Source: Selaginella moellendorffii (taxonomy: Eukaryota > Plantae > Lycopodiophyta). From it: DNA of 64,000 nt. The stretch covers positions 39,467-103,466 of the forward strand of contig NW_003314351.1 of assembly GCF_000143415.4 (NCBI RefSeq). The letters run 5' to 3'. The position numbers and the translations under genes were made by a program. Positions 1 through 64,000 of the stretch are shown here, one piece after another; the stretch's first letter is position 1, and every line of letters begins with the position of its first letter. The notes under the pieces are model-generated. The model did not search any database. It was not told where the DNA came from and saw nothing but the letters and a program-made list of their open reading frames with translations.

Positions 1-230
1 TCATTCGTGGCGTATTTGCCGTCGTTGCTGCTTTCCGAACTTGTGCTACGATGCATGGAGGTGCGTCAGGTTTAAATTGCAATTTCTTGCTCTGGAACTT
101 CATTTCAGATTCGTGGCTGGCTTCCGGTCTTGAAATGACAGCAAGTGATAATCCTGACTGGTTGCGTCGGGAGCTCTTCAGGGACTGTTTAGCGGCAGTC
201 AGCTAGAGGTATTTATCGCATTTTGCACAC
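1..230 (+). pseudogene. NUP107 pseudogene fragment (last exons; copy truncated by window start)
   Basis: Matches the reverse complement of ~60070-59815 of the intact NUP107 gene (cgtggcgtatttgccgtcgttgctgc..., gggagctcttcagggactgtttagcggcagtcagctagaggta), introns included, with deletions. Confidence 0.85.
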
Positions 231-1200
231 AGGATGTATCTCAGGATGTATTTCAGGTTTGGGGAGCAATTTGGTGTAAGTGTTGTTTCATGATCTACAT
301 AGTTTGGTCCAGGCGCTAATGAGGCTGAATGCGCTTTTTCCACATTCCTGCAGGAAAGTACCGCGGAAATACTCATGGAGCTCCTCGTCCTTATGCCTCT
401 CATCTAGCTGGTGCGGATCTTTACGTGCATATGATGGAGCACGGCAGAATGACAGGTACATAGTATCTTTGTTTGTCTAAATCAATCTGACCTCAGTGAG
501 ATGGCTTTCCGCAGCAATGCCATTCTACGTCCGTGACGGCTATTTGGTAATGCGATGCTTTTCTAGTTTCTTTGAGAAGTCTCGTGAACTCAAAACATCC
601 GTTGATTGAAAGCTGAAGATACAAAGAGAGTGGAACTTACAGACAGGACATTCTGTGCAATAAATGGACTTTACTTCTCGAGCAGGTCTACCAGATTCGG
701 ATACAGTTGCGTGCTCTCTTGACAAACACAGGTATATCGTTGATAATGAAATACTGCTGTTGATTTCCTTCTCGTTCTTGGTCACTAACGTCACTACTTT
801 CTGGACATCTTTCAGAGCTTAAAGAAGTAGTAGACTTACGAAACTGTACTTCTGCCTGAGAACTATCAGGCTTTCTTTTAAGGTTTTCGAGATCTGGTCA
901 GTCTGCTGCCTCAAAGTTTGTGCTTATTTAATCCCAGCACTGTTCTTGCATCTTGTTCTTCTTCTTAGATCATTTCCTGCAATAGAAGAGCTTGCTGCGT
1001 TCCAGAACTTCTGGTGCGATTGCGATCCATTCAGGTAGGCGTGTCATGACAATTCCTTGTACAGATTCGTGACAATCTGTTCAGTCGGGAGCTCGCAGGG
1101 ACTGTTTCAGCGCAACTAGAGGTATTGTCACATCTTCCACAAGCTTCATAGATGTGCACAGAATGAAGGCTGGAGGCCGGAGAAAGCCACTGGATTTGTG
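230..1200 (+). pseudogene. NUP107 pseudogene, 3' half, heavily deleted
   Basis: Collinear blocks match intact gene ~61560-59740 (ccttatgcctctcatctag, atggagcacggcagaatgacaggta, gagaagtctcgtgaactcaaa, gagcaggtctaccagattcgga, ggacatctt..ctgtactt..gagaacta, tcgggagctc..agggactgttt). Confidence 0.8.
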
Positions 1201-1356
1201 AAAGCCTGAGCAAAAAGCTACATTCTTTTCTACGAAGCCACTCCAAGATATCAAAGAAGGACGCTCTTATTCTTTTTTGAGATCTTGTTCGGTTCTAGGA
1301 CATATGAGAGTGGGTGTTCTTAAACGCGAAGATCTTGTGCCATTTTCCAAGACCTA

Positions 1357-1960
1357 ATGGAGCTGCGAGGAGCAAGACGCGGTCTGGAGCTGCGGGGAGC
1401 AAGACGCGGTCGGCTTGGAGCTGTGGGCGTGATTGCATTTGGGCTCGTGGTCTGGATCCTCTGGAGCAAGATATACTTCCCCACACCGCCAGTGCCAGCA
1501 TTCTTGGATCCGTTCCAGCATCAGGCACACAAGGTTCCTACAGATGCGATTCCTGCCGAGGAGATCACCAAATCACGAATCTTTTGGCTAGGATTTTTGT
1601 CAATGGTATCTTCTCTAGTGGCTTCGATGGCACTAGCAGCGTTTTGCCATGGAGTGGATCCAGCGCGCGGTGGTGTTCTGGGCGATGGCGCGGCTCAAAT
1701 TGGTGGCCAAGAGGCGACTAGGATCTTTGTGGATGTGGGAGACGCTGGCGTTGCAAATGTGCTGGAGGGAGACGCCAGTGGCATGCTGGAGGAAGACGCT
1801 GGTGTTGCAAATGGGCTGGAGGGAGCCGCCGGTGCCATGCAGGAGGGAGACGCTGGTACCAACATCGTTGTGGATATGCCGGAGCAAGACGCTGCTGCTG
1901 GTGCACATGAGGGAAACGCTGCTGCAGGTGAGCGAGACACTGGTGCACAGGACGAGTGCG
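1357..1960 (+). CDS. 5' part of a membrane protein (2 TM + acidic repeat linker), paralog of the SWEET-like gene at 22567-23620; runs into assembly gap
   Basis: Open frame MELRGARRG...; PAFLDPFQHQAHKV...EITKSRIFWLGFLSM aligns with PVDLDVFAHEARSS...KITSSRWFLLGLAAS at 23540-23440; two hydrophobic segments. Confidence 0.6.
1359..1412 (+). repeat. 27-bp in-frame tandem duplication (ELRGARRG-L)
   Basis: ggagctgcgaggagcaagacgcggtct / ggagctgcggggagcaagacgcggtcg. Confidence 0.85.
1741..1857 (+). repeat. 54-bp coding tandem repeat (DAGVANVLEGDASGMLEE / DAGVANGLEGAAGAMQEG)
   Basis: Two full units plus the start of a third (gacgctgg...); degenerate related units continue up to the gap. Confidence 0.8.
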
Positions 1961-2821
1961 NNNNNNNNNNNNNNNNNNNNNNNNNNNNNNNNNNNNNNNN
2001 NNNNNNNNNNNNNNNNNNNNNNNNNNNNNNNNNNNNNNNNNNNNNNNNNNNNNNNNNNNNNNNNNNNNNNNNNNNNNNNNNNNNNNNNNNNNNNNNNNNN
2101 NNNNNNNNNNNNNNNNNNNNNNNNNNNNNNNNNNNNNNNNNNNNNNNNNNNNNNNNNNNNNNNNNNNNNNNNNNNNNNNNNNNNNNNNNNNNNNNNNNNN
2201 NNNNNNNNNNNNNNNNNNNNNNNNNNNNNNNNNNNNNNNNNNNNNNNNNNNNNNNNNNNNNNNNNNNNNNNNNNNNNNNNNNNNNNNNNNNNNNNNNNNN
2301 NNNNNNNNNNNNNNNNNNNNNNNNNNNNNNNNNNNNNNNNNNNNNNNNNNNNNNNNNNNNNNNNNNNNNNNNNNNNNNNNNNNNNNNNNNNNNNNNNNNN
2401 NNNNNNNNNNNNNNNNNNNNNNNNNNNNNNNNNNNNNNNNNNNNNNNNNNNNNNNNNNNNNNNNNNNNNNNNNNNNNNNNNNNNNNNNNNNNNNNNNNNN
2501 NNNNNNNNNNNNNNNNNNNNNNNNNNNNNNNNNNNNNNNNNNNNNNNNNNNNNNNNNNNNNNNNNNNNNNNNNNNNNNNNNNNNNNNNNNNNNNNNNNNN
2601 NNNNNNNNNNNNNNNNNNNNNNNNNNNNNNNNNNNNNNNNNNNNNNNNNNNNNNNNNNNNNNNNNNNNNNNNNNNNNNNNNNNNNNNNNNNNNNNNNNNN
2701 NNNNNNNNNNNNNNNNNNNNNNNNNNNNNNNNNNNNNNNNNNNNNNNNNNNNNNNNNNNNNNNNNNNNNNNNNNNNNNNNNNNNNNNNNNNNNNNNNNNN
2801 NNNNNNNNNNNNNNNNNNNNN
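1961..2821. other. Assembly gap (N run)
   Basis: Continuous n characters. Confidence 1.
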
Positions 2822-2869
2822 TCTTCTTCTACTTCTATTACGAGAATAGCAAGTAGAAAGTCTTCTTGT

Positions 2870-3800
2870 ATCTTTTTCTAATGCAAATGACTTGGATTTG
2901 AGAGAATTCGCTACTTCCTTGCTTTTTGCAAGTGACTGGGAACACCGATTCTGAAGTATATCAGATTGTCCACGAACCACGTCAAGCGCTGCTAGGACAA
3001 TCTGCTCTCCGCAAGCTACAGTGTTTTGCATCAAGCGCTCGTGTCACGTCTCCGATGTTTTCTGGCTCGCAGTCCATGTACGCCATGCTCTTAGGCAGGC
3101 CAGATGGCAACACGAACAGAAAAAGCAACAAGCCATGTAGACTAACAGCAAACTAACGTGCCTGGACTCGCAAGTAATTGTCAGAGCAATCGTATCCAGC
3201 ATAATCCGAATCAATCCAGTGTCTGGATTATCAACAAAGACACAAGAAGTTTCTAGCAATAGCTCTCTTACCTGCGGTACCGTCCTTGATAGAGGGCGCC
3301 CATCCTGCTAATCCCCATGTCCTGGGAGCGTTAACCAGCGACAACAGCTGAAAAAGATTGCTCGCGAACAAAGCCTCTACAATAAGTTCTCTAACAAACC
3401 GGTCTTGGAGACCAGTCGCTTCAGGGAAATCCGTGTTATTGCTCCAGGTATGAGTCACTGCAGAAAGCAGCAAGAAAATTTTGTTTTACTATTTCAGTAC
3501 AAGCATGAACAGAGGCTTGCATACCATTGACTTCTTTACCCGTACATACAAAGTCTCTCAAAGAATGCATTAAACTCAAGGTGAGTGTAGCTGTGATAGC
3601 TGGCAGCCTATGAGAAAAAAACAAAGAATCAAGTAATCAAGAATCCGAAGGAAAGCTCCAGCTACTCACCGAGCATGGGATGGGGAGATGTGAGCGTGAG
3701 AACGGTGAGGAAGGACTGCAGAGAGATAAAGACAGTAATATATCCTCCGTACTCTTTCCCTCTGTTCCCCCGTCTATACGTGTTCTGATGCAATTTTAAA
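2870..3800 (-). pseudogene. Unidentified intron-containing gene or pseudogene
   Basis: Exon-like blocks bounded by GT/AG (e.g. VTHTWSNNTDFPEATGLQDRFVRELIVEALF...KDGTA|gtaag); decayed paralog at 10170-10500; no family recognised. Confidence 0.4.
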
Positions 3801-4290
3801 AGCATCTTTATTCAAAGTTCACAAACGAATTTCCCCTTTAACATCGAAATTTGGAAAAGAAATTTAAAGTCTTTGGTTGGAAGCAAATTAAGAGTTTCCA
3901 CCATGGTTTAGTGTTGAAGATCGATTGTGAGAACTTTGGAACGTCTGCATGGAAGAAAAGCAAACGAATGAGGAACAAAAACTGATCGAGTTTTTCAAAA
4001 TACCATTAGCTCGGTCCTCAAGAAAAACAAGGAAGAAACAAAAAAAAATCATGGCTCCATATTTCCTGAAAGCTAAGTTCTTCAGGGCAAACTTGACACC
4101 TTAGGCACTGGATAAGCTTTCGATGTTAAAGGGGAAATTCAGTTTCAGTTAGCTGTTTGTATAAAGATACTTTTAAAACTGCATCAGAACGGGAACAGAG
4201 GGAAAGAGTATATTACTGTCTTTCTCATCTTATCTCCCTGCAGTCCTTCCTCACCGCTCTCACGCTCACATCTCCCCATCTCATGCTCGG
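3668..4290. repeat. Diverged inverted repeat, arms ~3668-3846 and ~4121-4290
   Basis: cgatgttaaaggggaaattc...gggaacagagggaaagagta...tgcagtccttcctcaccg.tctcacgctcacatctccccatc.catgctcgg occurs on both strands; a third partial copy lies at ~5262-5330. Confidence 0.85.
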
Positions 4291-4589
4291 CGTGGAGCTT
4301 TCCTTCGGATCTCTTTTCCCTCTCCCTTGCTCGATAACAGTGGTATCGTAGCCACTTCGTCTGGGACACACGCTCGAGGTCGTGAAGGAGACCAGTCGTT
4401 GGAGGTCGGCTATCAGGTAAAGCGGCCGGGATGTTTCGTTTCGCTTTCACAGTTTTTGGTGCTCTGGACTGGTCGTGGATAATGGGAGGGAGGGAATTTA
4501 TATACCCTTGTTCTTCCTTGGTGTGAGGCGGGCAATGGCGGCACCATAGAGGCGGCCGAAGGCGGCGATTTCAGGGGATTCACCAAGGT

Positions 4590-5260
4590 TTAGACTTGAT
4601 GTTTTATCAGCACAAGAGAAGATGATAAGGTGCATATCCGATCGGCAGGAAGATATGGACGACAGCTTGCGAGTCTTGGGAGCTGCAGTGACCAGGTCGA
4701 TGGGGGACTTGGGAGGGAGTTAGGCGCCGACCTTTCGAGTTCCAAGTACCACCATTCAGCGGGAGCAGTGTTGCCTACAACACTGCTGGGCACTCAACCA
4801 TCGGTATGTCTCCATACCAGGCGCTTTATGGAAGTGCAGTAGCTTCCCCGATCTTGATGACAACTCCCACTTCATCAAACGACGTCAGTGACCAAGTGGA
4901 AGCCATCAGGAAGATGCAGCAGCTGATTGGGCAACGGTTGGAATCTCCTCGTGTCGTCACAGCTCCATCCCAGATTCTTCGGCCCACTCAGGATACTCGA
5001 AAAGATCAACGAGCTCGCCTATAAGTTGGCTTACCACCGGGGTCGCACCTACATAACGTTTTCGACGTGTCGGATCTCAAGCTTTTGCGGACCAGCTCCC
5101 GGAGTTTTTTCCTGCGCCGGAGTTTGTCTCCTCCGACAGGCAGCCTATGCTGCAACCGAAAGCACACTGGGAGATACAAGGTCAGGTGGCACGGAACGGA
5201 TGACGAACAGGAACGGACCAGAGCTCCTCGAAACAGACCTGTTAGGACGTACTATAAGCG
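4590..5260 (+). mobile_element. Ty3/gypsy (chromovirus-like) integrase C-terminus/chromodomain remnant
   Basis: Frameshifted motifs MSPYQALYG, LHPRFFGPLRILEKINELAYKL, HNVFDVSDLK, RYKVRWHG, typical of the gypsy integrase tail and chromodomain. Confidence 0.75.
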
Positions 5261-6011
5261 CATGAGAGTACGGAGGATTATTACCATCTTCATATCTCTT
5301 CTCTCACATCTTACCTTCTCTCCCCACGTCCATCAGTTTAAGGAATTTAAGCACTGTCGGGATGATGGATGTCGAGTTTTGGCCTGGCACCTGGGTTAAA
5401 AATTCACTCGCTCTCGCGATCACCTTGATGATAGACTATGGAGTTACGAGGCATCAGAAGAACTTTATCAACACTCGAGATACACTAAAAAGCCTTGCCA
5501 TATACAACATTGCAGATCAACTTCAAGCAAGTGATGAGGTTGATCACTTGCAAGTTTTCCGTCAGTTTACTTTGGATATTCCCCTACTCTAAATCTCCAG
5601 CGCCATGGACGCTTGCATCGCGACTGGGAATCCCGCGGTATTCAGCAAATCCTCACGTCCCGCTCTAAGCTGAGCTGGCATTCTTGTGATTGAGCAATAT
5701 TTCTTCACAGAGGCTGTGAATTTCTGGATGGCGAATTCAGCTGTGTGGGACGACGATGCCGTGCCAGCTGCTCACGATATCGCCAGGTTTTGGTGTGCGG
5801 GATCCTCGTCTTTGATTTCACTCAGAAGATTTTCCTTGCTTCCAAGCCGGAGCATTGTTTCTACAAGACACTGTCCGGTGAGTGTTTCCACGTTCTCTTG
5901 ACATCGATTTTGCTTCAATCGTTGTGGAACTGTTTAACCCCGGTAAAGGGATTCTTGTGCTTAAATTCCTTTCTTTTTGCATAGGATCTATTAGGGCTTG
6001 AAAGGTTGGGT

Positions 6012-6862
6012 ATGGAAATTACTAGTAAGAGCGTTCCATTGTGGTGGTTCTTCTTACCTATTTCAATTATTATGACTTGGGCCATTACTTTCTATGATTT
6101 CACCGTTTACATCACTTTTTATCCTCCAAAGTGGCACTGCCCAAGTGGTGTTCTCTATTGTAGAAGAGACTGCAATGCACTAAACCTTGGCTACCATTGG
6201 GGTTTTACGTCAGATTACTTGGCTTATGTAACAATTGGGCCAAAGTACTCTGCCATTCGATATTGGCAGCTTGTTTGCTTCACTCACCACATATATACTT
6301 TTTTATCAGTGGGTTATATTATTGGAGGTAAGACAGTCTCATAAGTATTATTTCTAAGATGTTTTTTACAGCTATTATTGGAATCGTTACTCTGATGCAC
6401 TCCAGGTGCTGTATGCTGGTTAGTATTTTTATTGGAGCAGTGAGTGCATTAGCAAGCACATATGTCTCAAATCGCTCCTGGTTTATCGTTTGGCAAGTTT
6501 TGTCTGCAATAGCACATTCTTGTGCAGGAACATCAGCCATAATGAGATGGTTCATAGAAACACCCCGTTTTCTTGGCTGGAAAAGATGGCTTTTTCCAAA
6601 TCATGGATTTGCTGACCGCCAGGGGCAAGATCATTACCACATATGTGAGGTGATTGGTGGATATCCTATACTTTCTTTATGTGAGCCATGTTGCATACCT
6701 ATAATTTATGTCTGTAAACGTCTATATCCAGACTGGAGGTGGGGAAACAGGATGGTGTGCGTCATGGACTCTATTGTTGTTGTGGTGTTAATAGGGGAAA
6801 TGGTAGCACGGGTTCTGATGAAAAAAAGAGGCAGTGGGAGAGTAGCAAATGTTTCCGATTAA
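6012..6862 (+). CDS. Half-MFS OCT/SLC22-like 6-TM membrane protein (~268 aa; exons 6012-6327, 6372-6862)
   Basis: A 44-nt GT-AG intron (6328-6371) joins the two listed ORFs in frame; Cys-rich loop ending IGPKYSAIRYWQLVC resembles the OCT IGPK..VSEWxLxC motif; six hydrophobic segments. Confidence 0.7.
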
Positions 6863-7009
6863 GAAAGAAATATGGCTTCTTTTGTGTAATATTATGTGGT
6901 TGATGCAAAAGTTTGTAAAGGATTTGCAGTACTGTCAGAGTGCGAGGGGGGCATGGGGAAAATCCTTGCCACTTTTTCCAGTGAGCCTGATATTATTGTA
7001 GTTTAAAAC

Positions 7010-7310
7010 ACAAATAAGGTGGCCAAATCCCACTGCGTTGGCGAGCCCTGTCTGAGTCTTCCAGGAATCCATTCTGGGCATAGCACAGCAGTAGATTCGT
7101 CCATGACACGAGATCCTTGGCCGGCATTCTCCCTGGTGCGCGAGCTCCGTGATCATCGAGTTCCGTGTCACTCTGAGACGCGATCGAACATAGCCTGGCA
7201 GTCGCGGATCCGGGAGGCTGCCAAATATACGAGACAAGATCGCGGAACGCCATCCCATCAAACGTGTTCTTGGCGAGCGCAAGATGCCCGGACTGAGTAT
7301 ATCGATCGAA
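7010..7310 (-). pseudogene. PPR (PLS-type) gene fragment
   Basis: RMPAKDLVSWTNLLLCYAQNGFLEDS; paralogous to 15600-15870. Confidence 0.75.
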
Positions 7311-7789
7311 GAGCCGGGATGAACTAAGACCTCGGCGTATTATAATTAGATTTATAATTTATGCGTAGATTTATAAACTTGATTATTTCTAGTGACAATT
7401 CCAGTTAATTGTAATTTTATAGCTGCTTACATGTAGATAAGTGTATAGACAAGAGCTTCTAAAGTAATTCTAATAGCAAGCATCTTGCTCCGAGTTCCAA
7501 TCCCAAGAAAAAAGTTTGATTTAGCTTATAAGCCCAGAAAAGATGTTTTGCCCTGTTTGATTATATAAATTATTTATTGTTGCCCTTCAAACGTAACAGT
7601 AAAATAGCGGAACTTATTAATTATTTGATTTGTGGAAGTGCGTTTGAACGGCAGTGGATCGTAAAGTTGGAGGTGGACATTCCGATCCGGCCGCTAACAG
7701 CTCTTGTTAGCCTAACCAGACGCGCTCTTACTGGCTTAACTAACCAGACGCTCAAAACCATGAGAGTTTTACTTGTAAAGAGGGTTTTT

Positions 7790-9145
7790 GGTGGCATTGC
7801 GGGCGAGACAGGTATGTTTTTCTCGTTCTCTCTTCTTCCTGTGAGAATGCTGGTGAAATGCGTCCCGAGCCAAAGATTCCTAGCTTTCCTGAAGAGCCCA
7901 AGAGTCCCCATTTGCTGCTCCACGAATCGAAGAGGTGTGGTTTTGGTTTTTGGTGCTAAGTTCTCTCTTTTCACCCGTATCTGGTCTCTAGGAACCAGAT
8001 ACGCTGGAGAAGATTCATTTGAGCGCTTTGCTTCTGGTGTTACCCGGTTTACCAATTTTGTTTCTCAAGCTATACAACTCGACTTACGTTTTTCTTTGAC
8101 AGGCTTCTAGCGGAGGCAGTCAGGTGAAACGATTTGTTGAGGACGACTGGAAGTTGAGCGGCTTTTTCTTTACGGAGACGAGGCAGCTGAGAAGCATCGA
8201 GCTGTAAAAGACAGGGCCCCGTCAGAAGGCTCAATTGCAAACTTCCGAGTCTTCACCATGGGTTCTTCATTGGCATTTGTATGGAAAAGGTAGCATCGCT
8301 TATTACGTTTCAACGGGACTGACTTTATTGTTTTTTGAAAGCGCAGTCCGGGTTTACAAGAAACGATCAGACTTGTCTTTGTCTTGTCTCGAGAGTCTGG
8401 CGTCTAAAGGAATTGAATTTAGAAAAGAAGGTAAAACTCTTGCATGGAGTATATTCGTGTTTACAAATGTTATCGCTACAGGAAGGCGGGCCTATACACT
8501 CAGAAGCTAGGCTCGTGCGATAACACGGGCTATAAAAAAAAATATCGGAACTCACTATGTTCGACATTTGGATCTTGATGCTCCAACTCCAGGTTGCATC
8601 CCGAAGATCAGGTACTACGCTCTTACGGGTCCTCTTCTTACGTGTATCGTATTTATCGCAGAAACTGGAACATAATCTTTGAGAGATGTGCGGAATCTCA
8701 TCCGAGCTGGAAGAAACGCAGAGGCGCAGGACCTGTGTCCAACAGGGATTGCTCTTCGTTGCTCAGGTACATGAAACAAATGTTTCTAGACATCTTAAGC
8801 AAGCAGTGTTCTAAAACTTTCTTCGTTTGTCTTGTGATACTAGAGGAGAGAAGCCAACTTCAAAACAAGATAAAGCACTCGCACTGCTCAAATCCAAGCT
8901 CCTGGTGATTCCCGAGCAAAAACCAGTTGCTTATTTTCTTGAATTAATGACACAGCTATCTTTCATTATCAGGCGTGGAGAGCTGGCTGCATGACTGCTC
9001 ATTCAACGAGCGCGCTTTAGACGCTACAGAGCTTGATGGAGGAAGGAGGATATGGAAGTGGGCTTGCTTTTGTGCTTCCGAGGTATGGACTTGAACTTGT
9101 GTTTGTGTTTCCAAACAAGGTGTTCCAGAAAATAGCGTTGAGTGA
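7790..9145 (+). pseudogene. NUP107 pseudogene, 5' half with introns
   Basis: Collinear with intact gene ~63900-62370 (WHLYGKG, ESLASKELNLEKKV, HYVRHLD, WKWACFCASE, KIALSE); frameshifts and deletions. Confidence 0.9.
8739..8912 (+). pseudogene. Captured two-exon fragment of plastid peptide chain release factor 2 (PrfB-like) inside the NUP107 copy
   Basis: PTGIALRCS|intron|EERSQLQNKIK(fs)ALALLKSKLLVI, the RF2 'PTG..VRC.EERSQ..NK..AL..LK.KL' segment; absent from intact NUP107. Confidence 0.75.
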
Positions 9146-9204
9146 GTCCCGTTAAGGTACTTTGTGATAAACTTTTGACTAGCTCATGATTTCTTTTTCT
9201 ACAA

Positions 9205-9438
9205 AACTGATTGTATCCAAGAAAGGGGATGCCCGAGAAAAGCTGCTAGAAGCTGTCAACGAGTTCCCTCCAACAATGTTAATACTGGGAAGCCGAGGCC
9301 TTGGAATGGTGAAAAGGTTCGCTAGTTTACATTCCTCAAACCGTGGATTTGGACAGGACGTTCCTGGGAAGCGTGAGTGACTATGCTGCGCAGCACGCTG
9401 AATGCCCTGTGCTTATTGTCAAGCTTCCACACCCGTAA
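9205..9438 (+). pseudogene. Universal stress protein (USP) C-terminal fragment
   Basis: KGDAREKLLEAVNEFPPTMLILGSRGLGMVKR|intron|TFLGSVSDYAAQHAECPVLIVKLPHP*; no N-terminal half upstream. Confidence 0.85.
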
Positions 9439-9869
9439 GATTTTATGTGTTTCAAATGCCTTTTTTCTCTTTTTCTTTTGAGGGACATCAGTCCGCACTT
9501 TCTTAAGTTAACCCTCAGAAAGCAAATCGATTCGCTTGTACAGGACCAAAATTCTGTGTTTTTGGATCCTCAAAGCGACACTTGCGCAGTTTCTAGAGCT
9601 TTTTCAAATTGTTTGTTTGGCCAATCTCTTTAGTTTATTTATTTGAGGTATATTCCTCTTTGGAAATTGCGGGTTCGATTTTGGCATTCAATTGAGTGCA
9701 GGAAAGTGTGAATATACGAAAAACGAAGACAAACATTGTCTTTGAGAAACTCAAAGTGCTAATTTGATAAACTTACGTGAATTCTCTAGCCCAAAGTTCT
9801 CTTGATTGGATGATATGAAAATCTTAGCGCTTTCAATTGCTCATTGCATTGTGGAAACATTTGCTACTC

Positions 9870-10160
9870 TCTACAACCTGTGCTTAGCACTTCCACAACA
9901 ACAATAGAGTCTTGTGGAGAGAACAAACCATCTTGTTTCCCCACCTCCAGTCTGGATATACACCCAAATCATAGTCGCATAAAGAAAGCATAGGATCCAA
10001 CCAATCAGCTCACATATATCGTTGTGATATCCCCCCATGATTTGGAAAAGGCCAGGGCACGCCAAAACTTGCCAAATGATAAACCATGAGCGATTTGGGA
10101 CATATGTGTTTGCTAATGCACTAACCGCTCCAATAAAATACTAACCAGAATACAGCACCT
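9870..10160 (-). pseudogene. Half-MFS OCT-like pseudogene (exon 2 remnant)
   Basis: Reverse complement matches 6405-6800 (aggtgctgtattctggttagtatt, atgtcccaaatcgctcatggtttatc, atccagactggaggtggggaaac). Confidence 0.85.
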
Positions 10161-10169
10161 AATAATTCC

Positions 10170-10500
10170 CGGAAATGGAGGAGGATGGATGCATCCTCCA
10201 GTCACCAATTGCAGGTAAAAGAATTATTGCTAGAAACTCTTATAACTTTCTTGTGAATCCAGACACTGGATACAATTGCTTTGAGAATTACTTATGAGTA
10301 TTAATACTTTTCTTATTCTTGTTCGTCTTGCTAGCTCTCAGGTTAGGCATGCATACGAGCATGGTGTACATGGAGCTAGAAAAAAATTGAAGACTTGATA
10401 GGAGCATTTCATGCAAAGACCATGGGAAGAAATGCTTGACGCAGTTGGATAGTTGATAGCACAGATTCCACTCTATTTTGCAATTACTCACAGCCAAAAC
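10170..10500 (+). pseudogene. Decayed paralog of the unidentified gene at 2870-3320
   Basis: Shared gcaggtaa..a..tattgctagaaact, aatccagacactggat, gagcatgg.gtacatgga. Confidence 0.7.
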
Positions 10501-12126
10501 TTGGCATTGGGATTGAAGACATTTTGTCTAGCTAGTTTCTATCACTCCTAAACTAGAGATAACATTAGAGCTACTTTCTAAAAAGAAGATAATGAAGAAA
10601 AGTACATTTGCAAATGCAATAGTAATAACTTTTATGACATTGCATAGTCCATCTCCTAAATGTGTTTCAACTAAGAAAAATCCACATTTCCAGTTATATC
10701 AATCTAACACAAAATAATAATAATATATAGTAAATAAGAAACTAGATTATATAAGTTCATAATTCAATTTATGATGAAACAAGATATAAAACAAAAGTAG
10801 AGTTTTACAAATTATTAATAAAATTATAAGACAATAGCAAGTTTAAGCCAAGTTGAAGATGAATCAATTGTGCTTCAAGGATGACAATGAGAAAGTTCCA
10901 ACTTTATTTAAGTATCTGGCCTGGATTGATTGCAAAACATAAGTTAACTTTAGTTATAAGTTTATGAATTGTTGTTATTACTAATTTTTATAAGTACTTT
11001 TATAGTACTTTCTTGCAAAATTAAGGTTGAAATCATCTTTGGAAAAATTTATCATACCATTCAGATTTATGATTCAGATTCAGATTCAGAACTAAACTAT
11101 ATATAAAAGTGTTGTTTATATATATATAATTAAAAACTTGAAGGATAAACCAAGAACTATTTGAATTTTAAAACTTACATATATCAAACTCATATCTAGT
11201 ACTAAATGTATTCAATCAAGTTATTAAAAGAAAAAATGAAAAAAATTAATTAAAATACTTGTAAAGATGAATAATAGTTTTCTCTAAAGATGAATTCAAT
11301 TTTATTCTTGGATTTTTAGGAGAAAATCATTATGAATATATTAAATAGTGTTAAAATTATTGTGGATGTGCTGAAGGGAGATGATGGTGCCACTAAAAGA
11401 TGCAAATAAATGATACACTAATATATGTCAGCGATATCTACCGATGATCGCTGAGTTTTTTTGTGAAAAAAATATCCATCAAAACATAAAAAATTCACTA
11501 AAATTGTTATATGATTACATTCAACAACATTTAATTTACTTAATAATAGTGTTATTCATTTTTATTATTTAATTACTCAATGAGATAACATGGCTCAAAA
11601 AGATAGTGAAGAAGATAGTGCAACCATAAAAAAAAAGATTAATTAATAAAGAGAAATATTTTATGAGGGAAACATTTATTGTTGTTATACCACTCGCAAA
11701 AAATAGTGATATATTATTTATTGTTATTGATAGTGGCAATGTTTAAGGAAGTGATACTCTTCACATATATATTTAAATTTTACGATTTATAAGTGATAAT
11801 TTAATGAATCCTTTATCCCCCACTTTTAATACTCTTAGGGCTTTCCACTCTCAATGCGATTATTATAGTGAAGTGGAGTAGTGATTATAATAATTTTTAC
11901 CACTTAATTATTACTTTTTAAAGTTTCTTTTTTGTTTTTCGGCTCTTCAAAGTGATTGCCAAGTTTTTTGCTAAATGAGGATGAAGAATCATAATACTAT
12001 ATTCTTTGTTAAGACCACTTTTGATGTGAATGGTGAAAAAAAATCTAAAAGTCCTATTACCCAACTTTTGAAGTCTTAATTATAAATAATTTAAATAAAT
12101 AGAAAAAGAATTAATATTTCATAATA

Positions 12127-13572
12127 TATTAATATATGGAGTTTTTGTAGGGCTAGGGGATTTATGCTCATTATTGCAATATTTAATGGACACTTTTAAA
12201 TATGATTTATATGTAAATTGAATTAAAAAATGATATAAATGATGGCTTTCTTGTTTTTAAAATTATTTTTTCTATCATATTTAATTGAAATGTTAAAATT
12301 AAAAGAGGGAGTGGGTATGATTGCATTTACAATTTTCATTTGATTATTTGAGTAAATTATATTTTTATATACGATTGATATTAACAATTTTTTTGATCTA
12401 TTTCAACACTAAACACACATAGTTTTTAACAATGAAAACACTGAAACATGAACCTTCTGGGTATGATTTGTTTCAATGCTCTCCTCATTTGTTATTTTTA
12501 TAACGCTAACAATATTTTGTTATAGAGTAGATTTAGTATGTAATGGTATTTAGGGGTATCACAAAGCTCAAATTAATAGTCAATAGGCAACTAAAATCAA
12601 TCTGGATAATGTTAAAATCTTTATAAATATATTAAAAGGTGTTAAAATTATTGTAAATATGCTAGAGCAAAACACTACTAGTAATGCCACAAAGGGATGT
12701 AAGTGAGTGACATATTAATGTATACAATAAATATTTTTGTGAAGGAAATATTTATCCAAATGAAAACATTTCACCAAAATTATTATATAATTGTATGCAA
12801 CAATAAATGTTATTTATTTCAGTGTTTAATGAGATAAAATCGTTGAGTTGGCTCAACAAGGAGATAGTATAGCCTTAAAAAAAATGATAGATTAACTAAT
12901 TAAAAGAAATATTCATTTGATGATTTATGAGAAAAATTTTTGTTGTTGTTATGCCACTTGTATAATATAATAGTGTGTTATCTATTACAACTTATGGTAG
13001 CAATATTTAGGTAAATGGATGCTTTCACATGATATTCAAACTTTGGGATTTATAAATGATATTGCATTAAAAATAAAATTGCAAAATAAAAAATTTATTT
13101 TCCTTCTTGTAATATAGTGTTGACATTAGTTCTTGTATTAACAAATGTAATATTTAAATAACATGCACAAACATTTACCCATCATATATTAGCAATCATA
13201 TCAATTTGATTGAAGAAATTAAATAAGACAAAATAGTTAAGATATATAAAAAATAAAATAAAAACTCAATAGTTGAATTCCAAGAACTAATTGAACTGAA
13301 AATTTTAAGTATTTCAAGCTTAAATCCAATATTGCAAGGGATCATGTAGCTTTTAGAAAAAAAAAACTTAATTTTTTAAAAAAGAAAGAAACAGTAAAAC
13401 AAGAATATAAAATATATATTGGTTTAACAAAACACATTTTATAGTAGAAACAATTATTTTTAAAATAAAAAACCACCATTTATATCATTTTCAACTCAAT
13501 GTATATGCAAATTCAGATTTAATGCCCTAGGGTTTACAAACCCTAGCCCTACAAAAACTCTATATATTAATA
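12127..13572. mobile_element. AT-rich ~1.45-kb element bounded by 32-bp inverted repeats (putative non-autonomous DNA transposon)
   Basis: tattaatatatggagtttttgtagggctaggg (12127-12158) vs ccctagccctacaaaaactctatatattaata (13541-13572), 31/32 match; adjacent hairpin ctagggtttacaaaccctag. Confidence 0.5.
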
Positions 13573-13604
13573 CAAGATCTCTATAATTAAAGGTTGACAA
13601 ATAA

Positions 13605-13850
13605 ATTGTGGTAGCTTTTTACCTATTTATTGTGACTTAGTCTTTATGTTTTCACCATCTACATCACAAGAAAATTGCCCAAATGGTCTTTATTGTCAAA
13701 GAGATTGCACCTTGGCTGGGGTTTTATAATGGATTTCCTGGCTTATGCAAAAATTGGGCCAAAATTCTTTGCAATTCAATATTGTCAATTTGTTTTATTC
13801 ACTCAGGGATATATTATCGAAGGTAATATTACACTATCATAAAATATTAT
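13605..13850 (+). pseudogene. Half-MFS OCT-like pseudogene (exon 1 remnant)
   Basis: Matches 6040-6350 (tgcccaaatggt..tattgtcaaagagattgca, ggcttatgcaaaaattgggccaaaa). Confidence 0.85.
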
Positions 13851-13869
13851 TCCATTATTGAAATTTGTT

Positions 13870-14770
13870 GACCACGATCATCAAGTATAGCCCTCCACCA
13901 AAGCTTTTCCCCATGACACTAACATATGAGGAACCTTTGCATTGCATTCTGGAACAAAGTTGAGGTCATGGAAATTCGGAGTCACAGAACGATGGAAAGC
14001 AGCATCCACAGCTTACAATTGGACTATTACAAGGGATGTGCTTGGAGGTGAAGAAGACTTATTACCTCATAAAAGTAAGGATAGTGGCACTTTATGGCGC
14101 TGAGATATGGGGCCAGGCCTGCTAGCGAAGGAGTAGGACAAAGTCGAGGCTGTGCAACGAAGTTTCATTTGGGAAGAATTCAGCATCAACCTTGTGCCAT
14201 ATGTGATCATGGAGACAGGCCTCTTTTCCCTAGAAATACTCGCACGATCATCTACATCTGAAAGAGCAGAAGTTGGCAGTCACAGGACAGACAGGCGGCT
14301 GGTGGCATGACATGAAACAGGACCAAAAGAGTCGGTCTGAATCTCAACATCACAGAACGATTCCATGAAGATCTTGAATTCTGGACACACATCGTGCTAA
14401 TAAGATGGATCCAAGCCCAGAAGAACCACACAAAATACAAGCTCTACGTGGAGGAGATCAACCCAAACGAACAGGTGGGAACGGCTCTTTATGATCAGCT
14501 CTTTCCCTGGCGACAGAAACTCCTTGCACGTTACAGAACAGGTGATCATAGACTACTCGTGGAACTAGGATGAAGAACAAGACCAGCAAAGATTCCGCGA
14601 CATCTACAGCTTTGCCCAGTGTGTGGCATGTCCGTCGAGACAGTAACACATACGGTCAAGGAATGCTCAGGATACGACTCAGGCCGATCCCATGGGATAT
14701 GCCTGTAGCTAACATCCTTGGGACACCTGAAAACGCAGCGGAGATAACCAGGTTCCTGGAATAGATGGAG
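13870..14770 (+). mobile_element. Non-LTR retrotransposon (LINE) ORF2 3' remnant
   Basis: ALYGAEIWG..., METGLFSLE, and a C-terminal CCHC knuckle CPVCGMSVETVTHTVKEC; stops and frameshifts. Confidence 0.65.
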
Positions 14771-14949
14771 GTCCAGAGGCAAACACTTGTCAATGAAAGC
14801 ATACTTGTGTTGTTGGAGCTGGAAAATGAAAGGAAACAGCAGAACAGATGACACCAAACTTGCAGGGCCATACTCCAATCACCACAAACAAGCAACACAA
14901 CAGATGGGAGTGGGAACAATGATAAATGGGCAACAATCCGCGGCAGAAG

Positions 14950-16890
14950 AGGCAGCAAGCTCCCAGCAGCGACATCCAGATCACCATGTCTGGAAGGAAT
15001 GGCATCGAGTTGATGAGCTCCTTCGCACTCAGAGTTCTTCATGCAGCAATAGCGCTCTCTCCTCGGCACCATCTCAAAGTCTCGGCTGATTGAGACGAAG
15101 TGCTCCCAGCCCTTGGCAATGGCTGCACGAAGTTAAAACGCTCCGGAACGTCACCTTGTCCAGCGTGACGCCCTCGAGATTCATAAGATGGAAGACTTCC
15201 ACTGCTCGATCGTAGTGCCCGTCGTCCCAAGCTGAGCATCTTCATGCTCTTAATCACACTCCTGGCGGTGCCGAGATGGCCCAAATTGACGTAAACTTGC
15301 ATGAGAGCTGTCCAGCAGACGATGGTCTTGTGTGGGATCTCGTGGAAGAACCTCACGGCTCCGTCAAAGTGCCCATTCTCGGCATACGCGAGAAGCAGCT
15401 CCACGAGACTAGATTCTTCTCCGACACTTGATCAAAGATGTTCTTCGTCCTTGGTGGCAGTAAGCCTGCACCATTGCCGTCCACGCCACCACGTCCTGAT
15501 CCGGCATGGAATCAAAGATCTCTCTTGCGTTTGCAAAATCTCCTCTTTGGGTATTCTCGTAGTTCTTGCCACTGCGTTGGTGAAGGGGAGCCGATGGAAC
15601 GCCCTGTCCAATTTTTCCAGGAATCATTCTGCGCGTAGCACAGCAGTAGATTCGTCCACGACACGGCCGGCATTCTATCAAAGATCGATTTTGCTGCCTC
15701 GTTTTGCCCCTGCGCGAGCGCAGTGATCATTGAGTTCCATATCACGGCCTGGCGCTCTGGGACACGATCGATCATCGCCTGACAGTGGATGCTGCCACAT
15801 ATCCAGCGATCATCGAGTTCCACGAGACAAGATCATGAAACTCCATCCCGTCAAACGTGTCTTGGCAAGCTCAAGTTGCCCGAACTGGGCATACAGTGTA
15901 ATGGGCGATTTCCAAGAGACCATGTCATGATCCGCCATGGAATCGAAGATCTTCTTGTCCTAGCCGAGATTGGAGCTCCGAATATAGGATTTCACAACCA
16001 CGTTACACGAGATTCCAGTGGGGCAATCGATCAAAGAGGTTCCCTCCCTCACGTCGTGGTGGCACATTCGATCGAAGAACATAGCCTTGGCCGCCCAGCA
16101 GCCCTCACAAGATCCACCGGGAAATGCCGCTCTCTAGCCCTGTGATCGCCCGACATTGCTCTCTGGGAAGAACCCAAAGTTTTGGTTCTTGCGATCATAG
16201 GCGACCATTGATCGCGGGCGATTTGGATCTTCCCCAGATGGCTGCAAGCCGAAAGGATGGTGATGAACGACACAGGATCGATCCTCACTCCACCATCGAG
16301 CGTGGCCTCGTTGGCCGCGTGATCGAGGCTCGAGCTGTGCTCGCCGCAATGCCCACGAGAGTGGATATCTCCCGCATAGCCGGAGAGGATCGCGTTCCAG
16401 GTGAAAACGTTCCATTTCGACATTTGCTGCCGGATCTTGAGGGCGTCCTCCATTCTCCCGGCCTGGCCGAGCATTGCGACAAGCATATCAAGTCCCTTGT
16501 GGGCATTTGGTGGTGGATCGCCATCGACATGCCCGTCCTGGGCATAGGCGGCAGCGATTGATGTAGGCAACTGTGGCATTCGATCAAACAGCAGCTTCGC
16601 TCTGTCCGGGATGCCGTTTTCCATCAGCCCATTCCAAGGCACGAGATTCTACTGGGGGAAAACATCCTCTCGGCCTCTTCTACAAGGCATAGCCCGACAC
16701 TATTGTTGTCCACGAATCCAAGTCCCTCGTTACCATTGTCTCAAAGACACCTCGAGCCTCCACCAAATTCCCGATTTGCATGAAAGCTCTCACCAACGCA
16801 GTTGATAGTATTGAGGTCATTGGCTTTCTTTTTTCTTTGATTTTGGCTTCCTTGCCCAAGTCCCTCCGAGCTTGCTTGTTTCCTTACAGA
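14950..16890 (-). pseudogene. Degraded PLS-class PPR gene(s)
   Basis: Repeated AREIFDSMPDQDVVAWTAM, LLAYAENGHFDGA, FDRMP, FITILSACSHLG, MPFLPDMVIWMSLLGAC (E-domain start) across shifting frames. Confidence 0.85.
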
Positions 16891-17645
16891 CACGAAGCAT
16901 CGAGCTGTACAAGACAGGGTTCTATGCCAAAAGAGCTCAATTGCTACATTCCGAGGCTTCATCATGGGCACTTCTGTGGCATTTGTGTGGAAAAGGTAGC
17001 AGTGTTTCTTAGAGGATAGAATGGAAGACAATCAGGTAGTCTGAGTTTGTAAGAAATGATAGGACTGCTCAAACATGTCTTCGGGGTCCAAGGAATTGGA
17101 TTTAGAAAAGGTGGTCATTTGAGTATATGCGTGTCTACAAATGTTATCCTTACTGAGGAAGGCATGGGATGTGGATTCCTACACTCAGAAGCTAAACAAA
17201 ACATGCAATCAAGATCAAATATCAGAACTCACTATGTTCTACATTTGGATCCTGATGCTCCAACTCGAGAAGGCTTACAGTTGCATCCTGAAGATCAGGT
17301 ACTACGCTCTTACTGGTCCTCTTCTTACATGTATCATATTTATCACAGAAACTGGAAGATGGTCTTTTGGAAAGCTGGAAGAAAAACAGAAGCGCAGGAC
17401 CTGAGTCCAACAGGGATTAGGTACATGAAAACGTTTATAGACGTCTTCAGCAAGAAGTGCTCTAAAACTTTTTCGTGTTTCTTGTGATACTAGAGGAAAG
17501 AATCCAAGATACCGCACTACTCAAATCCAAGCTCCTGGTGGTTCTCTTGTATTGAATTAGTGACACAGCTATCTTTCATTCTCAGGCGTGGAAAGCTGGC
17601 TGCATGACTGCATGCTCACCTCATTTAACGAGCGCGCTTTAGACG
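16880..17645 (+). pseudogene. NUP107 pseudogene fragment carrying the PrfB insert
   Basis: Matches intact gene ~63370-62500 (HLDPDAPTREGLQLHPEDQ); PrfB-derived insert at ~17407-17545. Confidence 0.9.
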
Positions 17646-18178
17646 TTAGGACACATGGCGCAGATCAATTTGCTTGGGGAGTTTTCTCTTGGTAGTAAAC
17701 ATTCTGTGGAAGTTCCATATTTCCGCTACAAGGAACACACCATCTTTATGACTCAAACATACTTTAGTGCTATTTCCACTATGCTTGACAATTTTTCTCG
17801 AAGTACAAAGACAGCAAGCAAAGATGGTGCAGTGTATCAGGGCGATTGACAGTGCTCATGTTTCAGCAAGAAATCAAACGTGATGATAGCCTCTAAGGTT
17901 TGTTTGTGTTGCAAATGTATGAGTGCTTATAAGGCTGTTGCTCAACATTTGAACTATTGCAATAATTTTAGATATTATATAGAGAATTTATAATAATTTC
18001 CAGTGCATCAACGTTTGGTTTGTTATTTCTAATCCACTTGATCAATAAATAATAAACATGTTTGTAATTTATAAAAACAAGATAGAATAAAAAAGAATAT
18101 ACTGTTTAGAACATTTTATAAATTATAAACATGTTTATAAATTAATAAATGCAATATTAATTTAAATTAATAACAACA

Positions 18179-18770
18179 TTAGTATCCTAGAATATCCATG
18201 CATATTCTAGGTATATTCACTTGTAAATCTACCCTAACCTCAATATTAACTATAACTAATACCACCATAATACATATTGGGAGCAAGGATAAGAAGACTA
18301 TTTCTGAGAACATACCCCAAAATGATATGGAAGAAGTTATTGGATATGGTTGTTCTCTGAGTTTCTTTAGCTCTAAATACCACCTTATAACTGATGATGT
18401 CTGCACATGAATGTGCTACTGCAGAGATCACTTGTAAAGCAATGAACCATCACCGATATAAAACACATGTGCTTGTAAACGCAGTAGCTCTCCAATAAGA
18501 AAGCTAATCAACATGCATAACTTGTAACGGATTCCTATGGCAACTGGAACAAATTGTTATAAAGGTTCATAAATAAATCTAGCTTCTCCAGACATAGCCA
18601 AGTGATAGAATGGCATATAGATATGGAGTAAAGCACAGTATCTAATTGCAGATTGTTTGGCCCAATTTTTCTAGTTCTGATGTAAGGAGAATAAAAACCC
18701 CAATGGTAATTAGGATGTAGTGCATTACAGCTCTTCTGACAATGAGAAACACCACATAAACGCTAATTCC
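18179..18770 (-). pseudogene. Half-MFS OCT-like pseudogene
   Basis: Close to 19580-20355 (tgtaatgcactacatcctaatta, gtgatctctgc.gtagcacattc) but frameshifted, with the intron donor lost. Confidence 0.85.
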
Positions 18771-19289
18771 AATGAAATTAGTATGAAATTATTGGTGTTT
18801 GCCATAAACCTTAACCTTATAAGAAGATCTTTTTATAAGCTTTAGGGAGATGGAGGAATGTGAGTGCGGGATGGAGGGAGCGAGAAGACCCTGACAACAA
18901 ACTTACAAACTTGTTTGCACAGTCTCATGTTTCTTGTTGGGCACCCCATGACTACCAAAACAGAATATTCAATTCAATTCAAGTTAGTGCTAATCTTTTT
19001 TCTGTCTTTTTTCAGATATTTCTTCCTTGTTCTGTTATGAAGGTTGAAAGGACGATAATTGATGCTCTCAGAAGTAAGATCAATTACACAGGCCATTAGG
19101 ACGTTTTTGGTTATTTGCATGCAAGTCTTCCCTCAATTTTGTTCTTTCTTACTTGACGCAGCCTGTTCACGATTCCTGAAGCTCATATTCAAGTGCTAAG
19201 GGCAGGACTATCAAGTAAAGAAATTAGCCTCTCAAACTAATGAAGCTCTTGTGCTAATGAAGCTCAAACTCTGTTCATAGTTTAAAGAG

Positions 19290-19450
19290 AAACTTCAAAT
19301 TTTTGCTCACCTCCATAGCAGGTAAAGACTATTTTGGAAAAGCTTGTGAAGCAAAGTAGTTGAACTGTGATAGCTAGAAATGCTCCAATGAGATGTAAGA
19401 GCTGAAACTAGACAATCCAGCTAAAAATCAACCACACATCATTTCTCAGC
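19290..19450 (-). pseudogene. C-terminal remnant of SWEET-like membrane gene
   Basis: VWLIFSWIV*FQLLHLIGAFLAITVQ...CYGGEQ matches AWLVFSSIVEYQILHIVGACLAVAVQ...CYGGEQ at 22630-22760. Confidence 0.8.
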
Positions 19451-19579
19451 TTATCTTCCAAACTTCCCATACTGCAATGGATTGAGCTAGGTGCAAGATA
19501 GGATTGATTTTCCACAAACTTCAGTTAATATATCCACTAATTGTAGATTCTAAAATATTTACAAACAGAATTTACTATG

Positions 19580-20355
19580 TTACAATTCATTAGCTATTCT
19601 TCCATTGTTACTTCTAATATTAACTATAATTAATACCACCATTTCCACCACCAGCATCATGGTAAGAAATGAGTCCATAATAAATATCAGCCTATTTCCC
19701 CACCTCCAGTCAGAATACATATGAATACATATTGGGACCAAGGGTAGAAAGAGTAATTCAATGAATATAGCCACTAACGATATGGCATAAGTTCTTTGAT
19801 ATGGTTCTTCACTGCGCTTCTTTATCTCTATGCACCACCTTATAGCTGATGATGTCCCTGCGTAGGAATGTGCTACCGCAGAGATCACTTGTACAGCAAT
19901 AAACCATGACCGATGTGAAACATATGTGCTTGTAAGCGCACTAGCTCCTCCAATAACAAAGCTAACCAACATACATAACTTGTATTGGAAGCGTGTAGCA
20001 AATCCCATGGCAACTGAAATAAATTGTTAAGTGTATTCTTAAATAAATCTAGCTTACCTCCAGCCACATAGCCCAGTGATAGCAAAGTATATAGATGTGG
20101 AATGAAGCAAGGAAGTTGCCAATATCGAATTGCAGAATAATTTAGCCCAATCCTCGCAGCTCCGATGTAGCAGGAATAGAAATCCCAATGATAATTAGGA
20201 TGTAGTGCATTACAGCTCTTTTTGCAATGAGAAACACCGTGTGGGCAATCCCATTTTGGAGGGTAAAGAGTGATAACTATGGTGTATACATAAAAGCTAA
20301 TTGCCCAAGTCGAGAAAATTGAAATAAGAACGAAATACCACCAGAAGTTTGCCAT
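19580..20355 (-). CDS. Half-MFS OCT/SLC22-like 6-TM membrane protein (~243 aa; exons 20355-20058, 20013-19580)
   Basis: 44-nt GT-AG intron (20057-20014) at the same position as in the 6012 paralog restores one open frame; conserved PPKW.CP.GV..C...CNAL, YSAIRYWQL.C, DWRWGNR. Confidence 0.7.
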
Positions 20356-21089
20356 CCTTATTAAAGGGATATAATCTAAGATCTATTTATAGGGTTTTCG
20401 GCATAATCCTCCTTTTGGAAATTGTCTATAACTTTTCAAAAAAGATCTCGGTTTTTCCAAAAGAAGCGCGAACTTTTTGTAGGGTTAGGGTTTCGGCTCG
20501 GCCAGTCTCGAAAGGTATGGCGCCGCAGATTGAGCAATACTGGTGCGCACATCGCCTCTCGAATGGTCTCTAAATCCTTTTCCAATCTAGCTTTATTTAT
20601 GGAGAATCGGTGGCTGATCTTGGCTGTTTTCGATTTAGTAGCTATGTGATTGGAACGTTGGAGCAGCTCAATATCCGGGTGCTTGAGCTTACTTCTTGGA
20701 ATTTTTCCGTCCATTCCTTCCAGTTTTTTTCATTTTTGTACTCGTGACTCTTTTTTTCTCGATGCCAGAAGTAAGGGAGCAGTTTCTATCTGTAACTGTG
20801 AGGCTGTTTCTTTTCTTGTTTTCTGTAGACAGCCGTCTAAGTTTCTGACGATACTGTGGCAGCATGTCTTCTCTGCAGACCTCGGAGCTAAGACTGCAGA
20901 AGTCTTGTACGAGGTAGACTTGATCTTTTTCGCAGTTGAGATTCGACTTCGAAAAGCAAGAGCATGGTATGAAATTTAATTTTCTGTGCTTATTGTAGAT
21001 CCAGAGGTATTGATGATGGCTTTGAATCCAGTGTCAAAGGAGGCCAAGGCGTCCAAGACAAGGTTGGTCTTTTTCTCTTTTCCCGACTT

Positions 21090-21330
21090 AAGACGATGGG
21101 ACTGAGCTTGAGAAGAGAGGTCGTACCGTCGTTTGCACGAATCCTTCTTCACACGTCCCTGGGACGTCAAATGCTGAGACAGGTGCTGCGCTCGGAGATC
21201 GGACATTGCGTGGCATGACACGACCAAGCTCGGGATCCCAGTAAGGAGTTTTGCTTTTTTTTTTCTCTTTCTCGTGAGATGATCTTTGTTGTCGTCTATT
21301 CTAGTGGAGGGTTTCATGGATGCCGAAATG
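21090..21330 (+). pseudogene. Alpha/beta-hydrolase gene fragment (At1g52750/At1g80280-like)
   Basis: REVVPSFARILLHTSLGRQMLRQVLRSEI...AWHDTTKL...VEG, recalled as characteristic of that family; isolated exons. Confidence 0.55.
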
Positions 21331-22566
21331 GATCACAAGTTCGAGAAGCTTATAGTATCCTCTCCCGCATGAAGGAAATTATGGGTGATAAGTTTTGACT
21401 TGAGCTTCTCTATGACTACAGTGATCACTTCTTTTATCAGACTCTAATACGCTTCGCCAAGAGCAAAAGGTATAATTTGACCCGCAGTCTTGAGACAGTG
21501 CCGTGGTTTAGGTGAATCTAACTTGACATTATTGGTTGTTGTTATGTACCGATCCGGGTAAGCTATTCTTTTTTCTCTTGATTTCCACAACACTGACAGT
21601 TTATTATGAGGAGCTTAACCAGTGTTGCGAGAAGGAACCTGGAACCAGAGCAAAGGCATATTAAAACACGATTCCGGGCATAGCTGACATTGTCACCAGA
21701 GTAGCGCTTGGACGATTTGTCATTTTCGTTTGTACATCATCACGCAAGTCAAAGTCAAGTCAAAGTCAAAGTCATTTGATCATATTCTCTTGATAAATGC
21801 TTTAGAGCTCTTTCAAGACGATCACATCATCTTGTGAAAGGTACGCACGGACATGAAAGGTGAGTCTGATTAGCGCACTACTTTGTTGGCGAGTTCTCAT
21901 TTCTTACTTACAGAATGCCGCTTCGATTCGGCCGTCACGTCGTAACAGGAAGAGCCGACGCTTCGATTAAGCTGCATTTGGTCTTTTTTAGTGTTCATCT
22001 TTTTTCCTCATCTTGACCTGCTCGTTCGGACGAGGACGATGCACCAGAGTCTTCCACCTTGTTTATTTAATCTCAGGACATCTCTCGATTTCACTCAAGT
22101 AAGCAAATTAGCCTTTGAAACTCCTCTAATGTGAATTGATGACTACAGGCACTTGCCGAGCTGTCAAAGTGATTCAAGTAAGCTGGTTTTCGTGGAACTT
22201 GGACAGTGGTTTTCCTTTTCAGGATGGGGAGTTTTTTCTTGCTGGTAAGGAAGTTCTAAGTTCATGCTAATAGGATACACGCTTCAGTGGTATGGAAGCA
22301 TGGTGCTCTCAACCAGGTGCGCTATGCTTGATATTTCTGTGTTACAGCAAGCAAGTTCGGGATGGAAAATTTTCAGATGAAGCCACAAGAAAAGATCAGA
22401 GACTACTTCTTGCTGGCCACTTTGTGATGTAGGCAGCGAATCAAACGTTAAACCAGTACTCTGCACTCGCAACGAAAAACGATCATCCAGTGACGCCTTG
22501 TTTCCACTGGAATTGTCTTTTAGTTCTTTTAACGCATGGTTGATTGTCCCTTCGGTGTTCCTTCGT

Positions 22567-23620
22567 TCAACACAGTGCGCACAGGCCTGTGAATTCAAAG
22601 ATCGCGATATAGAAACAAGAGAACTTTCAGATTTGCTCACCTCCATAGCACTTTGAAACGAAGCTTACAAAGTAGATGGCCTGAACTGCAACAGCCAAAC
22701 AAGCTCCCACGATATGGAGAATTTGGTACTCAACGATGGAGCTAAAAACCAACCACGCAACTCCAGAGAGCAACGAGCAAGCAGAAGCTATCACCGTGGA
22801 GGCCTCATGAGTGAACGGGAGGAGACATATCACCCTCATCACGAAAGGAACTACAGCTGAGACCGTGTAAACAGCTGCTGTGGCCCAGCCCTTCTTTCCC
22901 TTCAAACGACGACATGCGATGCCCATGAGAGGGTAGAAGAACGGGATGAGAGCTGTGAGCAGTATCGTCATACACCCTTTCCTCCGCTGCTTCTCGATGT
23001 GTCCAAGCCCGACCAGGAATGAATGCAGGAAACAAAAGGCCGATGCGGCACAGATCGCGGTGGCAATGAGAGTTAGATCGTGCCCGTCTTGCGTCCACTT
23101 TTGACACATCGAGATGGCATTTGCCAGAGACAAGAAGGAAGTAAGCAGTGCAAGTGCCCTCTGAGATTGTGAAGGGCTGGCAGGGATTACCTCCGCTTGG
23201 GACTGTGCTGTTGCGGCCTGATCCATCTCCACTGCCACCAATCCTCCAGCTATGGCCCCCGTCTCTAGCTCCTCATTCGTGGCCGCCGTTGTGCCAGGCT
23301 TGCGCCTCCTCAGAATGTTCCTTGCCTGAGCTGTTGCCCTCGCAATGCAGCTCTCCACAGCTAGTTGTCTGGCACGCAGCCGTGCTCTCAACCCAGCTGG
23401 ACAAAACGATCACAGAAGACGAGAGAAACGTAAATCCTGATGCAGCAAGACCAAGAAGGAACCACCGCGAAGATGTGATCTTGTCATCGCTGACGCTAGA
23501 TCTGGCCTCATGGGCAAACACATCCAGATCCACAGGCGAGAGAGAATCCAGGAGAGAATCTAGGTAGAAACTAGCCATGGCCACAAGCGAGAGGAGGAGC
23601 GTCTTTGCTAAAACCCCCAT
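22567..23620 (-). pseudogene. Divergent SWEET/MtN3-like multi-pass membrane gene with N-terminal 2-TM extension; one apparent frameshift near 23390-23275
   Basis: Two overlapping ORFs in different frames; GWATAAVYTVSAVVPFVMRVI..PF, SLLSGVAWLVFSSI and HIVGACLAVAVQAIYF follow the spacing of SWEET TM5-7; possible last intron 22641-22585. Confidence 0.5.
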
Positions 23621-23699
23621 CCTGCGATACCTAGGAAATGCTGTGTAACCTAGGAACTGCGTGTATGTTTCTGTGAAGAAACACACTCGATCAGCGCGA

Positions 23700-25530
23700 G
23701 TGTTTGCAGCTCATCCAATCTGCAAGAAACCTCCACTCCATCAAGCAAATCCACACTAGCATTTGCCATTTGCTCCAGAGCTTATTTTTCTGCAGCAAAA
23801 GACCTTTGCTTGTTCTTCATGTAGCTGGAGTTTTCATTTGTTGATAGTGTGTGTTAAAAGAACGAAGTTTCGATGAATGTGAAGAATTGAGAGGCAGGCA
23901 GCAACGTACCCAATCAAGAAAAATCTTGGTAGTTGCAGTTCTCGGGCAGTACTGCAGAAGTACAGAGCTGCTGTTGCTAAGCATCCAAAAAGCGAGAGAG
24001 ATCCGGCCTTTTTGTCCGCCACGACGTGGACAAAATGCTATTGCACGAGGACGAGAAAAATCAAGATCAGTATTGTCTTTCATGAAAGATATACCTGTGT
24101 AGCTCTATCTCATTAGCTCCGAATCTGGTGGCCTGAGGAGTAAAGAACAGAAAGTTGCTGGATGCGAAGGCAAACACAATATGTTATCCAGTTAAATCAA
24201 CACAAACTTTGAGGCACAGGCACCAAAGTACAGTATCTTAATGTGTCTAATAAAAAAAGTCTTCATTTCAGATATCTGCAGAAGTTCAGTCTGCTGCTTC
24301 ATTTAATGACTGCTTCAGGTGTCCCAAAAGTGCTTCCACACCTCCCGGAATGTCTACGCCATAGTGACGTTAATTCTCGCTATGGACTTCTTACTGCCAA
24401 GAACAACAAAAAATCGACAGCAGTAATTAATGATCATGACCTGCTTGAGGAGTAAAGCACATACATTGCACATACATTGCAGAGAATGTCCTGTCCGTAT
24501 GTTTCCAGTGTGAGACAGGGAAGTAAGATGTCTAGAAACGTTTTCATGTACCTGAGCAACGAAGAGCAATCCCTGTTGGACACGGGTCCTGCGCTTCTCC
24601 TTTTCTTCCAGCTCGGATGAGCTTCCACGCATCTTCCAAAAGACTATCTTCCAGTTTCTGCGATAAATATGATACATGTAAGAAGAGGACCAGTAAGAGC
24701 GTAGTACCTGATCTTCTGGATGCAACTGTAAGCCTTCTCGAGTTGGAGCACCAATGTCGAACAGAGTGAGTTCCAATATTTTTTTGATAGCCCGTTTTGT
24801 TTGATCCCACAAGCCTAGCCTCTAAGCCCGCACCCTATCCCTTCCTCTATAACGATAACATTTGCATGCATATACTCAACGGAAGAGCATCACCTTCTTT
24901 TCTAAATCCAATTCCTTGGACGCCAGACTCGCGAGACAAGACGAGGGCATGTTTGAGCAGTCGCACCGGTTCTTATAAACGCGTGGTTGCTTTCTGCCAA
25001 ACATTTTTCTTAGGTGAAACCACAAAAGGAAGAGAACATAGGAAATACCTGATTGTCTTCCGTGATATCCTCTAAGAAACAGTAAAGTCAGACCCGTTGA
25101 AACTTAATAAGCGACGCTACCTTTTCCATACAAATGGAAGTGCGCATGACTGAAGTAGAGCTCTGTCTTCTATAGCTCGATGCTTCGTAGTTGCCTCGTC
25201 TCTGTAAAGAAAAAGCTGCTGAGTTCCAGTCGTTCCCAGAAAATTGTTTCACCTGTGACTGCCTGCGCTAGATCCCGGCAAATGTCTTCAAACTCGCTCA
25301 AGAGCTCGGGCAGAGACGCGAAGCCTGCCAAAGAAAAACATAAGCAGAGTTGTATGACTTGAGAAACGAAAGTGGTAGGCCGGGTAGACATGTATCCACG
25401 CCAGAAGCAGAGCGCTCAAATGAATCTTGGAAGATGCCGTGTCCTGTGGATTGTCGCATTTCACATTCTCAGAGAGGACGAGAAAAACATACCTGTATCC
25501 CCGAGATTTTCGTCCACCGTGCCCGCCGCT
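23700..25530 (-). pseudogene. NUP107 pseudogene spanning most of the gene, compressed by deletions; carries the start of the PrfB insert
   Basis: Collinear with intact gene from ~63950 to ~60600 (LPELLSEFEDICRDLA, WDQTKRAIKK, APTREGLQLHPEDQ, FLDWVRCCL). Confidence 0.9.
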
Positions 25531-25786
25531 CAATCCCAAAAGCCCTAAATCCTAGATTTACTCTTATTTTCCTGTTTGCAGCAATATCATGATTTTAAGC
25601 AGAAGAAAACAGAGAATTTCTGGAAAAACCCTTATTCAGTATAAGCTAGCTATATGAATTTATAATTTAAAACATTTCAATTATTTATTTAATGCGAAAT
25701 ATTTTTTCAAATTAGAAAAATAATTTAAATTGTATTAAAACTGTAATTCTCTGAAATGCTTATATATTGTTTTAATATTTTAAATT

Positions 25787-26880
25787 AACCTCTTTGATCG
25801 AATGCCCCACTGGAATCTCGTGTAACGTGGTCGTGAAATCTTATATCCGGAGCTCCAATATCGGCCAGGACAAGAGGATCTTCAATTCCATGGCGGATCA
25901 TGACATCGTCTCTTGGAAATCGCCTATTACGCTGTATGCCCAGTTCGGGCAACTTGAGCTTGCCAAGACACGTTTGACGGGATGGAGTTTCGTGATCTTG
26001 TCTCGTGGAACTCGATGATCGCTGGATATGTGGCAGCATCCACTGTAAGGCGATGATCGATCGTGTTCCAGAGCGCCAGGCCGTGATATGGAACTCAATG
26101 ATCACTGCGCTCGCGCAGGGGCAAAACGAGGCAGCAAAATCGATCTTTGATAGAATGCCGGCCGTGTCGTGGACGAATCTACTGCTGTGCTACGCGCAGA
26201 ATGATTCCTGGAAAAATTGGACAGGGCGTTCCATCGGCTCCCCTTCACCAACGCAGTGGCAAGAACTACGAGAATACCCAAAGAGGAGATTTTGCCAACG
26301 CAAGAGAGATCTTTGATTCCATGCCGGATCAGGACGTGGTGGCATGGACGGTGATGGTGCAGGCTTACTGCCACCAAGGACGAAGAACATCTTTGATCAA
26401 GTGTTGGAGAAGAATCTAGTCTCGTGGAGCTGCTTCTCGCGTATGCCGAGAATGGGCACTTTGACGGGGCGGTGAGGTTCTTCCACGAGATCCCGCACAA
26501 GACCATCGTCTGCTGGACAGCTCTCATGCAAGTTTACGTCAATTTGGGCGATCTCGGCACCGCCAGGAGTGTGATTAAGAGCATGAAGATGCTCAGCTTG
26601 GGACGACGGGCACTACGATCGAGCAGTGGAAGTCTTCCATCTTATGAATCTCGAGGGCGTCAAGCTGGACAAGGTGACGTTCCGGAGCGTTTTAACTTCG
26701 TGCAGCCATTGCCAAGGGCTGGGAGCACTTCGTCTCAATCAACCGAGACTTTGAGATGGTGCCGAGGAGAGAACGCTATTGCTGCATGAAGAACTCTGAG
26801 TGCGAAGGAGCTCATCAACTCGATGCCATTCCTTCCAGACATGGTGATCTGGATGTCGCTGCTGGGAGCTTGCTGCCTCT
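25787..26880 (+). pseudogene. Degraded PLS PPR (duplicate of 14950-16041)
   Basis: Near-identical ORF pairs, e.g. 26424-26789 vs 15039-15404. Confidence 0.85.
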
Positions 26881-27059
26881 TCTGCCGCGGATTGTTGCCC
26901 ATTTATCATTGTTCCCACTCCCATCTGTTGTGTTGCTTGTTTGTGGTGATTGGAGTATGGCCCTGCAAGTTTGGTGTCATCTGTTCTGTTGTTTCCTTTC
27001 ATTTTCCAGCTCCAACAACACGTGTATGCTTGCATTGACAAGTGTTTGCCTCTGGACCT

Positions 27060-27950
27060 CCATCTATTCCAGGAACCTGGTTATCTCCGCTGCGTTTTCA
27101 GGTGTCCCAAGGATGTTAGCTACAGGCATATCCCATTGGATCGGCCTGAGTCGGAACTCATCGTATCCTGAGCATTCCTTGACCGTATGTGTTACTGTCT
27201 CGATGGACATGCCACACACTGGGCAAACCTGTAGATGTCGCGGAATCTTTGCTGGTCTTGTTCTTCGTCCTAGTTCCACGAGTAGTCTATGATCACCTGT
27301 TCTGTAACGTGCAAGGAGTTTCTGTCGCTAGGGAAAGAGCTGATCATAAACAGCCGTTCCCACCTGTTCGTTTGGGTTGATCTCCTCCACATAGAGCTGT
27401 TCTTCTGGGCTTGGATCCATCTTATTAGCACGATGTGTGTCCAGAATTCAAGATCTTCATGGAATCGTTCTGTGATGTTGAGATTCAGACCGAGTCTTTT
27501 GGTCCTGTTTCATGTCATGCCACCAGCCGCCTGTCTGTCCTGTGACTGCCAACTTCTGCTCTTTCAGATGTAGATGATCGTGCGAGTATTTCTAGGGAAA
27601 AGAGGCCTGTCTCCATGATCACATATGGCACAAGGTTGATGCTGAATTCTTCCCAAATGAAACTTCGTTGCACAGCCTCGACTTTGTCCTACTCCTTCGC
27701 TAGCAGGCCTGGCCCCATATCTCAGCGCCATAAAGCGCCACTATCCTTACTTTTATGAGGTAATAAGTCTTCTTCACAGCACATCCCTTGTAATAGTCCA
27801 ATTGTAAGCTGTGGATGCTGCTTTCCATCGTTTTGTGACTCCGAATTTCCATGGCCTCAACTTTGTTCCAGAATGCAATGCAAAGGTTCCTCGTATGTTA
27901 GTGTCATGGGGAAAAGCTTTGGTGGAGGGCTATACTTGATGATCGTGGCT
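27060..27950 (-). mobile_element. LINE ORF2 3' remnant (duplicate)
   Basis: MELGRRTRPAKIPRHLQVCPVCGMSIETVTHTVKECSGY CCHC motif. Confidence 0.65.
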
Positions 27951-27974
27951 CAATCAACAAATTTCAATAATGGA

Positions 27975-28232
27975 ATAATATTTTATGATAGTGTAATATT
28001 ACCTTCAATAATATATCCCACTGAATATATATGGTGAGTGAACAAAACAAATTGAAAATATTGAATTGCAAAGAATTTTGGCCCAATTTTTGCATAATCC
28101 AGGAAATCCTTTATAAAACCCCAGCCAGGGTGCAATTTCTTTGACAATAAAGACCATTTGGGCAATTTTCTTGTGATGTAGATGGTGAAAACATAAAGAC
28201 TAAGTCACAATAAATAGGTAAAATGCTACCAC
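27975..28232 (-). pseudogene. Half-MFS OCT-like exon 1 remnant (duplicate)
   Basis: WGFIKDFLDYAKIGPKFFAIQYFQFVLFTHHIYSVGYII. Confidence 0.85.
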
Positions 28233-30742
28233 AATTTAATAGTCTTATTTGTCAACCCTTAATTATAGAGATCTTGTATTAATATATAAGGGCTAGGGTT
28301 TGTAAACCCTAGGGCATTCACTATTACAATGCTAAATACACACTCTTAAATCTGAATTTGCATATACATTGAGTTGAAAATGATATAAATGGTGGTTTTT
28401 TGTTTTTAAAATAATTTTTTCTACAATAAGATGTGTTTTGTTAAACCAATATATATTTTATATTCTTGTTTTACTGTTTCTTTCTTTTTTTAAAAATTAG
28501 GTTTTTTTATTCTAAAAGCTGCATGATCCCTTGCAATATTCCATATAAGCTTGAAATACTTAAATTTTTAAGTTCAGTTAGTTCTTGGAATTCAACTATT
28601 GAGTTTTTATTTATATCTTATTATTCAACTATTGAGTTTTTATATATCTTAACTATTTTGTCTTATCTAATTTCTTCAATCAAATTGATATGAGTGCTAA
28701 TATATGATGGGTAAATGCTTTTGTACGTTATTTAAATATTATATTTGTTAATACAAGAACTAATGTCAACACTATATTACAAAAAGGAAGATAAATTTTT
28801 TATTTTGCAATTTTATTTTATTGCAATATCATTTGTAAATCCCAAAGTTTGAACATCATGTGAAAGCATCATTTACCTAAATATTGCTACCATAAGTTGT
28901 AATAAAAAACACACTATGATATTCTACAAGTGGCATAATAACAACAATTTTTTTTTTCATAAGTCATCAAATGATTATTTTTCCTTTAATTAATTAATCT
29001 ATATTTTTTTTAAGGCTACACTATCTCCTTTTTGAGCCAACTCAATGATATTATCTCATTAAACACTGAAATAAATAACATTTACTGTTGCATACAATTA
29101 TATAATAATTTTGGTGAAATGTTTTTGTTTGGATAGACATTTCCTTCACAAAACAAATTATTGTATACATTAATATATCACTCACTTGCATCACTTTGTG
29201 GCATTACTATTAGTGTTTCCCTCTAGCATATTTACAATAATTTTAACACTTTTTAATATATTCATAAAGATTTTAACATTATCCAGATTGATTTTGGTTG
29301 CATATTGACTATTGATTTGAGCTTTGTGATACCCCTAAATACCATTGCATATTAAATTTACTCTATAGCAAAATATTTTTAACGCCATAAAAATAACAAA
29401 TGAGGAGAGCATTGAAACAAATCATAGCCAGAAGATTCATGTTTCAGTGTTTTCATTGTTAAAAACTATATGTGTTTAATGTTGAAATAGATAAAAAAAA
29501 TTGTTAATATCAATAGTATATAAAAATATAATTTATTCAAATAGTCAAATGAAAATTGTAAATGCAATCATACCCACTCCCTCTTTTAATTTTAACATTT
29601 TAATTAAATATGATAGAAAAAATAATTTTAAAAACAAGAAACCATCATTTATATTATTTTTAATTCAATTTACATATAAATCATATTTAAAAGTGTGCAT
29701 TAAATATTTCAATAATGACTGCAAATCCCCTAGCCCTACAAAAACTCCATATATTAGTATATTATGAAATATGAGTTCATTCACGCTTCTTTTTCCAATT
29801 ATTTAAATTACTTATAATTAAGACTTTAAAAGTTGGGTAATAGGACTTTTAGAGTTTTTTTTCACCATTCACATCAAAAGTGGTCTTAATAAAGAATATA
29901 GTATTATGATTATTCATCCCCATTTAGCAGAAAAACTTAGTAATCACTTTGAAGAGCCCAAAAATAAAAAAGAAACTTTAAAAAATAGAAATTAATTAAT
30001 AAAAATTATTATAATCGTTACTCCACTTCACTATGATAATCACATTGAGAGTGGAAAGCCCCAAGAGTATCAAAAGAGGGGGATAGAGGACTCAATAAAT
30101 TATCACCTATAAATTATAAAATTTAAACATATATGTGAAAAACATCACTTATTTAAATATTAGCACAACAATAAATAATATACCAATATCTTTTGCAAGT
30201 GGTATAATAACAATAAATGTCTCCCTCATAAAACATCTCCTTTTATTAATTAATCTTTTTTTTTATGGTTGCACTATTTTCTCCACTATCTCTTTAAGCT
30301 ATGTTATCTCATTGAATAAATAAATAATAAAAATGAATAACACTATTATTAAGTAAATTAAATGTTGTTGAATGTAATCATATAACAATTTTAGTGAATT
30401 TTTTATGTTTTGATGGATATTTTCTTCACAAAAAAACTCATTACATACATTAGTGTATCATTCATTTGCATCCTTTAATGGTACCATCATCTTCTTTCGG
30501 CATATCCACAATAATTTTAACACTATTTAATATATTTATAATAATTTTCTTCTAAAAATCCAAGAATGAAATTGAATTCATGTTTAGAAAAAACTATTAT
30601 TCATCTTTATAAGTATTTTAATTAATTTATTTTTCATTTTTTCTTTTAATAACTACGTGATTAAATACATTTAGTACTAGATATAAGTTTGATATATGTA
30701 AGTTTTTAAATTCAAATAGTTTTTGGCTTATCCTTAAAGTTT

Positions 30743-30749
<7 letters not shown>

Positions 30750-30817
<68 letters not shown>
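30750..30817. repeat. (TA)n microsatellite
   Basis: ~34 TA units; the donor copy (~11118-11128) has only a short run. Confidence 0.95.
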
Positions 30818-30820
<3 letters not shown>

Positions 30821-31370
30821 AACACTTTTATATATAATTTGGTTTCTCTCTAAGCACTCATAAATCTGAATGGTATAATAAATTTTTCCAAAGATGATTT
30901 CAACCTTAATTTTGCAAGAAAGTACTATAAAAGTACTTATAAAAATTAGTAATAACAACAATTCATAAACTTATAACTAAAGTTAACTTATGTTTTGCAA
31001 TCAATCCAGGCTAGATACTTAAATAAAGTTGGAACTTTCTCATTGTCATCCTTGAAACACAATTGATTCATTTTCAACTTGGCTTAAACTTGCTATTTTC
31101 TTATAATTTTATTAATAAGTTTTAAAACTCTACTTTGGGTATATGTCTTGTTTCATCATGAATTGAATTATCAACTTATATAAGTAAGTTTCTTATTTAC
31201 TATATGTTATTATTGATATAGCTGGAAATGTGGATTTTTCTTAGTTGAAACACATTAGGAGATGGACTATGCAATGTCATAGAAGTTATTACTATTGCAT
31301 TTGCAAATGTACTTTTCTTCATTATCTTCTTTTTAGAAAGTAGCTCTAATGTTATCTCTAGTTTAGGAGT

Positions 31371-32550
31371 GTTTAGCTTCTGAGTGTAGGAGTCCACATC
31401 CCATGCCTTCCTCAGTAAGGATAACATTTGTAGACACACATATACTCAAATGACCACCTTTTCTAAATCCAATTCCTTGGACATGTTTGAGCAGTCCTAT
31501 CATTTCTTACAAATGCCACAGAAGTACCCATGATGAAGCCTCGGAATGTAGCAATTGAGCTCTTTTGGCATAGAACCCTGTCTTCTACACCTCGATGCTT
31601 CGTGTCTGTAAGGAAACAAGCAAGCTCGGAGGGACTTGGGCAAGGAAGCCAAAATCAAAGAAAAAAGAAAGCCAATGACCTCAATACTATCAACTGCGTT
31701 GGTGAGAGCTTTCATGCAAATCGGGAATTTGGTGGAGGCTCGAGGTGTGTTTGAGACAATGGTGACGAGGGACTTGGATTCGTGGACAGCAATAGTGTCG
31801 GGCTATGCCTTGTAGAAGAGGCCGAGAGGATGTTTTCCCCCAGTAGAATCTCGTGCCTTGGAATGGGCTGATGGAAAACGGCATCCCGGACAGAGCGAAG
31901 CTGCTGTTTGATCGAATGCCACAGTTGCCTACATCAATCGCTGCCGCCTATGCCCAGGACGGGCATGTCGATGGCGATCCACCACCAAATGCCCACAAGG
32001 GACTTGATATCCGGGAGAATGGAGGACGCCCTCAAGATCCGGCAGCAAATGTCGAGATGGAACGTTTTCACCTGGAACGCGATCCTCTCCGGCTATGCGG
32101 GAGATATCCACTCTCGTGGGCATTGCGGCGAGCACAGCTCGAGCCTCGATCACGCGGCCATTGCGAGCGTAATCGTGCATCAAACTCGTCCAGAACTTCT
32201 CCTGCGGGATGCTGTCAAACGATCGCATCTTGCGTGATGGAAGCATATGCCCAAACTGAGCAAGACATCCATCTCTTCCACGAGGCCACGCTCGATGGTG
32301 GAGTGAGGATCGATCCTGTGTCGTTCATCACCATCCTCTCGGCTTGCAGCCATCTGGGGAAGATCCAAATCGCCCGCGATCAATGGTCGCCTATGATTGC
32401 AAGAACCAAAACTTTGGGTTCTTCCCAGAGAGCAATGTCGGGCGATCACAGGGCTAGAGAGCGGCATTTCCCGGTGGATCTCGTGAGGGCTGCTGGGCGG
32501 CCAAGGCTATTTTCTTCGATCGAATGTGCCACCGCGACGTGAGGGAGGGA
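31371..32550. pseudogene. NUP107 fragment (31371-31625, minus) plus PPR fragments (31620-32550, plus); block B of the duplicate
   Basis: Reverse complement of 16041-17197 with independent indels. Confidence 0.85.
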
Positions 32551-33115
32551 TTCCCAATACTTTGGCTTTGGTGTTGGAAACAATATGCCACATTATAAAA
32601 TAGTTTATGACATTAATATAATATACATATAATCTCACTTCTTATATAGATAAGTTAAATATAATCTCTAAAATTAGCTAATAATATCTTACCTGTTTTA
32701 CTTTTATTGGATTTTTCATTTTCTTGTAAATTCAATGCCTTTTGTGAAAATATTTTAGATACTAAATTATACTTATACAATACTAATTTGTGATTAAATA
32801 GATAGATAGATAGCTGTTTATATTATAAATATCAGGGAATACAAATGAATAAATTCAGTCATGATTACGTGCACAATTCTTATGCAGGGACACCATCAGT
32901 TATGAGGTGAGAAATGCAGTAATGGTCTTTTTACCCTATTTCCATAGCACTTCAAATTTTAAAGGTCATAAACGAGTATATACGTATTCTCAATTTGAAG
33001 TTATTTATTATAGTCTTTGGTAAGTACTGCATTGGTTTACCTTCTTTCGTTCTTGGGGTCTCTGCTGGGGTGAAGAAGGCAAACCGAGAAACAAAATCCC
33101 CTCCATTCGATTGCC

Positions 33116-34745
<1,630 letters not shown>

Positions 34746-36839
34746 AGCCTATCTAAGAGCTAAAAAACTTCTCGTCTTAGCTCTCTAAGCTTTTTCCGGG
34801 GCGTCAGGTGGACCTTATGTTTGAGAATCGCGACGCATCTCCACCGCAAGACGGGGAGAATGCACGGCCCCGCCTTGGAATCTCCATCGTCCATCCTGTC
34901 GCGTTATGGACAGCCACCAGATACATCCATTCCTCTCAACTATCGGTCAAGGAAATTGTTTTAAATTTTCTTACCAGCGCCATGGTTCTTCATTTTCACC
35001 TGGGTGATAACAGACTTATCGAAGTAATCCCGGGGGAATGCGACCCATCCTGGCCATTGACAAGCTCGGGGAAGGGCCGATCAACGGTCCAGCCGGTCGC
35101 GATGGGAGAGTGTGAGGATCGCTTGGGCACGATGAAGATAGCGAAGGCTCTGGAAGAGGAAATATGTCGCCAATCCAAGACCCTCTCGAGCAGCTGGGGG
35201 ACGCTAAAATATTTTATCCTCACCTCTATGGGAAGATCGAAAAAATCATTACCGGATTTGAGTCCCGCTCTGCGAGATATATTGTGCCTCTACTAGCAAA
35301 GTCGGGATTCCACGCTTAAAATGTTTGCTACTCAATCAACCATAATCTAGCGATCATGAGAAGAGGAGCTTAGTCATTCTCTTGCAAACCCATTCAACGA
35401 GACATGGATCGCTAAGATAGCTTTGGCCACTTCCTGCATTTACTATGCATTGTGAAGACGCTGCACACTTTTGGTTGCCATGCAAAAGGCTGATCATTAT
35501 TAGCTATATGCTAACTTCTTGCTCTTGTGAACTGTTCAACAATTGAGTGCCAGTGTCCATGAGATAAGCAATGTGATCCTTTTGCTTCTTCATCCAGTTT
35601 CTCTGCTCTCAACTGCTTGCATAGAGGGTTCCTTGCCTATGAACTCTCAATTTATTAGTTTCTTTTTTATAATATTTTCTTTCATAAATATAAAGCATTT
35701 AGCTTTTCTAAAAATTATATTATTCTAAATTTCATGCTCTCAAAAGATGTCCTTTTCTCAATATTGTTGATCTCTTTTTCTATTATTTGAAGTTATATTT
35801 CTTTTTTAATATTTTTGGTAAAAACATATGACCAAAATATTTTTCATTATATGACCAAATTTTTTTTCAATATTCTTCCATTATTAGTATATTTAATACA
35901 GCCATACATGTGTTATTTGATTTTGATATTGCTCATATCAAAATTGGTCTTAATCATCTTTATAAATGTATGGTTTGTAATCTTCCTTTCATAAAGGGAT
36001 TTATAAGTAAAGTTTGATAAATAATGCAGATCCTTTTTATTTTCTTGCAGCTCTATGCAAATGAATTAGGGAATACAATTGTCCATTACCTATAATTAGA
36101 CCATACTTCCACAGATATTTGTGTGGTCGGAATTGAATATTCTAATAACTTTCATCTAAATATGGCAATTATTTTGGTTTAGTATCTAATCAAGTTCAGG
36201 CTAAATATAATTTGTCATTTCAAATGTTTAATATGCATTCCCTATAATCAGCTTGAATTTTATAAACATCACCTTTCTACTTGAAGTAATCACCTTAAAA
36301 ACAGGATTTACTACCACTTACTTTAACAAAAAATCTTTAATCTCTTTTTTCTTATAAGATTAAGCTTTGTTTAGCCCTAAAATCGAAACAATGTCACTTT
36401 CACAAGCTTATGAAAGCCCATAAAACAATAGCCACAAAATTTTCCGGTGCTTTCAATTAAACTTGCAAACCTAATTCCTGAATTTCTCTCTTGTGACCAA
36501 GAAAAGGTTCCCAGGTTTCTTTAGCACAGCTTGTGATTTTATGTTCCACTATCAAAATTTTACATTTCCTGTAATGGTTTAATGAAAATGATGTTGATAA
36601 AAACTATTATTCGAATCTCTATCTTTCTAATTCATGTTGTGAATTGGTCAATGCTGTCAAATGTTTGCTGATTGTACGGCACCTACATGGACGACTTGGC
36701 ATCCTCGTTTTTAGCAAAGCTCTGCTTTATTGATTTTTCCGCCTGGCCAGAGAAGTCTGCAAAGTACAGACTTCCTTATTTCAGAAGAGTTCTAAAAACT
36801 CCTAGCAAGAAAATGAATTTTTCCTCGTTTTTTCTCGTG

Positions 36840-38405
36840 CTACCAGACGCTTACTGGCGATCCCATCTGCAAGAACTCGGTGGAGCACGAGAGTTGTGGC
36901 CTCTGGGGAGATAGCAGCGACGACGACGAGTCTTCCAGCTGATAGATCGAGTCGTCAAGATCGAATATTGAACTCCGCCGCTCTTCCTGTCTTGTTTGAG
37001 GAGTTTTTGATGCATCGTCGAGTTGCAAAGCTGACTCGATCGAAGCGTGTCTCCTCTCGGCGTCGTAATCGTCTTCATCCGGACCTCCTGCCTCGGACGC
37101 TGGCGCCGACGACTGATTGTCGACGCTCTCGCTTCTAGGAGTTTGCAGTGGTCCAGCCGGAGCTGTCGACTGCTGCTGCGGGATCATGGCTTGAGCCTGA
37201 GCGATCACCGAGGGACCATCGTCTTCCGAGTAGAGAACCTTTTGGACAGCCATCACCACCTGCGAAAAAGGAACGTTGATCATAAAATGTCTCTAGAGAC
37301 GAGGAAACTGAAAACCTTACCGGGCTTTTTGCAAGGCTTGGAGTTTGAGACAGTATCTCAATATCGCGAAGCTTTGAGAAGTAGAAGTCCCTCTCCTTTT
37401 CGAGCGTCTCCATTGTAAGCTTGAGCTCCGTTATTTGTTCGTGGAACGCATGGACTTGAGCTGTTAATGGCGGTGGCGTTGGTGCCGGTGTTGTTGCCTG
37501 CGCAGATGCTTGCCTGTAAGGCTTCGTTGCTGCACACAAAAGATTCACAAGTTTGTGAAGTCCCATTTTATGGGTTTTGACAAAGAAAAGAATGATGATC
37601 AACTTACCGGAGTTTTGGAGACTCTCCAGTTTTCGGATTGCACTAGACGGTGTTCTCGCGAGGTTATTAGATGATTTCGAGGTAGCTAGATTAGATGAAC
37701 TGGAAGAAAGAGTTTTTCGATTCGCTTCCTTCCCTCCCTTCGCCATCTCTCGTCTCTCCGCGGCGTTATAGCTGAAAATCTTGTTTTTGAGCTGATGAAA
37801 AATCTCTAAGCGATTGTACGTACCTTGGTCTTCCATGGACAGAATCGCAGTAACGTTTCAGCCATTGCATAAACTCCAAATTGTCCAGCGGTCGTCCCTT
37901 CATCAACTTTGCCACCTCGATATGCTGTAGATAAAAGTTCCAGAGTGAATTCCCGAAATACTCGAGCATGAGAACCAACCTTGCTTATCTTGAGCTTGTT
38001 GAAAACCTCTTGGAGAACTTTGTAGTTCTGTATCATCTCATACTCGTTCTTCGCATCAAAATTCACCTAGATCACAAAAAAAAAGATAAATCCAATCCAT
38101 TCTTCGTAGCTAATAGTAAAACAAACCTTATGCATCGCTACAACTCCAGGGTGCGTGGCATCTATCAGCTGGCAATACACAGCACCTGACGAAGCCTATA
38201 ACAAAGAGAAATAAAAATAATGAGCTACACTATCTCCATTTCCTTCATCAATCATCAATCAACCAATCGATTCGAGAGAGAGCGGAGCTCTTACCTCTTC
38301 CACTTTGCTGAGATTGAGCTGCAGAATCGAATTCACCCATCCCAGGATCTCGTTCCGCCCCACGAAATAGGCGCCATCCATCATGCCAATGCTCGCTGCC
38401 GCCAT
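36840..38405 (-). CDS. EB1: Microtubule end-binding protein EB1
   Basis: [68 protein letters not shown]. Confidence 0.95.
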
Positions 38406-40009
38406 CTCGCCTCCGATCGATCGAGAGAGCAGAGAAAAAATCGCCCCTGGAATGGATCACAGCGCCGCCGCGAGCTAGGATTGGAATCGATTAGGGCTTT
38501 GCCTTTCCCTCTCCTCGCCCTCCCTCCCTCCCCTATATCCTGGCGCCCCGCCTTCCCATTAAAAAAATTAAACTCTTTGTTAATTCAAAGGGCGAGCCGT
38601 TGGGCAACGGCCAGTACAGGGCATCCTGTCTTCGATTCCTGGCACCGCCTGAAAATATTCCAGTAAAAAGTAGATTCGTTTAGGTTAATCCCGGTTAATA
38701 GGGTTAGTAATGTTTAGGGTTTAATGTTAGTTTAAGTAATCTCTTAATCAAATTCCCTGGATTTGGAGATGAAATGATAAGACACCACTACAAGCTAGAG
38801 CTCCCTGGAGAATCTCTGGAGGCCAAATTTTTACTCAAATCCATGAAGTCTATGATTTTTGGGAGGGAGTGGAGTTTTCTTCCTTCTCTGTCCTCTCTTC
38901 TCTTCTTTCTTCCATGCCTAAAGATCTGATCTTTGGAATCATGGGGAATGAGTGTGGAAGAGTGGTCCTTCCTTTCTTTTCTAGCCTAAAGTTCTTGTAG
39001 CTTATGGTGTTGCCACTGCCAACATGACACATAAAAAATTCAGGGCATTGAAAGCTTGCCACCCCAAAATCCATTGAAATTGATATTGATTGATGAGGTT
39101 TCCCCTCTTTCCCTCTGGGAATGTATTGTATATGGAGCTTCTTGCAAGACAAAATCATGGTGTAGAGGACTTGTAGACATGACCTGATGAACAGAGAGGT
39201 ACGCGCAACAAGAATTTTGAGCCGTGGGACCTTGCAAAGTCCAGGAGAGTGATTGATTTTTCCGTAGTTTTTTAGCGTTTTTTATGCTAATTTCTGCTAA
39301 GGACTGATGGATCTATCTTGCAAACACCAGGATTGCACCCATTGGAACACCTGAAAGAAATAACTACAAAAGTTGATGGACTAGTAAAAAACTCACAAAT
39401 AAAAAGAGGGCTTCTTGAGCATGTCACAAGCCAATTGATATCTCCAGCCCTTCTCAATGATGCAAGAACACAGAAGCAGCAGGAAGCAAAATAATGCAAA
39501 AAAAAAAAAAAAAAAAGTGAGAGAATTTTGCACAATCTTGTGTGAGCGAGCAAGATACATACATATGACAAGGAATGAACAATTCCTTCAGGGAGTGGCC
39601 GACCACCATCTGTCCAAGCTTAAAAAAATCCATGCACAACACTCTACTCAATTCCCACTATCAGATCAAACACAACCCAAGAACAAAAATAATGGCGGAT
39701 TTTTCTTGGTTCTAAGTATCAAGCATTCAATCCCGGAAGTTAAAATTTTTCCGTGTCGAGGGCCGAGGTTTTTAGCGTCGGTGGAAGCATTTTGTTTGGG
39801 TGTCTTGGTTCCAGCCACACAAGAACTAGGTTCTTGCTCCCCAAGTTCTTTGTTTGTTTTGAGTTGCGAGGCTTCTTCTTGTGTTTTTTTTTGGGTTTCT
39901 CTCGACAGTTCTAGCTAAGCGTCGTGCGATCGAGAGAAAAGGAAAGAATGGCTGCTCTGACGAGAGGAATTGGATTTTTAGTTCTTCTTAAAAAGATCTC
40001 CCGATAGAA

Positions 40010-40030
40010 AGAGAGAGAGAGAGAGAGAGA
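40010..40030. repeat. (GA)n microsatellite upstream of the bHLH gene
   Basis: Direct GA run. Confidence 0.85.
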
Positions 40031-40624
40031 GGGAGAGATCGATCAAACGAGGAGGAAATGATAAAAAATCTCCTTTGTGGACCCTTTTGCATGGGTCCGG
40101 CGTGCCCGCTTTTGGTGTTAAAGCGTGCATACAGTTGTTTGTATGTTGCGGGGGAGCCGGGGAAAAGCGTTGGAGCTGGGCTGGAACAACGAGAAAGAAG
40201 AAAAGAAGTTTTCGCCACTAGACAAGGTACTTACATTCTTTGGAAGAAGATCTATTAAAGCATTTGCCTGGTAGAAGAAGAACTCTCTTATAGTTTCTTA
40301 GCTTAACTTCAATGGAGCGTTAGAAACGACCGTCAAAACTCTCTTTTTTCCTGTGTGTGCGCGACAGTGTGTTCTTCGTCTTGGCTACGGACTTGGTCTT
40401 CTAAAAGCGTGTGTGTGTGTAGTCTTTGGTGTTCTATAGTTAAGTTTTTCTCTCGCGCACTTGGTGGTGATTGATCGCTGGTTTTTTTTCTCTCCTTTTT
40501 TCTCATCTGGCTGGTCTGGAATTCTTTTGTTTATATCGCTCATGACTAAGAATTTCTATGCAGCCTGGCGATCCCAGTGCCGACACAAATGATACGAGCT
40601 TAAAAATCGGGGGTCGATGATGCG

Positions 40625-42371
40625 ATGATGCTCGACTACTACACTCCAAGCGCCAAGAAGAACAGAAGCAGCAGTAGCAGCAGCAGCATCCCGGATCACA
40701 GCTCTTCTTCCATGGACGAGTTCCTGGAGAACATCATCTCGATCCCATCCTGGCCCGATCAAGACGGTGTTGCTGGAAGGAGCTGGGATCACGACGAGCA
40801 GCAGCAGCAACTGAGCAACGAGATGCTCGTTGCTGCTTCGTTCCAAAACCAGGTGGGAGGAGGAGGAGCTGCTAGCACTAGTCAAGCTGGATCAAGAAAC
40901 CACCAAGGCTTGGCAGCTACATTGGATCACAGCGACAACACCGGTCAAGTTTCTTCGTGGAGTCACCACTTCGTTCCTGGTAATGCTCTGAGCTTTGCGA
41001 AACTCGGCGATGGGGGAGCGAGCAGCGATCCAAATTCTGTCAAGAAACGATATAGAGATGAAGAACTCCAACAGGTACACAAGAAAGTTCCTCTTTTCCT
41101 CCATCGTTTGGATAAAAAACTAGCTTTTGCTTAAAAACTTCGGAGGAAGCACTGAAAATTCTCGTTTTTCGCAGATGTATGGAGCAGCGGGACAAATGCA
41201 AATCGATCAGCAGCAGAAGCACCAGCAAGATCAGCAGCAGGTTCGTGTAATTCAGTCGAGTTTCTACAAATTTTCTTTTGGTTCTCTCTAGTTCATGTCT
41301 CGCATTTCTTTTGTCTCTCTCTTGCAATGCTGTTTAGAGGTCTCAGGCTCCACTAGCTTACGATTCGAATGCTCCAGTTGCCCCTGTAAATCCTCCTCCC
41401 GCGGGAATCTCTGCGAGACCACGAGTGCGAGCTCGCCGTGGTCAAGCCACCGATCCCCACAGCATCGCCGAGAGAGTAAGAAGCTTCTTCCACTTTAAGT
41501 GATCGATTCACCTGTTTTGATCGCAGCTTCGCCGAGAGAAGATTGCCGAGAGAATGAAAGCTCTCCAGGAACTTGTCCCAAACGCGAACAAGGCAAGATC
41601 ATATCCCATCCATCACCAGTTTTGGTTTTTAGTTCTTAAGTTTTTTGCTTTCTTTATATGATCATTTGGATGATTTCCACTGAGCTCTGATATACTCGCG
41701 TGATAAACAGACTGATAAAGCCTCGATGCTCGACGAAATCATCGACTATGTAAAGTTTTTGCAGCTCCAAGTCAAGGTAAGTGATATACTTCCCTTGTTC
41801 TTCCAGGAACTAAGACTAAAAAACCACCTTTCTTTGACAGGTATTGAGCATGAGCAGACTTGGCGGCGCTGGAGCAACCATGGCTCCACTCGTCGCAGAC
41901 TTGCCTCTAGAGGTATCAAAACAGTTTTTATCCATGTTCTCTTCTATAACTTCTTGGTTCTTCAAGGGTGCTGGCCAAGAACTACTATCTTCTTCACAAC
42001 TTTGTCGACAAATCTCCGTGAATCTTTCTCCGCAAGATGGTATCGCTCTCACAGAGCACCAGGTTGCTAGTCTCATGGAGGACGACATGGGCTCAGCGAT
42101 GCAATACCTCCAGAGCAAAGGCCTGTGTTTGATGCCGATATCTCTCGCGACTTCGATCTCGTCGTGCTCCACCAAAGTTCCCACAACGATGTCACTTGCA
42201 GCAACAGCAGCAGCAGCAGCAGCAGGATCATCTCCCACCACCGCAGCCATCGCCGGAGCTCTCCAGCACGCAACACTGTCCGACTCGGAAGCTAGCGCGA
42301 TGGAAGGGTGCAATGGACGAGCAGCGACAAAGGATTTCCCGGAGAAAAGCGAAGAACAAAGGCTCAAGTGA
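40625..42371 (+). CDS. LRL: LRL-class (subfamily XI) bHLH transcription factor
   Basis: [73 protein letters not shown]; LRL domain EHQVASLMEDDMGSAMQYLQSKGLCLMPISLA; start codon uncertain. Confidence 0.92.
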
Positions 42372-42501
42372 TGCCAATCCATCTCCGGGTCGGGTATACA
42401 TAAATAAGTCTGGATTTTGCGAGAGTTTTCGTGTAAAAAAGCTTATAGATCCCAGCAAAGGGATGAAAAGAGAGAAAGCATTGCGAGTACTTGCTTAACT
42501 T

Positions 42502-44701
42502 TTAGAGTTGCTTTACGAGCTCTTTTCTTAGGATTTTTCCAGACGCTGTTTTGGGAATGGCGTTTGTGAATGCTACTCTCCTCACTCGCTTGTAAGGCGC
42601 AACCTTTAGAAGATAGAAAAGAAGAGAAAGTGCTACAGTGAAATTATAAGTTTATATAGTCGTGACTTACGTGCTCGGCAACGAAAGCTTTCACTTGGTC
42701 CTCTGTCAAGTTGCCATCCAGCGAAGGGACGATAAAAGCCATTGGAATTTCACCAGTTTCCGTGCTCTTGTACCTATAAAGGAAAAGAGGTGATGATAGA
42801 ACAAAGAAGAACTTAGGAAAGAAATCACATACGGTATCACAGCAGCGTCCAAGATCTGAGGATGTGACAATAGCAGTGCTTCAAGCTCCGCGGGAGCAAC
42901 CTGTTGTTAAAACAAGAAAAAATAGTTTTTTCTTGAAGGATAGCCAAGAACTTGGAACTTGGACTTGAAACTAGATCTGAGAGATCACACACCTGGAGAG
43001 CTTTGTACTTGATGAGTTCCTTGATCCTGTCAACGACAAACAAGTTCCCGAGCTCGTCGAAGAAGACGAGATCTCCTGTACGAAGCCAGCCTTGAGGATT
43101 CATGGTAGAGCTCGTTGCTTGAGGATCGTTCATGTAACCTGCGAGAGAGCTTTGTAGATTTGTATTGATCAATTAGTGGTTTTCAGCGAGCTCGTGAAGC
43201 AATATTACCGATCATTGTTGTTGGACCTCGAACCAGAAGCTCTCCTTTGTGATTTGGAGGCAAAGGCTGGCTGGTTTCCACGTCCACGACTTTGGCCTCC
43301 ATGTCCGAGAGCATCGTTCCCACGGAAGCTGCTAGATTCTCATTTTCTCTAGAATCCTTGATCAGCGTGAGAGCTCCAGTGACTTCTGTGAGACCATATA
43401 TCTGAAATGAGAGATTTCTTTGTGATTTCAAGATTTCTCAAGATCATAGTGTACTTGCGAGAAGGACGTGTTTGGAAAGTATTTGTAGCACGTCTCGATC
43501 AATTCCTTGCCTAGTGGAGCAGCTCCACAGAGAATGTTTTGCAAAGAGGAGAGATCATATCTTAAGCTTCCATTGTTCTGCAAGAACACGAACATTTATT
43601 CAAGTAGCAACTTGAAAAAAGCTTGCAAACCTTTTGGAGAGTTTTAGCGAGAGCCAAGACCACCGGAGGAACTACATAGATGTGAGAAATATGGTAGCGT
43701 TCGATCGCAGCAAGCATCCCTGACAGCTCAAATCCTCGAAGAACTACCGTTTGGTTTCCACGGTAGAGCTGCTGGAGCGTGATCACCACCGAGCCAAATA
43801 TGTGAGACATTGGCAAAGCGCAGAGATGAACCTCCTGCTCGATGATGTTTCCAAGATCTGGGCCTTGATGATCGCAAGAACTGGCTAGCTGCATGATCTG
43901 CGAGCAAATGTTTGCATGAGAGAGCACCACTGCTTTGCTCATGCCAGTGGTTCCAGACGAGTAGAGCACGGCTGCTGGATCATGGAGGCTCCGGTTCTTC
44001 TTGCCAGAGTTTAAGGAGGAGACCGACGAAACTTTCTCCAGGATCGTCGAAAGTAGCACAACGCTGGGTTGTTCTTCGCCATGATCAGAGGAAGAAGCAT
44101 CGTTGTTATAGTCGATGACAATCGCTGGGAGACTCAAGCCTTCGATCTTAAACAGGAGATCCCGCGTGGACATGACCAGCTTCACGCTCGTGAGCATCGC
44201 TTGGTGCCGGACATCGTCGGGAGTTCCCAGAGGATTGGGAGTAGCAGCGAGAGCTCCGATGGAAGAAATAGCGAGCAGCGCAACAGGATAGTAGAGCGAG
44301 TTTGGAGCCAGGAGCATGACAACGTCGCCGTGCTCCACACCAAGATCAACGAGTCCCTCCGCGAGCTTGAAGACGAGCCTCTCGAGCTCGCCATACGTGA
44401 GCTCTCGCCCGGAAACTCCATCGATCAGCGACACTCTGGATGAGAAGCTCTTCTTCTCTGAGAAGACGAAGCTCGCAATGTCAGTGATACCATCATTCCT
44501 TGAGAAGTCCAAGCTTGGCCTTTGGCTGTGGAAGATCCTCGACTGCTCGTCATAGCATTTGGAGCTCGATCGTGCTGACAGACCTCGTCGTGTGGACCTG
44601 TGATCGTAGTACGAGCCTTTCCATCGCTCTTGACGAGCGAAAAGCTTGGAGAAATTCAAAAGCCCGTGACTGCTCACGATCATAAATGTCGAGCTCGCCA
44701 T
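42502..44701 (-). CDS. 4-coumarate:CoA ligase-like acyl-activating enzyme
   Basis: [15 protein letters not shown]-binding box, [55 protein letters not shown]; start uncertain. Confidence 0.92.
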
Positions 44702-45173
44702 GACCGCCACTCTCTCGCCCTTTCAAAAACTATTATAAGCGTTTAGAGAGCCCGTGAAAGTGGAGTAGATCGATCTGATGCGGCGTCTCAAGTGGTCTGA
44801 CACACCTAGAAATGACTTTGTTTCACGTGAGGCTTGCGTAACTCTTAGTTTTTTGGGTGTCAAAATGGCAGGATAAAGTTTTCCCAGGCTATTATATCAT
44901 CTACTTCGAAATACTTCACAATTTTCAAACCTGTCGATACAAGCCATTACCTCAATACTATAGCCTAGCTTGACAGCAATCTTCTTTTTCTAGTGGGTTT
45001 CAATCACAGTGAACCTTGTCAAGTCTAAAACAGAGCGTACACTGGAGTAAAATCGGTGTTGTTGTGAAACCACACACGAGTTTCCTGCAGATTGCGATGA
45101 GTGTGATGAGTGTGAGATTTGCAACGAAGTCTTTATAGAACAATCGTGCTCATCTGGGACTCTATAACCTTTC

Positions 45174-45197
45174 CCTCTCTCTCTCTCTCTCTCTCTC
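45174..45197. repeat. (CT)n microsatellite
   Basis: Direct CT run. Confidence 0.85.
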
Positions 45198-45566
45198 ACT
45201 CACCATAAGAACTGTTCACCGCAGACATTGACTTTCCAAGCGTAGAAAATCATAAAGTAGACGACGACGAGGAATAATCGGCGTGGAAGAATCGATGACA
45301 GGGCTCTCTAGAAAACGAGAGAACATAGTTTATAAAGGTATTGTATTAAACTAGGTGATGCTTACCTCCTCGGTCGCGAAAGTGGTAATCAAACTCATCC
45401 GGCGAAGGCGTGTCATCTCTCCGGAGAAGTATCGGCGAGTGCGGTTTAATCTAGCTCCACGTAACACGCTCCGCTAAAAATCACAGAAGGACGCTTCTTA
45501 GCATTAGAGAACGAGAGAAAATGGCAGCATACCTGCAAGCCGTCGTCGAGAAGCCAATAGTCCTTT

Positions 45567-46820
45567 CTAGCCGCAACTGAGCCTGCGTTTGGCTGCTTTA
45601 CTCCGGAAGCACCACACCTCAAACGCTTCGCTTAGATCGGGATAGCTCGCCCTCTCGTTCTTGAGCCACTCGGCCAAGATCACGCCTTGATCGTCCGACG
45701 GCAGTGACAAAACGAGGGAGTTTATGGCGGCCTCGATGCTGTTGTAAAGCAGCATCGTCTCTTCCACGCACTCGGCTTCCAGCAGCACCATCTTCATGTC
45801 TCTCACGAAAGGAAGCCAAGCTTTCACGAGCCCAGTCCTTTGAGTTGGCGGTATCAAAACGTTGCCATAGCCGACGGCTTCCAAAACCTTTGAGGTGATC
45901 TCCATCACCTTGAGTTTGATCCCACTGCTCAAGGCTGGGTCCTGGAAGACGAAGACGATCTCCGGGGAGAAGTCCGACCAGGCCAAAACAAGTTCGTCGA
46001 GCGAGCCAAGCCTCGACAGAACACGCGAGGCCCAAGAAACGTCCGCTAGCTTTTCCAGAATAGCGTCTTCGAAGGTTTCAGCACCACCGCCCTCGATCGT
46101 GATCACGTCCTTGAAACGATGGAAGAGCTCGCAGAATTTTTCCCGAAACGCAGACTTGATCTGGCTGTCGGAAGTGATGAGCGGAGCGTCGTCGTCTTCC
46201 ACCAGCATGTACTCGATTTGCTCCTGCGCGGAAACTTTGCGCTTGATCGAGACGCCGGCATCGCTCTCCCGGGTAGCAGCGATGATCGCCGAGAGAAAAA
46301 CTTCTCGCACCACAGCACTGTCCACTGTCCGCAACCTGGCTAGAACCGGATCATCGCTGGAGCAAATGCCCGCGGACAATGCCTGTAACATCTCCTCCTC
46401 CTCACCCTCGTTCCATGAAACTCCCTCTAGAAACGTGAAGCATTTCTCGACGATGGCCTCGCACCCCAGCTCCGTGGCAACTTTCGCCACGCCGATGGTC
46501 GTCTTCACGTTGCAGCATTCCTCTGCCACGATCCCGCAGGAACCAGAGGAGAAATCCTCCTGCATTGCATAGAAAATCCGGAAAAGAATCACGTAGTAGT
46601 CGAAATCTTCCTCGCAGCACCCCAGCAGGATGGAATCGCTGCCCTTGGCAAGATTTGCCGCCAAGCAGCTGCTGCGAGGCCGGAGCACCGCCGAGTGAGC
46701 GTAGAAGCTACAATCCCTGCCGGGAGTCCCGACGCGCACAATCACGTCGCTAGTGCTGCGATCCCCGAGCTTGAGAATCTCCCTCTCCCCGGCGCCTCCT
46801 ATCCCCATCTCGATCTCCAC
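45567..46820 (-). CDS. BTB/POZ domain protein (At3g05675-like), single coding exon
   Basis: GDRSTSDVIVRV...YAHSAVL; C-terminal YPDLSEAFEVWCFRSKAAKRRL. Confidence 0.88.
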   Translation of the reverse strand: MEIEMGIGGAGEREILKLGDRSTSDVIVRVGTPGRDCSFYAHSAVLRPRSSCLAANLAKGSDSILLGCCEEDFDYYVILFRIFYAMQEDFSSGSCGIVAEECCNVKTTIGVAKVATELGCEAIVEKCFTFLEGVSWNEGEEEEMLQALSAGICSSDDPVLARLRTVDSAVVREVFLSAIIAATRESDAGVSIKRKVSAQEQIEYMLVEDDDAPLITSDSQIKSAFREKFCELFHRFKDVITIEGGGAETFEDAILEKLADVSWASRVLSRLGSLDELVLAWSDFSPEIVFVFQDPALSSGIKLKVMEITSKVLEAVGYGNVLIPPTQRTGLVKAWLPFVRDMKMVLLEAECVEETMLLYNSIEAAINSLVLSLPSDDQGVILAEWLKNERASYPDLSEAFEVWCFRSKAAKRRLSCG

Positions 46821-47269
46821 ATATTTCGATCGATTCGACGATCTAGAGGCCCCTGCTGCGCGCGATCGGCCGGGCCAGAGACGCCATACCTTGCTCCCTT
46901 CGTTCGCTCGCGCGTAAACCCTAGGTAGTTCGCTACAGGGGATAAAATGTGCTTTAAAATGGTCAAGAGGTCAACGGCCTAAAATTGTCAACGTATATTA
47001 GTCAACGAGAGGGATATTCTTGTTCAAAAGCTAGAAAAGTCAATGAGTCAACGCATTTATACTGGCCAGTCAACGAGCGGGATGGTTTTGTTCTTGTGAA
47101 ATTCAATACAAGACCACTGCCTCGATTCTTCCAACCAGTTTTTAGTCGGCAAGTAGACCACTGGTCTTTAATGCTAGCTTCTCTCTCTCCCTCTCTTTTT
47201 TTCTCCTTTCTTTTGTCTTCCTATCGATCTCGTTGTCGTCGAATCTTTGTAGAACGAGCTCAGCTCTCC

Positions 47270-50200
47270 TCAAACCTTGGAGAAATCAAAGGACTTCTTG
47301 ACGAACTTCGAGGCCATGGAATGGCAGCGATAGCCCAGCGCGGTGGCGAGCACATTCGTGTTCGTCAAGTGCTGGAGACCCTGCGGCACCGGCGGCGACT
47401 TGGACGACTTTGTGAACATCACCCGGAGATTGGCCTCGAAATCCACCACCGCCATAAAGCCTCCACCGCTGCTCGGCGATGACGACGAGTCCCTGCTCTC
47501 TTCTTCGTCCGCCTCGATTTGCTCTTGCTTTGCCGGCTTGATGAGCAGTAGCTTGAGGAAATCCAGCACTGGCTCCGCGGTCCTGTCCACGAGATCGTCC
47601 TGCAGGCCCTCTCCTCCGGCCTTGAACAGTTCCACCAGGTAGTCAAACTCTTCCTCGTACATCTCCACCTCGGGAGCTTCCACCGCGTGGAGCTTGCTCT
47701 GGTGCGAGGCCACCTGGACAAACGCCTCAAACGAGGCCTTCATGATGTGCTTGACTAGCCGGTCCCGGAGCCAGTCGGAGCTCGACTCCGCCACCTTCAA
47801 GAGCTGCGTGTTGAGATAGTCGATGGCCGGCTTGATCCTGTAGTGCTTGCTGCTGTACATCACCTCCCAGTGCTTGTCTCGCATGTCGCAAAAGACCATC
47901 TGGTACGCGATGAACTCGCAGAGCTTCTGGATGCCGTTTTGACAGTAGTGCCGGGCCCCCGAGAACTTGACGTCTTCGTTTGCTTCTAGTTTGGTGCCGC
48001 TTGTCAGCTCCTGCCACCCGTAGCGGATCTTCTTCTCCAGGAACTCCATCTGTGTCTCGATGTAGTAGAGCGTGTTCATGCGCACGCACAGGTGCTCCAC
48101 ATCTGTCGCGGCGACGTCGTCACCCGCATCAGCCTCGTTTAGCTGCGGCCAAACTTTGTTCCTGTACAGTGTCAGTGTCTCCGACCTCTTCTTCCAAACT
48201 TCGCCGACTCTGTTGAGTAGCGACGATGACTTGAGGAGCGACGGCGTCAGGATTTTCCGTTCCGAGAATAAATTAACCTCCTTTGGCTCTAGAATGCAAC
48301 AAGAAGACAAGAGTTAGCTTGACAAATTTGATAGTGCTAGAAAACAAAAGAGCAGTCTTACCGCATCCGGCCACTGTTAAAAATGCGTAGCGCTCCAGAA
48401 CCGAGCTTACTCCAGAGATAAGATTCCGAAGAAAGTTCGGGTTCTCATATACTGGAAGCGCAAAAAATGCGTCTAGTAAGTCCTCCACCATTCGTAATAC
48501 TTCCACTCCAGACATCGCATAGTGTTCTCGCAAAGCGTCGGAACTCCAATCCTGTAAAAGCATTATCGTGAGGCCACTGCACAAGACAAAAAAAAGAACT
48601 TGCCTCTTGCTGAACATTCCGGTGCACCCATTCCGCTAGCTTTTGTAGATTCTCCTCGAGCCAGTCACTTACCAGCTTGTCAATTGCCGCATCTGCAGCA
48701 ATTGAGCTACCGTGAGTGAACTCGCCAGAATTCAAGCTGCTTTCCGAGCACATCCGCATTAGTTTCTTCTCCAGCATGGCGGCCGATTCCAGAGCTCGCA
48801 GCACATCCTTCGTCGGCTCGGTAGACTTCGACATGAAATACTTTAGCTCTCGGGTATAGCAAGTGTGCAATGTAGACGCGGCCAGCCTTGCTGGACACGG
48901 ATGCCACTGCTTAAATATAGGCGAGAAGTTCTCCTCTTCATCCGAAGCAAGCTGAGCTACGTTCTTTGCGAGCTCGACTAGCGCAGTAGAGCAAACTTGG
49001 CCACATTCGCCCAGCACATTATTGTACACCTGAATCAAAACAGAAAACGATAAGAAACTTTTATGTCGGCCGAAAAGTCAGCATGATTGAGACTTACCTG
49101 AGTGAAGCATGCTTGTACAGATCCTTGGATATATTCATCCGATCGAAGTCTTGCTATATGGCTATTGATCTCTCCGGCTTCCTGTAGAACGTGCTCATTA
49201 AGCACTTCGTCCACGAGAATAGAGAGTGACGCCAAACCGTCCATCGCCCTCACTTCCTTCTTTGTAAAGTGTACGTGATAGGAAAGTAGCCTCATCTCGG
49301 ACCACCCCTGTATGCTTGTGAGTACCGACGAAAGAAGATCCGATTGCAAGGACGTCTCTCCGGGATGAGATCTCCTGGCCTCTCTCAACTCCACCTCTGC
49401 TGTTCTCAGCAGCTCGGCTTCCACCTGACCCGTTACAATGAACTGCCGGAAGAGAACCCACATGAAGCACACATGGTGCAAAAACTCTGTAATCCCCAGA
49501 ATTCCCCAAGTCTTCTTTACCAGGTCCATCATCTGGTCGATCTCAAAAATAAAGGAGCCTTCTTCCAAGCTGTCGAACAGAGATCTGAGCAGCATATCGT
49601 AGAGGTGAACGTTGAGTGGAAAACCACTCGCCCAGTGGCATTCATCACCCCCTGCCAACCCCGTAGATGCCGCTCGCAAAGCCTGTATACCTTCCTTGAG
49701 CTTTGAGCCTCTGGACTGTCTATCTCTAATGTCAGACACCGCCTTTCGGAACTGCGCTGCGAAAGCATCAGAGCTCTCGTGAACTCTAGCCGGATAAACC
49801 AAAAGACCAGCCTCAAGCACCGTCAGCTGACGCTTCTGCCACTTTCGGTACTCTTGGGAGTTTGAAAAATCGGAGGAGCTGAGGTTGGCCAGGAGCTCGA
49901 GAGGAACCAGCAGAGCTTCAAGACGATTTCCCGACTGATTCAAGAAGAAAAAGCAAACTTTGCATCAGTCAAGCAATATTTGTCAAAGGACCAGGTCTTA
50001 CATGCTCAGCCGCTCTCGAGAGTGCCTTCCTGATGCGTCCATCCCTGCGCTCGGAGATCTCCATTTGGGACCTTGCGATGTCGAGGTCCCTAGAGTGCGA
50101 ATCCACCCCGCCTCTTCTTCTCGATTTGATTGTCAGTGCCTTTTTGAGGCGGCGCACTGCGAAGTGAGCGGGCGAGTGTGGCGATCCAGGTGACTTCGAA

Positions 50201-50430
50201 CCAGCAGCAGCACTAATGGCCTCGTTCACCACAGTCGCACATACGAGTACTTCATAGGCAGTCTCTCGAAGATCACTGGCAGACAAATCCACTTCGAGGC
50301 CTGGAAATGGGGACTCAACTTCGTCCACGGACATGAGCCCCTCCTCCCTGCTTCTCATACTTGACCATGTTCTTGATCTCATGCTGCCCCCAGGCTCCCC
50401 CTCCGACCATCTGTCCGAATCCATAGCCAT
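47270..50430 (-). CDS. Protein unc-13 homolog / PATROL1-like (DUF810, MHD domains)
   Basis: LSASDLRETAYEV, LLVPLELL, ECHWASGFPLNVHLY, WGILGI, FSPIFKQWHP, LCVRMNTLYY; ~5 exons. Confidence 0.88.
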
Positions 50431-51539
50431 AGCGAGCTCTTCCCGGTCGAGGACGCCGAATTGCCTAGAGAACCTGAATCATCATCGCCCAAGAACGCTC
50501 ATCCCGGATCGAGAGAGCCTGGGCTGGACGGGCGGAGACGAATCCGGAGGATCTTTAGCCAGGGAAATAAAAATATTTCTCAGCGGCAGCGCTGCCCGTC
50601 GGGGCGATCGATCCTCGTCGCGGCCAAGGGATGACACCTCCAGCCAAGAATGCCCCTAGGCAATGCCGCCGCTGCGTGGAGCCAAAGATCAAAGATCAGC
50701 CATGGAACAGTTACCGTTGAAGATCAACACGGCAGTGCCGCATATGCGACCGATTCTTCCACCGCAACAGTGGCAGCACCTTGTTGTCAACCCTGGGATC
50801 AATCACAGGACGCAAGCGCGCCGATCCTGCGCCGCTGCCGACGATCCGGAAGGGATATTACCCTCGCTGATGCAAGGATCGACGCCATCGCGATCGATCA
50901 CGCTCCTCCTCCGCGCCGCTTCATCGCTGCCAAGAGCCCTAGCTTTAGGCCTCGCGAGAGCGTGGACAAAACAACAAAGGATGGTCACACAAAACAGCAT
51001 AGGAAGAGCGTGTTTGACGGCTGCCCGTCACTTCCCGTCAAAAGACCACGTGGCCACATGGCAACGGTCAGATGTGCCAGATAGGACGCGCGGGCCGGAA
51101 AAGTCGGCCGGATATTCTCGAGTAAAAGCCAAACGGGCGGCTGGCGTGTCCGCGTATTAGCCGTCCGATCGCCATGGCATTTGGTACTTTTCCGCGTGTG
51201 AAAACGTCAACGCCCGGCACGGCATTTACGTGCCCGTCAAGTTGGCTATGGCGGAGTGGATATACCCTGTGCAAATCACTCAATCCGGGGAATATTTCTC
51301 TATATAATAACTACCTGGCATGGCGATGGCCACGCTTTGTATCAGCTGACACATTAGCTAGGCTTTGTCCCCCAGTTCTTACACAATGGGTGATTTTGAA
51401 AGGATTTCTAAGGCTTGCTCGATCATAGCGTACTCCACTCTACAATAATAAGCTAGCGTGATGACGTTGACAGGTTTGTTTCTACATTACAATGGTAAAG
51501 ATAGAGAAAGGTGAAAAGGTTTAGGGTATCTCTTTCGAT

Positions 51540-53520
51540 ATGGAGTAGAAGAGCGATGGCGCTCGCTTTGTAAGTGGCAATGCGGAGGATTTTCTCGTAG
51601 ATTTATCGTTCCAGTGATTGTGTTTCAGGCCGCTGGGATTCGACACGCGTGGCGCATTGAACAAGAGCGGCTATGGCGATTCGGCGATCCGATTTGGAGG
51701 TAAGTGTTAGTTTTTCAAGGAAAATCCCCGCCTTGTTCACGATCGAGACGCTCATCCTTCTTTGATTTCTACAGAGAACTTCCGACCAGACAAATGCTCG
51801 ACGCGTCCGATCTCGTTCGTTTTCCTGTCAATGAAACAGTAAAGTTTGAGACGCTTGCATCTCATGTTCTCACAAGTGGTCTTTGGACCTTCCCAGGTAC
51901 TTTTAAGTAGCATAACTCCACAGCATTGGTTTCCAAGGTGGAAGAAATTCTTGGGAGTTCCAAAGAAGCCACGCTGAGTTCTACACTAAACCTGAGTGCT
52001 GGAAGCTGGGTTTGCGTAGCTGGATGGTTTTTCGTTTAAGCTCGCTAGCAGCAGCGTCGAGAATTTGGAACGAACTCTCACTGGTGATATATGTCGGTAT
52101 CAGATGTTTGAGGAGGTGCTGCAGTGCATTAAGGTATGCTTTCTTTCACTATGAATACTTCAGTTTACTGACTTTGTGGACTGTCAGGGTGTTTCATTGC
52201 AAATCCGAACGATGTTTGCTTATTTGAATAACTCTCAAGTGAAAGCCGTATCGAGCACCGTTGCGGCACTTGAGGAGAACGGAGAGCCTTACGAGGGCTA
52301 ATACAAGGACCACCAGGTACGGGTGTTGTTAGCTGTTTTACTCTCAGTGTTTTAAAATTCGGGAAGGCAAGTACTAATTTGGCGCTCCCACCAATATGGC
52401 TATGCTGGAAGTTAGTTCACACTTGGTGAAGGTGAACGGCAGCTCCTGCACTACTGTTTGACAGGCATGGTAGATTCTCGCGACGTTTTCTAGACTTCGT
52501 GCGGAGGAGTTTGATAACCTCGGACACGAACTACTTGGGACTATTGAGCTTTTTATACAATAATCTGCCGAGAATCGAAAACGCTATTACGAAGCTTACA
52601 GGACTTATCAGCACCAATGCCGGGTCGTTTTTGGTCCCGCAAAAGTAATGAAATGGCCAGCCTTGAGCATCCAGTCAACAGCGTTAAAATTTGATATCAC
52701 CAACTGTTACCTCCTCCTGTAATCAGCAAGGTATGCTTCGTGCATTGATATCGTGTTATAAAAGCTTGTGTCTCCGCAGAGTCACAGAATGCTGGATGTA
52801 TGGGCGAGACTCCACGGCCATCTACAGGTTCTCGAACTATAGTTTTACCTGCGGAAAGTTCAAGATTGCCCGAATGTCATCTTGAGTTCTGCCATACAAG
52901 TTCACAGCGATAGGCAAACGAGGGAACTCTTTAAAGCCTGCCGAAGTCTTTCCAAAGTGACAAGAGGTACGAATCTTCTTGTCAGCTGGTTGACGTTCTA
53001 ATGCGAGCTTTTACAGAATCTACTGCAATCTTGAGGTTGGAATAATCTCACATATAAAAGTCAAGTACATGCATAAATGCTCGACTAGATTTCCTTTTCG
53101 GAGGCTGAAACTGTGGACGAAATGGATATAGTGATTTATCCACTGTGCTTTTTGGAAGATTATCGACGTCTGAAAGTCGCGATAACTCGAGCAAAAGGTA
53201 CTACATTCCGGTTTACGTATACTGGTCTTAAACTGTTCCTAAGCAGGCGGACGTCGGCCCTGCGGTGCTCCAGAGCTTACGTCTTTTGCTTCGTCCCGGA
53301 TCCTCCATTTTGGACTTACTTCCACGGGTGTTTGAAAGCGTTGATGGCTTGCTCTCAAGGAAGACTTGCCACGGGTCATGACTTTAACAGAAGATCCTTT
53401 CGTGACAAGCAGTGCTACTGCTGAACGACGACGGCAGCGAGCAGACAAAGAGCTCGGGTTTCCTGTTTCAGCAGAAAACGATGGAAAACCTGGCAAGAAC
53501 ATCTGTATTATATCAAAGAC
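51540..53520 (+). pseudogene. Unidentified degenerate multi-exon sequence
   Basis: Many GT/AG-bounded short blocks with in-frame stops; one weak MORN-like piece (YEG*YKD..GKY*F) near 52290-52380. Confidence 0.25.
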
Positions 53521-53710
53521 AAGATGCTCGAACAAGTAGGATTTGATCGAGAGCGTTGCATGGTAAGAAACTAGTTTTATTTCGACGATTTAGCATTTCT
53601 ACACTCGAACATGTTTGTGTTTGAAGAAAAGAAATAGTGCCTGCGTAGAGTAGAGCTCTTGGGGGATTGTTCTTTCATCAGAACAGAAACGAAAAAAAAA
53701 TAGACCTTCT

Positions 53711-54383
53711 CTACGCTACGTACGTGAGAATCGCTGGTAGAACGAGTGCTACTGCCAGATGATAAAGCTTTGGGATCGTCATGGAGGTGGAGGATGGTGT
53801 AGGCGCTGGGGGAGCGTCTGCAAAGCAAAAGCCTTGAGGAAGAAAAGAAGGAAAACTAGAGGGACTTTACCTCCTCCTGGAATCATCGGTGGCATTCCTG
53901 GCATCCATGGCATCGGCGGCATCTCACCTCCCGGTCCCATTCCTGGCATTGGTGCCATTCCAGTCCCTGGAAATCCTGGAAAGCCTGCGAGAAGAGAAAG
54001 CAAAAAAAAACTTTGTCAAAGAGCTTACTTGTGCTTCCACACTTACCATCACACTTGTGGACGTCCGCCTTGAGATTACAGAGCGCTGGGAGCTGCAAAG
54101 CAACAGTAGCGTTGATGTTTGGATCGTTTCTCTGCGCAGCGTCCGCGGCAACATAGCACAGGCAGATGGGATCGTCCTTCAAAAGCTCCGCAATCGCACT
54201 GCAGCACTGAGGACTGGGAGGACTCCCGCTTCCCTTCACCGCTGGCATGCATGGAAGCAACGCGATTATGTCCGGAGCGCATTGCTTCGCATAGTCTGGA
54301 GCTTGAGCCACCTCCTCGGCCGCGCTCACTGCAGAAAGAAACGTTACGATCGCTGTGACAATCACCAGACCTGTGACTTCCAT
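53711..54383 (-). CDS. GPI-anchored non-specific lipid transfer protein (type G / xylogen-like), 3 exons
   Basis: Signal peptide, Cys scaffold C..C..CC..CLC..C..C, Pro/Met/Gly linker, hydrophobic C-terminus LAVALVLPAILTYVA*. Confidence 0.9.
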
Positions 54384-54619
54384 CTCTGGGAAATGAAATG
54401 AAGATGGTCGGTCTCAAAGCTTCGGATCTTATTGCCGCGGTAAAGGACAGCGTCGTCACCTTGGACGTTCCGTCACAATGCCGGTTTTCTCTATGCTGAG
54501 AACATATAGGATGAAAATTATAATACGCGTGAAGGAACCAGCTCGCTCCTACTGGCAAGAAGGAAAAAGACAGTGAATTAATTTGTAAGATCTGCAAAGA
54601 TGGCTACGACTACTACCTT

Positions 54620-55832
54620 TTACATCAAGGCCCGGCCCTGGCAACTTTCACCTTGGACGAACTCCAGCACGGTTTGTTTCAGTTCCGAGAGATGAGAACT
54701 ATAACCGTGATCAGCTCCCTCCACGATTCTGAGAGTGTGATTTGGTACGTGCTTGTCAAACTCGTATGCATCTTCCACGGTCACGACCTCGTCCTCCGAT
54801 CCATGTATCGTTAGCACTCTGTGAATCGGTGGAAGCAAAAGTTTAAAACCAAAGAGAGGAAGAACGAAGGCAAACTTTTGAGTACCTGCAGTTGCTTGGG
54901 ATTTTTCCCACCTCGCCAAACATATCGATGGAGAGTCTTTGCATAAGGTTCTCCTTTGTGACATTGAAGTCGCCTGAAAAAAGCAATACATAGATGAAAC
55001 CATGCATTTTGATAGTTCGAGGAGATCTTACCTTGTTTATCTCTAACGGTGACGAAACCTTCACGATCCAGGCGCTCCATAAAGTCACTTCCAAGCCGTG
55101 ACTTGAGGCCTCTCTTGAGCAAACCACGTCCACTGCAATTCACGACGAGAGGAACATCGCCATACTTGGAAGAATATAGCAACACCGCATTGCCACCTAC
55201 ACGGCCAAGATCATCAAAACTCGAGAGCCAAAAGAGAGAGAAACATACACACCTTTGCTGTGACCGATTATACAATTCACGAGCCGGGTTTGAGCCCTCC
55301 AGTGAAGAACCACAGCACGAAGATCTTCTACTTCTTGCCAGTATCCTCCATAAGAAAACTCACCCTCGCTTTCCCTGTGACGAAGAACGAACAATCTCGT
55401 GAAAAGTCTCATTGCAATCGGCTCACCCATTGCCAGAGAAATCGAATCGGTACGTGCTTAAGCCGGCTTCCGCTAGAGCATTGGCTAGAACAACCAAACC
55501 AGTAGACTCCTGAGATAAAAAGAGGACAAAAGAGGCCAATCTCTCGCTCTTGTGAAGAAGCAATCGAATCGAAAGCATACCTTGCTCGATCGCAGTCCAT
55601 GGCAGAGAATGCAGAGGTCTGGAGATCCAGTATCATCCAAAATACCTACGAGCTTCTTGCCCTGGAAGTTGGGAACCACCACTCGCGATTTGCGAGAAGA
55701 GGGCCCCGATTCGACTGCTGGAGCTGCCATTGCGACGGTGGCGCCAAGGATCCGGCGATCGGCTGCGCGGTGGAGTGGAAAAGCTCCCGGTGCGCTAGCA
55801 AAAGATCCCTTGTTAAGGAGGCTAGCATTCAT
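54620..55832 (-). CDS. Alpha/beta hydrolase (At3g47560/At5g11910-like), probable transit peptide
   Basis: LCHGLRSSK, RFDFSGNGESEG, EVEDLRAVV, GHSKGG nucleophile elbow, TIHGSEDEVV, EGADHGY; start at 55832 or 55856. Confidence 0.9.
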
Positions 55833-55891
55833 CGTGTTTAGGGTTCTTAGTCTCATTCTTGAGAAGGCGGCGATTCGCGAAGCCGCGCGCC

Positions 55892-56397
55892 ATGGTAAGA
55901 TTTCCTCTCGAAATCTCGCTCCCTTGCGATCGGATTTCTTTGCTTCTTCCAGTCGATGTTCATCCGAGTGAAGCGCAAGAAGACGACTTACTTCCTGCAT
56001 TGCGATCCTTCCGAGACCGTGCTGGAGATCAAGCAGAAGCTACAGGCACTGAGCGAGAACCATGTCGATGACCAGCGCCTCATCTTGATCGCCAACAAGC
56101 TCGTGCTGGAGGATCACAAAACTCTCGCTGATCAGAAGGTTCGCTTGCAAATATTTCCCTTCCCTTGTAGAATTTCGATCCAAATTTCTCCGTGATTTCT
56201 CTTAACCAGGTGGAGAACGATGCGATCGTTGCGATGACTCTCAAGATTCGTGGTAAAAAACTTTTCTAGTTTTTTTTCTCGTTTCTTCTTTTTTTTTCTC
56301 ACTAGAATCGCTGCTGTGTTTAGAAACTGGTGATTGGGAGGAAGTCGTGATTGACAAGCCCGGCGAGCATCCAAAGCCAGACACCGATGCGAGCTGA
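55892..56397 (+). CDS. Elongin-B-like ubiquitin-fold protein
   Basis: ATG-only first exon, then SMFIRVKRKKTTYFLHCDPSETVLEIKQKL...DQRLIL..VLEDHKTLADQKVENDAIVAMTL...WEEVVIDKP. Confidence 0.88.
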
Positions 56398-56575
56398 AAC
56401 GAGCAAAGCAACTGTATAGTTCTTCCTCACTCATCAGGTCACCACTCGAGGTTTTGTAAATCTCTTTCAATTGGAAGCTTTGAGGTTCTTGGTATATACG
56501 CTGGCTTTCGTCTCCTCTGTTCCTAGGGGTTTCTAATCCTCTGTAATGCAGTGATTCTTAAGAGTAGAGGAGACA

Positions 56576-59214
56576 ATGGTGCTCCTGCTGCTGCCTGGAG
56601 CAGCAGCAGTGCTTCACTCGTGCTGCTCGCAGCTCCAGTTTCAATCCAGGTATCCATTCACTTCCCAGAGTCAGAGAGAAGTTTCGTTTTTGGGAGGTCT
56701 AGGACAGTGGGAAGGAACAGGATCTAGAACTAGTTCTAGTGGTAGTAGTAGTAGTAGCAGGGTCTCGTGCTCCGAAGGATTTGTGAATGGAACAGAGTTA
56801 CCGGTTGGGACTCTTAGTGTGGATAATGACAATGGCGGTGATAGGAATTCACTGGTAGCTGAGGAGCAGTGCTCTAGCTCTCCAGGGGCCGAGAAAGATA
56901 ATCCTTGGTTAGAATTGACGAAGGCTAAACCGGGTACTGAGGTGAGGAAGAGTACGAATACTCTGAGCAGTGCTTTCAAGAAGTTTTTGTTCGTCACTGG
57001 GGACTCGAAGCAGCCAAAGTGGGCGGATAGGCGAACTGCGGTGCTCGTCGTTCAGAATGCCAGCAATTTGGACTCCGCGCTAACGAGGTACATACAGATC
57101 CTTTTTGTTTTTCATTTGCAAAGCAAAAATGCTAATACTTCGAAATGGATGGCAGAGTGGGTGATAAACTGGAGGTTTCGGATTTAAATCTGCTGTTGCG
57201 GAGATTTGGAAACCACGGACGTTGGGACGATGCTTGCGAAGTAACTATTCTTTCCTCTTTACCTTTCTTTCTCCCTTGCTTAAACGTTTCATGTAGTTGT
57301 TCGAGTGGATGGAGAAGGCAGGCAAGTGTTCTGGGGCTTCGTATTCCACTTTCATCATCTTGCTTGGTAAAGTGGGAAGGATCCAGAAGGCCTTATACGT
57401 ATACAATTCTCTGAGCGAAGAGCTTAAGCTGAATCCTTTTATTGCCAACTCCATCTTAAGTACGCTTGTCAACAACTGGAAGGTCACAAGGTCTTTCAGG
57501 TTGTTTCGCAAGATGAAGGAATCGGGATTTCATCCAGACAGCATTACATATTCCACGGTAAGCTAATTTAGCTGTGTTCTCCGTTGCTCATTGTCCTACA
57601 TTTTATTTTTCAGATACTTTGCGCCTGTTTGAAGATCCACAATGGATATGAAAGGTCTCAAGAATTACTCGAGGAGATGAAAGCCAGGGGACTGAAGCCT
57701 GATGCCTACGCATACGGCTCGCTGTTGCGCGTCTACTGTGCTACTGAAATGGAAGACAAAGCCAAGGCGCTCGTGGAAGAGATGCGGTCTGAAGGTGTAA
57801 TATTGACGCTGTATCACTACAGCTACCTCATCAACCTCTACGCACGCAAGAGAAAGCCAGCAGAGGCGGAGAAGATTTTTGCAGCTATCAAAGAGTCGGG
57901 TCTAGAACCAAACGAGGTACGCATGTTCGATTCAATGATTCGTGTCATGCATGCTTCCCTCTATTTTACAGATTGTTTATCGCTCGCTTCTTAACGTTTA
58001 CGGTCGTAGCGGTCTTCTCGAGAAAGCTAGAAAGACAATTGCTGAAATTCAAGCTTCAGGAATGCACCCTGACATGGTATGTATTCTGCAAAACTTTGTA
58101 TTACCTTCTCATCATCCTGCAGATTATGTACTCGTGTTTGATGGATGCGTACGTCAGTTCGGGGAAAGTATACGAGGCTCACGAGATCCTTGTTGACATG
58201 AGTCGTAAAGGAGTTAGGCCAGGTAAGTCCTAGTTTCTTTGTTTTGGACAGAACAATTGTATCAAGATCTGTGCTTATTCCAGGTGGTAACGCGTATAGT
58301 ATATTGATATGGGGCTACGGAAGCATTGGCGACTTGGACATGGTGGACAAACTGGCCGCCGAGAGCCAGACTAGACGGAAAGGCAAACAAGACGTGAGAC
58401 TCTTCAACTCGCTCTTAAAAGCGTACTCCAAACTCCAGCATGACGATGGCATCACAAACACACTGGAGAAAATGGACGACGAAGGGATAATGCCGAACAA
58501 AGGCAGCTTCAACATCTTGATTGAGCACCTTTGCGAGAGAAGAATGTTCGGCCTGGCGTTACGAACGTACAGGGACATGAAAAACAGGGGTCTCAGACCA
58601 AATGCCGTAAGCTCGTCAGCTTCTGTGCTTTGAAAACTCTCACACACTTTCTTTTGTGGCTTGCTCAGGGAACGTATTCGAGGCTCTTGTCCGGGCTGAC
58701 GAATGCGGCGCACCTAGAACAGGATCGTCCTCAGTCGCACCTTTCGGAAATCCTCTCAGCAGCCGAGCACCGACACGAAAAAGGCGTCGATCTGCTGTCC
58801 GAGGCCTACAGGATTTTCAAAGAGATGCAAACTTCGGAGATTTACTGCCATGAGCCAGCACTGGAGCAATTCATAGAGGCCAACGCGGTAGCCAAGAACT
58901 GGCCAGTGGCCGTGGAGGCACTCGGCGAGATGAGGAAAGCTCGCCTCAAAGCCAGCAAGGTTTGTATCAATGCGTTTGTTCTTGTTTGTTGAAGTTCGAT
59001 AGTTTCGTGATCTTTTTTATCTCTCTCTCCTGTGTAGGTGCTCCTGGAATTCCTCTTGTCTAAAGCGGCGGAGGACAAACACTATGGAGCGATGAGCGAA
59101 TTGCTGAGGCATGTCAAATCTCAAGGCTGTGCTCTAAATCCCGAGCTTTTGGAGATGGTGAAGCAGAAATTTGTGGAGCTGGATCAAGTGAAAGGAGTTC
59201 TTGACAACTTGTAA
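56576..59214 (+). CDS. P-type PPR protein, chloroplast, At1g10910/EMB3103-like
   Basis: LEVSDLNLLLRRFGNHGRW, LFEWME, NPFIANSILSTLV, TYSTILCACLKIHNGYERS, YHYSYLINLY; multi-intron; stop at 59212-59214. Confidence 0.85.
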
Positions 59215-59676
59215 GAAAAATGAGAAGCACAATTGTATTGTATTGTATGTTCTGTTTTAGATCTTGCAGCATAAGAGAGTCTATGGCATTTCGACTTTAT
59301 AATTTTTTTCTAGAAAAGGTGTCTGGGCTGATGCTGAAAACTTCCAGTCAAAGTGTACGCTTTCATAATTTTGTAAGCCGAGTTTCTGGAATCTCGCTCC
59401 TATTTAAGATTTCGCAAGTAGTCCAGAGAACTAATTGACATAAAAACTTTTGTTAAGACATGTTTTCTTTTTATTTCAAATTTTACTTTTTACTCCTCGA
59501 TGCTGATAATTAAATCAGCCTCTGCAAATTTGACTGGGAGATGGGAAAGTATTCTTGAGCCTGTTTTTTCGAGAAGTGTACTTCTCTGCAGGAATGCGGT
59601 TGAAATCGTCGACCTGTTCAGCGTCATGCAATATTTACTGAAACTAAATCGACATGTTATCATGTCAAGAGCTGCG

Positions 59677-62600
59677 TTACTCATGCAGCATATCCTCGGC
59701 CTCTGAAACCCTTGGCTCGTCTTCTCCAGCCTCCATTCTCCGCAAAACAATCTCCCGTTCTAGCAACAAAAACTCCTGCACATTGTACAAAGCTTCCCTG
59801 TAATATAATCTGTTTGGACAAATGCGATAATACCTCTAGCTGACTGCCGCTAAACAGTCCCTGAAGAGCTCCCGACGCAACCAGTTGTATTAGATCGTCC
59901 TCAGGATCATCACCTGCTGTCATCTCAGAGACCGGAAGCCAGGCACGAATCTGAAACAAGTTCCAGGATGAGCACGATGGGCAAGGAATTGCAAATTAAG
60001 ACGCACCTGCATGCATCGTAGCACAAGTTCTGGAAGGCAGCAACGACGGCAAATACCCCGCGCCACGGATGGAGCATCCCGGCGTACACCATCCGAGTGA
60101 ATAGAAAACGCATCCATTCGAAGAACTTCTATCGCAACACCAGGATGGAAATGTGGAAGTTCTCCTGCAATGAAAGAAAAAAACAAGGAGGAAATAAATC
60201 CTGATGGCCAGTTTGAAAAGTAAACCTTTAATGCCAGCAGCCATGATTGCTGACAGAAATCCACCATCACTTGATACAAGTGATTCAATGCCTTCCCCTT
60301 CAAGAGCCGCACATTTGAGCTCGATATCCAGTAACATATTGTTCTGAGGATTGACAGCCACATTCACCTGTTTCACTCGAGTCGTAAGATTACAGAAACA
60401 CGAGATAAGAGTTCTTTTTACCGTCAAGTTACGTTGACTGGAAGCCAGCTCTCCCATGCACAAATACAATGCGCTGTTCAGAGCAGTGCAAACTGTAGGG
60501 TCTGGAACAAAGTAAGGATCCGATGGTCTCGATAAAACGACAGTGGCAAAAAGTTCCACGGATTCGAAGGCTTCATCGTTAATGACTTCAGATCCCAGAA
60601 GCCACTTTCCTTCGCTATCTGAAAACAAAAATGTGAGAACAACATAGGCTGAAGGATAACTTACTGTGAAGAAAAGCAGCGGCTGTGTCAAGGGCTTGTC
60701 TCGCAGCAGCAAAAGACTTTGCTCTTTCTTCGGGTGAACTGAAGTTCTCAATTGTTGATAGCCAGCTTCGATAATGTGCGTCACAAGAAAAGTATTCTTG
60801 CTGAAAGAACAACATTTATACATACCAGGAAAGAAAGAAAAAAGCCAGGCAGCAACGTACCCAATCAAGAAACTCTTGGTAGTTTTCTTTTGTGTCGTAG
60901 TTCTCGTGCAAAAGTACAGAATCTGCTTCTTCTCCTAATGGTGCCGCAAGATGTCCAAAAAGTGCTTGCGAGCCTTCCGGAATCTCAACACTACGCCATA
61001 GTGACGTTAGTGAGATCTCTCGCAACAAAATGTTACTGCACATGACAAGAAAATCAATAGCAGAATTCAAATATCACACATATACCTGTGCTGTAAAGCA
61101 AGAGCAAGTAACTCTATCCTCATTAGCTCCGAATCTGGTAGACCTGCTCGAGGAGTAAAGCACATCCATTGCACAGAATGTCCTTTCTGTAAGTTTTCCA
61201 CCCTCTCTGAGTCTTCAGCTTTCACATTACTAACGGATGGTTTGAGTTCACGCGACTTCTCCAAGAAACTATAAAGTAGCAGATAGTTAGACTGATGAGC
61301 AATATTTACAAAAAGAGTCAGATTACCTCTTACATATAGCCGACACGGATCCCTTTTTTCCATCATCGTAGAATGGCAGATATTCCATTGCTGAGGAGAA
61401 GAATTTACGTTTTACCATCTCGCTGATGAAAATGCAGGTCAGATTGATTTAAACAAACAGATAAACCACTTACCTGTCATTCTGCCGTAGCTCCATCATA
61501 TGCACGTAAAGGTCCACGCACAAGTGCGGGGCTAGATGAGAGGCATAAGGACCAACGAGCTCTTCCTTGTGTTGCGTGAAGAGAAAAATCACGTACCTAA
61601 AAGAATAACAACCATAAACAAGTAAACGGAAGTGACAATCAATCATACGTGTTCAGGATTAAATCTCCGACCAATTCAAGCCTGTCAGCGTATTGCTCCT
61701 TCAATCCTTCCGGAAGAATCGACCGCAGCACCAGAACCAGATGTGCAGCGAAACGGATCATTTGAGGATGCCCGTGTGGCCTAAGAGAAAGTCAGCTTAA
61801 CGCAAAATGATCAAAGCGTACATACTTGATGTTAGAACTGTCGTCTCGACTGGGAAGAATCCACGTTTTCAGCATTTCCAGTAACGCTGCTATATCAGAG
61901 ACCACAACGTGCATCTGTACAACGCAAAAACAATTACAACGTAAAGTAACAAGAAACTTACCTGTATAAGTCGATGTTGTTCCTTACAGCTCCGTCTCAC
62001 ACTTTCACTAACCAGATTACTGAGAGACACATAAAAGGTCAGCACGAATTCATGATAAGACAAGATGTGTACCCAGAGTACAGCTTTTGAAACAAGTTGA
62101 TAAAATCACGAGGTTGCTGCTCAACAACAGGGTCAGGCCAAGTGGAAGATGAATCGATCGTGCTTGAAGGATGTCGGTCAGAAAGCTCCAACTCGATTTG
62201 AGTATCTAGCCAAGACCTCACAAGAGCCCAAAACGCCGACTGCAAAAACACGATGGCTTTCTTCAGATTAGAAACACAGCACAATACCTCCCAGTCGGCG
62301 CAAACAGGTAACATATGGTTTACATTGCCACACTGAGCAGCAAAAACGGCACTCTCATATCTCCCCCCTTCACTTGACGCTATTTTCTGAAACACCTTGT
62401 TAGAAAACACGAACACAAGCTCAAAGTCCATACCTCGGAAGCACAAAAACAAGCCCATTTCCAAAGCTTCCTTTGGCGTCCAAGTCCTCCATCAAGCTCT
62501 ATAGCTTCTAAAGCTCGCTCGTTAAATGCATTTTGCATTGTAGGTGAGTAACCAGTCAAGCAGCCACCTAGGCTTGCAGCTCTCCACGCCTGAGAATGAA

Positions 62601-63960
62601 AAATAGCTGTAATTAATTCAATAAATAAGCGCATGGTTTTTGCTTCACCTGTCCAGACGTGCGACACAGGTCCTGCGCTTCTGTGATTCTTCCAGCTCGG
62701 ATGAGCTTCCACACATCTTCTAAAAGACCATCTTCCAGTTTCTGCGATAAATACGATATACGCAAGAAGAGGACCCGTAAGAACGAAGTACCTGATCTTC
62801 GGGATGCAACTGTAAGCCTTCTCGAGTTGGAGCATCAGGATCCAAATGTCGAACATAGTGAGTTCCAATATTTTTCTTGATTGCACGTTTTGTTTGATCC
62901 CACAGGCCTAACTTTTGAGTGTATGATCCCGCATACCATCCCTTCCTCTGTAACGATAAGGTCTGTAGACACGCATATACTCCATAGAAGAGCTTTACCT
63001 TCTTTTCTAAATCCAATTCCTTGGACGCCAGACTCTCGAGCCATTGAACAAGACGAAGACATGTTTGAGCAGTCTCATCGTTTCTTACAAACTCGGACGC
63101 AACTTGGGCTGATGTGCTTGCTTTCTGCCATAAAAATATGTTTATCAGGTGAAACCAGAAGACATGCATACAAATACCTGATTGTCTTCCATGCTATCCT
63201 CTAAGAAACAATAAAGTCAGTCCCGTTGAAACGTAATAAGCGATGCTACCTTTTCCATACAAATGCCACAGAAGTGCCCATGATGAAGCCTCGGAATGTA
63301 GCAATTGAGCCTTCTGACGTAGAACCCTGTCTTCTACAGCTCGATGCTTCTCAGCTGCCTCGTCTCTGTAAAGAAGAAGCTGCTAAGTTCCAGTCGTTGT
63401 CAGCAAGTTGTTTCACCTGACTGCCTCCGCTAGGTCCCGGCAAATGTCTTCAAACTCGCTCAAGAGCTCGGAAAGAGACGTGAAGCCTGTCAAAGGAAAA
63501 CATAAGCAGAGTTGTATGACTAGAAAACAAAAGTGGTGAACCGTGTAGCCATGTATCCACGCCAGAAGCAAAGCGCTCAAATGAATCTTCTCCAGCGTCA
63601 GATGGCTGATCTGGTTCCTAGAGACCAATGCGGGTGAGAAGAGAGAAGAGTAGCAGCAAGAACCACACCTCTTTGACATGTTTGATTCGTGGTACAGCAA
63701 CCGGGGACTCTTGCTTGTCAATCACCGGCTCTTCGGGAAAGCTAGGAAGCTCTGGCTCGGGACGCCGCTCCACTTTGGCTGGAATTTGCAAGTCTTTGGC
63801 AAGCAGCGACGTGCTTGGAAGATGCCGCGTCCTGTGCCATTGCTGCATTTCACCAGCATTCTCACAGGAAGAGAAACACACACCTGTATCGCCGAAATTT
63901 CTGCCTCTCCTTGCCAATCTCCCAGCGATCAATGTCGTCAAACGAGAAATCCTCGTCCAT
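59677..63960 (-). CDS. NUP107: Nuclear pore complex protein NUP107 (intact, many introns)
   Basis: MDEDF...QKFRRY, TAQTCLRLVQWLESLASKELDLEKK, HLDPDAPTRE, LWKWACFCASEKIA, QQPRDFINLFQKL, RGICRRCCLPELVLRCMQ, QEFLLLERE. Confidence 0.95.
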
Positions 63961-64000
63961 GGCGTCGTCGCCACCGTGCCAGGGCAACGCCGCTGGCGCT

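What the first reader, a model, noticed from the sequence alone, without database searches (positions are those of the whole stretch)
6012..20355. Expanded family of 'half-MFS' proteins: only the N-terminal 6-TM half of an OCT/SLC22 transporter
Seen: two intact genes (6012-6862 +, 19580-20355 -), each split by a 44-nt intron at the same position, giving ~268 and ~243 aa. Remnants lie at 9870, 13605, 18179 and 27975, plus a 40-bp scrap at 32871-32908. Established: plant OCTs have TM1, a Cys-containing loop ending IGPK..VSEWxLxC, then FFIGSLFG, A.S.S.N.W, ...LATE and a WR motif, with 12 TMs in total. These proteins follow that pattern (IGPKYSAIRYWQLVC, GYIIGAIIG, ASTYVSNRSW, RWFIE, DWRW) but both stop right after TM6 with a similar basic tail (GRVANVSD*/GRIANEL*), and the MFS motif-A loop appears lost. 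Two strongly diverged paralogs keeping open frames, Cys spacing and the same end point suggests selection. Inference: a half-transporter acting as a dimer, a dominant regulator of full OCTs, or a repurposed receptor-like protein.
Basis: partly seen in the sequence, partly recalled or inferred. Interest (0 to 1): 0.75.

Follow-up and report, generated by a model that had tools for sequence, protein, structure and literature searches.

The report
Half-size transporter-like genes in spikemoss
This spikemoss carries a small, species-restricted family of genes for six-helix membrane proteins that look like only the first half of an organic-cation-type transporter. Selection has kept them, but no RNA evidence for these two copies was found and their role is unknown.

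Summary
Two intact genes (6012-6862 +, 268 aa; 20355-19580 -, 243 aa) each carry one 44-nt GT..AG phase-1 intron at the same codon. Decayed copies lie at 9893-10160, 13636-13806, 18242-18755, 27974-28255 and 32871-32909.

Every profile, feature and fold search points only to MFS transporters of the SLC22/OCT, sugar-porter and SV2 branch, but each hit is weak. All are far below family cut-offs and both AlphaFold models are poor. The proteins end 10-18 residues after helix 6, motif A is degenerate, and no C-terminal half lies downstream.

Relatives appear only in Selaginella moellendorffii, giving four intact paralogues with the same intron site. dN/dS is 0.22-0.35. Expression of gene 1 is not shown: there were zero reads in two deep RNA-seq samples.

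New here: nearly every copy follows, on the same strand, a copy of an orphan multi-helix gene ("U"), only 64 nt upstream at one other locus.

The scan found this family before on other DNA of this genome (s1-430280, s1-385082, s1-421104). The function (dimer, regulator or partner of U) is untested.

The parts
6012..6327 (+). Gene 1 (H-g1) exon 1: start codon, helix 1, Cys loop, first part of helix 2
6328..6371 (+). Gene 1 intron, 44 nt, GT..AG, phase 1
   Evidence: same site in gene 2, L001/L002 (53 nt) and L003 (56 nt)
6372..6862 (+). Gene 1 exon 2: rest of helix 2 to helix 6, basic tail, stop
20058..20355 (-). Gene 2 (H-g2) exon 1
20014..20057 (-). Gene 2 intron, 44 nt, GT..AG, phase 1
19580..20013 (-). 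Gene 2 exon 2 with stop; carries the best single Pfam MFS_1 hit (E 5.6e-4)
18242..18755 (-). Pseudogene: tandem copy of gene 2, 77% nt identity, 5' end missing, frameshifts and stops
9893..10160 (-). Decayed exon 2 remnant (one 99-nt stretch 92% identical to gene 1; internal deletion; stops)
13636..13806 (+). Decayed exon 1 remnant
27974..28255 (-). Decayed exon 1 remnant, near-duplicate of the one at 13636
32871..32909 (+). 39-nt scrap, 85% identical to gene 2 nt 483-520
1357..1950 (+). Upstream orphan multi-helix gene U, N-terminal part (cut by assembly gap 1961-2821), same strand as gene 1
22630..23686 (-). U copy upstream of gene 2 on the same strand (two ORFs in different frames)
19303..19449 (-). 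Remnant of the 3' end of U, upstream of the 18-kb pseudogene
12284..12700 (+). U fragment upstream of the remnant at 13636
29206..29517 (-). U fragment upstream of the remnant at 28255

Best explanation
Genes 1 and 2 are intact members of a family found only in Selaginella moellendorffii. The family consists of stand-alone genes for a six-helix membrane protein that descends from the N-terminal domain of an MFS transporter of the SLC22/OCT-sugar porter-SV2 branch. It keeps helix 1, a Cys-containing outer loop and helices 2-6. It has lost motif A and everything from the central loop onward. The family evolves by local duplication and decay: in this window two copies are intact and five are remnants. 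The surviving copies have been under moderate purifying selection. As inference, the protein most likely works as an oligomer. Two halves (homo- or hetero-dimers of paralogues) would pack like the two domains of an MFS carrier, possibly held by the Cys loop as in SLC22 oligomers. Alternatively it pairs with another membrane protein. With motif A degenerate it is unlikely to be a classical rocker-switch carrier. Shown: gene structure, paralogy, truncation, selection and restricted distribution. Shown only weakly: MFS descent. Inferred: oligomeric mode of action. Not shown: expression of these two copies.
For: Structure and paralogy are shown. Four intact paralogues share one phase-1 intron site, and 57 alignment columns are identical in all four. 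MFS signal comes from several searches. Pfam MFS_1 is the only recurrent family, found in 3 members with best E 5.6e-4 on profile positions 56-180. The NCBIfam top hit is TIGR00898 (OCT family, E 7e-4), followed by sugar porter and SV2. The family profile hits a single PDB sequence out of 177,635, OCT2 8et9, at E 0.0018 over helices 2-4. In the ESM feature search 28 of 30 hits are Sugar_tr/MFS_1 clusters, top score 0.93. In the Foldseek search 49 of the 50 PDB matches listed are MFS transporters by their descriptions (the other is an unnamed entry), led by SV2A, OCT3 and OCT1. VIA-align gives Z 12.7-14.1 over 170-190 residues, and all Atlas matches are MFS. Truncation: the stop falls 10-18 residues after helix 6 in all paralogues. 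At the P0001 locus the next gene starts about 190-215 nt downstream, and near gene 2 the next family copy is 830 nt downstream. No helix-rich ORFs lie downstream. Selection: dN/dS is 0.22-0.35 in all pairs, 0.30 between haplotype alleles, Fisher p 5e-10, with no rate asymmetry between genes 1 and 2. Restriction: only S. moellendorffii proteins were found among 1.84 billion representatives and 5.8 billion clusters. SLC22 loop cysteines mediate oligomerisation (PMC11119549). A natural six-helix MFS half, FLVCR1b, exists (PMC3986552).
Against: Every MFS hit is far below the family cut-offs (19 vs 33 bits; 18.5 vs 551 bits). Exon 1 and helices 5-6 alone give no MFS hit. The exon 2 profile did not reach any full-length OCT at E <= 0.001 in 1.84 billion proteins. 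Both AlphaFold models are low confidence (pLDDT 54 and 48), so the fold matches are leads, and Z near 13-14 is within the range seen for unrelated helical bundles. No RNA-seq read covers gene 1 in two samples of 1.38 Gb each, while a neighbouring gene has 10-90x depth. The low-depth contigs in X1 and X2 never cross the intron and may belong to an antisense transcript or to DNA. Differences between those contigs and the window are 9 non-synonymous to 3 synonymous, compatible with recent relaxation. Five of the seven copies and fragments in the window are dead.
Confidence: 0.55

Rival explanations
1. The half-protein is not a transporter. It is a regulator or trafficking partner that binds full-length OCT/MFS carriers, or the neighbouring orphan membrane protein U, through the retained domain interface or the Cys loop, in a dominant-negative or accessory-subunit role.
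For: Motif A, which is needed for the conformational cycle, is degenerate. SLC22 carriers oligomerise through the first outer loop. The U-H gene pairing is kept at two anciently separated loci. Acidic residues conserved in helix 6, which is peripheral in MFS folds, could contact a partner (inference).
Against: No interaction data exist. U has no recognisable family. The P0001 locus has H without U. Adjacency may only reflect joint segmental duplication.
Confidence: 0.2
2. These are nearly neutral leftovers: partial duplicates of a transporter gene that are decaying and have no present function in this cluster.
For: Five of the seven copies and fragments in the window are dead. Gene 1 has zero RNA-seq reads in two deep samples. 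Allelic differences are 9 non-synonymous to 3 synonymous. The genes are not annotated in the protein collection.
Against: Four paralogues with dS of about 0.9 to 2.7 all keep open frames, the intron site, the stop position and 57 identical columns. dN/dS is 0.22-0.35. Alleles of the P0001 gene give 0.30.
Confidence: 0.12
3. This is an orphan six-helix family unrelated to MFS. The weak hits reflect shared hydrophobic composition.
For: All E-values are only 1e-3 to 1e-4. The models are poor. Helical bundles often reach Z near 13 by chance (note). Shuffled proteins reach ESM scores of 0.9 in 4-10% of cases (note).
Against: Five different methods and libraries name the same superfamily and the same branch, and no competing family recurs. 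The OCT2 alignment is collinear with helices 2-4 and places the remains of motif A in the correct loop.
Confidence: 0.08
4. H is not a stand-alone gene. It is the 3' part of a larger U-H fusion gene, as in the JGI models P0002 and P0004 (416 and 430 aa).
For: Two deposited models fuse U to H. U and H are only 64 nt apart in L003.
Against: The two fused models use different splice choices and skip the conserved, open exon 1 (helix 1 and Cys loop). One of them also splices out helix 5, although that stretch is in frame. H has its own ATG with an in-frame stop three codons upstream. U ends in stops in all copies. RefSeq models P0001 and P0003 are stand-alone, 253 aa.
Confidence: 0.05

Closest known systems
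SLC22 / organic cation transporter family (TC 2.A.1.19, TIGR00898), including plant OCTs
   Same: Best profile hits in NCBIfam and the PDB. There is a Cys-containing outer loop between helices 1 and 2. Helices 2-4 align collinearly with OCT2.
   Different: Only six helices are present. There is no central cytoplasmic loop and no C-domain. Motif A is degenerate. The loop is about 45-55 residues with 3 invariant cysteines. Scores are far below the family cut-off.
FLVCR1b, a six-helix product of the MFS gene FLVCR1 (PMC3986552)
   Same: It is a natural half-size MFS protein believed to act on its own.
   Different: FLVCR1b is the C-terminal half, made from an internal start site of the full-length gene. 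Here the N-terminal half is encoded by independent, duplicated genes.
SV2 and sugar-porter MFS branch (Pfam Sugar_tr)
   Same: These rank second and third in NCBIfam, are the top Foldseek matches (SV2A), and make up the ESM feature clusters.
   Different: Same differences as for SLC22. Branch assignment within this group is not resolved.
Split lactose permease halves (N6 + C6 co-expression; from my own knowledge, not checked here)
   Same: Shows that MFS domains can fold as separate six-helix chains and associate.
   Different: That is an engineered pair of two different halves. Here only an N-type half is known.

Membership tests
Major facilitator superfamily (Pfam MFS_1 / Sugar_tr) | Profile match at or above the curated gathering score | tested here: not met
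   Best score is 19.4 bits against a cut-off of 33.4. Three of 8 rows hit at E of about 6e-4 to 9e-4. Sugar_tr gave no hit.
Major facilitator superfamily (Pfam MFS_1 / Sugar_tr) | Twelve helices in two six-helix domains on one chain | tested here: not met
   Six helices, with the stop 10-18 residues after helix 6. No helix-rich ORFs lie downstream and the next gene is close.
Major facilitator superfamily (Pfam MFS_1 / Sugar_tr) | Motif A (G-x-x-x-D-R/K-x-G-R-R/K) in the loop between helices 2 and 3 | tested here: not met
   In the alignment to OCT2, the D-R-F-G-R-K motif faces a degenerate stretch. Only R-F..K survives in gene 2 and nothing in gene 1.
Major facilitator superfamily (Pfam MFS_1 / Sugar_tr) | Six-helix MFS domain fold | tested here: inconclusive
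   The model has pLDDT 48. Even so, 49 of the 50 Foldseek PDB matches listed, all listed VIA-align rows (Z up to 14.1, 190 residues, 3.4 A) and all 10 Atlas rows are MFS.
SLC22 / OCT (TIGR00898) | Family profile score at or above the cut-off | tested here: not met
   18.5 bits against 550.75, although it is the top-ranked model.
SLC22 / OCT (TIGR00898) | Large Cys-containing outer loop between helices 1 and 2 | tested here: inconclusive
   A loop of about 45-55 residues has 3 invariant cysteines plus one more in each paralogue. It is shorter than in animal SLC22. Its profile finds no SLC22 in the PDB.
   No plant OCT sequence could be fetched by reference. The resemblance rests on memory only.
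Natural half-size MFS proteins (FLVCR1b type) | Six-helix product that functions without the other half on the same chain | not tested
   The architecture fits (six helices), but function and oligomeric state are unknown.

The most novel reading that the evidence does not exclude
A plant has reverted an MFS carrier to the presumed ancestral state. A stand-alone six-helix N-domain would assemble as a homo- or hetero-dimer, or with the co-inherited orphan membrane protein U as a two-gene module that may be co-transcribed, to form a working transport or sensing unit that lacks motif A.
Probability: 0.15. Interest if true: 0.7.

Novelty: new variant of a known kind. Interest (0 to 1): 0.45.

Why it matters
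MFS carriers are thought to have arisen by duplication and fusion of a six-helix unit. Natural stand-alone halves are very rare, the known example being FLVCR1b, a C-half isoform. A selected family of independent N-half genes would give a natural system to test three questions. Can one MFS domain fold, traffic and dimerise alone? Which helix surfaces matter for that? Can such halves regulate full-length carriers? The conserved pairing with an orphan membrane gene offers a concrete partner to test. The limits are that the family is confined to one species, the homology is remote, and expression of these copies is unproven.

Tried and rejected
- The word search with gene 1 exon 2 found nothing.
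- PDB profile searches with exon 1 alone, exon 2 alone, the N-part and the helix 5-6 part gave only chance hits: LIF receptor, an antibody, SPT16 and CorA.
- Folding exon 2 alone (2 rows) and P0001 with 8 rows both gave poor models.
- I tested whether a DNA transposon carries the genes. No flanking inverted repeats were found, and similarity between genes 1 and 2 is limited to the coding parts.
- I tested whether U is the missing C-half. hhalign probability between the H and U profiles is 0.2%, and U has no Pfam, PDB or ESM family.
- The relative-rate test found no asymmetry between genes 1 and 2.
- No paper on Selaginella OCT-like halves was found.
All searches, folds and counts were done exon by exon by reference, with the stored RefSeq protein P0001 as the full-length proxy. 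A fold or dimer model of the joined gene 1 or gene 2 proteins was therefore left out.
Full report
**Observation**

- Gene 1 (+ strand) has exon 1 at 6012-6327, a 44-nt GT..AG intron at 6328-6371 and exon 2 at 6372-6862, giving 268 aa.
- Gene 2 (- strand) has exon 1 at 20355-20058, a 44-nt GT..AG intron at 20057-20014 and exon 2 at 20013-19580, giving 243 aa.
- Both introns are phase 1 and split the codon after the same conserved Gly.
- Unspliced, gene 1 stops inside the intron and gene 2 shifts frame.
- Introns of 40-77 nt are seen spliced in reads of the neighbouring gene, so 44 nt is ordinary for this genome.
- The two proteins are 58% identical in exon 1 and 44% in exon 2.

tblastn and blastn confirm every remnant.
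- 9893-10160 (-) holds exon 2 pieces.
- 13636-13806 (+) holds an exon 1 piece.
- 18242-18755 (-) is a tandem copy of gene 2, 77% identical, with its 5' end missing and frameshifts and stops.
- 27974-28255 (-) holds an exon 1 piece.
- 32871-32909 is a 39-nt scrap.

Every search, fold and count used exon references, or the stored RefSeq protein P0001 as a full-length proxy. A fold of the joined gene 1 or gene 2 proteins was left out.

**Relatives**

A profile of exon 2, searched with HMMER against 1.84 billion representative proteins, found two proteins and no full-length transporter. A word search with the family profile against 5.8 billion clusters found three. All are from Selaginella moellendorffii.
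- P0001 and P0003 are 253-aa RefSeq 'uncharacterized' proteins and are the two haplotypes of one locus.
- P0002 and P0004 are JGI models of 416 and 430 aa.

I fetched their loci.
- The P0001 gene has a 53-nt phase-1 intron at the same site. A PPR gene starts about 190-215 nt after it.
- The L003 locus holds a complete 262-aa copy with its own ATG, an in-frame stop three codons upstream and a 56-nt intron at the same site. The JGI models skip its first exon. P0002 also splices out helix 5, which is in frame.

The family therefore has at least four intact, diverged paralogues. They share 57 identical columns, concentrated before helix 2, in helices 3 and 4, in a Y-x-D-W-x-x-G-N turn and in helix 6.

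**Is it half an MFS/OCT carrier?**

Each line of evidence is weak, but all converge.
- Pfam gives MFS_1 as the only recurrent family: 3 rows, best E 5.6e-4, 19.4 bits against a cut-off of 33.4, profile positions 56-180.
- NCBIfam ranks TIGR00898 (organic cation transporter family) first at E 7e-4, followed by sugar porter and SV2.
- The family profile hits exactly one of 177,635 PDB sequences, OCT2 (8et9), at E 0.0018. The alignment is collinear over helices 2-4. It shows the motif A residues D-R-F-G-R-K facing a degenerate stretch.
- In the ESM feature search, 28 of 30 hits are Sugar_tr/MFS_1 clusters, top score 0.93.
- Both AlphaFold models are poor (pLDDT 54 and 48). Even so, 49 of the 50 Foldseek PDB matches listed are MFS transporters by their descriptions, led by SV2A, OCT3 and OCT1 at E from 2e-3.
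- VIA-align gives Z 12.7-14.1 over 170-190 residues, on either domain of MFS proteins.
- All Atlas matches are MFS.

Several results count against it.
- Exon 1 and helices 5-6 alone find nothing MFS-like.
- All scores are far below the family cut-offs.
- Z near 13 can arise between unrelated helical bundles.

I put MFS N-domain descent at about 85-90%. The branch (SLC22/OCT, sugar porter or SV2) is likely. A specifically OCT origin is favoured by the Cys loop but is unproven.

**Truncation**

All four paralogues stop 10-18 residues after helix 6 with a basic tail. No helix-rich ORF lies within about 4 kb downstream of gene 1 or 2.6 kb downstream of gene 2. The next family copy starts 830 nt after gene 2. 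The next gene starts about 190-215 nt after the P0001 gene. A hidden C-terminal half is therefore very unlikely.

**Selection**

Nei-Gojobori dN/dS values:

| Comparison | dN/dS | Note |
|---|---|---|
| Gene 1 vs gene 2 | 0.35 | dS 1.06; Fisher p 5e-10 |
| All other paralogue pairs | 0.22-0.31 | |
| The two haplotype alleles of the P0001 gene | 0.30 | |

A relative-rate test shows no asymmetry between genes 1 and 2. Synonymous sites are near saturation in the deep pairs, so these values are rough.

**Expression**

Only one reads call was allowed, and I laid 5300-9800.
- In two raw RNA-seq samples (1.38 Gb read from each), gene 1 has zero reads. The + strand gene at 7716-9527 has 10-90x depth with nine spliced introns.
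- Contigs of X1 (6416-6950, depth 10) and X2 (pieces of exon 1 and exon 2, depth 3-5) cover parts of gene 1. None crosses the intron.
- X1 is RNA, because it holds a spliced contig of the neighbouring gene. However, its contig on gene 1 may be the tail of a - strand transcript seen at 6961-7413.
- Differences in these contigs from the window are 9 non-synonymous to 3 synonymous. This fits relaxed constraint but is too few to decide.

Expression of gene 1 is therefore not shown, and gene 2 was not tested. An earlier scan note says the 253-aa member is transcribed. I did not test that.

**A two-gene module (new here)**

The N-terminal ~260 residues of the fused models are a separate orphan multi-helix gene, which I call U. 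Copies or fragments of U lie upstream, on the same strand, of nearly every H copy:

| U copy | Strand | H copy downstream |
|---|---|---|
| 1357-1950 (then assembly gap 1961-2821) | + | Gene 1 |
| 12284-12700 | + | Remnant at 13636 |
| 19449-19303 | - | 18-kb pseudogene |
| 23686-22630 | - | Gene 2 |
| 29517-29206 | - | Remnant at 28255 |
| L003: unspliced reading frame ends 64 nt before H's ATG | + | L003 copy |

Other points about U:
- The exceptions, with no U nearby, are the remnant at 10 kb and the P0001 locus.
- U has no Pfam, PDB or ESM family and is found only in this species.
- U is unrelated to H (hhalign probability 0.2%).
- U copies at the two loci are only about 26% identical, so the pairing is old.
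- The pairing may reflect only joint duplication of neighbours. The very short spacing in L003 makes co-transcription or functional coupling worth testing.

**Mechanism**

The shown facts are a selected, truncated, six-helix protein with an outer Cys loop and no motif A. Two pieces of established knowledge bear on it. The two MFS domains are structural repeats with the same topology. SLC22 carriers oligomerise through cysteines of the first outer loop (PMC11119549). From these I infer that the halves most likely act as dimers that mimic a 12-helix carrier, or as partners of another membrane protein (a full OCT or U). A natural precedent for a six-helix MFS product is FLVCR1b (PMC3986552). That protein is a C-half isoform rather than an independent N-half gene. 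The rivals (regulator, decaying relic, non-MFS orphan, U-H fusion) are scored separately in this report.

**Verdict**

This is a new variant of a known kind, a half-size MFS protein encoded by its own gene family. It is of moderate interest. The scan had already met the same family on other DNA of this genome (s1-430280, s1-385082, and the overlapping note s1-421104).

Noticed in passing
window 1357-1950, 12284-12700, 19303-19449, 22630-23686, 29206-29517; L003 10001-10852: An orphan multi-helix gene (U) sits upstream on the same strand of nearly every half-transporter copy, only 64 nt away in L003. It has no known family and is found only in this species. The deposited models P0002 and P0004 fuse it to the half-transporter, probably wrongly.
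   Followed up: partly
window 7716-9527 (+): A well-expressed multi-exon gene (10-90x depth, nine introns of 40-77 nt) lies just downstream of gene 1. Many reads are only 95-99% identical or run on into unlike sequence, so a close paralogue or allele elsewhere contributes. A decayed duplicate lies at about 16935-17611. The last exons look like a universal-stress-protein domain, but this is from reading the ORF only.
   Followed up: no
window 6935-7413 (-), 14.6-16.7 kb, 26.1-27.3 kb, 31.8-32.6 kb: PPR-repeat gene fragments are interspersed with the cluster (Pfam PPR on 16052-16642). A PPR gene also follows the P0001 gene at its own locus. A - strand transcript is seen at 6961-7413.
   Followed up: no
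window 1961-2821: An assembly gap (a run of N) interrupts the U copy upstream of gene 1. It also explains the long ORFs in all frames and the low GC reported there.
   Followed up: yes
window 13560-14300 and 27600-28330: The two exon 1 remnants lie in near-identical inverted duplicated segments that continue into the same flanking sequence. This indicates a recent inverted segmental duplication of an already dead copy.
   Followed up: partly
window 43565-44710, 45570-46820, 47273-48310, 37138-37836 (all -): Ordinary genes lie in the right half of the window, by Pfam on ORFs: AMP-binding enzyme, BTB/POZ-ankyrin-like, PATROL1-like TPR and an EB1 C-terminal motif.
   Followed up: no

Follow-up and report, generated by a model that had tools for sequence, protein, structure and literature searches.

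The question raised by this locus of the spikemoss Selaginella moellendorffii is whether a duplicate whose two parts have exchanged places records a DNA circle that re-inserted into the chromosome, as the first-pass annotation proposed, or whether the same arrangement was reached without one. In sequence data, the usual evidence that extrachromosomal circles re-enter the germ line comes from permuted duplicates. We compared the two copies by self-BLAST and global alignment in a window of 64,000 nt from scaffold GL377655.1, the whole stretch of DNA analysed, to which all positions refer.

The donor (10543-17198) consists of two blocks in the order A-B, and the copy (25787-32550), which lies on the minus strand, reads B-A. 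Block A (10543-16041, plus strand) comprises AT-rich decayed DNA, a LINE fragment and the 3' part of a PPR pseudogene, and matches 31371-25787 on the minus strand; block B (16042-17198, plus strand) comprises further pieces of the PPR pseudogene and the start of a NUP107 fragment, and matches 32549-31370 on the minus strand. The derived copies of A and B occupy 25787-31371 and 31370-32549, respectively, and a spacer, M, of 8,588 bp (17199-25786) that lies outside the duplicated unit in self-BLAST separates donor from copy.

Three junctions define the copy. At the internal head-to-tail junction J2 (minus strand, CA at 31370-31371, reverse complement gaagctaaa-CA-ctcctaaac), the donor's right end, gctaaaCA|aaac, is fused to its left end, ttctat|CActcc, such that donor position 17198 is joined to 10543 through a CA microhomology present at both closure points (10543-10544 in the alignment and 17197-17198, both on the plus strand). 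The outer junctions, J1 (25784-25787), where ATT abuts the start of inverted A, and J3 (32549-32552), where the end of inverted B abuts ATT, bring the copy's two outer ends to the same donor position, 16041 +/-1, with an overlap of 0-1 bp, and the copy therefore holds exactly one unit opened at 16041/16042. Base 32550 is ambiguous; counting this A as part of the target leaves no donor overlap in the insert and places ATT on either side of it (25784-25786 and 32550-32552). These flanks may represent a 3-bp target duplication, although they read equally well as a site rejoined as taaatt|ttccc, the empty site put forward in the first-pass annotation, which is a guess and lacks support in that form. 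Homology at the junctions does not exceed the CA at closure and 3 bp at the outer ends. J1 coincides exactly with an abrupt GC step from 19% to 50% (change point 25788), and just outside it lies an AT-rich imperfect hairpin (25666-25739). The inverted and permuted order, the CA junction, the single unit length and a separation of about 9 kb had all been claimed in the first-pass annotation and were reproduced here, whereas its description of the duplicate as base-precise applies to the junctions and not to the bodies, which differ by 253/6472 substitutions (3.9%) and approximately 35 indels. Among these indels are 119 bp (32161-32279) retained in the copy of B alone, which the donor lost later.

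The assembly analysed here is presumably not long-read based, a point in favour of an assembly artefact. Against this, the copies are 2-7% divergent and have indels besides, and J1, J2 and J3 all recur in the other haplotype scaffold, GL377638.1, which was assembled separately, is diverged and carries later deletions of its own. Misassembly is excluded by this second scaffold, and we consider an artefact vanishingly improbable. The right closure point and the continuity from donor block B into the spacer are also present in GL377638.1, in which the donor was compared from window position 16895 rightward. The insertion site is filled on this scaffold as well, and the empty site is absent from both haplotypes.

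The polarity of the duplication can be read at two positions. NUP107 homology in the donor runs across 17198 (17039-17407 against the intact gene at 63098-62663, 75%), and that in the copy ends at 31374. At the opening point, the donor is colinear across 16041 with a PPR paralog on GL377598.1 (anchored 8/8 match, p about 0.003). Judged by this continuity and colinearity, the view that the left block is ancestral and the right block derived holds. The accompanying claim that the PPR motif is intact across 16041 does not stand, as the donor lacks approximately 19 bp exactly there relative to the paralog. If the ambiguous A is counted as target, both ends of the copy correspond exactly to the edges of this deletion, a coincidence that was spotted post hoc and has a chance probability of about 3% (11 gaps per 1,078 bp). 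The PPR pseudogene is rich in old deletions, one of which lies 8 bp away and is common to all copies, so the scar at 16041 may predate the duplication; at 67% the paralog is too distant to date it.

The duplicated block is pseudogene debris: no working gene is affected and no function is evident. The donor contains a mosaic PLS-type PPR pseudogene with many frameshifts and deletions (14900-16700, minus strand), a NUP107 pseudogene fragment recognised by homology across its right end (16894-17650, plus strand) and, inside A, a decayed LINE-like 3' fragment with a CxxC zinc-finger-like tail in translation (13950-14850, plus strand), its class being assigned from this motif. Also nested in A is an old element with imperfect terminal inverted repeats of about 170 bp (12127-13572), whose ends coincide with no junction. 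Near the left end of A, homology identified an AT-eroded NUP107 fragment (10590-10921, minus strand); NUP107 homology in A is not traceable across 10543. Six NUP107 fragments are present in the region, which has been repeatedly duplicated and inverted. No Rfam family was found in 9000-34000, look-ups of the ORF at 6359-6859 and of P0037 returned no record, and the sole match to the opening-point motif in a metagenome scan was an unrelated one due to chance.

Involvement of a transposase, whether through a Helitron circle or through CACTA/hAT alternative transposition accompanied by re-replication, such as produces composite insertions in maize, is highly improbable. The left end begins with CACTC, a 3-bp ATT target duplication is possible, and reversed-ends transposition in maize yields local duplications with microhomology at internal joints (PMC4270019). 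However, no terminal inverted repeats exist between any pair of ends, an 8-bp target duplication is absent, PPR coding sequence forms the outer ends, and the CACTC end is internal, with NUP107-derived sequence about 50 bp from it that argues against a transposon terminus there. A Helitron was rejected in that neither strand at the junctions shows a 5' TC, a 3' hairpin-CTRR, a CTRR/TC joint or an A|T target, and a TIR transposon on the basis of the coding outer ends, the lack of TIRs and the merely possible ATT repeat. The first-pass annotation had likewise seen no transposase.

We favour a re-inserted DNA circle as the best single explanation, with a confidence that falls somewhat short of an even chance. 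A 6,654-bp copy of 10543-17198 would have been circularised by joining its ends through the 2-bp CA microhomology. It would have come either straight from a sister chromatid or from re-replicated DNA, or else have popped out of a short-lived tandem duplication, and the donor would thereby have been kept. The circle would then have broken at 16041/16042 and been end-joined in inverted orientation into a chromosomal break in AT-rich DNA 8.6 kb away, duplicating no more than 3 bp of the target. This would have been a single event close to the divergence of the two sequenced haplotypes or shortly ahead of it, followed by neutral decay. In favour of this reading, the B-A order, the single unit, the CA closure and outer ends within 1 bp of one another form the pattern by which human cSDPs and cattle KIT were recognised; as in cSDPs, the donor ends are fused, the outer ends are adjacent in the donor, the junctions contain microhomology only and the donor retains the ancestral order. 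The composition step exactly at J1 and the low divergence among the copies, set out below, also speak for it. No tandem A-B-A-B array was found in the window or in the other loci examined. The approximately 6.65-kb circle of the first-pass annotation thus survives as the preferred explanation but is not uniquely implied by the sequence, as two routes without a ring yield the same product. The deletion at the opening point also counts against a plain circle, which does not predict it. Junction PCR alone cannot show a circle at this locus, since the chromosomal copy itself carries the J2 sequence.

Linear multi-step histories, whose exclusion is expected of a cSDP, can produce the observed order here. 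A microhomology-mediated tandem duplication, L-A-B-A-B-M-R, would create the CA junction; an inversion with two breaks, the first at 16041 within one of the copies and the second at 25786, would create both outer junctions; and recombination between inverted repeats (the 5.5-kb A/A^ or the 1.2-kb B/B^) would flip the interior. Our enumeration gave two three-step paths of this kind that lead to exactly the observed order with the same three junctions. Such a history requires the copy to be both inverted and nearby, neither of which is predicted by random integration of a circle. Every intermediate is a heritable linear chromosome, the region has a record of repeated duplication and inversion, and of the three states the observed one alone has no direct repeats and would resist collapse. 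Against it stands the timing. Donor-copy divergence is similar to, and no larger than, haplotype divergence, and a near-star relates the donor to the copies of the two haplotypes (99, 140 and 70 private substitutions), with 1.5-2.1% divergence in GC-rich parts against 1.1-2.8% between haplotype flanks. Unless conversion reset the clock, a history of several steps would have had to fit into a short interval. The same state is seen in both haplotypes, and the donor scar is left unexplained by these steps too. Across the stretch alignable four ways, which is only 300 bp, two sites are discordant: a derived dinucleotide shared by the donor and copy of haplotype 1, and a 9-bp deletion shared by the donor of haplotype 2 and the copy of haplotype 1. 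These suggest later donor-copy exchange, which would indicate that the repeats can recombine and weakens the timing argument. Overall we judge tandem duplication, inversion and flip to be unlikely, yet the most credible of the alternatives to a circle.

Slightly less probable again is a single event that began with a break in the donor at 16041, where about 19 bp were lost, together with another at 25786. The broken donor ends would have been used twice, being rejoined to leave the scar with a 1-bp G microhomology and also joined to the two acceptor ends, and the CA junction would have arisen by a template switch of the MMBIR/FoSTeS type or by outer-end joining of a sister-chromatid fragment cut in the middle; the intermediate would be a linear B-A molecule and never a closed circle. 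One lesion would then account for the scar as well as for the unit length and the place of opening, and the exact match between the copy's ends and the sides of the deletion counts in favour of this reading. The closure points also sit in an imperfect 25-bp similarity that about 1% of random pairs would match; it would lend itself to strand invasion, though the junction is not in register with it. On the other side, four junctions are needed in one event, and the post hoc origin of the coincidence and the doubtful age of the scar also count against it. An inversion with duplicated breakpoints, by staggered breaks or a two-switch dup-INV-dup, would need just two new junctions: from an ancestor L-A-M^-B^-R, only A|B and the CA junction would be new. 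Staggered breaks are known to leave inverted duplications at the two breakpoints of an inversion (Ranz et al. 2007, PMC1885836), and an older paralogous unit (7036-9145) likewise has PPR (minus strand) adjoining NUP107 (plus strand). This model predicts that J1 and J3 are ancestral, but the older unit gives no alignment across either, no alignment links its 7302-7801 spacer to the J1 flank, the composition step falls exactly at J1, and the GL377598.1 paralog, colinear across the supposedly new A|B, resembles neither the end of the spacer (p 0.71) nor the right flank (p 0.90). Nor does this paralog support reading the right flank's first 40 bp as PPR-like (p 0.90). Such an inversion therefore seems largely refuted and is very improbable.

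The re-inserted circle that we favour has close counterparts elsewhere. In human cSDPs, closure microhomologies of 1-2 bp and integration scars of a few bp are typical (Chicote et al. 2020, PMC7450558), and together with other eccDNA duplications (PMC7188851) they resemble the Selaginella copy in the change from A-B to B-A, the single unit, the 2-bp closure microhomology and small scars, and the lack of long homology or transposon ends. They differ in unit size (22-3,918 kb, against 6.65 kb here) and in distance (0.09-58 Mb or another chromosome, against 8.6 kb), and it is this proximity that leaves linear routes open in the spikemoss; Takahashi and Innan (2020, PMC7188851) treat nearby same-chromosome cases as ambiguous. 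In contrast to the human cases, the Selaginella donor has a deletion at its opening point and an empty site in an outgroup is lacking. Cattle KIT Cs6/Cs29, tilapia vasa and the five-ORF cluster of wine yeast, as cited in PMC7450558, also show permuted order ascribed to a circle, with a 2-bp closure microhomology in cattle; according to the same account those events moved functional genes far, with a phenotype in cattle, whereas debris was duplicated here. Staggered-break inversions present the same end picture of A-B, inverted B-A and a single-copy middle, but require ancestral outer junctions and a new A|B (PMC1885836), contrary to what we found. Among plant systems, circle pop-out between flanking repeats has been proposed in Arabidopsis, with circles re-inserting and moving genes (Woodhouse et al. 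2010, PMC2869330); that model involves homology-based closure and insertion at repeats of >30 bp without permutation, as opposed to a new opening point and end joining over no more than 3 bp of homology. Maize Ac reversed-ends composite insertions are also local plant duplications with a microhomology internal joint, but they depend on an 8-bp target duplication and on outer ends formed by transposon termini (PMC4270019), both of which are absent in Selaginella.

Our literature search found base-resolved permuted duplicates only in animals and yeast and, for plants, a homology-based Arabidopsis model, so a clean lycophyte example enlarges a thin plant record. The locus by itself has no functional consequence, since the fragments duplicated are those of pseudogenes. 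It carries a caution: where a permuted copy is inverted and nearby, block order cannot reveal a circle, and donor scars and flip states need checking. We consider it doubtful, but worth stating, that some "circularly permuted" duplicates, including this one, arose without a closed circle, with a donor break setting the permutation point and its broken ends used twice to lay a local inverted B-A copy in one repair event, leaving a matching donor scar. If other permuted inserts in S. moellendorffii shared this origin, the genome would record a recurrent route of duplication in plants, and the mechanism would be readable from donor scars, orientation and distance.

Self-BLAST of the window and global alignment of the rotated donor against the copy gave the locus order L-A-B-M-A^-B^-R, where L and R are the left and right flanks and ^ marks the reverse complement. 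In the donor, block A (10543-16041) is followed by block B (16042-17198), and the spacer M (17199-25786), which encodes the protein SELMODRAFT_447409 at a locus identical to the window, separates it from the copy (25787-32550, minus strand); adding 39,466 to a window position gives the record position on scaffold GL377655.1. The internal junction J2 (31370-31371) fuses the right end of the donor to its left end through CA, and the outer junctions J1 (25786/25787) and J3 (~32550) both meet at donor base 16041, sharing no more than one base, so the copy contains exactly one 6,654-bp unit. This bears out the permuted, inverted B-A geometry proposed in the first-pass annotation; the base precision claimed for the duplicate, however, holds for the junctions and not for the bodies, which differ by 253 substitutions over 6,472 columns (3.9% overall, rising from about 2% in GC-rich sequence to 6.8% in the AT-rich part) and about 35 indels. 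When the ambiguous A at 32550 is assigned to the target, the insert is bordered by ATT...ATT and the copy ends correspond exactly to both sides of a deletion in the donor. The empty site taaatt/ttccc is no more likely than several other reconstructions. An imperfect hairpin (25666-25739) lies beside the insertion point in AT-rich DNA, and the closure points (10523-10563 and 17178-17218) lie in an imperfect 25-bp similarity, with the junction out of register, whose score is matched by about 1% of random local pairs.

Homology to NUP107 runs across 17198 in the donor and ends at J2 in the copy, confirming the polarity assigned to the right end. At 16041, where a PPR motif was said to be intact, comparison with a paralogous PPR-DYW pseudogene on GL377598.1 shows otherwise: the paralog reads ...AFAREG-DITRSM-SLLDQMPH and the donor ...HHDV-REG-NLFDRLPH, and the opening point coincides exactly with about 19 bp (15 in the gapped alignment) that the donor lacks. 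Aligned to the paralog, the donor has 11 gaps in 1,078 bases, so a random opening would fall within 3 bp of a gap about 3% of the time. The eight B-side bases abutting the break have a perfect match in the paralog, placed 19 bp upstream of the A-side anchor (p about 0.003, from shuffles and random PPR positions), and such similarity is absent at the spacer end and right flank. Together with an abrupt GC step at J1 (19% to 50%, at 25788), this match shows that A-B is the ancestral order and J1 is new.

Through allelic proteins we reached the haplotype-2 scaffold, GL377638.1, in which J1, J2, J3, the orientation and the donor-to-spacer continuity are all as in haplotype 1. Since the same three junctions recur in a diverged scaffold that carries later deletions of its own, misassembly is excluded, and the probability we leave to an assembly artefact is negligible. 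Order, junctions, polarity and fixation in both haplotypes are established, and the sequenced plant has no empty site, both haplotypes being filled. In GC-rich parts, donor-copy divergence (1.5-2.1%) equals that between haplotype flanks (1.1-2.8%), so duplication and haplotype split are of about the same age; private substitutions number 99 in the haplotype-1 donor and 140 and 70 in the two copies. Within the only 300 bp alignable across all four copies, no site groups donors against copies, one dinucleotide unites donor and copy of haplotype 1, and one 9-bp deletion is shared by the haplotype-2 donor and the haplotype-1 copy. These discordant sites give a slight hint that the repeats later exchanged sequence, although the deletion is flanked by short GTC repeats and could reflect recurrence rather than exchange. 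The microsatellite at 30750-30817 expanded after the duplication: the haplotype-1 copy has (TA)34 there, whereas the donor has (TA)6 and the haplotype-2 copy (TA)8. At ~29900-30650 (the copy of donor 11250-12000) private substitutions are in excess in the haplotype-1 copy (52, against 13 and 13), which may mark a conversion tract or an exchange with some other copy. Several deletions have removed about 470 bp from B in the haplotype-2 copy (15838-16435 of the haplotype-2 stretch L002), which shows that small deletions arise at a high rate.

The unit contains only debris. Besides two NUP107 pieces, one of them AT-eroded, it holds an old element whose inverted ends are imperfect, a LINE-like tail and a PPR mosaic with frameshifts. 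Rfam returned no family for 9000-34000. The AT-rich part (10543-13900 and its copies; 24-27% GC), which includes AT-eroded NUP107 exon sequence, diverges at about three times the rate of the GC-rich part; methylation-driven decay is our guess. Terminal inverted repeats, Helitron termini and an 8-bp target duplication are absent at every junction, in agreement with the earlier view that no transposase was involved, and we consider a transposase-driven event extremely improbable.

The weights that we attach to the remaining mechanisms are our judgement and not computed values. We favour a re-inserted circle, while granting it somewhat less than half of our belief. Such a circle, the intermediate that we infer, would have closed by end joining at CA, opened at 16041 and been ligated into a break in AT-rich DNA beside the imperfect hairpin. 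The donor would have been retained on a sister or homologue, restored from one, or left behind when the circle popped out of a tandem pair. The circle reading fits the short time window implied by divergence close to the haplotype split, and in order, CA closure and single unit the copy matches the sequence signature of the human and cattle circle cases (PMC7450558). While most sequence features of circle-mediated permuted duplications are thus present, the exclusion of linear routes fails here, as these give the identical order.

One linear route, a tandem duplication followed by a two-break inversion and a homologous flip between inverted repeats, is in our estimate unlikely but a serious contender. 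By enumeration, two such paths reach the identical order, no state of this route other than the observed one lacks direct repeats, and both the inversion and the proximity of the copy are predicted; the operations are the same three as in the pop-out version of the circle, in another order. Takahashi and Innan (PMC7188851) raise a caveat about nearby cases on the same chromosome. Slightly less probable again is a single break-first event with a linear B-A molecule as intermediate, in which one lesion at 16041 accounts for the length of the unit, the site of its opening and the scar in the donor. An inversion with duplicated breakpoints (staggered-break, two-junction; Ranz et al., PMC1885836) was otherwise attractive, but it is rejected by an ancestral A-B and a new J1, and we hold it to be very unlikely.

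Self-BLAST further identified NUP107 fragments, at least six in number and lying in either orientation (including 6-1059, 7802-9145, 10590-10921, 16894-17650 and 23774-25523), near an apparently intact full-length gene (~59700-63960, minus), as well as several small multi-pass membrane-protein genes or fragments, also in both orientations (6006-6862, 9893-10160, 18269-18755 and 19580-20355), so the region has been rearranged repeatedly. In the NUP107 pieces 6-245 and 378-865 the order of the gene is disturbed, the 3' end preceding the middle, and the 3' piece recurs at 992-1059, which suggests another tandem or permuted duplication at the edge of the window. On GL377598.1 (stretch L005: 4830-8744, 14440-15806, 20334-20478 and 25050-25187), PPR-DYW pseudogenes are mixed with NUP107 fragments, and a further such fragment (protein P0037) is encoded on a third scaffold; the PPR-NUP107 unit has been dispersed in the genome. 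A triosephosphate isomerase gene model (33116-34983, minus; 324 aa in both haplotypes) lies ~570 bp from the right junction and was apparently untouched by the insertion. An imperfect ~680-bp inverted repeat occupies 3639-4315; its arms (3639-3849 and 4118-4315) share about 79% identity. In haplotype 2 the BTB and AMP-binding-enzyme genes are about 5 kb further apart (L003, another haplotype-2 stretch, 11319-16834, versus window 44869-46872), and the extra DNA holds duplicated pieces of both.

Base-resolved permuted duplications have been described in human, cattle, fish and yeast (PMC7450558); our literature search, of incomplete coverage, found no equivalent plant case. For Arabidopsis, a homology-based circle model has been put forward (PMC2869330) and an eccDNA study did not link large duplications to circles (PMC10462705), and in maize transposase-driven local duplications have been described (PMC4270019). 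The spikemoss locus is a permuted duplicate with a probable, though not proven, circular intermediate, and the rearrangement itself is real, old and neutral.
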